A DNA stretch of 64,000 bases from Macrostomum lignano. Its lineage: Eukaryota. The notes beneath the pieces were generated by a model. The model was not told the origin of the DNA. It saw only the letters and a program-made list of their open reading frames with translations, and made no database searches. Where the stretch lies: the NCBI GenBank assembly GCA_002269645.1, contig NIVC01002856.1:62001-126000 (forward strand). The letters are read 5' to 3'. Positions 1-64,000 of this stretch are shown here, piece after piece (the stretch's first letter is position 1; each line of letters opens with the position of its first letter). A program made the position numbers and the translations under genes.

Positions 1-2661
1 GGGACCTGAAGCCCGAGAATCTGCTGCTGGACTCCACCGGCTACTGCAAGCTGACGGACTTCGGCTTCGCTAAGCGCATCGGTTTCGGCAAAAAGACTTG
101 GACTTTCTGTGGCACGCCCGAGTACGTGCCACCGGAGGTCATACTCAACAAGGGCCACGATCTGTCTGCGGACTTCTGGTCTCTGGGCGTGCTTATCTTC
201 GAGCTTCTAACTGGTACTCCGCCATTCGTCGCTTCGGACCCCATGAAGACGTACAACATCATCCTCAAGGGCATCGACGCCGTGGATTTTCCCCGCCGAG
301 TAGGCCGCAACGCGCAGAACCTCATCAAGAAGCTGTGTCGGTGAGTTTTGCCGGTTTGTCATTATTTTATGCGGTAGAATTTCAGATGGGGCCAAATTTA
401 CTACACTACACTGGATTCAAAAGTTGAGATTGACAGAAAAAGTACAAAGTACGGTATGTTTGTTTGCAGGGGCGCCTAGGGGCTGCCGAAAATCAAGATG
501 ATCCCCAGGCAGCGAAGAGACAAGCAGTCAGGCCATTTGGCTGAACCCTGATACGGAAGCAGGCACACAATCCCACAGATTGTACAGCGGCCCTGACTTT
601 GTTTTCGTCAGTCAGCACACACTCAGTGCCTTGTGTACTGGCCCTCATGGGCGAGAATTGAACTAAATCCAAACAGTTTAACGTGGCCAGCTACTTTGGC
701 GCTAGAATCAGACGGTACTGCTACATCTGCCCCTTGAAGAGTACATTTCTTTGATGAGGAAAAAATCAAGAGGCGTTGTACACTCTGTGTGAGCACAGTG
801 CGCATGTGTACGAATTCTTTGGTATCACTTTTTAGAGGCAGTGGCTGTGTGCAACCTGGCGCACTTTAAGCGACATTGTCACACAACCGGCGAGAGGCAT
901 TACTGCCTATTCCACCGACACCCCTGAGCAGGCACACAAGCGCGCGGATACGTACGCAGGCACACACTCACACAGAAATGTACAGCGGCCCTAAACTTTA
1001 TTTATCGTTAGGCATGTACACTTCACTGTGCCTTGGGGGCTGGCCCTCAAGAGCATTAATTGCACGAGCAGAGCCAAGCCGAAATTCCAGTTTAGCCCTG
1101 AATCAATGTGACTGCACTTGGAATCGAGCCTGAGCCGCTGGCACATCAGAGCGCTGCGCCAGACCACTGGACTACGCCCCCATACTTTTGCGTCATATAT
1201 ACTCTTAGAATGCAGTGATGCCTAAACTACAACGATTAAATATACTCAACAACATTAAAAAGTCGCCACCTTTGACAGTGCGCAGTAAATTCTAGCTCAG
1301 TATTGACTTTTGAGTGACGCAACTTGCGCCACGCGACGCAGAGTTGGGCTGGGTGGGGAGGGATTGGGAAGAGCGGAGGGCGAAGATTGGATAGATTGAA
1401 GCTTCCGCTCGGTTTTCATTGTTTTTTCAAGCATTTTTTAATATAAAAATGGTTAACCAGGTGATAGACTGGTCCAAAGACACTGCTCACTGGGGCAAAG
1501 GGTGGCGAATTTTCAATGTTGCTGAGTATAATTTAGTTCTTCCTTTGATGCCAATTCCTAAAAATCCTCCCAAATTCGATTTTTTTCCTCAAATTTAAAC
1601 ATTATTCACGATTCTAACTCTCACGTTGCCACCCCCTTTGCCCCCCCCCCTAATCCTGAAGTCAACATTTGCCCCCGCCCCTAAATCCTGAAGCGAACTA
1701 AATTTCCATAACTTGATTGTCCGCTTGATTTTTTCAGCGACAGTCCATCTGAGAGGCTGGGGTTTGGCCGCGGCGGAGTGATGGAGGTGGCCCATCACGT
1801 CTGGTTTGAGGGCTTCAACTGGGCCGGGGTGAAGTCGCGATCCCTCACTCCACCGTTCCTGCCGAAGGTGAGCCGGTTATCTAATTGTAACTGTTTAATT
1901 TAAATTTTAAACCGTTTCAATTTTAATAATTCGACTGTGTATTTTGATTGACTTATTCTTCATCAGTTTTCCCAGTTCACCTGGGGTCCTTCTAGGTGTT
2001 TCTCAAATAGTTCCGTTTGTTTATATTCTCATATGTATGATACTCTCTCCATCTTGGTCTATATCACTGTCATTTTTTGAAATTCAGCTTTTTCTTTATC
2101 TTTGTGTCACTATTTCTTCTACGTGTCACTGTGTCCTCAGTGTATAACCATGTCCTTCTGCGTGTCACTCCATTTTTCTACGTGTCACTGTGTCCTCAGT
2201 GTATAACCATGTCCTGAGTGTGTCACTCCATTTTTCTACGTGTCACTGTGTCCTCAGTGTGTAACCATGTCCTGAGTGTGTCACTCCATTTTTCTACGTG
2301 TCACTGTGTCCTCAGTGTGTAACCATGTCCTGAGTGTGTCACTCCATTTTTCTACGTGTCACTGTGTCCTCAGTGTGTAACCATGTCCTGAGTGTGTCAC
2401 TCCATTTTTCTACGTGTCACTGTGTCCTCAGTGTGTAACCATGTCCTTCTGCGTGTCACTCCATTTTTCTACGTGTCACTACTTACCATGTCCTTCTGAG
2501 TGTGTCACTCAGTCCTGTTTGTCCTCTTTTGGCCTCCATTAGTCCTCTACGACATTTGTTTCCAGATTTCGTCTCCAGTGGATGCCAGCAATTTCGACGA
2601 GTATCCTCCCGATGCGGAACAGCCGCCGGATGACGTCAGCGGCTGGGACAAAGACTTTTAA
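1..2661 (+). CDS. PRKG1: cGMP-dependent protein kinase (PKG), last three exons (5'-partial)
   Basis: Exons <1-340, 1738-1867 and 2566-2661 join in frame with GT/AG ends. Translation: [53 protein letters not shown]...LIKKLCR / DSPSERLG...WFEGFNW...PPFLPK / [31 protein letters not shown]. The C-terminal WDKDF tail is typical of PKG. Confidence 0.95.
835..995 (+). mobile_element. Copy of an unclassified dispersed repeat family, probably a retroelement 3' fragment, in a PKG intron
   Basis: Shares blocks (ctggcgca..., gcgacat.gtc.cacaacc.gc, cctgagca...caagcgcgc, gtacagcggccc) with copies near 21.8, 41.5 and 54.7 kb. Followed at about 1100-1180 by a SINE/LINE-like tail (ggaatcgagcc...accactggactac). 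Confidence 0.55.
2105..2510. repeat. 59-bp tandem repeat, about 7 copies, in the last PKG intron
   Basis: Unit ctacgtgtcactgtgtcctcagtgtgtaaccatgtcctgagtgtgtcactccattttt; period 59 (2119, 2178, ...). Confidence 0.9.
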
Positions 2662-3749
2662 TCCGGATAAAATTCGAATTATTAATATTAGACAGTTTAA
2701 TCAATAATTTGCTCATTTGAGCTAAATTTACAGCCCGTGTAGAGAGCGCTAAAAGTCACCTTCTGTGAAGCGTCGTTTATCGTGTCAAATTTGTGACTCG
2801 CTCTCTGTACTTAAACAGCTATTTGTTTCAAACGATAGTCTTTTATTAATTTTTGTGTTACTACAGAAATGAGCATGATTCTACAAATATCATCATAGGT
2901 CACCATCTTAATCTTATTTGACTCTGTTTTCGTTATTGCTTTTTTCTGTGCACCAACTCTGATCCACGATCCGATTGTTAATCGTGATAAATACACGCGC
3001 AACTTTTGCGGTACGGGATTTCCTGAACCTAGAGAATTATTCGTTGAGAAATGCTGACTTCTGCGGCCTGCAAAGACGCTTTGGGTTTGACGATCGAAGA
3101 AGGTTGAATAATAAAGTAATGGGGAATGGGTTGACAATGTTTCCGCAGGTATTAGGAGATCACGGCCGGGTTCCAGGGAGTACCAGAGGTGCCAGTGGGT
3201 GCCAGGGGTGCCAGTGGGTGCAAGGTATGAGAAACAAGGCCAATTATGAGCCATTAAAGGCTACTACGTAAAGGCAGAAGGATAAAGGCTTGACTCATCG
3301 GTTCGGTCGGAAATCTTGAAGTTTTATTGATACGGTTAAAACAATTACAAGCTCACTCGTGGATTGAATCCAGTGTGCAACGAAGACTCCAGAGAATACA
3401 GAATTAAGTTTTGACAAAATCGAATGCAAAGGGAGCGTGGCACGCGGGTTGCATAAAGCAAAGGCTAGCATTCAATATGCAATATTCAGCATTCATCAGG
3501 TTGATGAAGGACGGGAGAGTAAGAATGGAGAGCTGGGTGAGGTCGAGCTTTACATATTGCCGCTCGTCCGGTGTTCGGCCGGTGCCGAATCAATCAGACA
3601 TCAGTTGACGGATCTCGCAAAAATTAGCCGGCGTAAGACAATACACCTGAAATTGTTTTAGCGGTACTATTAATGTTAGTGTATTTATGCTTTTATGCTC
3701 TCAACAGTCTGGAGTTGTCCTATCCAATGAGGCCAAATTAAACAGTTTC

Positions 3750-3905
3750 CCTCCGATGTTTCCCCTCCGGCGTTTCCCCTCCGGCGTTTCCCCTCCGGCG
3801 TTTCCCCTCCGGCGTTTCCCCTCCGGCGTTTCCCCTCCGGCGTTTCCCCTCCGGCGTTTCCCCTCCGGCGTTTCCCCTCCGGCGTTTCCCCTCCGGCGTT
3901 TCCAC
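3750..3905. repeat. 14-bp minisatellite (tttcccctccggcg)n, left arm of an inverted pair
   Basis: About 11 near-perfect copies, read directly. Confidence 0.92.
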
Positions 3906-4239
3906 TCGGCGGTACTGTCCCTTCAGATATTTCCCATTGCGTCGATAAAAGGAAGAATAAAATGAGCTGCGGCACAACAAAGCACTTTAATGACATTATG
4001 AAGTGTCTATCGCCCCTCAAATCCTCCCTCATTGGCAGAAACGTGTCACCAACTAAATTCAGGTGACAGACCTGGACACATGGGCTTAGGGATTAGGGAT
4101 TACTCGTAATTCCATCCCAAATCCTAAGCTACTCTTACTTCCCTACTCCAAAAGCTATCTCTCTCTGTCTCTCTCTGTGTGTGCGTAAGTGTATTTGTTG
4201 TATTTATCTCAGATTGGAGCAATGTCCGGACAGAAAATA

Positions 4240-4407
4240 CCGGAGGGGAAATGCCAGAGGGGAAATGCCGGAGGGGAAACGCCGGAGGGGAAATGCCGGA
4301 GGGGAAACGCCGGAGGGGAAATGCCAGAGGGGAAATCCCAGAGGGGAAATGCCGGAGGGGAAACGCCGGAGGGGAAATGCCAGAGGGGAAATGCCGGAGG
4401 GGAAATG
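4240..4407. repeat. 14-bp minisatellite (ggaggggaaatgcc)n, right arm; reverse complement of the 3750-3905 array
   Basis: About 12 copies; the unit is the reverse complement of the left-arm unit. Confidence 0.92.
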
Positions 4408-4458
4408 TCTGTAAGCCATTGTTTTAGCATCTGCGATTGTGATTATAGCATTTTGAAT

Positions 4459-7400
4459 TTAAGTCGCCGATATTTGTCCGTAAACAACAAAGCTCACCTT
4501 GTCTGTGGGTACCACCTCCATCTCAGCGGGCGGCATGGCAATTACGTAACGGTGGTTCTTAGCATCCGGCTGGGTAACCTGCAGTCTGGAGATGCCGATG
4601 CAGACCGACTCCAGCTGGTCCAAGCACCGTGCGGCAAGATCGCGCCACTGGCAGCCTGCTGTACCCTGCAAAAGAAGGAAACGGGTAAATTTAGTAATGT
4701 CCTGAATCGACGCCTCGGCTGTATTAAAAATACTTTTTACATCTGAAAGATAGAAACGGTCGCTGCAATTAGAGATCGGGGTAGTAGGTGCAGTAGAGAT
4801 CGGGGTAGTAGGTGCAGTAGAGGTCGGGGTAGTAGGTGCAGTAGAGATCGGGGTAGTAGGTGCAGTAGAGATCGGGGTAGTAGGTGCAGTAGAGGTCGGG
4901 GTAGTAGGTGCAGTAGAGGTCGGTGTAGTAGGTGCAGTAGAGGTTGGTGTAGTAGGTGCAGTAGAGGTCGGTGTAGTAGGTGCAGTAGAGGTCAGTGTAG
5001 TAGCTGAGTGATGGCTTTATTCATACTGAGGCTTAAAGTGGCTGTAGGAGTCAAACGCACCTCCAACTCGTACAGACAGCGCAGCGGTTGCTCCAAGACG
5101 CTAAACAGCTGAATTTTGCTTCTCAGATGCGGCCCCGTGGGTCTCGCATCGGCTGGCCGATCGAGCCGCGGTCTCATCAATTCGTTAGTCTGCTCTAGTG
5201 ACATGAAATGAAAACCCTGCTCGTTGAGATCGATTTCTAGATTGTCCGAATCGACTGTGGTGAGTATTGTTCTCAGAAAGTTTAGGGCCGGCTCGTTGAA
5301 GTAAATCTGTGGGTAACGAAAGATTTTTGATGCTTCAGTTTAATTCCCGTACGTCGTTAGTTTTAGGCTCGTAACAACAAAACGGTGCTTTCGTTCCTAT
5401 GTGTCGAAGGAACCACTGATCTCAAATGTATGTAAAGCTCGTTCACATCGCCATTAAGTTTGACCAACTTTTGTGTGATTTTGCATATATGTTGTCGCTT
5501 TGTACATCATTTGATGATGTTAAATAGCTTTTCAAATTATACTTTATTATTTAAATCCAGTAAAATCATTCCGAAGACCAAACTGCTTCTTGTGCTTTTT
5601 CAACTTGAAGAAACTCGACGGAACAGTAAGATCGTAAGTAACATCGTACAGTAACTCGTATTAAAACTTTTCATTCTCGAATCGAACTTCATCTCAAAAA
5701 TTTACGTTTGCATAAGCTCAAAAGTTACCTAAATTTTCGTGAAATTTTATAATCATAGAATAGAGCGGTTTGGAGCTCATCGTTACCGTTGTAGCGATGG
5801 AGCCGAGCAAGCTGAGGTAAACGGTCCGCCCGGTGGCAAATGCTTGCGTCATGAACGGCTCCTCAACCTCCATTTCGTCATCCTGATCAAGGTACTCGAT
5901 TGAGCCGACGCTGTTCAGCTCAGTCACAATGTGAATTGTGTCGCCGAGGCGGCGTCCAGTCTCAGGGTGCCGCATCGTTTTGATGTTAAGAGTGCACAGC
6001 ACTGTCTCCCGGTCAGCCTGGGCGTTCGCTTGTAATGAGTTCGCCTTCGGCGACAGTATCACGCAACAGTCAACGTATTCGATGTTGACGGCTTTGAGAT
6101 TGGCTCGGTTTAACGTGGAACCGTTGAGAGCATAGATTCCAGGAAAATTCTGGATAACGCTCCATTCGTTGAATATGAGATCGATGTTGCCTACGAAAAC
6201 AATATCCTTGAGCTCTCTCTTCGGTATTGTGCTCGCTCGCAGCGGCATGATAAAGGAAGTAATGTTAAGCAGAACGTCGGAACGCTTCTCCACAACGCAC
6301 ACAACAATGTGATTTCGGAATTGGTGGACTTTGTGGTTGTTCAGCACGACTGTACCAGCCGAGCGGTTGGAGACCCAGTGGAAATAGCCGCTGGAGTCCA
6401 GCTCCTGACCGCCGGGCAGCTCGGGCTGCAGCCTCTGACTGGACTCACGTCTGAATGGCGAGGGTGTGGTTTGGGATCGACTTACATACACAGCGATTCG
6501 ACCTTCATCGTACGAGTATATCCGGCGATAATCAACTCACGATTCACTTTGCGACAGCGGTCTCGGTTCGCCCGCACTGGTTGGTCGACTGCAAAGCCTT
6601 TCTGAAATTTGAGAAATTATTCATTAAATTACCTATTAGTGCTTGCTTTAAATGAAATTTTCAAAATTGTTGCAAATTACTTGTAGCCCGTATGCATACT
6701 TTTGCTCATTGGAGATTGCTTTTTTGGTGTGGCTACGCTTAGAAGTACATGTAATGACATTGAAAACTTTTATTTACCCCCAAAACTCATGCTTTTTAAC
6801 AAACTTTGTTGTAACTAAAGTTACAGAGTGATATCTCGATCTCACCTATGGGATCTGTGGGATTGCTATCGACACTTTTGACTTCGAGCTGTTCAGTCGG
6901 GAAGCTGTGCTCAAAGTCTGACGAAAAATCCGTCTGAATCTGCGACATCTGTTTGGGATTTCGTATCTGCTGCACTGGACTCTCCGACACTTCGTCGTTT
7001 TGACTCTCCATCCAGTCTTCAGTCTGATCATGCAAATATCCCTCCTGCTCTTCCAGAGCCAGCTGGTGCTGGTGAAACGGCTTCGAATTTACTCTGTTAT
7101 TGTTATTGTTCTCGTGCAACCGCTGGTTGCTGCGCCGCTGCAGCGAAAAGTATGCCTCCGTAGCTGTACTTTGCGCTTCATCCTCAGAGCTTAGACGAAG
7201 ATGAGATACGCTAAATGTATGGAATAAGATTTTTTGCACTAGAAAAGTTTGTAAATATTGGAAATATTAAAACGGAGCTGTAATTCACTACTCACCCTTT
7301 TGCTTGCTTTTTGTCTTTGGCAATGACGAAGGCCTCTATTGTGTTCGTATCGATTATCAGCTGCGAACCCGGATTGATGACGGTCTGTCGCGATCCATCG

Positions 7401-9924
7401 TTGGTGACTTGAACGGCCAGAAGCATGATTTCTAACAGATCGTAGCATATTCGAGTGGCCTGCTGGAACGTTAAGCCGTGAAAAATCGGTGCAAACTTTA
7501 CCTTGTAGAATTCGAATGTTGCGCCTTCAAGGTACACATTCTCCCAGCGATTCTCTTTGTCTTTCATCGGCTTGAACGATCGCAACGTCAGCAGATTACC
7601 CAATAGGGTGGATACTCCAGGAGCGAGGCAGCTCTGAGCAAGGACTCCGTATTTCATTTCGTTTATGCACAGCGCCTGGTCACCATGAACGGCGCTCCAG
7701 TCCGGTATGTTTCTTAAATAAGTCTTACTCTTGTACAGGTGCAGTTGCACTATTATACGTATATTTGGACAGTAGTCCTTGATAGCGATGACTCGCATAA
7801 TGTTCTTTACGTCTTCGTCCTCGGGGTCATTAGTCAAGCCGTCAGCCAGTATGATTGTGGCGGTGGCTAGTTTGAGCTCGGCGCGCTTCAGGTCTCGAAG
7901 CGACATCACGTTGCCGTGCAGGTAAGTAACGTAAAGTTCTCGCGTTTTCAACAGGGCTTGCATCTCAGGACTCGGCTCCTCTCTAAATTATTGATGGTGT
8001 GATGCTTTTCTGTGTTTTTTGCCTGCGTGTCGTGGTGTCTATTTGACTTACCGTTATTTTTTGCAAACGGGTTTTGCAAGCGACCACTTTTCCATATGGC
8101 TTGTTCACACGGACATCAACTAAGCCATCAAATAAAAGCAAAGCGCCGAAAAATATGCATATACACATAACTAATTTGTAAATGTAAATGATTCTAAATG
8201 GTGATTCAACAATTTTTTTACATTTTCTACCTTTTGAACCAGGAAAATAAGTGCTATTGACTCGTTTTACTGAACAGATGATGGTACTTACTCTCCGATC
8301 ATTGCAAGAAATTCCATTTTATTTTCGTCTCGTCCGTTCGAGTAAAAGTCGTTGAAAAAAGTCTCCACCGTAGGCACATCGAAGTTTCCGGCTAAAACAA
8401 CATGTCTAAAATTTTATTGAATGCAATGATTAACTAATGATTAACACTTTTTACTTCAGCCGATTCTTCACCTTCTTCCGTGCATAAGGTGAATCTTGTT
8501 TCTCCGGTACTTTTTACTCTCCATCATGATTGCAGATATTTCAGGCACTATGCTGGTGAACAGACCCTGCAATTTGAGCAATCCAGTCCATCAGGCTTGT
8601 CGTTTGGGGAATTCTGCATACTCTACTAGTTAATTTGCATACTTTACTAATTGCTCACCAGTGCCAGTATTACGAATATAATGATGAAGAATTTCCCCAG
8701 AACAGTTCTGGGCGAATAGTCGCCGTAGCCCACGGTGCTCATGGTGATCAGCATGGTGTAAAAGCAGTTGTGAAAGTCCAGAAACGATGAGGAGAGCAAG
8801 CCACCGTCCTCGTTCCAAAAATCACCGACCGATTCGATCTGAATTCATGCGTCCCGAACAAGCAATGATAGTTAAATCTATTTCACGTTTTCCTGTCAAC
8901 ATTGGAGCAAAAGGAATTCCTACCAACTGGAAGAACCCGGCGCTAGCGAGCCAGATTATGATGATTTGCAGCAGCAGCTTCATCAGGCGAATTTCGCGCT
9001 CTGCTTTTAGTATTTGGCAGTAAATCAATGCGTTCACTAAGAACTTCAGGCCGCCAAGCCGGGCGAACTGGAACACTGAAACCGTTCGATTGAAAATGAC
9101 ACCAGTCTGAATGCTTGATTGATTTGTACCTAATTTTCCTAAAAAGATATTTTGACTCACCAATCATATACTTATCCATAAAGTACATGATAAATGATGG
9201 TATCAAGGTCAAATGATCGGCTATCGTCTCCATGGACAAGAAAAAATTGAGCTTCGAATCGCTTGCGATTAGCTGAACAGAAATTAAACGGAATAATTAC
9301 ACTAAAATAACAGAGAACAAAACCAAACGAAACCAGCAAGTTCTACTTACTCTGCAGACGAACACAAGGCTATAAAACACGTTAATTGCAAAGTCAACAT
9401 GAATTGCGTTGAACCGGCTGCTCGAGTGACAGGACTGCAAGCTTTTCGAGAGGCCCGGATTAGCCGATGAGAATGAGTACGTCATAAAAACGTAAACTAT
9501 GAACGAAACAACGACGCACATGGAGTACAGTGCGAGCTGAAAGGTGCAGTGTGCGGCTGTTGAATATTTATTTGACAAATTAACTCAAGAATATCACCAT
9601 TAGGATCGATGTGTGGTGTAACTTGTTATAATGGCTCACCAGTACTTTGCCGGCATTGTTTGCTCCCTTGACAAGCGCCATGCACTCCAGATGGATTCGC
9701 GTTTGAAGCGAAGATCTGTGATCTTTGCCAAACAGCTTGCGCCGATTCATGTCTTCAACCTCCTTGTTCCGCTTGGAGCACGTGTCATTAATTAGATGGA
9801 AGGCAGCTGCGGTGAGCAGCGCCGCAAAGTACACACCAGCTGCGGAGCCGACAACAATCTGCCACAGGGTGGTACGGCAGTAGGGTGCTGCTGTCGCGGG
9901 TCCTGATAGGTTTCCTGTAGACAT
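4459..9924 (-). CDS. slo: Slo/BK-family large-conductance K+ channel alpha subunit, divergent
   Basis: Phase-consistent exons: 9924-9640 (S0), 9536-9351, 9272-9161, 9075-8924, 8838-8659 (pore TMSTVGYGD), 8566-8472, 8405-8292, 7982-7296 (RCK1, EDVKNIMRVIAIKDY), 7189-6846, 6601-6541, 6450-5787 (RCK2, ELDSSGYFHW, bowl TELN..YLDQDDE), 5306-5061, 4665-4459 (HRYVIAMPPAEMEVVPTDK). The exact terminal exon and stop are uncertain because a GTGAGC donor at 4497 could be used. Confidence 0.92.
4771..5000. repeat. 24-bp minisatellite (agagatcggggtagtaggtgcagt)n in a Slo intron
   Basis: About 9-10 copies read directly. Confidence 0.92.
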
Positions 9925-10890
9925 GCTGAGAAGGACCTCCAATCCTTAGAGCTCGGCTCCCTCGCTAGTGTCCCAGCTGAGAGCTGTCAGTGTTCCCTCT
10001 GTGATTGGAGTAGAGGGAGTTTCACCTGCAACAGCTTTCACCTACGCGTTCTTCTCTAACATTTCTATTCCAGCCAAGCTTTTCTGTTTCTGCGCCTGGC
10101 TTACTTATTTAGGAATACGGCAGCACTTCCATATAGCCTTCTAACTGAATAGATATACGCTGGAAAGATACATGGACTGGAACACTTACACGCGCTTGTG
10201 TTGTCAAAGCGTGTGCGCATCTGTATCTGCTTCTGCGGTGAGCAAGCAAGAAAGCCAGCGTAAACCGAACTGTGCTTCTCTCCACAATGTGCTCTGCTCT
10301 TTAACAGAGAAGCGAATCTAATTGGACAGGCCGCTTGCTGAGCGAGGTGGTCGCACGACGGTGGTCGCACAAACGCACGTCAACACAATGGCGGTGGGGT
10401 TTCCCAGACTCTCTGCTGCCCCTCTTGTCTGCCACTATGTTCAGCCGGATTCAAACGCAGGACTAGTATCTGCGTCCATTTGACCATACTTTCTACACCC
10501 AGCCGAGCTCACTGCCCTGGTGCAGCTGGCAGCTTCTCAGTGTACTCAGTGCGACCAAACTTGAGAAGCCTCAAGTCCTCCAATTTTTCTACACAGTGCA
10601 CAATGACTGAAGTTTTAATACGTTTCCCCATACGGTGCACTTTGCCACTGATAGCTGCTGCATGAAAGAACTTAACCATTTAATATTCTGTTTTTGTAGG
10701 TATAGCCAGGGAAGCCTCTATGGTCGCTGCGCTAGTTTAGGCAGCATACAAGTTTAGGGGTAAAAACCCAATTGGAAAGCAGTGAATGAATATTGAGCAA
10801 CGTTTTTTTCATTTCTATGATTGATAACTTTTTAACTAAAAGTCATAGAAAGATGCGGTTTGCACTATTCAACGCAAAACATTCAGAACT

Positions 10891-11130
10891 TTAGGTCTCC
10901 AAGTTGATAGAGTTGGGGTACTGAGAGTTTGTTACAAAGAACCTTTCCGAAAAATGCAGCGAGCAGATCCGGTAGTTGTGCTTTGGATCGCAGAGCAACT
11001 TCTCCAACTCTGCTGCTGTCCACTTTCGGGGAATTGCAGAGATCCATTTTCCAGAAGCTCCGGCTGTGTATATATTCTTTTTCCAGTTAGCAAGCTATGA
11101 AATACGAGAGGTGTTACAAAGTTTCGCGTA
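10891..11130 (-). pseudogene. Degenerate THAP zinc-finger fragment, likely a DNA-transposon relic
   Basis: Minus strand reads WISAIPRKWTAAELEKLLCDPKHNYRICSLHFSERFF, resembling the THAP W..AI.R...C-S-x-H-F pattern. The upstream FHS...PELLE is one base out of frame. Confidence 0.45.
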
Positions 11131-12481
11131 CAAACTGCTCTAGCGAGAAATCGATAAGCAGCCGCATCATTTCATATTCTATGCCATTCCCCTAAACTTG
11201 CGCAGCGACCATAGAGGCTTCCCTGGTATAGCTTTTGCCATGCTAAGTTATCCGACGTATATATCCGACTTTGAAAACGTGTATAATAAAGACAGGTTGG
11301 GCCATAGACAACACGCAAAGTTCTGATGAGAAACCCGACTGAGAGAGAGACAACCAAGCCCGGCCCAGGATGGTCAATCGTTTTCCCTATCAATTTACTG
11401 ATATTCCTACTAACTTATTTCACCAGTAGAGAATTGCCCATTCTGTGGATTTTCTGTGTCGCCATTTTGCACAGACACAGTGAACCTTCAGTTGACTGCA
11501 GCAACACTCGACACTTTATAAAATCATCTAGAAAGCTATCTGAATGCTTCTGTCGAAATTTCTCAAAACTAGTCAAGAGTAGTTGCCATCACAGTCCGTC
11601 TAAAGCAGTTCCAACAAGTAGCAACTGTAATCCGATCATTTCAGAAGATAGTAGCAGCTTCTCAATGCGTCCCCCGATACTATCTCATTCTGTTTTTTAG
11701 CCTCTGTTTCAATAAAGGAATTGAGAACTAAATAAAAGAGACGCCGCCATCTAAGTAAGCAATGAGCGCTCACTCATCTAAGAAGAATTTCGGTCCGCCT
11801 TTTCTTTTGTGCCTCGAATGGCCTTCTTCATTTCTAAGCCATGCTGCTGCTGTGGGTCAATGCAAAGCTCGAGCTTCGAGGGCGTGAGCGGTAGCAGAGG
11901 GCGGCTGGAGCCAGAACTCAGTAGAATAAGTGACTCATTCGTTGCGAACATTCTTGAAGACTTAAAGCTAATAGCGTTGTATAGAAAGGCTAGCTTCACG
12001 CCCTCTCGCGTTTAGCACCTTTAGAGTGCATAATTTCAGAATGAGCTGCTCTCACTGTACAATAGTTAGCGGCAGAACTTGCAGCCGTTAAGTCCCACTG
12101 ATCGTGTTTTGAATCAAAACCGGACTTTATGAGCTCGTATTTGCACCATCAATTTCTCAAAACTATTTAGCAAAGCTTTGAATCGTGCTACCAATCCTGT
12201 GGGTGAATTTTAGCATGCAGGCAGGATTAGCTTTTTGATTTCTTGGTAAAATGGTGAATGTATTACTCACTTAAGTAGAATTTATGAAAAATGATAGGTA
12301 TTTCAAATTTATTGTTTCTTTTTATCAAATATATTTACGTTTACTTACTGTACAAGTAGTTTAGTGAATATTATTCCTGTGAAATGAGTACATGATGCCA
12401 AAGAAATTCTCCTCGTTTCAGGGGAATAATACAAAGAATGTATCCCACGAAAGCCGGGAACGAAGATTATGAAATCGATTC

Positions 12482-13720
12482 AGCGGTGAATCTGAGTGTT
12501 GTCTATGGCAGCGGGGTGAATCTGGGTGTTGTCTATGGCAGCGGGGTGAATCTGGGTGTTGTCTATGGCAGCGGGGTGAATCTGGGTGTTGTCTATGGCA
12601 GCGGGGTGAATCTGAGTGTTGTCTATGGCAGCGGGGTGAATCTGAGTGTTGTCTATGGCAGCGGGGTGAATCTGAGTGTTGTCTATGGCAGCGGGGTGAA
12701 TCTGAGTGTTGTCTATGGCAGCGGGGTGAATTTGAGTGTTGTCTATGGCAGCGGGGTGAATCTGAGTGTTGTCTATGGCAGCGGGGTGAATCTGAGTGTT
12801 GTCTATGGCAGCGGGGTGAATCTGAGTGTTGTCTATGGCAGCGGGGTGAATCTGGGTGTTGTCTATGTGGATCTGGGTGTTGCCTATGGCAGCGGGGTGA
12901 ATCTGAGTGTTGTCTATGGCAGCGGGGTGAATCTGGGTGTTGTCTATGGCAGCGGGGTGAATCTGGGTGTTGTCTATGGCAGCGGGGTGAATCTGGGTGT
13001 TGTCTATGGCAGCGGGGTGAATCTGGGTGTTGTCTATGGCAGCGGGGTGAATCTGAGTGTTGTCTATGGCAGCGGGGTGAATCTGAGTGTTGTCTATGGC
13101 AGCGGGGTGAATCTGAGTGTTGTCTATGGCAGCGGGGTGAATCTGAGTGTTGTCTATGGCAGCGGGGTGAATCTGAGTGTTGTCTATGGCAGCGGGGTGA
13201 ATCTGAGTGTTGTCTATGGCAGCGGGGTGAATCTGGGTGTTGTCTATGTGGATCTGGGTGTTGCCTATGGCAGCGGGGTGAATCTGAGTGTTGTCTATGG
13301 CAGCGGGGTGAATCTGGGTGTTGTCTATGGCAGCGGGGTGAATCTGGGTGTTGTCTATGTGAATCTGGGTGTTGCCTATGGCAGCGGGGTGAATCTAGGT
13401 GTTGTCTATGGCAGCGGGGTGAATCTAGGTGTTGTCTATGGCAGCGTGGTGAATCTGGGTGTTGTCTATGGCAGCGGGGTGAATCTGGGTGTTGTCTATG
13501 GCAGCGGGGTGAATCTGGGTGTTGTCAATGTCAGCGGGGTGAATCTGGGTGTTGTCTATGGCAGCGGGGTGAATCTGGGTGTTGTCTATGGCAGCGGGGT
13601 GAATCTGGGTGTTGTCTATGGCAGCGGGGTGAATCTAGGTGTTGTCTATGGCAGCGGGGTGAATCTGGGTGTTGTCTATGGCAGCGGGGTGAATCTGAGC
13701 GTTGTCTATGGCAGCAGGTT
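12482..13720. repeat. 30-bp minisatellite (gcagcggggtgaatctgggtgttgtctatg)n, about 41 copies
   Basis: Direct periodicity. A shortened 21-bp variant recurs 381 bp apart (12866 and 13247). Confidence 0.95.
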
Positions 13721-14658
13721 GAATGCTTACTGAGGCTTTTCGCTAAAAAAACAAAAAACTGATTCTGCAACGACCGATAACAAGAATCTCAAAATAATAT
13801 GAATTTAATCTATTGAATCAGAGCGCATCAGAAAATATAACATCTGGATAATCATGTTTTTCTACGAGTTTTCTACGAGTAGATCGATTTTGGCGAGTTA
13901 ATCTAAAGATGATAGTAAAAGCAGCATTATCTTTCCCGAAGCAATTCTATCGGTTAAACTACGAATCGCATTTGGTTCGAAAAACCCAGTCAGAGTCCAG
14001 TATCAAGCAAAATTACACAGAAAAAGGAATTGCCATTCAAATATTGCAAAATCAAAATGTGTAAAAATGTTCAAAAAGAAAATCTGAATGATAAACAATT
14101 CTAAAGACTAAATGGAATGCACGAACGAGGTTAAAGAAAGACATGACGGATACTATTATCTACAAAGCTTAGAATACAAGCGTATCATCCGAAAATGATT
14201 AACGGTGCTTTAATGGCGTGACAATGGCCGTCGAATATCTCAAGAACCCACCGGTGCGAGCACTCGAGAGGCAGTGCATGAGGGTGGCACCATTGTATCG
14301 AGTTGTTCAAAGTGCGGTAAATTTCTTCTGTTTTCAAAATTTTAAAATTGGATTTCGATGTTGTCAAGGTTGTTGTATGTTGTGTCGATGTTGTACACTC
14401 GATTTTCTTAGAAATGAGCAAGAGGCCAATGAGGGACTTTTATTCGTATTATTGGTGCATTCGGGAATGAACCGGGTTCCACTGTAGACAAATTCGGTCG
14501 AGAATAGTTCACTCTAAAAAACCCGATCCAAAAATCTCTGTTTTTGTACCGGCATCCAGCTCATTTCTAAGAAAATCGAGTGCCTTCTACTTCAGCTGTT
14601 ATTGGGGTAACTTTGCTTGCTTACTGGTCAGTTGAGCTTTAAGAAACTCAGATATTTT

Positions 14659-16295
14659 TTATGAAGTAAGATCCGAATAAACTTTCTTCAATGAGCCTAG
14701 AAGAAAATAAAACTGTTTTGTCAGCTTGCTGCGCATGTCGGGGACCTGGAAGAGTTTCGAGCCGAACTGGTTCTCCTGCGGATTGCGCGAGATTAGCGCC
14801 GTCACTCGGGTGTGCAGTTGCAGCAGATCCTCCTTGGCTCCATACGCCTCCACCACCCGGCACAGGACGCGAATATATGCCGAGCCGCTTTGCGAATCCC
14901 TGTAGGCGATGTACTTTTCGCTGGTCGCATAGCCAAAGAAGAAGTCGACACCTTTAGGCGCGAATAAGACGCCACCCGTGTTCGGCTCCTCCGCCTCATC
15001 GTCGTCATCGGTGATCGCTGTGGCGACCTGGTCGGCAGACGCTCCCACGGCCACGGCTCGTGTGGTGGCGAAATTACGTTGCTGACGCTCGCCACGACAG
15101 GCCTGTCGGAACAATGATTAATTATGGGAATTTGAGTTCTCTAGAAACATGTTTATACACTGGTAAAAGGAATAAAAATGAGGTTATTCGCTTTACCTGA
15201 ATAAAAAACAGCTTTGGCTTGCCAGCTAGTCCGGCGCAAACGTCGCTATCGAAGAAAGATGCGATGCGGCCAAGGCTGATGTACTGCCCGTCGGAGCCCA
15301 CGATCTGGTTGTTGGTGCCGTGCGACATGAGGAAGCATACGAACGAGTCGTAATTTTCATGATTCTTCAAAGCGATGCGCATGGCAGCCTTGCAGATTCC
15401 GGCTGCAGTTGGGTCAGCTATGCTTCGAACCCGGTATCCAAGTCGCTGCAATAGGCGGCTCACCCGCTCCACATCCACGAGGCTGCCGTTCCGTGTAGGG
15501 AATTCGCTGGGATTGGCGAATCGCTCGACGTTAATTAGCAGGCAGTAGCCATGCGGACGCTGGCAGTGAGGGTAGATATTTGAGGAAGGCAGGCTGTTGA
15601 TCGGCTCGAATAGAGGCTCCGACTGTGGCTGCTGCTGCTGCTGCTTAGCTGCCGTTTGCGCACGCTGCATGACTGGTCCGCCTTCCGAGCTACTCCGATG
15701 AAGCTTCTCAGATCGGCCTTTCCAGACATCGTCTTTTACTGATTCAAATGCTTCTAAATCTTGCTGTTGCTGCTGTTGCTGCTTGGGCTTTAGCTGCTGA
15801 AGCCGAGGAGTTACCAGCGGAAACCTGTAAAATAGTAAAGGTAACGGTACATGAGCATCCGACATACCAATCGACAGTGGATGATTGCAAAACGATACTG
15901 AGATTCGTCTAGTTTTACTCGACGACGAATCAACTTTTTTTCAGACAATTGATGAGACAATATCTTTAGAAATCCAAGCTAATAAAGTAAATATTTTATT
16001 TTCAGGCGCTCGCAATTTCACCGCGACGAAAATTAAAAAATGAGAAAGGAAAGCAGGTAATGGATGGCTGGTATATAAGAATTTAAATGCAGTAAAATAC
16101 CTTAAGGACGGCTGTTTTTGTTGTTTTTGCTGTTCTTGCTGCTGCTCTTGCTGCTGTTTGCTCTGCTGTTGTTGTTGCTGTAGCTGAAGCTCTTCCACGA
16201 CCTGCGAGTCCGAGGTTGTTCTCTGTCGAACTAGCGATGGCTTTCTGCGCTGGCAGCTGGAGTTGCGGCGTTCAAGCAAGGGACGGTTACTCCTG
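14659..16295 (-). CDS. Caspase (peptidase C14A) p20/p10 with a Q-rich N-terminal linker; probably the C-terminal module of a larger gene
   Basis: Exons 16295 (or ATG 16315)-16101, 15824-15197 and 15102-14659 are in phase. Motifs: CLLINVERF, PTRNGSLVD, CFLMSHG (catalytic His), KPKLFFIQ|ACRG (catalytic Cys) and p10 DFFFGYAT...AYRD...GSAYI...KLTKQFYF. Confidence 0.93.
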
Positions 16296-16396
16296 CTGAG
16301 GTTTTGGCGGGGCATTTTAATATCATTTATTCGGAGGTCCTACTGTTCATATAGCTTAAAAGATAAATGTGAGAAATTCATGCTATAGCTGCTCAC

Positions 16397-19300
16397 TGAA
16401 AAAATGGCAGCGCTAGCAGGTGTTGAACTCCGGGTCGTCGTTTACGCCTGCGCTGCGTGCACAGCCGATAAAGCTCGCCAAGAGCCGCTGAGCTGTCGAT
16501 CGGCAGGCTCGGCATTGAGCCAACACAGATGCTGGCGTGCAGACGGTCGAAATTGCGGCTCTGCTCTGCGTTCGGCGGCCGCCCAGAGGCCAACTCAAAC
16601 ACCAGACAGCCGAAAGCCCACACATCGGATTTGGTAGTGAATTCTGCGCCTGCAGAGTGCAGAACTTCTGGGGCTAGGTAGCACGGCGAGCCCCATTCGC
16701 GCGGACGAGCCGTTCGCTGCTGGCGCATGCATAGCGAGAAGCCGACCAACTTCAGACTGCTGTTCGGCTGTAGCAGAACGCTCTTGCATTTCACGTTGCG
16801 ATGCACCAAAGCAGGGCGTTGTTCGTGAAGATATAGCAAAGCTGATGCTATCTGGAATATCAATTTAGTTTAAGTTGTCATGTAAAACGGGATTTTTGGA
16901 AGTTAAAAAACCCAGTAATTCGTGTATTCGTGACGAAAGTCAACGCTTTTAAACTGCTGCTGATAAGTCAGGGTTGGTGAGTGGGTAAGAGCGGAGTAAT
17001 GAAACACACCGAAAGTCTAATTAAAACGATTAGTTAACTGACTAGCAATCTAGTGCGGCCCCAATCGGGCGCCCAATAAGCAAGGAGCAAAATAGTTCAT
17101 AGAAAATAATTTAAAAATCATTTTTTCTTTAAAACAAATACCTTCTTCACTTTTAAAAATCACCTTATTCATGTAAAATAGTCACGGACAATGATATTTG
17201 CTATGAATTCTCTTTTTTCTAAAATTAATAAATCGACAACAAAATATAGCTTTCACAAAGATAACAGACATTCTCCCTAAATAGAAAATATTCCCAAGAC
17301 AGCAAGCATCCATCCATATAGCAAGCACCCCCTCCAAAAGTAAGCAACCGCAGATAGCAAGCATCCCCTAATACTCGTAGCAAGCATCCACCCAGATAGC
17401 AAGCATCACCCCAGATAGCAAGCATCACCCCAGATAGCAAGCATCCTGCAGATAGCAAGCATGATCCCCCAGATAGAAGCATCCACCCAGATAGAAGCAT
17501 CCACCCAGATAGCAAGCATCCACCCAGATAGAAGCATCCACCCAGATAGAAGCATCCACCCAGATAGCAAGCATCCACCCAGATAGCAAGCATCCTGCAG
17601 ATAGCAAGCATGATCCCCCAGATAGAAGCATCCACCCAGATAGCAAGCATCCACCCAGATAGCAAGCACCCCCCCCCAGATATTGTAGAAGCATCCACCC
17701 AGATAGCAAGCATCCTGCAGATAGCAAGAATCTCTGAATAGCAGGCATCCCTGGATAGAAAAAATACCATACATGTAGCCAGTACCGCCCCTCTCTCAAA
17801 TAGCAGGTACCCCCCCCCCCTCGAGAGCAAGCATCCTCCAGATAGCAAGCATCCACCAGACAGCAAGTAGCTAGTGCAAATGTGTTACCTCTGCTAATGC
17901 AATAATCGCTTTCTCAGGTTGTGCAACAATCCACGTCTCAGCTAGCGCAATAATCAGCTTCTAAGCCAGTGAAATAATCATTTTCTCATCTAGTGCAATA
18001 ATCATTTACTCATCAAGTCCAAAAATCAATGTCTCTGCTAGTGCAATAGCCCTTTCTAATCTAGTGCAATAATCCTTGGCTTATCAAGTGCAATAATCCT
18101 TGGTTTATCAAGTGCAGTAATCCTTGGTTTATCAAGTGCAGTAATCCTTGGTTTATCAAGTGCAATAATCCTTGGTTTATCAAGTGCAGTAATCCTTGGT
18201 TTATCAAGTGCAATAATCTGTCGCTTATCAAGTGCAATAATCCTTGGTTTATCAAGTGCAATAATCCTTGGTTTATCAAGTGCAGTAATCCTTGGTTTAT
18301 CAAGTGCAATAATCCTTGGTTTATCAAGTGCAATAATCCTTGGTTTATCAAGTGCAATAATCCTTGGTTTATCAAGTGCAATAATCCTTGGTTTATCAAG
18401 TGCAATAATCTGTCGCTTATCAAGTGCAATAATCCTTGGTTTATCAAGTGCAGTAATCCTTGGTTTATCAAGTGCAATAATCTGTCGCTTATCAAGTGCA
18501 ATAATCCTTGGTTTATCAAGTGCAGTAATCCTTGGTTTATCAAGTGCAATAATTTTTGGCTTATCATTGCATTTCAAGTCGAAAGAGCTGCTTGACCTTT
18601 GCATAAAAACACGTTTTTTGAATATTTAATCCCTTTAGCATCGAGCAATTTCTTAGTTACGATGCATGTACCGTCCAAGGACTACAGTACTTAACAAGGA
18701 GTTGTTAAGTAGTCCTTGGTACCGTCACGGAAAAATTTCTGATCGAACAGTGCAAGTTCGAAGAAAATCGGTTGAGCCATTTTTGCTAAAATCGATCACA
18801 CAATACCTACCTACCTACCTACCGACAGACCATTTTTAGTATATGGATGATACCTGTCGGCAGTAGGATCGGAGGTCGCCTTCTCTAAATCCGGCCTTTC
18901 GCTGAGTCAGAATGGAGCGCAGATTGCGGCCTTCAACTAGCTCCGTGAGGACTGTCAGACAGCCGGAGCTGTCGCTCAGCACTTTCACGAGTCGAACAAT
19001 GCAGTCGTGCCTCAGTTTGCGAAGAATAAGACAGCTTGCCCGAAACTGTTTCAGCGTCTCCTCTGGACATCCGGGCGTTGTTCTGTACGCAGCGGCCGGC
19101 ATCCCGTGCAGGTCAGCGCGGAATACAGAGCCGAACCGGCCGCGGCCCAGCAGGCGTTCTCGATCAATTTGACAGGCCTGCGCATCCTCCTCATCTTGTT
19201 CATTTTCGTCCTCTTCGATTAATTCTTCAAAATCCGTCCCTTCCAGCTCGAAATAATCCTCATCCTCGTCGTCTGTCTTCCGGTACTTGTCCAGACCGCG

Positions 19301-20752
19301 GGCTCCGGCCTCGTCATCATCGTCCAGCTCCTCGGTGGCGTCGCTCTCTCCAAGCCGGCGCTGTTGCAGGAGGACCTCGGGTGCGCTGGCACCTACTTCA
19401 GCTCGGCCGCCCAGGAGGCAGCGATCAGATTTCACCGGTCTGAGGGCTTGCGTCGGCGTCGGAGGCGACGGCGACAGCAGAGGCTTAAGCGACTGCATCG
19501 TTCTGTTTGTTACAACAGCGGAAACAAGCATTATTATGGCATTACTTTAACAGGAAATTATTATTCAGTAATTTTTTTAGAAGAGGAAATCCTGATCCTG
19601 AAGTGTTTTTTTTAGACAATCTAATTTATAGCTCATACTTTCTAGCTCATATTTATAGCTCATAGCTCATACTTTCTTAGAATAGAATCGACTTGACATT
19701 ATCGAACATCGGCCAAAACATTTTTCAGTTTTTTTTTAACCAAGACCTTGCTTTCCATGTTTTCCATTCTAAACGCCCCTCTCAATTCTGATATTTCTAA
19801 GCTTTTATTACCAGCCTCAGGCAATAGCGAGGACTCACTGGAAAAATTCGAGCTGCAGCAGCTGCTCCATGCGAGGCCGCTGCTGCTCTGCGCACGCTTC
19901 GCACAGACTGCGCAGCTGGTTCGTCGAAGATTCCGGTGCCTCCTTGCAGCCGGTCCTACCGGTGGCCATCTCGACCAGAAAGCAGCCAAACTGACGGACA
20001 TCCAGCGACGCGTCAAGTTCGTCCTCTTCAAGGAGGCAGCAGGCGGTGAAGCCGGCCAGCTTAGTATGGCCAGATTCCGTGATCAGTGCGGACCGGCATT
20101 TCACATTGCGGTGCAGAATGCGGCGGCTGTGCAGGTAATGCAAGGCCGATCCGATCTGCGCATCGAAGTGATTCTTACAATGCCTTTTCGGGATCAGAGT
20201 ACACAGAGGGAAAGCAGATATCGACAAGAGCTCATCCATCAGTGCTTTTTACCGATAGTGAGACCATGTTTCCGTTTGCGAAGTCAATTTGTTTTTAATT
20301 GTTATGTAACAATGTAAATTAATCAAATTAAATGACTATGTACGAATAAAACAAACCTGTTTTCCGTGCGCTCCAATCAAGGGTTCTGTCAGACAGCCGC
20401 TTCGGTCAATGAGGTCGCGTAGACTGCCAGCGCCCACCCACTCCATGAGGACGCACACCGAGGCGGCGCTGTCAGCGTCCCTGGCAGCTGCGATGAGGCG
20501 CACAATGTTATCGTGCTTCAACTGCGCTAGGATGCTGAAGCAGCTAAGCAGCTTCCTGCCGGCCTTGTCCGCGCAGTAAACTGCCGCCGTCTCGTCTGCG
20601 GTGCTTTCGCTAGTCTCGGCTGCGCTGATGCGCACTCTGAAGATGCGCCCGAACCGGCCTTGAACTGGAGCGAAGTGCCTTGGGTCGGGCCGGCAGCGAA
20701 ACCGCCGTCCATCAACCGCAAGCAGCTCGAGACTGACGCTTCTCTCTGACAT
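16397..20752 (-). CDS. Two tandem protein-kinase-fold (pseudokinase) domains, STE/TKL-like
   Basis: Exons 20752-20357, 20155-19839, 19502-18854 and 16851-16397 are phase-compatible. Kinase 1: GRFGRIF, LKHDNIVRL, LHRNVK, KLAGF. Kinase 2: LGRGRFGSVF, LRHDCIVRL, VHRNVK, KLVGF, GSPCYLAPE, SDVWAFG. The start codon is uncertain. Confidence 0.85.
17350..17870. repeat. Degenerate 19-bp minisatellite (gatagcaagcatccaccca)n inside the intron that splits kinase domain 2
   Basis: Direct periodicity; the overlapping ORFs are repeat translations. Confidence 0.9.
18055..18560. repeat. 24-bp minisatellite (atcaagtgcaataatccttggttt)n in the same intron
   Basis: About 21 copies read directly. Confidence 0.93.
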
Positions 20753-21388
20753 CTCTGACAGTCTTTCCAGTTTTTTTACTGCTAAAAAGTCCAAAACAGA
20801 ATATGCAGGCCTTCAGGCCCTCTCTGCTCCTACAGGTACTGTCTATTCTTTACGCAATCGGTCACTATTATGGTTGAGAAAAGCAGCTGAGCAGCTGAGA
20901 CAGAGGAGAGAAAGAAGACAGTCATGTGCTTAAGATTCTCTCCGAATGACCCCAAACAGCCCTCACTCCGTTTTCTCTCCGCTCAGCATCTCTCTCACGA
21001 GATCGTGTTCGCCAAAAATAGCTCCAAGATACACGGCAACACAGCCAGTTCTTAGTTGGTTTTGAGGGCCTTCCAGCCAAGCTTGATTGTTTATCAAGAA
21101 ACAGAAAGAGCACCAAATAATAGAGCCAGGCATTGTCGGGTAGGGCAGGGAAAAACGGACTGATCGGGCCATGCGCACTGAGAGACCTGGAAACTCGTGG
21201 CCCCAACACGGTCTGTTTGCGTGTCCAGGGCCTATTGGGGTTGGCTTAAGTAGTATGTGCTCGCATTGCGTTACCTCGTGTATTTTTTCCGAAGAAAAAC
21301 AAATGCTTTTTTTCCGGTCAACTTGTAAGCTTTTTCCAACATAGTGAAAGCTGAAAACATCTGTCTGAATCGGTGGCAAGTTTTCCTC

Positions 21389-21637
21389 GCTTCAGTGAGT
21401 CATTCGAGTGTTAACGCGTGTACTTAGGAAATACTCCGCGCTTCAGTGAGTCATTCGAGTGTTAACGTCTGTACTTAGGAAATACTCCCCGCTTCAGTGA
21501 GTCATTCGAGTGTTAACGTGTGTACTTAGGAAATACTCCCCGCTTCAGTGAGTCATTCGAGTGTTAACGTGTGTACTTAGGAAATACTCCCCGCTTCAGT
21601 GAGTCATTCGAGTGTTAACGTGTGTACTTAGGAAATA
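21389..21637. repeat. 51-bp tandem repeat, about 5 near-identical copies
   Basis: gcttcagtgagtcattcgagtgttaacgtgtgtacttaggaaatactcccc starts at 21389, 21440, 21491, 21542 and 21593, with no spacers. Confidence 0.93.
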
Positions 21638-21799
21638 CAACAGTAGCTCAGCGATCTGACTCGGACCTCTGGATCGATTCTGTACGCATTCATTCAAGGC
21701 TTGCGTGGGAATTGGCCAGAATTTGTCGTTAGATTCACATCCATCAGGACCAATCTCCTAGGCAAGGCACAGAGAGTGTACATGCTTGACGATTAGACA

Positions 21800-21955
21800 G
21801 TCAGGGCCGATGTACACCCTGTGTGAGCGTGTGCATGAGTGCGTGCCTGAGTACAGTATTGGCGCGCTTGTATGCTCAGGAGCCAGCGGAATGGGCAGAA
21901 CTGCCGAAGGCGTTGCGCCAAAGTGTCCACAGCTTCTTGCAATTTTTTTGTACAG
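21800..21955 (-). mobile_element. Dispersed repeat family copy (same family as 835-995)
   Basis: Reverse complement contains ctcctgagcatacaagcgcgccaatactgtactcaggcacgcactcatgcacacgctcacacagggtgtaca, nearly matching 41610-41685 (+). Confidence 0.6.
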
Positions 21956-23011
21956 TAGTTCATTCGAAGACACTGTGTCGTAAATATTATAAAATTAGTC
22001 AAAACGTTTAGCTTTTTCTCACGACCCTCTACGCAAATCTTAAACAACATGCTGTTGTTTGCTTTTGCCACTAAAAACTGTTTACTCTCACATCTAGTGC
22101 ATGGAAGTGAAATCAACTAGTGCATCATACTACTTAGTTAGTAGTTGGCACTTGCTGGAAAAAAAACAGAAGGAACATTTTCTTAGAGGTGTTTTACGAC
22201 TCTGGGGCTGCTAAATTATTGTAGCACTATAATAGTATGATAACTGCCGTCTGTGTATTAATAACGATAGGATTAGCTAAATAAAATATCTGCTCTGCGA
22301 TATGCTTAAGCATATGCGTGCTAGTCAAGACTCACGATTAAAATGTAGCGATTCTTTTTAAAAAATCGAATGCTATCTAATATAAATTCTTCCTTATATG
22401 ACTATAAAAGTGTTCTGACAAAATATGCATCGTGCGCGAGGCAAAACTAAGCAGCGATTCAGAAAATATAAATGAGGAAAGTTTATAAATAAGAGAGATA
22501 GCGAACACAGGCTAGAGTATTGAAAAATACTAACTTTTACTACTTCGGAGGACAACCTTGCCTGAACAGTTTAAAAGATCAGAGGCAAAGATGTCCCAAT
22601 ATTCCGATAAACAATGTGGATCACATAGAAAATCTATAGTTCATTGTGGTGCTCTATGAAAATGGTCGTGCTAAAATAGTGAATAAACATCGCGTCCAGA
22701 AAAGGTAAAAAATTAAAACCTATTTACAGAACTCAAAGCTGCTAGTCATTGCCAGGTGGCAGATAAGACTTGCCGATGGGTTTGCTCAAACAGCGAGTCA
22801 AGGGTTAAATAAAGTTTAATAGGAAAAGAAACAAAATGAGGTTTAAAAATGAATATATTGCCGTCGAGTGTGGTTCGTTAATTTTTTTCAGAAGTCTTTT
22901 AAGTCTCCGAATAGCAATTTAATCTCATCCGAATGGTTCAGTTCCGGTTTAAAGTCGGCGAGCTGCCCTCGAAATGAAGGCGCTGCGTCTGTCATGAGTA
23001 GACCCCGATGC

Positions 23012-26000
23012 TCACAGGCTGGCTGCCATAGGGTTCATCTGCAGTTGCGGATTCGGCGCCCCGTCAATCTCAGGGATGTCCTTGCGAAACATGTCCTTGA
23101 TGCGCTGCGGGTGACCAAACGCAAGTGAGTTGTGAGGTCAATGGGGAGGAAGTCAAATACCATGGACAGAAGCAATTCAAATAGTTTACTGATTTAACTG
23201 CCTTACAAGATAGAAATAATTTATTACTGAGACGAGTTTCTGTTTTGTCTTGACACTTGACTTGTAACAAAGCAATTTAAACACTTTTTTAGTGCTGCAA
23301 TGCAGCAGCGAAATGCGGATGTAACAGATAAGTTTTGCCACTTAGTAGGTAGCAACAAGCAAATTTTTTGAACATTAAAAATATATACCCAAACAGAATG
23401 TTCAACATGATGTGTCTTTGAGAAGTACTTTACGACTTAAAACCAATAGAAAAAGCACAAGCGGACGAGTATCTAGTAACAAGGACTATCGACGACTCCA
23501 ATTGCAATTGAAACATTCTTTATGAAACTTTTAAGGACGAAATCCGAGCAATTACCAATTTATGCAACCTCTCTGAGTGTGCTCAGTCAAGCTCACCTTA
23601 GACAGTGGCAGATTGTGCTTATTGTCGGTGAAGCAGAGCGTCCGAATGGCATAATAGATGGCGTAGATGGGTATGGCAACCACGGACGACAGGGCCAGCA
23701 TGGCCCCCAGGGCTTGGGCCCAGTCCGGGTATTTGTATGGTGGGGCCGTGGACCGCGTATAGATCAGCGGCTTAAACTCCAGCACAGAAAAGGCCAAAAC
23801 GCCCTGCATGAAGGTATAGTTCAAGGTCAAATGCAAGGTCAAGTTTAAGAAAGTACTATCATTCGACTTAAACGTAAGGAACCAAATCTTGCACTCACGA
23901 AGCAACTCAGAGGGCACAGGACGGTTACACAAATCTGCCAGATAATGGGCGGCGCATGTCCAATCACCATCTTCATCTTCTCACGGAGGCGGAAAATACC
24001 TGAAAAGGTCGTTTATACATTACTTAACTTAATATAAACATTGTAAATGGGCCTTGTAACTCTTGAGTACACAGACGCGCTCAAATCTGATTTTCAGGTT
24101 GTGTACCGGGGGTTGGCGGCCCCTTGGGCCCTCGGGGGTTGGCCCGTATGATTAAGCGTTGTCTATCTATCAACAGGTCCGGAGGGCAGTGATAAAAGTA
24201 TAGTAGAACAATTTACCGAAGAACCAGGCAAAAGCGATGCACTCGAATCCGATGAGCAGCAGAAGGGCCGGGCCGCTGGCCGCGTAGCTGTCGAACATGT
24301 TAAACACGTAGGCGCCTCCCTGCGGCAGCAGCGGTTGAGGAGTTCGAGGCTGATCTGATGGTTGCAAGTCTCATCAAACTACGTTGAGTAGAGTATTGAC
24401 ACAAAATTCCGTTCAAATTTCCGCTATTAGCTCCGAGGGTCCAAGATTGCTCAAGATTGATTTGAGCAATACTTAACCTGCTGAGCGACTATCAATAATG
24501 TCAACTGGCCTTTCAAGGATCAGTTACTTCAAGTAACTGCATAAAAGTCATGGAGGGATTCAGAGTTCAAAGGATTAAAAATTCTGAACATCCTTGTGGA
24601 AAATTTAACGCTCTTCTCACCGTGCTGACCATGGACAGGCCGATAACGAAGGAGACCATACAGAGGACGAGCACAAACTTTTTTCTGTGCACACGCAGCA
24701 GTGGCCACTCGTCTGCCACCGCCGTGATGAAGCCTTCGACGGTGCAGAACTACAATTTGTTTAGCATTGCGCCGTTGTTAAATGATCTTGATCTAGAAAC
24801 ATTAACACCTGATATAACGGCCGTCACTTGCCTGGCTGTCAATGCCAACAAAGAAGACCATCAGAAAGAACAGGACAGCCCAGATCGGAGCTGCGGGCAG
24901 CTCAGAAATAGCGGACGGATACGCCAGAAAAGCCAAGCCCGGACCTGCGGAGTGATTGGGGAGTGATTGTAGAGTGATTGTGGGGTAATTGCAGAGTGAT
25001 TGTGGAGTGATTTTGGAGTGATTTTGGAGTGATTGTGGAGTGATTGTAGAGTGATTGTGGAGTGATTGTAGAGTGATTGTGAAGTAATTGCAGAGTGATT
25101 GTGGAGTGATTGTAGAGTGATTGTGGAGTGACTGTAGAGTGATTGTGGAGTGATTGTAGAGTGATGTGGAGTGATTGCAGAGTGATTGTGAAGTAATTGC
25201 AGAGTGATTGTGGAGTGATTTTAGAGTGATTGTGGAGTAATTTCAGAGTGATTGTGGAGTGATTGTAGAGTGATTGTGGAGTGATTGTAGAGTGATTGTG
25301 AAGTAATTGCAGAGTGATTGTGGAGTGATTGCAGAGTGATTGTGGAGTAATTTCAGAGTGATTGTGGAGTGATTGTAGAGTGATTGTGGAGTGATTGTAG
25401 AGTGATTGTGGAGTGATTTCAGAGTGATTGTGGAGTGATTTTAGAGTGATTGTGGCGTAATTGCAGAGTGATTGTGGAGTGATTGTAGAGTGATTGTGGC
25501 GTAATTGCAGAGTGATTGTGGAGTGATTGTAGAGTGATTGTAGAGTGATTTTGGAGTGATTGCAGAGTGATTGTATGGTGATTGCAAAGTGATTCGAGGG
25601 TGATTGGAGAGTGATGATCATGTTTTAGTGAATTTCCCCTGCAAATGAATGACAGTGTATCATATTGAGAGATTGTTGAGGCATTTCACCCAAAAGTTAT
25701 GTAGAAACATCGCACTATGCTACTGTAGTTAAGTAGTTTTTGGCATAACACCAGCGAGTTATTTAAACAAGCTACTCATCTGCGAACATCTGTTTTGTTA
25801 TATTTCCACTACAAAACTGCATATGATTATGAAAAATTGGAACAAAAGAAAAATTGCAAAAGTGCTGCATTCTAGAGCCGACTAGCTGGCGGCAGCTTCT
25901 ACGCCTGGAGAAGCGCCTACGATTTTCTATTCCATCTCCTCAACTGCATTTATTTTTAAGCTCAATGGTTTGAAGAGCTTATTGGCAGTTTATTTACTCA

Positions 26001-29000
26001 CCTTGCTGCATTGGGCTTTTATTTTAGAGCTGAATTCCTGATTGAAAATCTGCATTTTTACCCTCGTCAAAAGCCTCACCTGACGCGGCCACCTGGCTAA
26101 CACTCTTCTTCTGCGCTTTGGCCATGAATCCGATTACTGAGAAGATGACAAAACCGGCAAAGATGCTGGTACACGAGTTGATGGTGCCAACCAAAAGTGC
26201 ATCTCTGCAGTGGAGCGATAGAGGGATTTTTTGGAATCGTTTTTTTACAATTCCATATGGCTTTTTCATTGCTGAAACGGAGAACTCTTCCCCAGGCCTC
26301 AGGTTGGGGCGCAATGAAGCGAGTAACGGTGAGCCCTTACTGACGGGATGAGACACCTGGCATAGCTGATATGGCTAGTTGACACTGAGGCTCGGGAGCT
26401 AACAGAATAAACTGGGAACTGAATCCCTTCAGCTGTCTAAGCTATAGAGAACCTTTGCCTTGCGCTGAGGCTCCGTGAGTTATGACGCCTCTTCGTGGCT
26501 TCACGCGCGGAGAGACGAGGGTGGGGGTTAGAGCGGGACAGTGGAGCTATATTCAAAGAGAATACGCGATTACCTGACACTATACCCTGAAGCTACATAT
26601 GTAAAGCACCTGATGGAAAAAATACAAAAAAGTAGAACGAGAGACACAGAGACAAATGAGCCAGCTCATCACCCCTTTGCGGAAGACAGTTTGTGGTTGC
26701 AGTTGATAAAAAGCATTGACGGAATAAGCAAATAGCGTAGACCCTGGCTGCATGCAACGAAAAACGGAGCCTTGCCAGGCACTCACTTGTAGCAGTTGTT
26801 GGTTAGCGGGTTGTAACTGCCAAGAGCTATGTGCGTGCCGAGGCCTAGGCCCAGGGAAAAGAATATCTGAGAGGCGGCCTGGAGCCACACCTGCGAGTGG
26901 GAATGCAAACTCAAGTTCAGCTTCATTCGATTTGATTAACTGTTGTTGACATAACTGACTTAAAATTTAACATTGCTGGAATTATTATTGGTTAAAAATT
27001 AAAGTCCACCTTTGACTCCTGAATTTTGGTGAAGTTCGGCTTCAGGTAGTACTCGATGCCAATGCTCGCTCCGTCCAGTGTGATGCCGCGGAACAGCAGG
27101 ATGATGAGCAGCATGTACGGGAACAGAGCTGTGACGTACACTATCTGCAATCAGTTCCAAGCGGATTCTGACAGCTGTTGGACGTGGATTCCACAAGATT
27201 GCACAGCCCAAGTCATTATTAGGAATTTCAAATTCTCAATCCAAAAGCTATTAACCAGTATATCTTCCAGAAAAGCATTCAACTATTTTCTTTTTTCCCG
27301 CAGCAAAGCGCTCACACAACTAGCAAGCTCAACCAAATTAACAACCTTTCCGGTCCACTGAACGCCCTTGAAGATGCAGAAGTAGCAGACGATCCAAGCG
27401 ATGCCCAGCGTCAGCACCAGCTGCCAGCGCAGCCCTCCGGCCTCTCCAATGTCGGTGGACATGCTCAGCGCTTGGCGTCTGGAGAGGTTGAAATTAATAA
27501 AATGGCTCAATACTTCTGGACCCGTTCAGGCATGGGCCCATGCCTCCATCCGCCTGAGTAGCCCACAGTGCGCAGGCATCACACAAAACAGATTGAAAAA
27601 GCAACTCACTCCCAAAATTCGGCCACCGGCGAGTTCCAGCTGTCCTTGCCGCACAGCTGGCACTGCTCCATCTCGCTGGTTGTCCCAATCACGGAGATTG
27701 GGCCCCAGCTGTCATTGTAGCCGGATGGGATCAGGGTGGTCGGCAGCAGACCGCGGGTGAAATTCGTGGCGGAGTAGGAGATGTTGACCATGGTGCAGTT
27801 GAAGCCCGTATTGTTGGCGAAAGTGGACATGCAGCAGTGCGTATTCCAGCTTTCGTTGCACTTCTTCCAGGGCAATTCGCCCATGGTGAAACTGTTGCCA
27901 AGATAATAAAGCGCGTAGGCCACAATGACAATATAATACACGTTGAGCCAGAAAGCCATTATATTGGCGCAGAAGCCGACACCTGAAATCAAAGTTCAAA
28001 GAGCGCTGTGTGAAAAGGCCCGATTACATGAATTGACCTTTAGCTTGCGTCGATTCTGTCTGGACCGACAGTGGGCGCCTTGCAAGCATTCGCAGGCAGC
28101 AAGTCATGAATTTTGTTATTGCCAAATCGGATGGAAATCCACGATTCAAGGAACCGAGGCTGACTGGGGCTGCAAAAATTCAATTGAAAAAGCAAAACTC
28201 TCCTGACCCTCTTCGGCAGTTGTCGCAATTGTGTTTCCTGTCGGAGACAGAGCGAGTGCACGCGAAATTTGAAAGCCATTCCACTCTGTCAGAGACAATT
28301 AATTAACCCGAATGGCTTTTTCTGAAAAAGGCAATCTCTCAAGGCTCCCTTCATCTCGTCTCTATCGCTCTGTTGCAACCCAGCTGTCGCTTCCACTGTG
28401 GCTCAGACGGGATGCCTGCCTTCCAATTCCACGAGTTGTCCCATCCAGAAGCTAGCAGGCGGAGGAAAGCGAAGATGACAGATTCCTCATCTCAGTTGGA
28501 CCGGCGCCCCGACCCCGCAGAGACCGGTGGTGTGTAAGCAAACATTGCCAGGGGAAGATTGCATGGCTGATTGTGCCGGCTTACACTGAAAATGCCCGCG
28601 AGCGCAGAGCAGACAGCCAAATAAAACAATGTTTAACGACGGTCGCACCGCGGCCTGCCGATGGTTTTTCTTACCCTTGAAGATTGGGCAGTACTTCCAC
28701 ACTCCGAGGCCACCAACGTTCAGCATCTGGCCGAGGCTCAGCTCCAGCATCAGCATGGGGATTCCGCCGAAGAAGAGCGTGATCAGATAGGGGATCAGAA
28801 AGGTGCCTGGTTTGGCCGAAGATGGTTTGGAAGAATAAAAATAGGCATTCGCAAGTGTAAACTGCTTATGGCAAATGTCAAAGGTATCCGGTGGATCACT
28901 GACCCTAATTACCGCAAAATTTTTAACTTTTTAACTAAAAAACCAAATAAGGCTACATTTGCAGTTTTTAAAGAGTAGACTGTGTGCTGACTATTGTAAA

Positions 29001-29508
29001 AGACCGTGGACTCCCAGATCCTCATAGAGGAGGGGCGCATCTGATCAGCCCTATCCTGACCTCCATGAGACCCTCCGCTCGCATTCAAAGTCAAATTCGA
29101 ATTCCTCCGATGTTCTACGCACAGTAGTTCTACTGCCTCAGCTCTTTCTCTGTTGTCTCAGCATCCCAAAAAGTGCTCAGGCATTGAGACCCCTCCCCAA
29201 AAGCTCACCGCCGCCATTCTCATAGCAGAGGTAGGGAAAGCGCCACACGTTGCCCAATCCGATGCAGAGTCCAATGCAGCTCAGAATGAAGTCTAACTTG
29301 CTGCTCCATTTCTCTCTAACAGTGACCGGCCCTGACGCCTGAAAGAGCGAATAAAGAAAGCTCGCAGTTAGTTCAGAATATGTGCAGAAGCATCTGTGTT
29401 TAACAACCCAGCGACCTTGGCTGCTTCCGCTGTAGCTTCCTCGCCGTCTCGCAGAGGCACCTTCGCTTCGGCGACGGCGTCCTCGGCCTCCTTGCCATCG
29501 GGGTCCAT
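23012..29508 (-). CDS. SLC6 Na+/Cl- dependent neurotransmitter transporter, GABA-transporter (GAT)-like
   Basis: Phase-consistent exons: 29508-29416, 29338-29209 ([36 protein letters not shown]), 28806-28675, 27982-27610, 27478-27346, 27144-27010, 26890-26787 (QIFFSLGLG), 26204-26080, 24944-24832 (GPGLAF...GIDSQ), 24749-24621 ([10 protein letters not shown]), 24319-24217, 23999-23899, 23803-23597, 23104-23012. TM1 has Gly rather than Asp, which argues against a monoamine transporter. Exon 1 has a weak donor and is the least certain. Confidence 0.93.
24950..25615. repeat. 11-bp minisatellite (gagtgattgtg/gagtgattgta)n in an SLC6 intron
   Basis: Direct periodicity, about 60 copies, abutting the exon acceptor at 24944. 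Confidence 0.92.
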
Positions 29509-31805
29509 GTCGGATCTGTTCGGGAGGGCGGTGTCTTAGAAACCAGGTGAACTTATTATCAAAATATCTGCTTTCAGGAGTTCCGGCGCCGTCAGGGGAG
29601 CAACAAACGGAGATGCGGCGGAAGGATTCTGGGATAATTGGAGGGGAGATCTGCAGCGACAAGTGCATTCCCGTTTGGGGCTTTTTTATACGCCATATCC
29701 CCATGGCCGCTGCCGCGATTCCCGTGTCCTCGCCAACTCCGCTGCCATTGGCCGCCCCGGGGGTAGGGTGGGCGATCCCGGCCCACTGTCCTGGAATAAA
29801 TAGGAAAAGTAGATGCCTCAGAGGAGATACAAATGAAACTCAGGCAACCTGAGAATCGCCGAGAAGAGAATAGGGAGAAATTTCTCAGCAGAGTAGGAGA
29901 GACTGACAGCAAGGGGTTGGGACAGAATGGCAATGGATTCGGGACCCGGCTTGTCAATCTGACGCACTCCATGAGTGAGTGAGAGTTGGCCAATGCCGCC
30001 CTCGGGCGGGGCTGAGGTAGCAGCCAGCAATATCAGCTCATTGCTAATTAGCGCATCTGGACCGGACCATGGCGGTTCTCACACGGCTTTTCCGCATGTC
30101 TTGGCTGCATGGGAGGAAGGACAGCCCAGGCCCTCGCTTTTCTCACGCTGGTCCGACCACCCCTATGCGCGATACTGGCAAAGCAGAGTAGGAAAGCTTT
30201 TAAGACCGCGGAAGGACCTCGGGGAGGCCCTGAAATCTGAAATCCAGTTTGATCTGACCCCCGGTTTTCTCATTATCCAAATAAAGCGCCGGGTTCTGGG
30301 TAGAAGAGCTGCTGAAAAACACAAGACAGAGGAGGGGAGAGTGGAAGCGAGTAGGAGAGGCCAAGAAAATCAATGAGAGGCTAGCACAGAGTAGGGATCG
30401 GATACCGGCTCAAATCCGCCCTTTTTCAGAGCGCTGCGTGACAACTCGCCGGCTCAATATCCACGCGTCCAACGGTCCAAAGACCCGCAGCTCATCTGTA
30501 ATTTAACTCTCTCTGTCTGCTGGAAAGGCCTTTTTGGGCTCCGTGTTGCAGAAATGGGTGAAGGTGGGGGAGGATTTTCCTGCAAGCCTCAACTCGCAGA
30601 GACACGCAACTAAGGAACTAATAGCTCCGCTTTGGTCCACTGCTTTGATTGCTGTCGCACTGAGCTGTTCTCACGCAGCGGATTAGACAATATTGCCGGC
30701 AGATTCTGCGATATGAAATTGTGGGATAAGTAGAAATTCTCGGCTGAGATCAACTGTGCTCAGCATTGGGACACGAGGGTTCGTATAGCTTCAGCACTGA
30801 AGGCTTGGGACTCCAGATATCGCTTTAATTTATTCTCAAGCCTTCTATCCACGGAAGGACGGAGGGGTCACGTGAGCAACAACCGCTGAGAGTGAGCCGC
30901 AACGCCTGACAGCTGTGCCTCGGGAGGGAGATGCGAGTCTGATTAGCAGCTGATTTTTCTCTCTCTAAGTAATTAATTATTTTTCCCGCTAACTGGAGAA
31001 GCGCCCAAGTACGAGGCGATTAGAGAAGTAGAGACGCGCGTCGAAAGCTTGAGGCATTGGGGAATATTCAAGGGCTTACTATCGTATCTATGCAGCCAGC
31101 CCTTTTTTATCCTGACGATAACTAGATATACGAGAATTATAATATTAGTTTTTTATTTCATTTTTAATCTTCTACGAATTCCGCTTTCTTGCATTCCGCA
31201 TCGATAAATTGACAGGAAAAGCAGCAAATTAACACCTGCAAAGCTCAAGACGCTTTCTTTTTAACAATACGAACTTCATGTCATTTCTTACGACTATTAG
31301 GTTATTTGAATTTCAAAGGACGTCATGATGTTTGAGAATAGTTAGGCTGGCTGATTTTCATTTCATAGTACATGTAGGTTGACCCAGACTCCTGGGTTTA
31401 CTTGTGCTTGATTTTTTAGAATATTTAGCTCTTTGGAGTAGTAACAGCATACATAGGACTCAATTGTTATGAATGATTTAGTTTAGAAAAAGCTATGAGT
31501 TGTACAGTTTTGTAATTTGATCTGTGGTGCATTGTGCGTGTTTGGGAGTCAGATCCAATATACTAAAAATGGGAGTCAGATCGTATCTAAATTTCAGGTT
31601 TCACAACTCAGAATCAGGGCCTGATTATCAGGCTTCAGGGGACCAGAAATCAGGGTTCAGAATCCACAACTAAGTATTCAGGACGAGACTAATGGTTTCG
31701 GATTAGAGGACCCGATTAATGAGGAATTAGAGTTACTGGTTCGGGACTGGGGATCGATGATACAGGACTCAGGACTGATCCACAGCTAAGGGTACAATCC
31801 GCCCT

Positions 31806-32905
31806 GGTACTCTCAAGTACTCACTAGTACTCACTAGTACTCACTAGTGGTCACTAGTACTCCCAAGTACTCACTAGTACTCACTAGTACTCACTAGTGG
31901 TCACTAGTACTCCCAAGTACTCACTAGTACTCACTAGTACTCACTAGTGGTCACTAGTACTCCCAAGTACTCACTAGTACTCACTAGTACTCACTAGTGG
32001 TCACTAGTACTCCCAAGTACTCACTAGTACCCACAAGTACTCAGGAGTACTCACTAGTACTCACTAGTACTCACTAGTACTCACTAGTAGTCACTAGTAC
32101 TCACTAGTACTCCCAAGTACTCACTAGTACTCACTAGTGCTCACTAGTACTCCCAAGTACTGACTAGTACCCACTAGTACTCAGGAGTACTCACTAGTAC
32201 TCACTAGTACTCACTAGTGCTCACTAGTACTCACTAGTACTCACTAGTACTCCCAAGTACTCACTAGTACTCACTAGTGCTCACTAGTACTCCCAAGTAC
32301 TGACTAGTACCCACTAGTACTCAGGAGTACTCACTAGTACTCACTAGTACTCACTAGTGCTCACTAGTACTCACTAGTACTCCCAAGTACTCACTAGTAC
32401 TTACTAGTGCTCACTAGTACTCCCAAGTACTGACTAGTACCCACTAGTACTCAGTTGTACTCACTAGTACTCCCTAGTACTCACTAGTAGTCACTAGTGC
32501 TCACTAGTACTCCCAAGTACTCACTAGTACCCACTAGTACTCACTAGTACTCCCAAGTACTCACTAGTACTCAATAGTGCTCAGGAGTACTCCCAAGTAC
32601 TCACTAGTACTCATTAGTGCTCAATAGTACTGACTAGTACTGACTAGTACTGACTAGTACCCACTAGTACTCAGTAGTACTCACTAGTACTCAGTAGTAC
32701 TCACTAGTACTCAGTAGTACTCACTAGTACTCACTAGTAATCATTAGTGCTCACTAGTACTCCCAAGTACTCACTAGTACCCACTAGTACTCAGTAGTAC
32801 TCACTAGTACTCAGTAGTACTCACTAGTACCCACTAGTACTCCCTAGTGCTCAGTAGTACTCACTAGTACTCACTAGTAATCACTAGTGCTCACTAGTGC
32901 TCCCT
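31806..32905. repeat. 10-bp satellite (agtactcact)n with 40-bp higher-order units
   Basis: About 110 copies. At the left end the variants tggtcact and tcccaag recur every 40 bp. Confidence 0.95.
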
Positions 32906-34954
32906 AGGCCGTATTAATGACTCAGGTCGCAGGACTCAGCAATTGAAATCTGTTCTCCCAGATTTGACAGCCATTGAAGACAATGCTCACTATTTTAATC
33001 CCTGTCGAGCCGCTGAGTCTGGCTAAGCTCAAGCATAAAATCTAGACACAATAGCACAAAACACCAGCACGGGTTTTCGCATGCTTGACAATTATTCGTT
33101 CCAAAAATAGTCAAACATTAGACAGTCTCATCCAGGGTATCCAGGCTGACTTGCTCGCAGATGCAGCTCTCACAATTCCACGCTTGACTGCGCCCAATCT
33201 TACCAAATTGAATTACCTGCAGTCCCTTCCACTACCCGGACGAAATGAAACAATCGTATATACACTGTACGAGCGTACCTGGATTTTGGGAAGGAAAGCT
33301 GTACACGTATAAAAAATGTCTTTTTTGACCTCAGCCCATGCATGGGGGGGGGGTAAATTAAATGCAAACGCTGGGTGATGACACGGGGCGACAACCGACA
33401 GTCCTCAGAAAGCAGATGCAGCAACAGCAACAGAGAGCGCGCACACACACACCTGTCTCATACCTGTTCAACAGGAATCCAATTCTATGCAGTCCTGTGG
33501 CTCCAGCCCGTCAGTCAGCCACACGGGAGCCGCACCGCTTCCCGGCCCTAAATTCTTCAATCAAGCGAGCCCCCGGAGTAAATTAGGCAGCTCAAGCCGG
33601 GCGCGGGAGGCGGCCAGCCATGCGCACTAAAGAGAATGGGGCAGAGGAGCGGCAAGGAAAGGTGTATTAAAATGATTAATTGAGTGAAAAACTGGACCGG
33701 CCCTCGAACTGTGTCGCGTGACTGACTGCAATACGAACTCGGGCAATGATGAAGCGACCCGGAGCGCTGTGAGTCGGTTGGGGGGGGGATGAGAAATGAA
33801 ATTGAAAGCGGAGAGACCGGCGCTGGTGATTATTAAGTCTCGCTATTCGCTTTGAAGCAGTGTTGCCATGCGGAGCGCGAGTTCGCACCAGCTTAGCAGT
33901 GCCGGCAGGAAACAAATTGACTGCTGCTGAGCATTCAGCCAGTCTAGATCGGGCATTATCTCACTATGCTCCAGTCGAACTCAGCGGATCCCAGCTGAAT
34001 GACGCACGCTTTTGACAGAACTGGGAAAATTACGAGAGAGAGAGAGAGAGTTCGTGACCTGGGCCTGTCAGAACATTTCATAGCTGAGAAACTTGAAATG
34101 CGCTGTTGAATACATTTCTAATGTTTTTAACGAATTTACTATTGTACTACTGATTTACTGAGTAGTTTAGGATATGAGCAGGCTTACTTTTTTAGTTGGT
34201 AAATACCTACAGAAAGCCGTCTTCGATCTGATGCTCTCTGATCATGAGTTTCTGACCATTTTGATTTTCTCATCCTCATTAATCTTGTACAGATCAACAG
34301 GAATTTAGAATCAAACGCGAAACACTGGCTCCTGCCATTAACAATACCTACAACTTTTAATTAAAGGGCATAATCTGCTTGCAAAGTACACTTGTTACTT
34401 GTTTACTTTAACTGTTGAATTAAAAGTTTTGCATTTGAGCAGATAACTACTGATAATTACTTTAGTTGCTTTAAACTTGCCCAAATATTCTCTCTCGGCC
34501 ACTCATTACAGGCCGGAATTCAGTGGTATTTTAATCTAAACCATACTTTCTAAGAAGTTTAAAATAAGCGCGTACACTAACTGGAACAGAATGTACATAG
34601 GCACAGGGGTGGACAGAAAGGGGAGGGGCTGACTGTACGCTCAACTGGCCAATGTACGCACTAGGTCAAGTACGGGACTGAAGCGAGCGTTGCCTTGGAA
34701 AATCCGGGAATTCCGAGGCCAAATTTTATAGCGAAAACTGAAGCTTTGGATCAAGTTAGAAAGGCTTTATTGGTATTATTACAGTCTGCCGCAAACAGAA
34801 GGAAATTCACCCGGCTTTGCCTCGGAATTTCGGGATCGGAGGGCCGGGGAAGGCTACTTTAAGAACGCATTGGAAGAATGGCATCTCCTCAGGTACCGAA
34901 CCCCAGCTTCCCTGTCGCTAAGCGCTGAAGAGTCAGGCTTAAACTTCGCGGTCG

Positions 34955-36158
34955 ATGGACTCAGCAAAAACAACAGCAGCAACTGAGAAGTCCGGCTGCA
35001 CCATCGACAGGTGGATTCAGCAGCACCTGCACATGGGCGACCTCGCCGACCTGCGCTGGGTCGACGAGTCGGAGGGCGTCTTCCGGATTGACTGGCCGCA
35101 CATGTCGGCGGCGCACTGGGATTTGGCGCGCAGGGAGAATAATGTCTTCCTGGCGTACGCGCGGCACAGGGGTAAGTATGACGGAGGGCATGTTCTCGCT
35201 CTTCTCCAAAATTTTAATAGGTCTTCTTTAGACACGTAGTAGAATCAAAGCCTCGCCCTTTAGAATCTCGCCCTGAGAACTTCGCCCTAAGAACCTCGAC
35301 CTGAGAATGCAAGCATCGCCTTAAGATCTTCACCCTAAGAAAGAGTATCTCAGGAAAAGATAGCCCGTGATTACTCGTACCATTAGATACTTAATATCTC
35401 ACATGATAATCTCGTTCTGGGAATCTCACTTTAAAAAAATTAATATTTGCGATTTGGTTTCACTCCTTTCGACCCCGAACACAACCCAAGCCACAAATGG
35501 ATTAAGCACAATACTACAGACTAGTTCATTTGCAGGCAGGTTAAACAAAATAAACCCTATTTTACGAACTATGTCACTACCAATGATAGCATTTAGAAAT
35601 TGAACTCAAAATTGATAGTGAAATTCTGTGATAAAAAATCTAATCGCTAGATACTTGTCCACATCGTATAACTAATATTTAGTTTAAAAATTCTTAATTC
35701 TTGAACTTCTTTTAAAAAACCTAAGGCGAATCAACTACAGACTACACGGTGCTGAAGCAGAAACTCAGATGCGCCCTGACTGGCAACAAAAGCATTGACT
35801 ACTTGCCTGCTCGCAGCTCCACTCGGGCAGTTCGGCCTGCCGAGTCTACCGCCTGCGAGCTCCCGTGCACTCGAGCGCTCCCGACTTGAGCACCGCACCC
35901 TCCTTCAGCGCCAGAGGAGACTCTTCAGGCAGAGACGACGTCGCGCTCAGCACCAGCGCCCTGGACCAGGCGTCTGCAACAGGCAATCCGGACGACCCGC
36001 AGTTGGACAGCAACTGTCCGGAATCGTTGCTGAGCGGCCCCGAGTACAATGACATTGTGTCCAGCTGCAAGGACTGGCTGGAGCCGTTGCAGCAAACCGA
36101 ACCTGTTGTGGCGAATGATCTCCTGTCCGACATTCTTGAGCAGAGAAACTCGAAATAA
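34955..36158 (+). CDS. IRF: Interferon regulatory factor (IRF-A): DNA-binding domain plus short tail, with a 1-nt frameshift near 35825
   Basis: Exon 34955-35171 reads RWIQQHL...LRWVDESEGVFRIDWPH...HWD...FLAYARHRG. Exon 35726-36158 reads LKQKLRCAL..., and after a -1 shift GSSACRVYRL. This matches the IRF tryptophan-cluster domain. Confidence 0.85.
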
Positions 36159-36454
36159 GAATCGGTGACGTCTGCATTCGCTTTTCCATAATTTTTTAGC
36201 CTACATAACTGGAAACTACCCCGGTATGAGAATTAGACTCGTTTTGACACTTGAAACATGTTATTTTTTCTTTGAATCTGCCATATTCTGTAATGAAATT
36301 GCTTTGTTTGAAAGCAAGTCAATTCTTTCAGCTAAATTTCAAGATATCAGGAGAGAAAATATTATTTTGACCGAAAACGTCAACATGTGGATGGTTTCAC
36401 ATTTTTCTTCTCTTCCGAACTTTAGGAAGGGCCAATTTGAAAACTATGATGCTT

Positions 36455-38365
36455 TTTCCACACCATCTCCGATAAGATGCCTTTTCCACACCATCTCCGA
36501 TAAGATGCTTTTTCCAAACCATCTCCGATAAGATGCCTTTTCCACACCATCTCCGATAAGATGCCTTTTCCACACCATCTCTGATAAGATGCCTTTTCCA
36601 CACCATCTCCGATAAGATGCCTTTTCCACACCATCTCCGATAAGATGCCTTTCTACACCATCTCCGATAAGATGCCTTTCTACACTATCTCCGATAAGAT
36701 GCCTTTTCCACACCATCTCCGATAAGATGCCTTTCTACACCATCTTCGATAAGATGCCTTTCTACACCATCTCCGATAAGATGCCTTTCTACACCATCTC
36801 CGATAAGATGCCTTTCTACACTATCTCCGATAAGATGCCTTTTCCACACCATCTCCGATAAGATGCCTTTTCCACACCATCTCTGATAAGATGCCTTTTC
36901 CACACCATCTCCGATAAGATGCCTTTCTACACTATCTCCGATAAGATGCCTTTTCCACACCATCTCCGATAAGATGCCTTTTCCACACCATCTCCGATAA
37001 GATGCCTTTCTACACCATCTCCGATAAGATGCCTTTCTACACTATCTCTGATAAGATGCCTTTTCCGCACCATCTCTGATAAGATGCCTTTTCCACACCA
37101 TCTCTGATAAGAAGCCTTTTCCACACCATCTCCGATAAGATGCCTTTCTACACTATCTCCGATAAGATGCCTTTTCCACACCATCTCCGATAAGATGCCT
37201 TTTCCACACCATCTCCGATAAGATGCCTTTCTACACCATCTCCGATAAGATGCCTTTCTACACTATCTCCGATAAGATGCCTTTTCCGCACCATCTCTGA
37301 TAAGATGCCTTTTCCACACCATCTCTGATAAGAAGCCTTTTCCACACCATCTCCGATAAGATGCCTTTCTACACTATCTCCGATAAGATGCCTTTTCCAC
37401 ACCATCTCCGATAAGATGCCTTTTCCACACCATCGTTTTTCCACTTACGTTTTCGGAGATGGCTACACCATCTCCGATAAGATGCCTTTCTACACCATCT
37501 CCGATAAGATGCCTTTCTACACCATCTCCGATAAGATGCCTTTCTACACTATCTCCGATAAGATGCCTTTTCCACACCATCTCCGATAAGATGCCTTTTC
37601 CACACCATCTCTGATAAGATGCCTTTTCCACACCATCTCCGATAAGATGCCTTTCTACACTATCTCCGATAAGATGCCTTTTCCACACCATCTCCGATAA
37701 GATGCCTTTTCCACACCATCTCCGATAAGATGCCTTTCTACACCATCTCCGATAAGATGCCTTTCTACACTATCTCCGATAAGATGCCTTTTCCGCACCA
37801 TCTCTGATAAGATGCCTTTTCCACACCATCTCTGATAAGAAGCCTTTTCCACACCATCTCCGATAAGATGCCTTTCTACACTATCTCCGATAAGATGCCT
37901 TTTCCACACCATCTCCGATAAGATGCCTTTTCCACACCATCTCCGATAAGATGCCTTTCTACACCATCTCCGATAAGATGCCTTTCTACACTATCTCCGA
38001 TAAGATGCCTTTTCCGCACCATCTCTGATAAGATGCCTTTTCCACACCATCTCTGATAAGAAGCCTTTTCCACACCATCTCCGATAAGATGCCTTTCTAC
38101 ACCATCTCCGATAAGATGCCTTTCTACACTATCTCCGATAAGATGCCTTTTCCACACCAACTCTGATAAGATGCCTTTTCCACACCATCTCTGATAAGAT
38201 GCCTTTCTACACCATCTCCGATAAGATGCCTTTTCCACACCATCTCTGATAAGATGCCTTTTCCACACCATCTCTGATAAGATGCCTTTTCTACACCATC
38301 TCTGATAAGATGCCTTTTCTACACTATCTTCGATAAGATGCCTTTTCCACACCATCTCCGGTAAG
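36455..38365. repeat. 27/28-bp minisatellite (ccacaccatctccgataagatgcctttt)n, about 68 copies with a 221-bp higher-order unit
   Basis: The variant gaagcc occurs at 37111, 37332, 37839 and 38060. The array is interrupted at 37435-37462. Confidence 0.95.
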
Positions 38366-39611
38366 ATGATATTAGATATAATAATTTATAATATTTATGA
38401 TATAATAAATATTTTTCAAACGAATAACTACTACTTTAAACAAATATAATTTTGTAAAATTATTCCGCTTAAAATATACGATCGTATACTCAGTCACTTA
38501 GGTGGTATTTTCTTTCAGCGCAAAATGATCATGAGGCTTCTTTGTTGGAGTGAACTCTTTAGCCCTTTGAAGAGTGCGTGTGCACCAAAGATGAAGAAAA
38601 GGAAAGGATTGCCAAGGGCTATGTAATGTAGGGATATACCTACCTTCCTGCAGTCTTACTGGAACTAATTTTGTAGATGTGAACTTTAGGTGCCGCTTCT
38701 TGGGATTATCTGCGAAATGTCTTACACTGTTTGAGCTGAGTTGCAAAAACTACAGTTTGCATTAGTGGTATTTCCCTGAAAGTACTGGTGCCTGGAAAAT
38801 CAGCCGTGACCGGAGAGAGCCATGATAGCAGCCGGGATGTCTCTTTGCGAAAGGCTTATTAGAAGCTTCCGGAGCTGATTAGAGGGTTGAGGGACAGCGC
38901 CTTTGGACTGCCTGCCGGTAGAAAATTTCGCCCAGATTGAGAGATGTTGGGTCTTGATCTACGGCCCAACGGAGGATCCAGTGGCGCCCTTTGATTACCA
39001 CGCGCCCGGGCACTCATTTAAGGGTGATTTAGTCTGTGAATCCCTGTTGAATTGTAAATAAAAAAGATGTACCGGCCAATGACGCTAGTGACGAGAAACT
39101 CCTGCGGCGCAGGAGCTGATGGCAAGGACTACGACTGTATCGGCTCTACTATGACGTTTTCTCGACATACGATTGAAAATGTCTTTCGGTCGTTAGACTC
39201 CGTGATTTTGTGCCGAATATGTATTTCTAATTTCGTGACATTCGAGTCTAAATTTAGCGTGATGATGATTATGAATTTCTTCAACCTGGAAATTCCAGAA
39301 GAGCAGAGGTGCATTTTTTGTCTCGCCAGGTGTGCACAAGAGGAGGTGTATAAATTCAAAGCGACAGTTAATTCTGCAAATAGCTGTGGATAGCCTAAAA
39401 ATAGCCCCATGATGTCTTGGCAGCAATGCCAAAGTACGCACAAACGATAGAATATTTATATACTGTCTTCTCTTCTGTCCGTCTGTCTCATTTTACAAGG
39501 AAACGCCATGGACTAACGGGGGATTTGCAAGCCTAGCTCAATATATTATAATTGATGTCTTCATTGCTCCCGGAGTCTCCTATTAGATTCAGCCTTAACT
39601 CGCACGCCGAT

Positions 39612-42149
39612 ATGCCAAAAGACCCGATCGACGCCTGGCTGCTGGACCGGCTGCACAGCGGCGATTTCGCCGATCTGCGATGGTTCAACCAGCAGGAGGG
39701 CCAGTTCCGAGTCGACTGGCCGCACGGCAAGTTGAAGGCCTTCAACAGCGAAGAGGCCGCCCGTCAGAGCATCTTTGCTGCCTGGGCTCGGTACAGAGGC
39801 GCTTGTGAGTCTGACTGGCCGTTTAGCGGGTTTAACTCGGGAATAATAATAAACAATAATAACTGATTACACCTGCCCTAATGGCCACATGTGCAACCGA
39901 CAGCTCAGCCGCAGCTATTGCGCGGCACATCTGAAGGCTGCGTACGGCTGTTCAGTCCAAGGACTGGGGGGGGGGGTGGGTCGCCACACAGACCCTTAAT
40001 TACCCCAGCTAATGCTGGCACCCATTTAACAGCTGGGTGAACTGAAGCAATGCAGAGTTAAGTGTCTTGCTCAAGGACACAAATTGTTCCAGTGGGATCG
40101 GGAATCGAACCCCCGACCTTCAAGTCGCAAGTCCGACGCTCTGACCACTAGGCTACAACCCCCTAACACGGGAACAAGGACCACTAAAAGCTACCGTTTA
40201 TCTGGACGTAACACTCGCGTTCGATGGAAAAATATTGGAAGGCTTGAAAATGCTTCTGTTGTTCCACTAATAAATTGTCAATACCCCCTTCAAGACTTTC
40301 AATATGCATAAAAACCTGATGTGTGTTTGACTAAATGGGTCGATCTACTATTTTTCTATAATTTTTTTTGCTAACACCTTTTAAGCGAAGTTGAGCCTCC
40401 TAATATGCTTCCATAGAACGCGAAAGTCATGGCGGCAACGGTAACTTTGGGCGGTTCTTGAATTAGGGAACATCTTCCCATTGGTACTGAAATCGATTGG
40501 TGCTGAATTTGTTACACTAAACTCAAAAAGAATTTATATTAGTTATCTGTTCTTAGGCTCTTATCTCACCCCATGCCGACAGGCAGGTAGAAACAATCAT
40601 CAGAGAATTTGCATCCGCTTTTTTACTAGCAACAGTTTTACTAGCAATCAGGTTTAGTTTCCTAGGGTACTGAGTAAGGTGACAGTTCCCATAGCCAGAA
40701 CTCACAGCAGGCTACAGCATCTCTGGCCTCATCGCCCAATCGTAATTTACAGGGTCAGTGTCTTGGGGGTCGGGTTTCAGTGGGATCAATCGAACGACAC
40801 GAAAAGCCCCATGTTAAGTTGCATACACGAACAAACCTTAAATCAATGAAATCTCGCGTGGAATCAAACCCTGAGCGATTCTTCGAGAGTGAACTCCTCG
40901 AAGATCGCAGAAGCCGCCATTGCGAGCTCCTCTTTTGCTGGCTAGGGGCGGGCACAGCCCAAAGGCCCGTCCTGGTTTCAGCCTGGGAAGTAGTAACTGT
41001 CTCGGGTTCTATGCTTGGCATGAACTATTAACACCCAGCTGCTCTTTCTCATTGAATCAGCCTGTCCGTTACTTACTGACCTGGTTGATGGGAGCTCAAA
41101 TCGTGCTGAAAGCCTTCCTTCCTAGAGATCTAACCTTCGTCGCCTGTGAAGAGCCTGGAATTAAAAAAATCTCAAATCTCTGAGGTCAAGTTGTGACGCA
41201 CCCGTGGCATCTTCACCGATTTCTGTACTTTCGGAACTATAACAGTCTAAACAACACGAGAGCCCGTGAGGGAAATTCCAGTGCATAGAGTGACTTGAAA
41301 TTTCAGCTGTTGCAAAAGTTTTATGACATCGCCTACTAACGAGTAGCGAGAAGAGAAAGCAAAGCGACGCCACTTTAACCGTGTCTACGGTCAAGTCCTC
41401 CAGCTCAGTGTGACTAATGCAGGCTAACAATTATTAACGACTAAGAAACCGGTCGCTAAACTAATGCGAGTTTCGCATCTCACTTTTCGGCATTCATATT
41501 AAAGGTCACAGAGTGAATTTCTTTCACAGAGGATTTCAGAAAGAGTTTGCAGGAGGGCTGCGAGCACTCTGGCGCAGCGCCTTCAGCGACATCGTCCCAC
41601 AACCAGCGCTGGCTCCTGAGCACATACAAGCGCGCCAATGCTGTACACAGGCCCGCACTCATACACGCTCACACAGGGTGTACAGGTCTAACTTAGAAAA
41701 AAGGTTGGCTCTCATGTCTGTGAATCTCACGACAACCCCTGGTCAATTTTCAAGCTCAAATAAATGCGGCCACCAGGGGTCGTGGTGCGAGAGTCAGATG
41801 CGTTTGCCATTGAGTTTCTCTGCCCTTAGCCTAATGTGATACAGTTTTTTAAGCACGACCATGTCCATAATAGTAAGCACTTTAATATTACAATCTGCAG
41901 CTCAATAAATGAATAATATCTCAAACCTACTGCTCACCAAACTCAGGCGCCTCCGGTCACAAGCGAAGCTACTCGGTCCTGAAGCAGACTTTCCGCTGCG
42001 CGCTGAACGGCAACCGGCGCGTCGAGTTTTGCCCGGCCGAGAGCGGCGCCGCCTTCCGTGTCTTCCGGTTCGTCGGCAACAGCAGATTCGACTCCGGCAC
42101 GGGCCTGACCATGGAGTTCGAAGACTTCCTCCGGGGATTGGTGGAGTGA
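39612..42149 (+). CDS. IRF: Interferon regulatory factor (IRF-B), DNA-binding-domain-only protein of about 131 aa
   Basis: Exon 39612-39804 reads MPKDPIDAWLLDRLHSGDFADLRWFNQQEGQFRVDWPHGK...IFAAWARYRG. Exon 41947-42149 reads SYSVLKQTFRCALNGN...AFRVFRF...FEDFLRGLVE*. The phase-1 GT/AG junction fits. Confidence 0.88.
39870..40160 (+). mobile_element. CORE/MIR-like SINE (or L2-type 3' end) in the IRF-B intron
   Basis: cccatttaacagctgggtgaactgaagcaatgcagagttaagtgtcttgctcaaggacac followed by gggaatcgaacc...ctgaccactaggctac resembles MIR/CORE-SINE core and tail sequence (recalled consensus, not searched). Confidence 0.55.
41530..41690 (+). mobile_element. Dispersed repeat family copy in the IRF-B intron
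   Basis: High local similarity to the 21800-21955 (-) copy. Confidence 0.6.
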
Positions 42150-43724
42150 TGACTCAGCCAAATGTGAATAAACTTCCGAGTGACCCCTGCCTATCGAATA
42201 TTGCTGAAAAATTGATAAAACTTGCATGCTCATGGTTGTGAAGATCATTGCAACTTGTTAGCATCAACCATCACTTGTTAGCAAGGGGATCAACAAGAAT
42301 CTCATGAACACCAGAGCAAATGGCGACAACGATATCCATGAGAATCTCAGTTTTTAGATTTTGTTTCCGACCAGTCCTCTACCGGATAATGCCATAGCAA
42401 GTGCTAGGACTAGGACTAACAAGTACAAGTTGCTAAAGATTTTCAATTTACACGTTTTTATTACTTGCCATTGCCCCGTCTATAAATATAAGTTTAAGTT
42501 CAATTTACAGTTTGAACTGAATGAACTTCACCAAACTTTACTCCATACTCCAGACCAGGAGACATGTTTTGCATGGATTCTCTAGCACACTTCAAACTCA
42601 TTGAACTACTCGTATTTCACATGGAAGTGTTTGTGAATTCTTCTATGTCTCAAATAAACAGCAAAGAGGTGCATTTCACCTCTTGTCGTTCGATGCTGCG
42701 AGAAAAGACTGTGGGCCCGTTCTATAAAGCCATCGTAAGATAAGATCGTTCTTAGCTCCTATCTCCGCCGTGTAAAAGTTCCGACGTACGATCGAACTTA
42801 AGCTACGACAGCTTTATACTACGACCCCTGTTTCTCTTCAAGGCTACTCCAATAGCGAGTGCATTAGCAGCTCAAAGGATCAATCAGTGGCCTCAAGGTG
42901 GGGATTAAATTCGAAGATGGGATCACCTGCGCACGGGATCCGGGTTGCATGAGCAGTTGCTTGTTCAGCCGTCTCCGCGGGAACAAGAAATTCTCAATGG
43001 ATTCTGACCTCAACAATTCTCTTTGGTTTGGGAAACTCTTCAAACAAACAGCAGAATTCATCATCTTCCCTTTTCTTCCCGCCCCATCCATTTGGTCTAA
43101 TGAATCAGGCGGGATGTCGGTAATGTTTCAGGCCTGCTCAGACTCGGCTCCTGATCAAATTAATTCTGACACCATATCGACCTTTGAGCAACATTGAATC
43201 GAACTGCTTCTTGGCTTTTTCGTTTCATAAAGTTTTCTGTTGCAGAAACATCTCTACTGATCGTGACCCGAGACTAAGAGAGATCTTCGCGAATCTTTAT
43301 TTTTTCGGATATTCTCTACTGAGATCATTTCCGGAGGAAATCTCTGAGCGGAGACGATATTTCGTCTTCAACTTTACGACAAATTTAATGCCTTTTCAAG
43401 TTGGTAAAAGCTGCCAGAGTTTATGGCTGAGCTCTGCTCGGTAGCGCGCGGTGAAAAATGGAGTCAAAAGTCGAACTACGAGTAAATGAAAAGCTTCGCT
43501 TCGGCCAAGCTAAAATTAAAGGGAGCGGGGGAAACTTCAATAAAAATTTTAACCGCGTGTGTATCTCGGGGGGGGGGGTTCGTCACGCTGACGATTCAAT
43601 GAATTCAGATTTCGTTGGCGCCTCAGAAGAATGCTTTGCATCGAACTGGTTTTTATTGAGGATAAAAAACTGGATAATGAGGTCATTTAAAGCATTCGAT
43701 CTTCTCAAAGGAATCGCAACAGTC

Positions 43725-44082
43725 AGGGATTCTAGCTTAAGTGTCAGGGATTCCAGCTTGAGTGTCAGAGATTCCAATTTGAGTGTCAGAGGCTCCAATT
43801 CGAGTGTCAGGATTTCAATTAGGGTGTCAGGATTTCAATTAGGGTGTCAGGATTTCAATTAGAGTGTTAGGAATTCAATTAGAGTGTCAGGAATTCAATT
43901 AGAGTGTCAGGATTTTAATAAAGTATCAGGATTTCAAATCGAGTGTCAGAGATTCCAGTTTTAGTGTCAGGGGTTCGATTTTGAGTGTCAGAGATTCCAG
44001 CTTGAGTGTCAGGGATTCCAGCTTGAGTGTCAGGGATTCCAGATTGAGTGTCAGGGATTCCAGCTTGAGTGTCAGGGATTCT
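43725..44082. repeat. Mixed 21/19-bp minisatellite (gagtgtcagggattccagctt / agagtgtcaggatttcaatt)
   Basis: Direct periodicity, with a 19-bp block in the middle of 21-bp units. Confidence 0.85.
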
Positions 44083-44389
44083 GACACCCAAGCAGTTGCC
44101 CCCCCCCCAAGCAGTTGCTTGTAAGTTCTGATTCGTTTTGGCCACTGCGGGCCAATAGAGCACTCGATGCGAACTGTATGCTATCTACCGCAGTAGTCAA
44201 GAACAAGAGGACTGGCATTGTGCGGCACTTTTTGAAAAATAGCTTTCAAATTTTCCAGGTAGCACGGAAAACCGATACCAGAGAAAGGTGAGTCGAAAGT
44301 GAAATAAAATACCCAATATTTATGCATTCTGTGTTTCTGGGACGTTATAAATCTAGCTACTTCCTGAGCACCTGCTTCCCTCAGTGCTG

Positions 44390-44545
44390 GCAGTTCCGCC
44401 TTCATCCTCACCGCCGGTTCCGCCTTCATCCTCACCGCCGGTTCCGCCTTCATCCTCACCGCCGGTTCCGCTTTCATCCTCACCGCCGGTTCCGCCTTCA
44501 TCCTCACTGCTGGTTCCGCCTTCATCCTCACCGCCAGTTCCGCCC
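44390..44545. repeat. 24-bp minisatellite (ccgccggttccgccttcatcctca)n immediately upstream of the GPCR ATG
   Basis: About 6 copies read directly. Confidence 0.9.
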
Positions 44546-44565
44546 TCACCGTTGCAGCTCCGACA

Positions 44566-46569
44566 ATGCCATCAGAGAAAAACGTCACCTTCAACGATGC
44601 CAGCCAAGCGGCCATCTGGACGGCTTTCTCAGCCCTGATGATCGTATCAATCGTTGGCAACGGCGTTGTGGTCTGGATAATCCTGGCGCACGCCCAGATG
44701 CGCAGCGTGACGAACATCTTCCTGCTCAACCTGAGCCTGTCGGACATTCTGCTCTGCGCCCTGCAGGTGGTGCCGAACGTCTGCTACGCGATCGTCAGCT
44801 CGTGGAAGTTCGGCCTGTTTTACTGCCGACTGTCTAATTTTATCACAACCTTCTCCATTTCTCTGTCTGTTTTCACCTTTATGGCTATCGCTATTGAGAG
44901 GTAAGCTTCAATAAAACCTGTGAGTATTGAATTTCATTTTAGCATTCTGAATTCGGAGCTGGGCAGAGCAGCTCAGCCGGGTTCGATTCTGCACTCGGGG
45001 GTCGTATTAAAAAAGTGGCCTGAGGGCTTGTCGTATGATTCTTGTCTACGAAGACGGAGTGGCCTCTGAGTCACCGAGCGTACATGTCTGACAAAGAGAA
45101 AGTCAAGGCCGTGGCGTTGTACACCTGTGAGTGTGCTTGGGTACGTATCCGTGGGCGTGCTCAAGGCGTCAGCGGGTAGGCCAGGACTGGCTGATGAGGG
45201 CCGACTGTCGCATTGGATTTGCTGATGCGACCGAAGCCCTCCTACGAATTGACTTACTACTCTTAGCATCCTGCCTTAAGCCCAGTACTAAAAGCTAACG
45301 CAGTCGCTCATTCTAATCACTATCAAGGTACATGGTAATCGTCTATCCACTGCGCCCCCGGCCAAGACGTGGCACCATCATATCCAGCCTGGTTTTCATC
45401 TGGGCATTCAGCACCCTCACAGCTGCTCCGGTGGCTTGGAACAGCAACATTGTGGACGAGCTGACAGGCTCCGTGTCCTGCAAGATGGAGGAAAACATGA
45501 CAAGGACGTGAGCAGATTCTATTTTAAATTAAGATTCTACTCATATTTTAAACATCTGTTGAATGTTTTGTTAACTACAGATAAGTACATTAGGAATACG
45601 TATCAAACCGTCCAGGTACAACTGGATTCTGCTGACGCTGCAGTGCCTGGTGCCCCTGATTGTGGTCGGATTCACCTACATTGTCATCGCTATCCGGCTA
45701 TGGAAGCAGCAGCCAATTGGCGAGCAGGTGTCAACACATCAGGCTGAGAATATCCGCGCCAAGAGAAAGGTGGTTTAGGCAAAGTTAATGAACACTTACA
45801 AGCATAAAAATTGCCAACAAGATGCAAAATGCACAGACTTTAAAGAGTGAAAAAAGCAGTGACACTTGACTTTAGAATTTAGAAATTTTAAAGGTGCTGT
45901 CGATAAAACAAAAAGCCATCGAATTCCTCGCCTCGCAGATTGTAAAGATGATGATCATCGTAGTGCTGATCTTCGCACTCTGCTGGATCCCCTACCAGTT
46001 GATGTTCTTCACCGTGAAGGAGGCTTGGCAGTTCATCATTCTGTACTTCATAGCCGTGTGCAGTACTGTGCCCAACCCGTTTATCTACTGCAAGATGAAT
46101 CACAAGTAAGCCAATCACCCAAACATGTAGGGCGTATCAGCCTGGGGCACTAAACTACGAAGCAATTAAAAATGACTAGGTTGGTCATAAGCTCGAATGG
46201 TTTCTCTGCAGCTTTCGCCTCGGTTTCAAGCGGGCCTTCGCCTGGTGCCCGTGCGTCACAATCGACATGGAGAAGTACAAACTGCTAAGACAGCGCCGGC
46301 ACACCAACTTCGCCTACAGTTTGACTAAGAGCGAATCGCGAGCGCCTCATCATCAGTCTCTGTTTCTGGCCCAGCGCCAGCACCAGCCGCAGCACCAGCT
46401 GCAGCAAAGCCTGTTCGCTCGCGAGCGCTCCCGTAGAATGCAGTGGTCGAAGAATCTCGGCACCAACTGTCCGAACGAGGCGTTGGCCAATTCGACTGCC
46501 TCGCTGTCCGTCATGGTGATGGTTGAAGCGCCCGCTGCTGCCGGCGCCGCCTCTGGAAGTCGCGTGTGA
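44566..46569 (+). CDS. TACR: Rhodopsin-family neuropeptide GPCR, tachykinin-receptor-like
   Basis: Exons 44566-44900, 45328-45507, 45616-45769, 45939-46105 and 46212-46569 are in phase. Motifs: GNGVVVWIILAHAQMRSVTNIFLLNLS, AIERYMVIVYPL, RAKRKIVKMM, CWIPY, NPFIY and FRLGFKRAFAWCP. Confidence 0.88.
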
Positions 46570-48634
46570 AGAAGGCGACAGAGTTCGGAGTTTCGGGACA
46601 AAGTGGACAGACGGTCAGACCTGACCATATGCTGAACTGTTATCATTTACCATTCATCACGTCTGCATGTCTCTATTATACAGCTCTTACAGTGATTTTA
46701 TCTATGCTTTAATTTTCGATGTTCAAGTAGTCACCAATGATTAAACAATATTCTAAACCCGATTTTGTCTTGATTTGTACAGTACAACATGGGTGTTGGA
46801 TCCTTTTGCTCGCTAATAAGCTTTTAACAGCTCCCAGTCAGCAGCTGACCCTCCGAATTTTAATGCTTGTTGTGCCCAAAAATATCAAAAATCCAATTTG
46901 GCTTGAAGACAAGTCTTTGTGCAACCCTTTATTTACCTACTTATCCGAAAATACAAAGACTTGATACCGTATGCCCAACAAAGCGAAATAATTTTATGTT
47001 GTGCAAGCGGCATTGCGGAAAAACTTTTTGTTCTATTGTTTTTATTTCCTAAATTTAGCTACACGAGCTTAGAGAGAAAACTTCATCATATTTACTATAC
47101 TATTGAGTAGAGAGGTAAGTTTATAACATATTTAAATTTGAAACGAACTGAAAAAAATTCTTCGCTGTCAATTGTATTTAGCAAATGGAAGGCAGGACGG
47201 GTAGGGCGGTTGACCCAGTCGCACGTTGTGAAGGCTGTGAAGACTTTTTATCTATTTTGCCGATTAGTTCGCTGGGTTGTTCGGCTTTGCTCATTTAGCT
47301 TACTAAGCTTATTGAGATCAGCTGTGCTGCGCCAGAGCTTGAGTGTGAGCGAAGTGCTCAAACAACTATTTCTATGCCTGCAATCGGCTGTAGCGTTCGT
47401 TTCTGGTCGTGTTTCGCTTCGCTGCATGGGGAGAAGGGGCTTCAGGTGGACAACAGGCTTCGCTAGAGCTGAAAATGTTATCTCCAAGGCCAGCCCTCCG
47501 CCGCCTTGTCGCTGCACACCTATTTGCTTTAACAGCGGCGTGTTCCCCCCTCCCCCGGAGCCAGAGCCTGCCCGCCCTCCCCAGACTGGGGCATGCTCGA
47601 GCAGCGCTGTGCTTCGCTGGCGACCTGTCACTAAACACCGACCTGGGGGGGGGGGTGGGTGCATGGGTGGGTGGAGTGGTGAGGACATGGGAAGGCTCAT
47701 TCGGCCCGTTCCATTAGCCCGTATGCCTCGGCCACGTGCCTCACCTATGCGAACGGCCTAATTCTGTTCCTCTCTCTCCCTCTGTGTGTTTCTTATCCCG
47801 GTTTTTCACACAACTGAGTTTGGAAGAAGCAAAGCCCATAGCAAATTTTGCCCTCTGAGCCAGCCTGTTCAGCGAGTCACTGGAGTGAATCGAGGCGTCA
47901 CAGAGAGACAGGCAGACAATACAAAGCTGGCTACAAAAGCTCAAAGCATGCAGCAGCAGTGACGCGACAGGAAAAAAATTGCTTGCAGAAATCAGTGCCC
48001 CCAAAGACAGTGTTGGCCCAGGTAAGCAGTTCGAAGAAACTTCCAAGCGAAGTGAGTTTTTGATTGGAAGTTTATGTTTATTCATGTCAATATGTCAGCT
48101 TGTCTAGACCGCAAGATAGAGCTGAACAATGCCTGGTTTGTGCTGCCCCGCATTGTAGCAAGTCAGTCAGTGAGTAGAAGTAGGCAGCCATTGGCTCAGC
48201 TAGGAAATCCCATCTTCCGGGAGGAAAGCTTTAAATTGGCAGAGACTGCTCCAAAGCTGTTCGAATATCCTCATTAGAGAAAAATTCGTTCCCGTCAGTG
48301 GAGGTCAATTTCTGTCTGACATCGTCTTCACTCCGAGGTAAGAGAATCTAAAATTACAAAATAAATTAGCTTGTAATATGCTTACCGTTCCAAGAGAGAG
48401 AGAGAGAGAGGGGTGACATCGGCTTCATGTCCGTCGCTTGTTCGAGGCTAGAATCGAAAATTGTTCTTAAATAATTTACAAACTATTGCAGTAGCTATGG
48501 CAATTACTGGGTTCAGCGAAAGAAGCGGTTCATTAAAATTTTAGTGTCAGAATTTATTCCTCATGAGCCTACAATTGTGAATCTCAACTGAAACCTTCCG
48601 TGTGAATTCAGAGGACCGAAGTCAGCCCGTAAAC

Positions 48635-51600
48635 ATGACGGACCCTCCTGAGGCAGGCGAGGCCGTGCATCCTTCGTCGGCCATTGACGAAGCCGCCGTG
48701 GAGTCCTGGCTCGAAAGCCATCCAGAGTTCTTTGAGGACTACTTCTATCGAAAGGCCACTCGCCGCCTGGTGGACACCTGGGTTTATCGACGGGTCCGCA
48801 CGGCAACAACTACGAGCTCGCACGGGGCAAGTTTCAGTTCGTTTGACTGGCACAGCATCCCGGAAACGCTAGCCCAGCAGCAGAACCAGCAGCAGCAGCC
48901 AGCCGGGGGAGACTCCGCCATCCAGGAGGAGATCGAAAGCAGCGTGAACGTATCTCGGTCCACATCCTGCAGTAGCAACGTCATCCGTAAAGTGTCCAGC
49001 GAGTTCGTCTACCTGGATCGAAACCAGAGCTCATCGCCGCTATTGACGAGATTTACGGACGGCTCAGCCTCCTTTATTATTGACTCCATGGTGGCGTCAC
49101 CCACGCTGCCGCGAACACCGAGCGGCCTGGGAACGAGCAACAAACATCAGCAGCAATCTCAGCAGCAGCCTCTTCCACAGCCAGCGCAGCCGACTGCTGA
49201 GCAGCAGCAAGCGCCAGCGGCGGCATCGTCTGGCGCACAGGGGCTGCGTGCTTTCGCCGAGGAGGGCATGCTGCGCGAGCTGGTACTGGACATTTTCCAC
49301 GAACTGGACGTGGCCACCCTCTGCCACAAGATCCTGCGCAATGTCTGCCTGCTGATAGGCGCAGATAGGTGCTCGCTATTTTTGGTGGAATCGGCACCAG
49401 GTCGGTCTCAACTGGAGCTGGTCAGCAATCTCTTCGACGTCACTGCGGACAGCTGTTTGGAAACTATCTTGGCCAACCACAGCTCCATCCGCATCCCCAT
49501 CGGTCAGGGCATTGTGGGCAGCGTCGCTCTCACTGGCGAGCCAGTGCGCATTGCGGACGCGTACCAGGTAAGCCGCATTCCAGATAAGGGAGAATTTGAA
49601 AATGTGAGTGGACCATTTGTAGCGCTGAGGATAGTGCGTCAGAGACAGCCTCTCATTGTGTTCGCCACTCACTTACTCACAAATCACCAGTTTCTGGATT
49701 AGATTTCGAGGGGGAAAGACCTGGGATCTTTGCGATTTAGAGCTTTGGGCCCGCTCATGAAGCCCTATCAGCAAGTGTACACTGCCTGAGGTTGAGAAAG
49801 TGTGGCAAGTGTAACATTAAACGTGAGCGTGCGCCTGTGTGCGTAGCCTTGTTCTTGTGTGTGCTCAGCGACTACCATGAAAGTCTTCACAGAAGGATCT
49901 ACTATTTAGGAATATTCGTCAGTTTAATTTGGCATTTCTCTGTCGTTACGCAGAGAGACCAATGTCGAGAGTAAACTACCCAGTTACCTGCCCAGATATT
50001 ACTTGGACGATCCACTGAGCCGAGTAACAGTGCACACTGAGGCCAGAATCTTCCTCCCTTAGAAACTTCTCGATAATGAAGAGAAAGCAACTGAGAGAAA
50101 TTTTCCACATTGCCAAACGAAGCCCAGCTGGTTTGACAGGAAGTAAAGGAGGTTTGCCGTGATGAATGCTGCTTTCTCCAAAGCCTTTGCAGCCTGGCAG
50201 CAGGTTTCTGATTAATTTAATTTCTGATTAATTTAATTTCGGCTCAAACGTTCAGCCTTACAGCCGTAGCTTGGGGATTCTCTCAAACATTTCTATCCCA
50301 CAAGACTTTGTTCTTATCTATTTACTTGTCCATATTCATTACTTTGAACCAACTAACCATCTTCAATCTCTTTTATTTTTCTTCTTCCTACCAACCTTGG
50401 CCTAATCGACCGTTAACTTTCTCCCGGCACATTGTCACCGCTCCTATTCGTCAAAAGCAGATTTCCCTGGAGGAGCGCTCTCACTATAGCTAATTAGCTT
50501 AGCTGTCTGGCTGATTTCCCGCAGGTAAGCTTGGAAACTGCGAGCTAATTGCATTTAGATCGCCGCAATCTGAGCTAAGGCAAGAAAAGAACCCCCTCAC
50601 ATGAGTCTAGCGGTAATGTGTACATACCAGTTTTATACGATCTTAGATATGCCTAAGAGCACTAGGTCCATGATGCACATTTATTCATAAAGACTCTGAA
50701 ACAGTGTGAAGCAGTCCATTTAGGTTGAAGGACGAAATTATGACTCATTATATACGGTAGTGTAACGGTGTTGATATTTAGTTGTTCGTAAATAATATGG
50801 TATGATTAATGTCTCCTTAGTATTGTATTAATTTATCTACTATTCATTAGCGAATTTTACAAGTTCTTCAATATGTACGCTTACAATTTGTTTTACGGTA
50901 ATCTTTCACAGAAATATTGTACTATTTAAAAGACTGTTAAATCGCTATTTTGCGCTCGGCGCGTGCTTTTCGGTTAGTCCGCCGCGTGGTGCCCGTCCGC
51001 AATAGCTTACCACCAAGAATTTAACGGCAATGAAGTTTATCCTGTCTGTTCAAATATATAGGCCGTAAGAGAGGGTCTTAAGAGGGTCTTAAGAGAGGGC
51101 CGTAAGAGAGGGTAGGAGACGGTCTCTCACTGCGAAGACTCAATTTATTACATGGCCGTTAGTACCGAACTTAGAAGGGTCTCGTCACAGTAGCTACGAG
51201 TATGCAGCTACAATATTAGAGAAAATTTACCTTTTTTATCATTATCGAGCCCTACAATCTAGCTCAAGATGCGTTGCTTGCGAAGAAACTTACCTGTAAG
51301 TTGCACCACCAATCGTGGACCAAAGTATCCAGCTTCGACTTCGTGCGCGGTCACTTTAGTTGGAGGATTCGTTAACAAAAAAGACTACGAGTGTGTACAT
51401 GTCGGACGATGAGAAAATCAGGGCTGTTGTACACCCCGAAGAATACCCTCTGCGATTGAAAAGCAACAAAAACAAACCGCAACCCCCCCATTCGTTAGGA
51501 CGAGCGTTTCAACGCCGAGATAGACAAGCAGACCGGCTATCGGACCAAGAGCGTCCTGTGCCTGCCCGTGAAGGACCACACTGGCGCAGTGATCGGGGTG

Positions 51601-54600
51601 ACTCAGGCCGTGAACAAAAGGGACGGCGGCGTGTTCAGCGAGACTGACGAGAAGGTAATGTCGCTTTTCATTAGGCAAGGAAACAAACAGAATTGATGGC
51701 AATGATTCTACACTGCACTCCTTTCAGACATTCGAAACCTTTCTCACCTTCTGCGGCATTGGAATTCGAAACGCCAAACTGTACAAGCAGTCGCAACTGG
51801 AGACCAAGAGAAATCAGGTTTAATTTTTTTGGAATGATTTGGTTGTGCTTTCTACCTTCGTTAAGGATGGTAATAGATCCAAAATTTATCCATTCTTCAT
51901 TGAGAATGCGGGAAATATTTTCTACTCATCAGTAATTTCTCAAGTAAAATGACAGGCTGTTTTAACTCAATTCCCAATCCTTTTGGACTTTTGGTCAGCA
52001 AAATATAGAAATTGAGCGGTTATCCAGAATCTACCATGCATTTACTATCCGTGCGTTGAGAATGGATCTCTGACTGTTTGACAGGAATATAGTTTGCACA
52101 GCAATCAGACTATAAAGTTAGTGAAGAGTCCTAAACTTTTGATAAGAAAATATACTGTATTTTTTTAATTATCAAAAAAAATTATCAAATTTCTTAAATT
52201 TTTGACAGTTTACGTACCTTTTTGAGTTCATCAAATTCATTCTGAACAAAAGTTAACGAACTCTTTCTATTAAACACCTTTGAATCTCGCCCTTAAACCT
52301 CCTACGCAGGTACTTCTAGACATGGTTCGCATAATATCGGAGCAGCAGGACAACCTTGATCCCCTGGTCAGGAAGATAATGCACTACATGCAGTTGATAA
52401 CAACCTGCAGGTGGTGCCAAATTCTGCTAATCGACGATCCAACGTCAGTTGAGGTGCGTGCAAAGGATCGCAAGATATTTTTGGAGTAAAAAAGTTTAAA
52501 AAAAACCTTGCCAACTGTAGTGCATGTGGGGAAACTGTTCCTTGCAAACTGACATACAACAGAAAAACTACGCTAGGGTTTTAGATTAAGTTCGAGCTAC
52601 GCCTCACCACATACTGAAGAATTTCCTAACGTTGTCCTGACTGCAGGGCATGTTCGATCACGCGTTCGAGCTGCGCTTCGAGGACGACGACGCAAACTCA
52701 GCGACAGTGCACGACGGAGAAAGCCGACAGCCAGCGGCTCCTGTTGTCACCGACTATTGCAGGTTGGGCCGGTTTTGTGCTATTCAGCTAAGCCATTAAA
52801 AACGAAAGTTAATTTGCTCTACTGGCTTCGCTTTGACTTCTGTTTTACAATTTCAGGATGCTACTTAACAGCGAACTCATAAGTCTTGTATGCGACACTG
52901 GAGAGGTTAGTAGACCTATTTTTTTATTGCTGATTTTTTATTTTCTATCTTTCAATGGTATTATATCCTTACGTTGTTTATTTACTTTGGAATTTTAGCC
53001 GCTCAACATTTCGAATCCCAGGGAAGACATGCGGTTGACAGTAAGTTCACCGTCACTGAACCTGGACGTAGTGACTGCTAGTGCGCCATCTGCGTGATGT
53101 GTAGCCGGAATTAATCAAAAATTTTCATTTCCTTTACAAGAGGGGCCAAAGTGGTAACGCGTCCGACATCAAAGTTTTCGGATGACAACCATTTCACATT
53201 AATTTGGGCTTCCGCACGGAATGCTGGCCTGAGGCCTGTGTGACTTTCAGGGCACACGCACGGGAGGGATCCTTGCAAATATTGATTCATAAGCTTTCCC
53301 TGATTTATCGTCAAGCAGTAATTCGAATCAAGTTATGATACGCCACAGTATTCGGATTCTCGGTTGTGCTCAGGGTCAGTCGACTTTGTATACTAATTAA
53401 AATCCTCGTTAGGAGCTGGAGCGCCTGAGCATCAGCGCACTGCTCTGCTTGCCAATCAAGAACGCCCAGTCGCGCGTTGCCGGCCTCTGCCTGTTGATGA
53501 ACAAGTCTGACGGCGGCGCCTTCACGTCCGGCGACCAGCAGCTGGCGGAGGCCTTCGCCCTGTTCTGCGGCCTCGGCATTCACAACACGCGGATGTTCGA
53601 ACGAGCCGAGGTGGCCAAACGCCGGCAGCAAGTGGCGCTGGAGGTGCTCAGCTATCACGCAGTCGCTTCCAGTGAGGACGCGCAAAAGTTGGCCAAGTGT
53701 CTGATACCGTCGTCGAGGTTCTTGGGCATCAACGAGTTTTCCTTCTCGGATCTGGCGTGAGCAGCTTTTCTATTGCTATGCTCAAAAACGGGGAATGAGA
53801 TTGATGAATGACGTACAATAACTACTAGCTCGTATTTATTTGTATGTGGATGCGGCAGTTCTAAATTTTCGACATTACGCATGCAAAAACTACACCCTCA
53901 TACGTTTTTTACGTTTCCTGCAGTTATAGATGGAAAATGAAGTAACCATCACCTAGATTGCACATTGCCCAATTTTTACGGCTTCAAAACGCCTCGTACT
54001 CTTGGGTATAATTAGGTATGAGTATATGGACTATGAAAGTGCCAGCTTGTACTAAACTGTGAAAATGAAACTTGGGGAATATGAAGCTCGGGATATTATG
54101 TGCCCTGGAAAAAAAGCACCTTGGAAAATTGCTCCAAAAAAGCTTTTTTATCTTTCATCCATCTACTATGCTAAATGTTGAAACATAAAACATTGTCTAA
54201 CCGAACCGGATAGAATGAGCGACGAGGAAACGCTGATAAGTGTGATCAAAATGTTCGAAGACACCGGCCTGTTCTCGGCCTTCAAGTTAAACTACGCCAG
54301 CTTCTGCCGTTGGATTCTGTCCGTGAAGAAAAACTACCGGGCGGTCACCTACCACAATTGGCGGCACGCGCTGAACGTGACGCAGTGCATGTTCGCCATG
54401 CTGCGGGTGAGCCGAAATAAGCATAATTCTTTTAATTAACGGCCCATAGTTCAGACTCATTTCAGCTCATAAGCACTAGCAAGAAGCGGTAGGGTAGAAT
54501 TTATGACTGCCTTGTAAGATCAATAAGTGCACCTAAAAAGTGTCTAAAATACAGAGAGGGCAATATCTTGATGGCGGTGACCTGTGGCAAGGAAACGGTT

Positions 54601-57600
54601 ATCGTCACTTCGCTCTCCCCAAAAAGTTTGCATCTATAATTTTAGTACCTATAAGTTTTTGACGTTAAGACAGAGCAGCTCAGCGTCAAAACGAAAATTT
54701 GTGTTGTCTTGCAATGAGTGCCTTGAGGGCCTACATAACAGGATACGAGCTATCCGTGTGCCTGCATGTGCTCAGGTGTCAGCGGAATGAGTAGAATTGC
54801 CTCAGTGCTGGTTGTGAGATGATGTCACCGAAGGAATTGCGCCAGGGTGCCCCACAGCCTTCCTGAAATTATTTTTAATATTATGCTTTGATGCTGATTC
54901 TGTACCATAAAACCCAGCGAATCAGTCTGCTCAAATAGCCTCAATAGCATAATCTTTCGACTATGTCCGAGGCTAATGCTTAACTTCGTTATCAATGGAT
55001 TCAAGTGCTTGCTCTATAGCATTTTGCCGCTGTATTTACTCCAGGAAAAGAATACGAGCATATCGCTGCTGCACGACAATGCATTTAGTTACAGAGAAAT
55101 CCTACATCTTATACATTGTTATTACATTCGTGCCATGTGAAGAACCGAGCCTTGCATGCAGTTTGTCGTACAATCAGCAAAAAATCGAGTCTTCTCGTCA
55201 GGCTTGCACGCAAATCTTTGCTAGTATAATCACGACTTGATTTGATCCCTATTGGAGGCTGCGGGATCCCTTCGGTGACGGATCGGATAGGCAGAGCTGG
55301 GTGCTCATGCTCTTATCAGACAATCCTCAGCAGCACAAGACGCTGCTTGCCTGCAACCGAATGCAACTGCAGCTTAGCAGTGCACGGGGATCATATTTTC
55401 CTCAAATACTGAGCCACGCAGAATTGCCTTTGCTTCCTCTTCAGGAATAAAACAGTGGAGTAAAGAGGCTTATATATTCTGATAAGAGCAATTGAATAGA
55501 AGGTAATATGGAAATATACACGTGACTGAGCTGCGGTAAACTTTAGGTAGAAGAGCATTGAGACAGTTCGACAAAGCAAGCAGTAGGAAACGCATGGCAG
55601 GGTACGCCTTCCAACTCCGTTTCGACCCGTGTGGCACTCCTGAATTGAGCTTACCTTTCTCTAAACAAGCTTCTTCAATTAAACGAGCTTTCCTCCTTAA
55701 ACAAGCTTCCCTACTTGAACGAGCTTCCCTACTTTAATAAGATTCTTGCGTTAAAAGAGCTCTCTAACTTGAATTAGCTTCCCATCACCTTCATCGGACT
55801 TTTCTTCCTGGACCAGCTGCCTCCCACGCTAATAAAGCTTCTCCTGTCTACCTAAATAAGATGGCTTCCTTCTTTCTAACATTCTAAAAATGTATTTCCA
55901 TGCACAAATTTTTTCTTTTATTCGCATCAATTTCATTTCAGACATCGCCAGAGCTCAGAGGCCTCAATCGTCTGGACAAGCTGGCCCTGCTAGTTGCTTC
56001 AATCTGCCACGACCTGGACCATCGAGGCACAGACAACAAATTTCAACGGCTGACCCTGTCCCCGCTCGCCCAGCTATACTCGTCATCAATGCTGGAGAGG
56101 CACCATTTCAACCACACACTGCTCTAGAAGGGCACCGAGGGTGAAAAAAATGTACAGAAGAAAATTTTTGAATTTTTGCACTCAGTGGACTGGCCCTTAT
56201 ACCTGGGTGTAATATAAAAAAAATCTGCCAATTTGCTTCCAGAAAATTGGCCTTTTCTGCTTTTTCTGCAACAGTCTGCTTTTAGTTGTCAAAAATCTGG
56301 AAATTAAAAATGTTGTGCTCAATTTCTTGACTTTTTGGATACGTGGCATTGATCAAAATGTCACTACACAGTAATGACCTCTTTGATGACTGCTATAAGC
56401 TGCCAGGATGTTTCAGCCATAGACAATTTAATAAATTCCATACCTGATGATATTTTCATTATGTACGCTCATAATTCACAAGAAATTAGGAAAATGCGCA
56501 AATATTAGCCTTATTGCTTTCAAAAAGTTGGCTCTGCCATTTTGCGAAAATTCCGCATTTACATGTATTTCAAACAAAGCTATAAATAAAAAAAGTAGGT
56601 ATATTATCATTATTAATTTGCAAATACTTTTGCTTAAACTGAATGCAAAAAAATAAAGGAAGCATTTTAAAGAAATAGTATTAGATGATTTAACAGAATT
56701 AGAAGGTAAAGTTAATATAGGTGAATTGAAAGAATATAAAAGCATTGTCATTTTTTCATTGCATGTGGCTACCAAGGTGACGCAAGAATTCATCACATAT
56801 GTCTCGAGTTGTATATGATAGTGCATCGCAGCAGCCGTTGTGGATACTCTGGATGCGTTAAAGCTGTCCGAAAGCCTCTTGTCCACAGCTGGCCAAAGTC
56901 ACTATGGACGGACTCGCTCGCCTGTTCGGACCAAAAGCCAAGGCCGCGATATCGAGGCTGCTTCCCATTCTCCATGTGACGGTTTTGGTGCTCAATTTCT
57001 GCCTGAAGAAACTCTGGAACATGTGCTAGTAGCGCATGTACCTTTGGACTAATGTTGATGTCCAAGCTCATAAAAGCGCTGGAAAATTCCGAAATGGCTT
57101 GCTCAAATCCAGGCAGCAGCTCATTGCCAAAGCACAGTCGCTTTACATTGCTGAAGCAGCGCATAGAATGGAGAACTGGCATCGAACTGAAAGCACAATG
57201 GTCGGTCAGGATCTGCTCAAGGATATCGACTCCTTCAAGTAGCTTGCTGCATTCATTACCATTGAATGTTCCACCATGCTGCTTTGAACGGCAGATGTTC
57301 AGCTGTCTTGTCCAGGCTGCTGCAGTCACTACGCCACCAGTGTCTGTCGTCAAGCGTGAATCAAGCTCATCATACAGCCTATTAACGATTCCTAACATTA
57401 GATGGAGCTCCATTGGTGGGATCAGCTGTAGAACAGGAACGCTGTCATCTGCATCCAATAGAGGTTGGTGAACACAGTTTTTGAAGCATGCAGCAGAAAT
57501 GCTTTGACATCTGCTTTTTTGATCATTTGCCTGCTGGAACTCTGTTGCTAATTGTCGAATCCGACCAAGTGTGCGCGAGTTTGCTCCCGAGTTTTGCTGC

Positions 57601-60600
57601 ACGAACTTTGACTTGGGCTGCTCGCACCATGGGCAGGGATGCGTGCTGCTACAGGCCTGTAGCCCTAGGATCAAATTCGCCAACTTCATGTCTACGGCAC
57701 AGATAAATGTTACAGCTTCAAGTCGCAAAAGTGCAAGAACTTTCTTCAGGTTGTAATAGCTTTCGCAAACATTTTCAACTATGGCTAGCAAGATGAGCTT
57801 CTTAACTCCGCTGGCTTGTGGCTCAGAAGATGCTGCACGTTTCTCTACCTGTGCTTCTGGAAGAGAAACATCAATGATGTTTGCGCAGACTTTTAAAAAA
57901 CCTCCGCCTCCATCGATTCCGATCTTTACTACAGACTCAGCGGGATTGATCTGGCGGTTCTCCATTATTCGAGACAGCAGCAGACCAACATCTGGGCAGT
58001 ACGCAACGGTGCGCAGCTCTTGTTGGTCTCCCTTAATTTGCAGCGGAAGCTGTGCAACTTGGAAAAACTCTTGAAGAATGATGTCAATCTCTCGAAGTTT
58101 TTGCTCAAGATTTGGCTCAAATGCATTGCGCCCTTGCCATTCGCGTATCTTCTGCGCTGCCTGCTTAGTTTGCCGCTGGCTTAGCCTTAGATCCCGCTGA
58201 AATTGGCTGAACTGCTCTGCAGAAATGGTATCCGCTTCCCTACTATTCAAAGATTGACGTTTCTGCTGCCCAAAACTTACTGTTAAAGATCTTCCACGAG
58301 TTGCCAGCTGGACATTCCTGCTTTCAAAGGGTCCGCTAGAAGCTTCAACCGTCTTCAGTATGTCTGAAGCCTGGATCTCAGCCCCACGCTTGTCCATTAA
58401 GAGCTGCTCAGACAGATTGGCACGCCTTTGTGTAATCGTGCAAGCGTGGCTCTTTCCTCTGCTAATTTTAGAATGGCAGCGTCCGCAAATGGTGACCGGA
58501 TTGGCAGACGGCAGTGGGTCCAAACTATCAATCGGCGGGCGCCCGATGGGATGCGGTCGATGCTTAGCCGTTCCTAATCCTTGACCAATAGGATTTTCGC
58601 GTGCAATCACACAGATTTTGCACTCACATCGAGGACTTTGTCGCGTTAGTGGTGCTAGCAAGACTGACTTCATATTTAAAGCTGCTGGTAGACAATCTCG
58701 GGTCTTAATTCCAACGTCCACATCGTGCAATAAATGTCGGCACCTTGAGCAGATGGCAGTAGGTAGACGAGCATCTTCAAGATCAGCTTCAAACTGCAGC
58801 AGACGACAGATGCGATCAGAGATTTTCTCAGTGATTGGAGAACATGAGCTACCTTTTTTGAAGCACAGTAGGCAAACTTTGAGCCTGTTTTCATCGTGAG
58901 ACTTGTGGCTAGCCATTTTGGTGGGTTGATTTATCCATGAACCAAAAACGTATATATATATATATATACACAATATTACTTACGCGACTCACCTGGAGTA
59001 CACTTCACTTGGCTACTCAACAAATTGAAATTCTGATGCAATAAATACACTAGCAGTAGGAAGAGTTGAAATAAGAAGTAGAAAATGTACATCTGTACGT
59101 GGATTATGGGTCCAATTGATTTTAATTTGTCTACGAGCGTATTCTGTTGTATCAGTCATTGTACTCAATCAGTCAAATAACAAATTTTCCTTTAAACTGA
59201 TTGTATACATTGATCAAATTATGGTTATGACTCAGCTCCAAGCTATATATTGCCAAATGCATGCAAAATTATAATGTTCAGCATTTGTGACCCTCAAGCC
59301 AACTTTTATATTGCGCAATTCCCCTAAATTCACGAATTTACATTTGAAAATATTATCACGTATCCAAAGAGTCAAGAAATTGAGCACAACATTTTTAATT
59401 TCCAGATTTTTGACAACTAAAAGCAGACTGTTGCAGAAAAAGCAGAAAAGGCCAATTTTCTGGAAACAAATTGGCAGATTTTTTTAATATTACACCCTGG
59501 TATAAGGGCCAGTCCACTGAGTGCAAAAATGCAAAAATTTTCTTCTGTACATTTTTTCACCCTCGGTGCCCTTCTAGAGCAGTGTGACCAGTGCATCATG
59601 CTGCTCTCCATCAACGGCTGCGACATCCTGTCGTCACTGTCCCAGTCGCAGTACGAGCGCTGCATTGCCACCATAGAGAAGTGCATTCTAGCTACAGATT
59701 TACAGAAGCACATGGCCGCCAGGTGAAATTGTTGATGCAAACTTTGTCAACGAGTATCAGAACCAGTGATTCTAAATCAATTTTGATAAACATTGCAGAA
59801 TTGTGAATTTTTGCAATTCCGTTCTGTTGCAGGAAAGTTCTACAGCAGCTCGTCACCGACAGAGCATTCAACTGGTCGGAGACGGCCCACCAGGACCTGC
59901 TGCTGGGACTGTTGATGACCGCAGCGGATCTCAGCGCCATCACGAAGCCCTGGTCGGTGCAAAAAAAGGTCGCCTTTCTGGTGGCCAGCGAGTTCTACGA
60001 GCAGGGCGACAGGGAGAAGCAGGAGCTGCACCTGCAGCCTGATGTAAGTTTTGGATTGAAGCTTTGGGCTGGAGCCGAGGTCAGAGTGGCTCAGCGGCAA
60101 ACGCGTCTGAACTTCGAATCACGAACAGTTGAAAATTCAATTCTTACTGGTTCTAGATGTTTAAAAGTTACACTTTTAACATCCTATATACTAAATTTCA
60201 ACACTAGTAAGAAATGAGGTAGCTGGATTTGATGGCCAAACTTCATCTTGAAATGAATGAATTATGAATGAAAGAGGAGCAAAGTACAGCACCCGTATCA
60301 AATATCCCGGGTTTGATTCCAACATTTGTGGGACTTCTGCATTCTCCGCTGATGAGGGCCAGAATACAACATCTGCGTGACAATTAGAGAGTCGGGGGGA
60401 TATGTTTACGTGCTGTGTGACTGCTCGGGTGTAACCAGCGAACTTCATTTCTGTTGGGTCCTGAAAGTCCTGATCGAAAAGCTGGGCAGCAATCTCTCAA
60501 CTTGTGCCTTTTCAGGATCAGAAGGATCGCGCCAAGCAGCAGAAGCTGCCAAAGATGCAGGTGGATTTCATCGATTTTGTCTGCCTGCCCGTCTACACTG

Positions 60601-61429
60601 TGAGTCAGTCATCAGTAGTTTGAATCGGGCATACCGAATGGGATAAACTCCGGTCGGTCAGCGGGTGCGGCAACTCTGGCCCACAGGTCACGTACGGCTT
60701 CAATAGCAATCTGGTTCACTCAAGATTGGTGTCTTATCTCAACTCTCTTTTCTCTCTAATTTCCTCTCCCCTCTCCTCTTCTTTCTCTCCACTCTCCACC
60801 CCTCTTCTCTTCTCCTCTTCTCTCCTCTGTGTGGTCCGCAGTCACGCGCTAGATTCCAAATCTGTCCCTCGCTAGATTCCAAATCTGTCCCTCGCTAGAT
60901 TCCAAATCTGTCCCTCGCTAGATTCCAAATCTGTCCCTCGCTAGATTCCAAATCTGTCCCTCGCTAGATTCCAAATCTGTCCCTCGCTAGATTCCAAATC
61001 TGTCCCTTAAGTTAAAAAGTTTGCCGACTCCTGAACTGAACTCAAAATTGATGCTATAGTTGATCAACAGTTAAAAGAGTGATTATGACAATCAAGGCTG
61101 ACTGAAAATGCATACAAAACACATAAGGGATTCTTGGAATTCTTTTTTCTGTAGATTACGGATACGAGGTAGAAACTCCTGTATATGTACCTGGTTACAT
61201 TAATTCCGACATCTCTGCTGCGGCGTACAGATTGCAATCGTTGAATACATCTAGAGTACATCTAGTAGAAAAAAATTATTCGAACTATACGCTACTACAA
61301 GTAGATTGCCGGCTCATATTATTTCAATTGCAATTTCAGCTGCTGTGCGAAATCTGCAGCGAACTGCACGAACTGCGCAACGGCTGCCTGAGCAATCGAG
61401 CCCAGTGGGAGTCGCTGACCGGGCAGTGA
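48635..61429 (+). CDS. GAF-GAF cyclic-nucleotide phosphodiesterase (PDE5/PDE11-like); this copy is disrupted by a transposon insertion
   Basis: Exons 48635-49567, 51499-51654, 51728-51817, 52310-52453, 52647-52762, 52857-52905, 52999-53040, 53413-53756, 54214-54406 (YHNWRHA), 55942-56114+59591-59722 (HDLDHRGTDN; split), 59833-60043 (ADLSAITKPW), 60516-60599 (MQVDFID) and 61340-61429. All phases fit once the insertion is removed. Confidence 0.92.
51117..51154 (+). ncRNA. Flatworm spliced-leader (SL) exon-like sequence within a PDE intron
   Basis: agacggtctctcactgcgaagactcaatttattacatg differs at 2 positions from the Macrostomum lignano SL as I recall it (...AGACGGTCTCTTACTGCGAAGACTCAATTTATTGCATG) and ends in ATG like flatworm SLs. 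It is not followed by GT. Confidence 0.6.
54720..54875 (-). mobile_element. Dispersed repeat family copy in a PDE intron
   Basis: Reverse complement ggctgtgggcaccctggcgca...gacatcatctcacaaccagc...cctgagcac aligns by eye with 842-940. Confidence 0.55.
56115..59586 (-). mobile_element. Full-length Chapaev-type (CMC superfamily) DNA transposon, 3472 bp
   Basis: TIRs at 56115-56345 and 59357-59586 start CACACTGCTCTAGAAG and differ at about 6 positions. The 4-bp TSD ACCA lies at 56111-56114 and 59587-59590. One long internal ORF. Confidence 0.95.
56793..58916 (-). CDS. Chapaev-like DDE transposase, about 707 aa, uninterrupted
   Basis: ATG at 58916. The N-terminus is Cys/His-rich (H-x7-CLLC, PTAICSRC, CECKIC, CGRC...HAC). 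The core has KIGIDGGGGFLK, AVDMKL...HPCPWC, PPMELHLMLG and SEQASESVHSDF. Confidence 0.9.
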   Translation of the reverse strand: MASHKSHDENRLKVCLLCFKKGSSCSPITEKISDRICRLLQFEADLEDARLPTAICSRCRHLLHDVDVGIKTRDCLPAALNMKSVLLAPLTRQSPRCECKICVIARENPIGQGLGTAKHRPHPIGRPPIDSLDPLPSANPVTICGRCHSKISRGKSHACTITQRRANLSEQLLMDKRGAEIQASDILKTVEASSGPFESRNVQLATRGRSLTVSFGQQKRQSLNSREADTISAEQFSQFQRDLRLSQRQTKQAAQKIREWQGRNAFEPNLEQKLREIDIILQEFFQVAQLPLQIKGDQQELRTVAYCPDVGLLLSRIMENRQINPAESVVKIGIDGGGGFLKVCANIIDVSLPEAQVEKRAASSEPQASGVKKLILLAIVENVCESYYNLKKVLALLRLEAVTFICAVDMKLANLILGLQACSSTHPCPWCEQPKSKFVQQNSGANSRTLGRIRQLATEFQQANDQKSRCQSISAACFKNCVHQPLLDADDSVPVLQLIPPMELHLMLGIVNRLYDELDSRLTTDTGGVVTAAAWTRQLNICRSKQHGGTFNGNECSKLLEGVDILEQILTDHCAFSSMPVLHSMRCFSNVKRLCFGNELLPGFEQAISEFSSAFMSLDINISPKVHALLAHVPEFLQAEIEHQNRHMENGKQPRYRGLGFWSEQASESVHSDFGQLWTRGFRTALTHPEYPQRLLRCTIIYNSRHM
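60849..61006. repeat. 23-bp tandem repeat (ctagattccaaatctgtccctcg)n, about 7 perfect copies, in the last PDE intron
   Basis: Direct periodicity. Confidence 0.93.
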
Positions 61430-62819
61430 TTCGACATCGAAAAACGTTTTTGTGCTGAATATAGCTAACAGTCTCAGGAGCTGTGACACCGGAATGGAAC
61501 CTTTAAACCCCTACTTTAATAAAATAGCGCTTAACTAATTATATAAAGCGATAAAAATTGTTAAAATGCACTCGTGAGATCGGGAAAAAATTTAATACAC
61601 AAATCTGGTAACCTTGTACCAGAAATTTGTGTCGTATTTTCTTGACCACAGTTCAAGTTGCGAGAATCAAATAATTGTGCCGTCAGCGACTTCTTTTTTT
61701 ATTTTGTTATAAATTCGCTTTGATTCTTTTGAGTTTGTTCACATAATTTTGGCTTTTGACACTTAATTACTCCTTATAATTAAATAAAAATGTTAGCTAA
61801 GAAATTTTTTTAGATAATTTGTAAATATTATCTAATATTTAAATGTTTTAGTTACCTACCATATCTTTACAAACATTATCTGAACTCCCCAAATTCAAAA
61901 CTAATATGCAATAAACTATTTTCTCGTATATAAACTCTCAGACTTTCGTCACTATATTATTTTACTATAACTAGCTCGTATCACGAAAATTATTGAAATT
62001 CTATTTTTCAAATGCTTGTCTGCATAACTTAATGAAAGAATTTATAAGTTTTCGATTATTTGCTTACTACCTTTCCAGCTTTTGACTTCAAAATTACTTT
62101 ATTAATTAAAAGTACGATCGTAATTATGGAGGAGAAAATATCCGAAGGTAGAGAAGGTAAATTTAATGTAGTGCTAGTACGAGCAGTAAAAGTACATTAA
62201 TCCATCTACCTAAATAAATTTCTATGCACACATAATGTACTTATTTCATAATGAAATAAGGATGTTTAAGGATATTTCAATACTTACACATTATCGATGG
62301 TTAATCCTCAACAACTGGGTCAGTTTCAAAATAACAAATCTATTTTAATGCTGAGGCAATTCCTGATAAAATCATTTAGACATCCCAAGAGAATGTAGTC
62401 TCGCAAAATTTCAGTCTTTATTCTTAGCTACTCACAGCGAAACTGATTTTTTATGCGTGAATCGACGGCGTCTTCCAAGTTGGTGTATTTCTTCAATAGC
62501 GGCATTTATGGACGCCTCGAGCATTCACAGCAAAACGAAAATGCCTAGCAAAAGTTAAGAGCATTAAAACAAAAAGTTTGAAGCGTCATCCGCGCGTGCT
62601 TTGTTCGTCGGAAATGGTAGTCGGTATAAGGAACGCATGAACCCTGTGTAAAACTCTGCGCTTATTGAAACGATTCCCTAGACCTGAGAAACCGGGGTTG
62701 CTTGCACAAATCAGGCGCTGCTAACTCAGAAGTGCTAGGGACCTAGCGTGCTGCTTTGCGTCATCTATTGGGACGGCAGTTTTATTTTAGTTTTATCCGG
62801 GATGACTGCGACAGCTCCA

Positions 62820-63033
62820 TCAGGTTGACCTTGGCTGCGCGTCCTCCTTCTTGAACATGTCCATGAGCTCGTCAACCATGGAGGCCACCTTCTGCGGATT
62901 GGCCTCGCTGATGGGGATTCCCTTAACCAGCTGGCGTTTCACCCGCGGTTGTACGCGGCTCTTCGGCTCAGTGACAACGATGTCTTCGTAGGGGTCGAAT
63001 TGCGGGTTGAAGAAGCCCTTCACGTTCGAGTAC
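62820..63033 (-). CDS. Probable terminal exon of an unidentified gene extending beyond the window
   Basis: The acceptor ccgccag| is followed by GC-rich coding-like sequence YSNVKGFFNPQFDPYEDIVVTEPKSRVQPRVKRQLVKGIPISEANPQKVASMVDELMDMFKKEDAQPRST*. No family recognised. Confidence 0.6.
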
Positions 63034-64000
63034 CTGGCGGTGGAGATTTAGTCATCGCATAAGTTCAAAAGCAGTCACTCGGTCAAACATTCAAATACGC
63101 GCATAGCGGAGAGACTATTCAGAAAAGACCAGCTCAATGCAATCCAAAATATTTATAGTTTCCTATCTGATATAGATTGACTTGAAGATCTTTTTGCGGA
63201 TTTCATACCATAAAGTTCTATCACTGCTTCGTCTGAAAGGACCTGTTTTTTAAATGCCCGAAACTATGAAAAGAGGGAATCTTTGTTCTCTAATCTCCTC
63301 TTTTTTGTTGATATCATGATTGCTTTCTCTTCCTGGGTGCTATCTGTTTGCATTTCTTCGTTCTTTGAGGTGCTATTTTGTCTTTTTTCCCGTTTTACTG
63401 TGCGTCAAATGTTAGCCTTTCAAAACTTCTCTATGAATTTTTACGCATTACGCATACCCTTTCGCATACTCTTAATTATATACAAATGTTAAAACGAATT
63501 ATTTACCAGTTAAAACAAATATTTAAAATGCTAATTGTAATACGGTTATATGTGCTTTGGTATATTGACATAAAATACGGTTATTTATCGTTATCCTTAT
63601 TCGCGATCATTTTAAAACTAGTGTACACCTTTTTTTCGATTTTTTCGTTCCAACTTCATTCGTACCTTATCTCGCAATTTCGAAATCAAAGCAATACCTC
63701 GTAATTCGTACTCATTTTTGTACTCATATTTATATTCATCCATACTCATATTCATAGTCATATTATAATTCCCTCATTTAAATACTTTAAATTTGTCGTT
63801 TCGTTGTTGGTTGTCACTTTTCGTCCAAAAATTCCGTAAAAAATTCTGGTGCGCTTTCAAATACTTTATATTTTACAATAACGTCGAATCGTCTTTATAA
63901 ACTTCTATTTCGAAAAATTTTCCAAATACATTGCCGTATAATATATTGGCCAAACAGGCTAATTAACTGAGCCAAATTCTTACTACTACTACTACTACTA

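Follow-up and report, generated by a model that had tools for sequence, protein, structure and literature searches.

The catalytic region of a phosphodiesterase (PDE) gene of Macrostomum lignano is split within one exon, which raises the question of what entered the exon, how recently it did so and what is left of the gene. The window analysed is a stretch of 64,000 nucleotides (contig NIVC01002856.1, positions 62,001 to 126,000) from assembly Mlig_3_7 of the inbred line DV1; its identity to that contig is 100% over 25,366 bp. The host gene (48635–61426, + strand) encodes a PDE5/6/11-type, PDE11-like enzyme with GAF-A, GAF-B and catalytic domains on 13 coding exons, whose ends are approximate to 1–2 nt: exons 1–5 (48635–49567, 51499–51654, 51728–51820, 52313–52453 and 52647–52763), exons 6–9 (52858–52905, 52999–53040, 53413–53757 and 54215–54406) and exons 10–13 (55942–56114 split from 59591–59723, 59834–60043, 60516–60599 and 61340–61426). 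Pfam detects both GAF and PDEase_I in the gene; GAF, GAF_2 and PDEase_I also occur in its homologs, and the named relatives, at ~42% identity, are called 'PDE11-like'. The split separates a 5' half of exon 10 (55942–56114, + strand; ...CHDLDHRGTDN...LERHHFN) from a 3' half (59591–59723, + strand; QCIMLLSING...ILATDLQKHMAAR). We conclude with high confidence that an autonomous Chapaev-group transposon moved by cut-and-paste into this exon in one of three copies of the locus.

Boundaries of the element and its empty sites

The DNA transposon occupies 56115–59586 (3,472 bp), antisense to the PDE gene, and is flanked by a target-site duplication (TSD) of 4 bp, ACCA, at 56111–56114 on the left and 59587–59590 on the right. 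Its left terminal inverted repeat (TIR; 231 nt, 56115–56345, + strand) opens with 5'-CACACTG and its right TIR (230 nt, 59357–59586, − strand) closes with CAGTGTG-3', which gives 5'-CAC...GTG-3' termini. The two TIRs are 97.4% identical over 231 nt, with 5 mismatches and 1 indel, in line with the roughly 97% first reported for them. The terminal 29-mer of the element occurs just twice, once per TIR end, with 0 occurrences expected by chance, and the boundaries are fixed to the point that not even a one-base slide is possible.

Removing 56115–59586 together with one ACCA in silico yields ...SSSMLERHHFNQCIMLLSINGCDIL... in frame, as the original prediction had it, and the product of the excised gene scores 8.5e-33 against Pfam PDEase_I. 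Elsewhere in the assembly, the two contigs NIVC01000898.1 and NIVC01000899.1 contain the empty site as an exact 40-nt string with a single ACCA, and alignments to both break at 56114/59587. These two empty sites, each with one ACCA, prove where the element begins and ends, that its target was duplicated and that it transposed; filled and empty sites within a single genome are direct evidence for recent Chapaev transposition. No second copy of the element was found within the window or in ~130 kb of M. lignano sequence compared from other loci, and an RSS-like motif at 21942–21977 has no partner TIR within 12–24 kb. The element holds one long open reading frame, the remaining ones (61–139 aa) mostly overlapping the transposase frame, and an ORF scan found no RAG2-like second gene inside it.

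Transposase, end signals and activity of the family

The transposase gene lies on the − strand at 56793–58916 and, as claimed for it, is open: a single exon without intron runs from the ATG at 58916 to the stop at 56795–56793 and encodes 707 aa. A predicted N-terminal zinc-finger region of Chapa/ZAD-like type is followed by a RAG1/Transib-type DDE core with the predicted triad D335, D409 and E668 (M1 numbering). The core also displays C428-x2-C431, L504-H505 and H627-x4-H632, corresponding to the C(2)C, LH and H(4)H motifs defined for Chapaev (PMC4079192). Triad and motif residues all fall in invariant or near-invariant columns of a 30-sequence family alignment, in which the transposase retains 28/28 invariant columns.

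In the N-terminal region the putative zinc ligands are H7, C14, C17, C56, C59, C97, C99 and C102. A search of the ORF against Pfam returned no transposase family and a sub-threshold zf-AD match only; weak zf-AD matches were obtained for 12 of the 30 family members. Foldseek paired the region with the Pita ZAD (7pok) at a probability of 0.91 but with E = 0.29, and the NMR structure of the RAG1 NZD was absent among the Foldseek matches. The ligand pattern and the weak zf-AD and 7pok matches agree with the published description of the Chapa domain (bioRxiv 10.64898/2026.01.24.700457).

Both ends of the element carry an RSS23/Transib-like signal. On the left (56115–56152, + strand) the heptamer CACACTG (56115–56121) is followed by a 22-nt spacer and, 22 nt past the heptamer, by a nonamer-like A7 tract, AAAAAAATG (56144–56152); on the right (− strand) the heptamer at 59580–59586 and a 22-nt spacer lead to an A6 tract (a T-run at 59552–59557 on the + strand). 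By homology to RAG1/Transib, a transposase dimer would recognise this bipartite end, that is, the CAC heptamer, ~22 nt and the A7 'nonamer'. Reading of the A7 tract may fall to the conserved GRP (AT-hook-like) segment with its following helices, much as the nonamer-binding domain of RAG1 reads the RSS nonamer. A nick at the heptamer border would then release the element, probably via hairpins on the flanking DNA, and integration with a 4-bp stagger, catalysed by D335, D409 and E668, would duplicate ACCA in exon 10. Hairpin formation and nonamer reading are what we infer from the RAG1/Transib analogy. We know of no Chapaev that has been tested biochemically so far and of no published transposition assay for the group.

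Does the element still move? The original prediction spoke of an active family, which we keep as a possibility. That the element is currently mobile, with an RSS23-type signal at both ends and an A-tract read by the GRP segment and the following helices, we consider less likely than not. Alternatively, the element looks intact but no longer moves, its family now being silent, repressed for instance by piRNAs, and the insertion is left over from a brief burst in the recent past, a possibility of real weight to which we give somewhat less than an even chance. It is in keeping with the annotation record: this element's transposase has no gene model and the public gene index has no entry for its exact protein, whereas two sister families have annotated models at multiple loci (Mlig010790g22 and Mlig012838g9), but a missing annotation is weak evidence. 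An active PIWI/piRNA system in M. lignano, described in PMC4604429, points the same way; the retention of all catalytic and zinc-binding residues and the completeness of both ends speak against silence.

Should the element be mobile and its ends read in the RSS23 manner, heptamer/nonamer recognition and the NZD-type zinc domain would predate the split between Chapaev and Transib/RAG. A mobile element would, in addition, give the first Chapaev open to experiment, for nick–hairpin chemistry as well as for the function of the Chapa/NZD domain, whose experimental validation is lacking according to the 2026 preprint (bioRxiv 10.64898/2026.01.24.700457). Intact, complete at both ends and resident in a host with transgenesis tools, the element is a practical starting point.

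Affiliation with Chapaev and relation to Transib and RAG1

Chapaev DNA transposons were reportedly described by Kapitonov and Jurka in 2007, and Yuan and Wessler are said to have included them in the CMC group in 2011. The assignment made in the original prediction holds: the element has a 4-bp TSD established from empty sites, CAC/GTG termini, a DDE triad, the C(2)C, LH and H(4)H motifs and homology to Chapaev3. With canonical 4-bp-TSD Chapaev elements it shares the TSD length, the termini, an animal host, a single DDE transposase of ~700 aa with the three motifs and an N-terminal multi-cysteine zinc domain, predicted in our case. It differs from them as a distinct family, the best database relative being 46% identical, and in its long TIRs of 231 nt. 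CACTA/EnSpm and Mirage, with TSDs of 3 bp and 2 bp, respectively, and with CACTA termini, were ruled out by the 4-bp TSD and the CACAC terminus.

Perfect 4-bp TSDs with CAC/GTG termini were found at 6 of 7 scorable sister-family insertion sites; the closest relative, sister family L001, begins with CAG instead of CAC (terminus CAGCGCG) and has no definable TSD (flanks GTCT / TAGTCT), and in a marine-metagenome family (L011–L013) the contig ends lie too near for a TSD to be defined. The heptamer/22-nt/nonamer-like layout recurs in 5 of 6 related families. Since the A7 tract keeps its place ~22 nt from the CAC terminus across families with 30–46% protein identity, these sequences suggest that the RSS-like bipartite end may be older than Transib/RAG.

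Homology to the Chapaev3 element Garfield_BM of Bombyx mori (PMC4079192) was detected by BLASTP (2e-9) and, with the family alignment, by hhalign (E = 3e-16 at a probability of 98.7%, 350 columns), the value for RAG1 being 0.03. The catalytic cores are homologous and the motif order is identical, although identity is ~22%, the Garfield_BM transposase is encoded by two exons and has 556 aa rather than 707 aa on one exon, and Chapaev3 has a 3-bp TWA target duplication while our element has 4 bp with no evident target consensus.

Beyond Chapaev, RAG1 and RAG1L were the sole PDB matches to the family profile, with the second Asp, the CxxC, the HxxxxH and the final Glu aligned, and an AF2 model of the transposase (pLDDT 82.9) gave 44 significant Foldseek matches, all 44 to RAG1, HzTransib or BbRAGL (best 3.2e-11). 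RAG1/ProtoRAG (PDB 6cg0, 4wwx and 6b40) is the best structural match to the predicted model (E = 3e-11), with a TM score of 0.54–0.61 normalised to RAG1 over ~580–690 aligned columns. The two have in common the DDE positions, a zinc site of CxxC and HxxxxH, a W-x-S-E-x-x-E-S motif, RSS-like ends and a predicted N-terminal zinc domain resembling that described for the RAG1 NZD. In contrast, identity is ~14%, the element has no RAG2-like gene, its TSD is 4 bp versus 5 bp, both its ends are of the 23-spacer type without 12/23 asymmetry, and RAG1 is a domesticated recombinase while the element is a transposon. Chapaev and the V(D)J recombinase RAG1 are distantly related.

Could the element then belong to Transib proper and not to Chapaev? 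We consider this quite improbable, despite the RAG1/Transib fold (Foldseek 1.2e-6 between the AF2 model and Helicoverpa zea Transib, PDB 6pqx) and an end signal of CAC heptamer, ~22–23 nt and A-rich nonamer, here A7, that recalls the Transib consensus of CACAATG, 23 nt and AAAAAAATC (PMC1131882). Kapitonov and Koonin, moreover, place Chapaev within a broad Transib superfamily (PMC4411706). Against this, the TSD is 4 bp and not the 5 bp of Transib, the similarity to Chapaev3 far exceeds that to RAG1, and Transib reportedly lacks the ZAD/NZD-like (Chapa-like) zinc domain predicted here at the N-terminus (bioRxiv 10.64898/2026.01.24.700457).

Age, consequence and buffering of the insertion

The original prediction of a very recent insertion stands on the perfect TSD, the undamaged PDE and the near-identical flanks, while the TIR identity that it also invoked does not serve as a basis for dating. 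In one sister family, five copies differ by 1–12 nt over 3,457 bp and yet share left/right TIR mismatches, at positions 77, 227 and 228 in 5/5 and at position 197 in 4/5. Because near-identical copies have the same mismatches in common, the identity between left and right TIR is no age clock, and TIR divergence was discarded as an age estimate. On the host side, the intact PDE annotated on an empty-site contig (PAA75171.1, 918 aa) is identical at 918/918 residues to the product of the window's 13 exons after excision, which leaves the insertion as the single coding lesion, as the earlier statement that the rest of the gene shows no decay implied. Compared with one empty copy, the flanks carry 1 substitution in 2 kb and 5 in 8 kb.

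A triplicated gene leaves one copy free to decay, and the element might have entered long ago a redundant pseudogene copy left by genome duplication. We regard this as very improbable: the PDE coding identity is complete, the TSD perfect and the transposase ORF intact, and the single substitution in 2 kb around the site compares with an inter-subgenome SNP divergence of 1.4–2.4% genome-wide (PMC10733133).

The recent insertion brings with it an in-frame TAG (56125–56127, + strand) inside the left TIR, 11 nt into the element, so that the PDE product ends ...HFNHTLL*. As predicted, the stop lies 3' of the HDLDH metal ligands (56008–56022) and 5' of the ATDL, AADL and MQVDFIDF glutamine regions, encoded at 59.69, 59.92 and 60.56 kb, respectively. 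The truncated product is on record as GenBank PAA54826.1, a transcript-guided NCBI model without half of the catalytic domain, which ends ...HFNHTLL and whose CDS ends at 56127. The affected copy can thus code for GAF-A, GAF-B and no more than the N-terminal half of the catalytic domain, and the sequence supports the proposed catalytic null.

An older annotation, UniProt A0A1I8GIE2, contains 26 TIR-encoded residues, and the insertion is therefore present in a second annotation set. This automatic model uses introns at 56082–56127 and 56207–59582, and GT..AG pairs are present, as they would be if cryptic splicing within the TIRs removed the element and the allele were not null. Such a rescue is hardly credible, as its product would lose SSMLERHHFNQ, which in our reading contains the PDE's conserved Glu from the second metal-binding motif, and would gain the 26 TIR-encoded residues and a Cys-Asp at the 3' junction, while the transcript-guided model ends at the TAG. 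The insertion accounts for both of these odd database proteins.

Line DV1 carries three homeologous subgenomes, and 36% of the Mlig_3_7 length lies in chimeric scaffolds (PMC10733133). The copy nearest to the transposon-bearing haplotype switches along the locus, from L018 upstream to L019 downstream; the filled and empty copies could accordingly be homeologs or haplotypes, and part of the pattern may be assembly chimerism. An element placed in the exon by faulty assembly of this repeat-rich neopolyploid genome, to which the chimeric scaffolds and the mosaic similarity to the other two copies might point, is exceedingly improbable, since a chimeric join would not yield a perfect 4-bp duplication of a target unduplicated in two contigs, excision restores the reading frame to the base, the element sits inside a 135-kb contig and the older gene model carries TIR-encoded residues.

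Of the locus, two further copies with an intact PDE, such as the original prediction suggested looking for, were found on other contigs, which directly supports the proposed buffering by extra genome copies. The knockout is real, recent, buffered and biologically ordinary, a clean, dated example of a transposon disabling one gene copy shortly after the genome was duplicated, and the other two copies of the locus keep an untouched PDE.

Filled and empty copies of the PDE locus

The Chapaev-group element occupies 56115-59586 (3,472 bp) within exon 10 of the PDE11-like phosphodiesterase gene. Its left terminal inverted repeat (TIR; 56115-56345, 231 nt, starting 5'-CACACTG) and its right TIR (59357-59586, ending CAGTGTG-3') differ by 5 mismatches and one 1-nt indel, and the 97.4% identity measured over 231 nt agrees with the original prediction of about 97%. 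The terminal 29-mer occurs at two sites in the whole window, both of them element ends, while none is expected by chance. ACCA is duplicated directly outside the ends (56111-56114 and 59587-59590), and the boundaries cannot be slid by even 1 base. As predicted, removal of the element and one ACCA fuses ...LERHHFN in frame to QCIMLLSING..., with the rejoined exon matching Pfam PDEase_I (E = 8.5e-33), and with the element in place the frame reads HFN-HTLL followed by a TAG at 56125-56127.

The empty site and the intact PDE homolog that had been proposed as checks were both found within the same assembly. A 40-nt string joining both flanks via a single ACCA has an exact copy in NIVC01000898.1 and in NIVC01000899.1. 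Both contigs include the PDE locus but lack the element, and they encode PAA75171.1, an intact 918-aa PDE, and PAA75165.1, respectively; window alignments to both contigs are interrupted at 56114 and 59587. This comparison of filled and empty sites proves the element boundaries, the 4-bp duplication and the origin of the insertion by transposition.

After in silico removal of the element, 918/918 residues of the intact PDE map onto 13 window exons; the insertion is therefore the only coding lesion of the gene, and the claim that the rest of the PDE shows no decay holds. The concatenated exons, used as a roughly full-length query, retrieved Macrostomum lignano proteins at 85-93% identity. The GenBank model on NIVC01002856.1 (BOX15_Mlig000681g2, PAA54826.1, 750 aa) ends in ...LERHHFNHTLL and its coding sequence runs from 48635 to 56127, so that it represents the PDE cut off at the TAG of the element. 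In an older annotation, UniProt A0A1I8GIE2, SSMLERHHFNQ gives way to a 26-residue segment translated from the left TIR (56129-56206), with an additional Cys-Asp at the 3' junction and predicted introns at 56082-56127 and 56207-59582, and the insertion is therefore present in a second annotation set too. Both public records are annotation artefacts of the insertion. Excision of the element would probably not restore the gene, since the 4-bp duplication left behind would shift the frame.

A Chapaev-group transposase

The element contains a single long open reading frame on the minus strand (ATG 58916, stop 56795-56793), 707 aa long and, as the original prediction had it, open; residues are numbered here from the Met of that ATG. 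Pfam yielded nothing beyond zf-AD, matched below threshold at residues 15-66. A database search recovered 39 relatives, the best of them, at 46% identity, also from M. lignano. In a 30-sequence family alignment the transposase retains 28/28 invariant columns, including D335 (GIDGGGG), D409 (AVDMKLAN), C428/C431 (PCPWC) and L504-H505, together with the nearly invariant H627/H632 (KVHALLAH) and E664/E668 (FWSEQASES). In 5/30 sequences of this alignment we observed matches to the functionally uncharacterised Pfam DUF1280 (PF06918; best 1.7e-6), which probably originated as the core of a Chapaev-type transposase. The superfamily is large, with 10,973 cluster representatives at an E-value cut-off of 0.001 and 1,663 at one of 1e-30.

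A comparison of the family profile with all PDB sequences gave matches confined to RAG1 and the amphioxus RAG1-like protein, and these were weak (E = 0.03-0.65). D409 aligned with what we take to be the second catalytic Asp of RAG1, the CxxC and HxxxxH motifs with its presumed zinc site, and E668 with the residue we take as the final catalytic Glu, in W-A-S-E-G-N-E-S. The AlphaFold2 model (mean pLDDT 82.9, pTM 0.66) gave 44 significant Foldseek matches, all of them RAG1, HzTransib or BbRAGL: 42 to RAG1 (best 3.2e-11, TM 0.54-0.61 normalised to RAG1), with HzTransib at 1.2e-6 and BbRAGL at 3.1e-6. The next match after this group was the Pita ZAD domain, with a probability of 0.91 but E = 0.29. 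The N-terminal "Chapa" domain of Chapaev has been described as a two-zinc fold whose first finger resembles Pita ZAD, and Transib as lacking a Chapa-like N-terminal domain (bioRxiv 10.64898/2026.01.24.700457). The putative N-terminal zinc ligands of the transposase (H7; C14, C17, C56, C59; C97, C99, C102) are compatible with the "type I" arrangement described in that preprint.

The published hallmarks of Chapaev are C(2)C, LH and H(4)H motifs, a 3-4 bp target-site duplication and CAC/GTG termini (PMC4079192). The element carries the three motifs, a 4-bp duplication and CAC/GTG ends, and its family profile aligns with Garfield_BM, a published Chapaev3 transposase, over 350 columns (hhalign, probability 98.7%, E = 3e-16), which upholds the Chapaev identity first proposed. 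A RAG-type element is ruled out by the absence of a second gene, and Transib in the narrow sense by the duplication of 4 bp rather than 5 bp and by the putative N-terminal zinc domain. The element is thus a member of the Chapaev group, with a transposase predicted to work in the manner of RAG1 and Transib.

RSS-like ends in sister families

Five copies of a sister family from M. lignano (P0016) were compared, each of 3,457 bp with 231-nt TIRs starting CACGGTT; they differ by 1-12 nt and are flanked by ATCT, TTGC, AACC, CTCG and TATA/AATA. The flank is GTAT in another M. lignano family and AGCT in a marine-metagenome family, and the 4-bp duplications are perfect at 6/7 sister-family sites. Within the first ~40 nt, 5/6 families have a common layout, namely a CA(C) heptamer, 21-23 unconserved nt, A7-9 and then T/G. 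The window element reads CACACTG, 22 nt, AAAAAAATG, to be compared with CACAATG, 23 nt, AAAAAAATC for the Transib consensus and CACAGTG, 22-23 nt, ACAAAAACC for RSS23 (PMC1131882); set against these, it has the long-spacer type at both of its ends. The sequence comparison shows RSS-like bipartite ends to extend to Chapaev.

The closest relative (NIVC01000691.1, 3503-6870) has a transposase of 46% identity and 216-nt TIRs at 99%, and it breaks the rule of an invariable CAC: it starts CAGCGCG, although the A7 tract is still present 21 nt from the heptamer. Its flanks, GTCT and TAGTCT, show no clean target-site duplication at the element ends.

A GRP tripeptide is kept in roughly half of the transposase family, within a disordered stretch that leads directly into a C2HC finger and a pair of helices (alignment and AlphaFold2 model). 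By analogy with the nonamer-binding domain of RAG1, this segment may read the A-tract of the TIR. The P0007 family (six marine-metagenome loci, on whose contigs the outer TIR boundary could not be fixed) has neither an A-rich tract in its TIR nor GRP in its transposase; this possible co-variation, seen in one family, is only a lead.

Age and genomic context of the insertion

A recent insertion, as originally predicted, is supported by the perfect duplication, the lack of further lesions in gene or transposase and the near-identical flanks, but not by TIR identity. Left/right TIR mismatches of the P0016 family recur at positions 77, 227 and 228 in 5/5 near-identical copies and at 197 in 4/5; such mismatches are thus passed on with the element, and TIR identity is no clock for insertion age. 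Comparison of the filled haplotype near the site with NIVC01000899.1 gave 1 substitution in 2 kb and 5 in 8 kb; its divergence from NIVC01000898.1 is about 0.4-1%. The genome of DV1, the inbred line sequenced, comprises in assembly Mlig_3_7 three homeologous subgenomes, S, L1 and L2, with SNP divergence of 1.4-2.4% and negligible heterozygosity within subgenomes (PMC10733133; see also PMC5704211, PMC5519732). One filled and two empty locus copies are compatible with this organisation, and the two element-free copies bear out the suggested buffering by extra genome copies. The insertion is younger than the divergence of the three locus copies.

Over 38635-64000 (25,366 bp), where its identity to NIVC01002856.1 is 100%, the window resembles the two empty-site contigs in a mosaic fashion, with the nearest copy switching along the locus. 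Upstream, at 44.6-56.1 kb, identity to NIVC01000898.1 is 99.7%, and NIVC01000899.1 reaches only 96% over 43.7-51.1 kb; on the downstream side the values are 99.4% for NIVC01000899.1 and 94.5-98.4% for NIVC01000898.1. The pattern suggests that the homeologs have undergone gene conversion or recombination, or that the assembly is chimeric.

The family may still be active, as first suggested; we found no second copy of the element in the 64-kb window or at the other loci compared, no entry for the exact 707-aa transposase in the public gene index, and no gene model over the transposase on NIVC01002856.1; sister families have multi-locus models. Disruption of one of three redundant copies in a repeat-rich neopolyploid is an ordinary event. 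What it offers is a recent and well-documented transposition of a Chapaev element whose machinery is intact, in a tractable animal, together with the extension of RSS-like bipartite ends to Chapaev.

Elsewhere in the window, an RSS-like motif on the minus strand (21942-21977; the perfect RSS heptamer CACAGTG, 21 nt, AAAAAAAT; chance expectation 0.07) has no partner inverted repeat within 12-24 kb and may be the leftover end of another Chapaev/Transib-type element. A MITE-like unit (14396-14582, 187 bp) with CAC...GTG ends carries inverted repeats of 32 nt that are 91% complementary, and lacks a clear target-site duplication. A large minisatellite at 36448-38368, in which a 28-nt unit (GATGCCTTTTCCACACCATCTCCGATAA) is repeated 69 times at 91% match, accounts for the strongly negative GC skew of the 36-38 kb region. 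Genes for a Slo/BK potassium channel (5718-7963, RCK and BK_channel_a domains), a caspase (15122-15865) and a protein kinase (18836-19531) lie on the minus strand, and one for a rhodopsin-family GPCR (44368-46106) on the plus strand. Just upstream of the latter, a tandem array of 17.5 copies of a 21-nt unit (43722-44081) aligns to NIVC01000899.1 in many registers; in the GPCR exon segment 44368-44901, a second array (44393-44548, 6.5 copies of a 24-nt unit) occupies the initial part, ahead of the 7tm_1 match. Finally, two IRF-like open frames on the plus strand, at 39552-39863 (Pfam IRF, 7.9e-11) and at 34943-35236 (likeness to the IRF DNA-binding domain judged by eye), may interest comparative immunologists as flatworm IRF-like genes.
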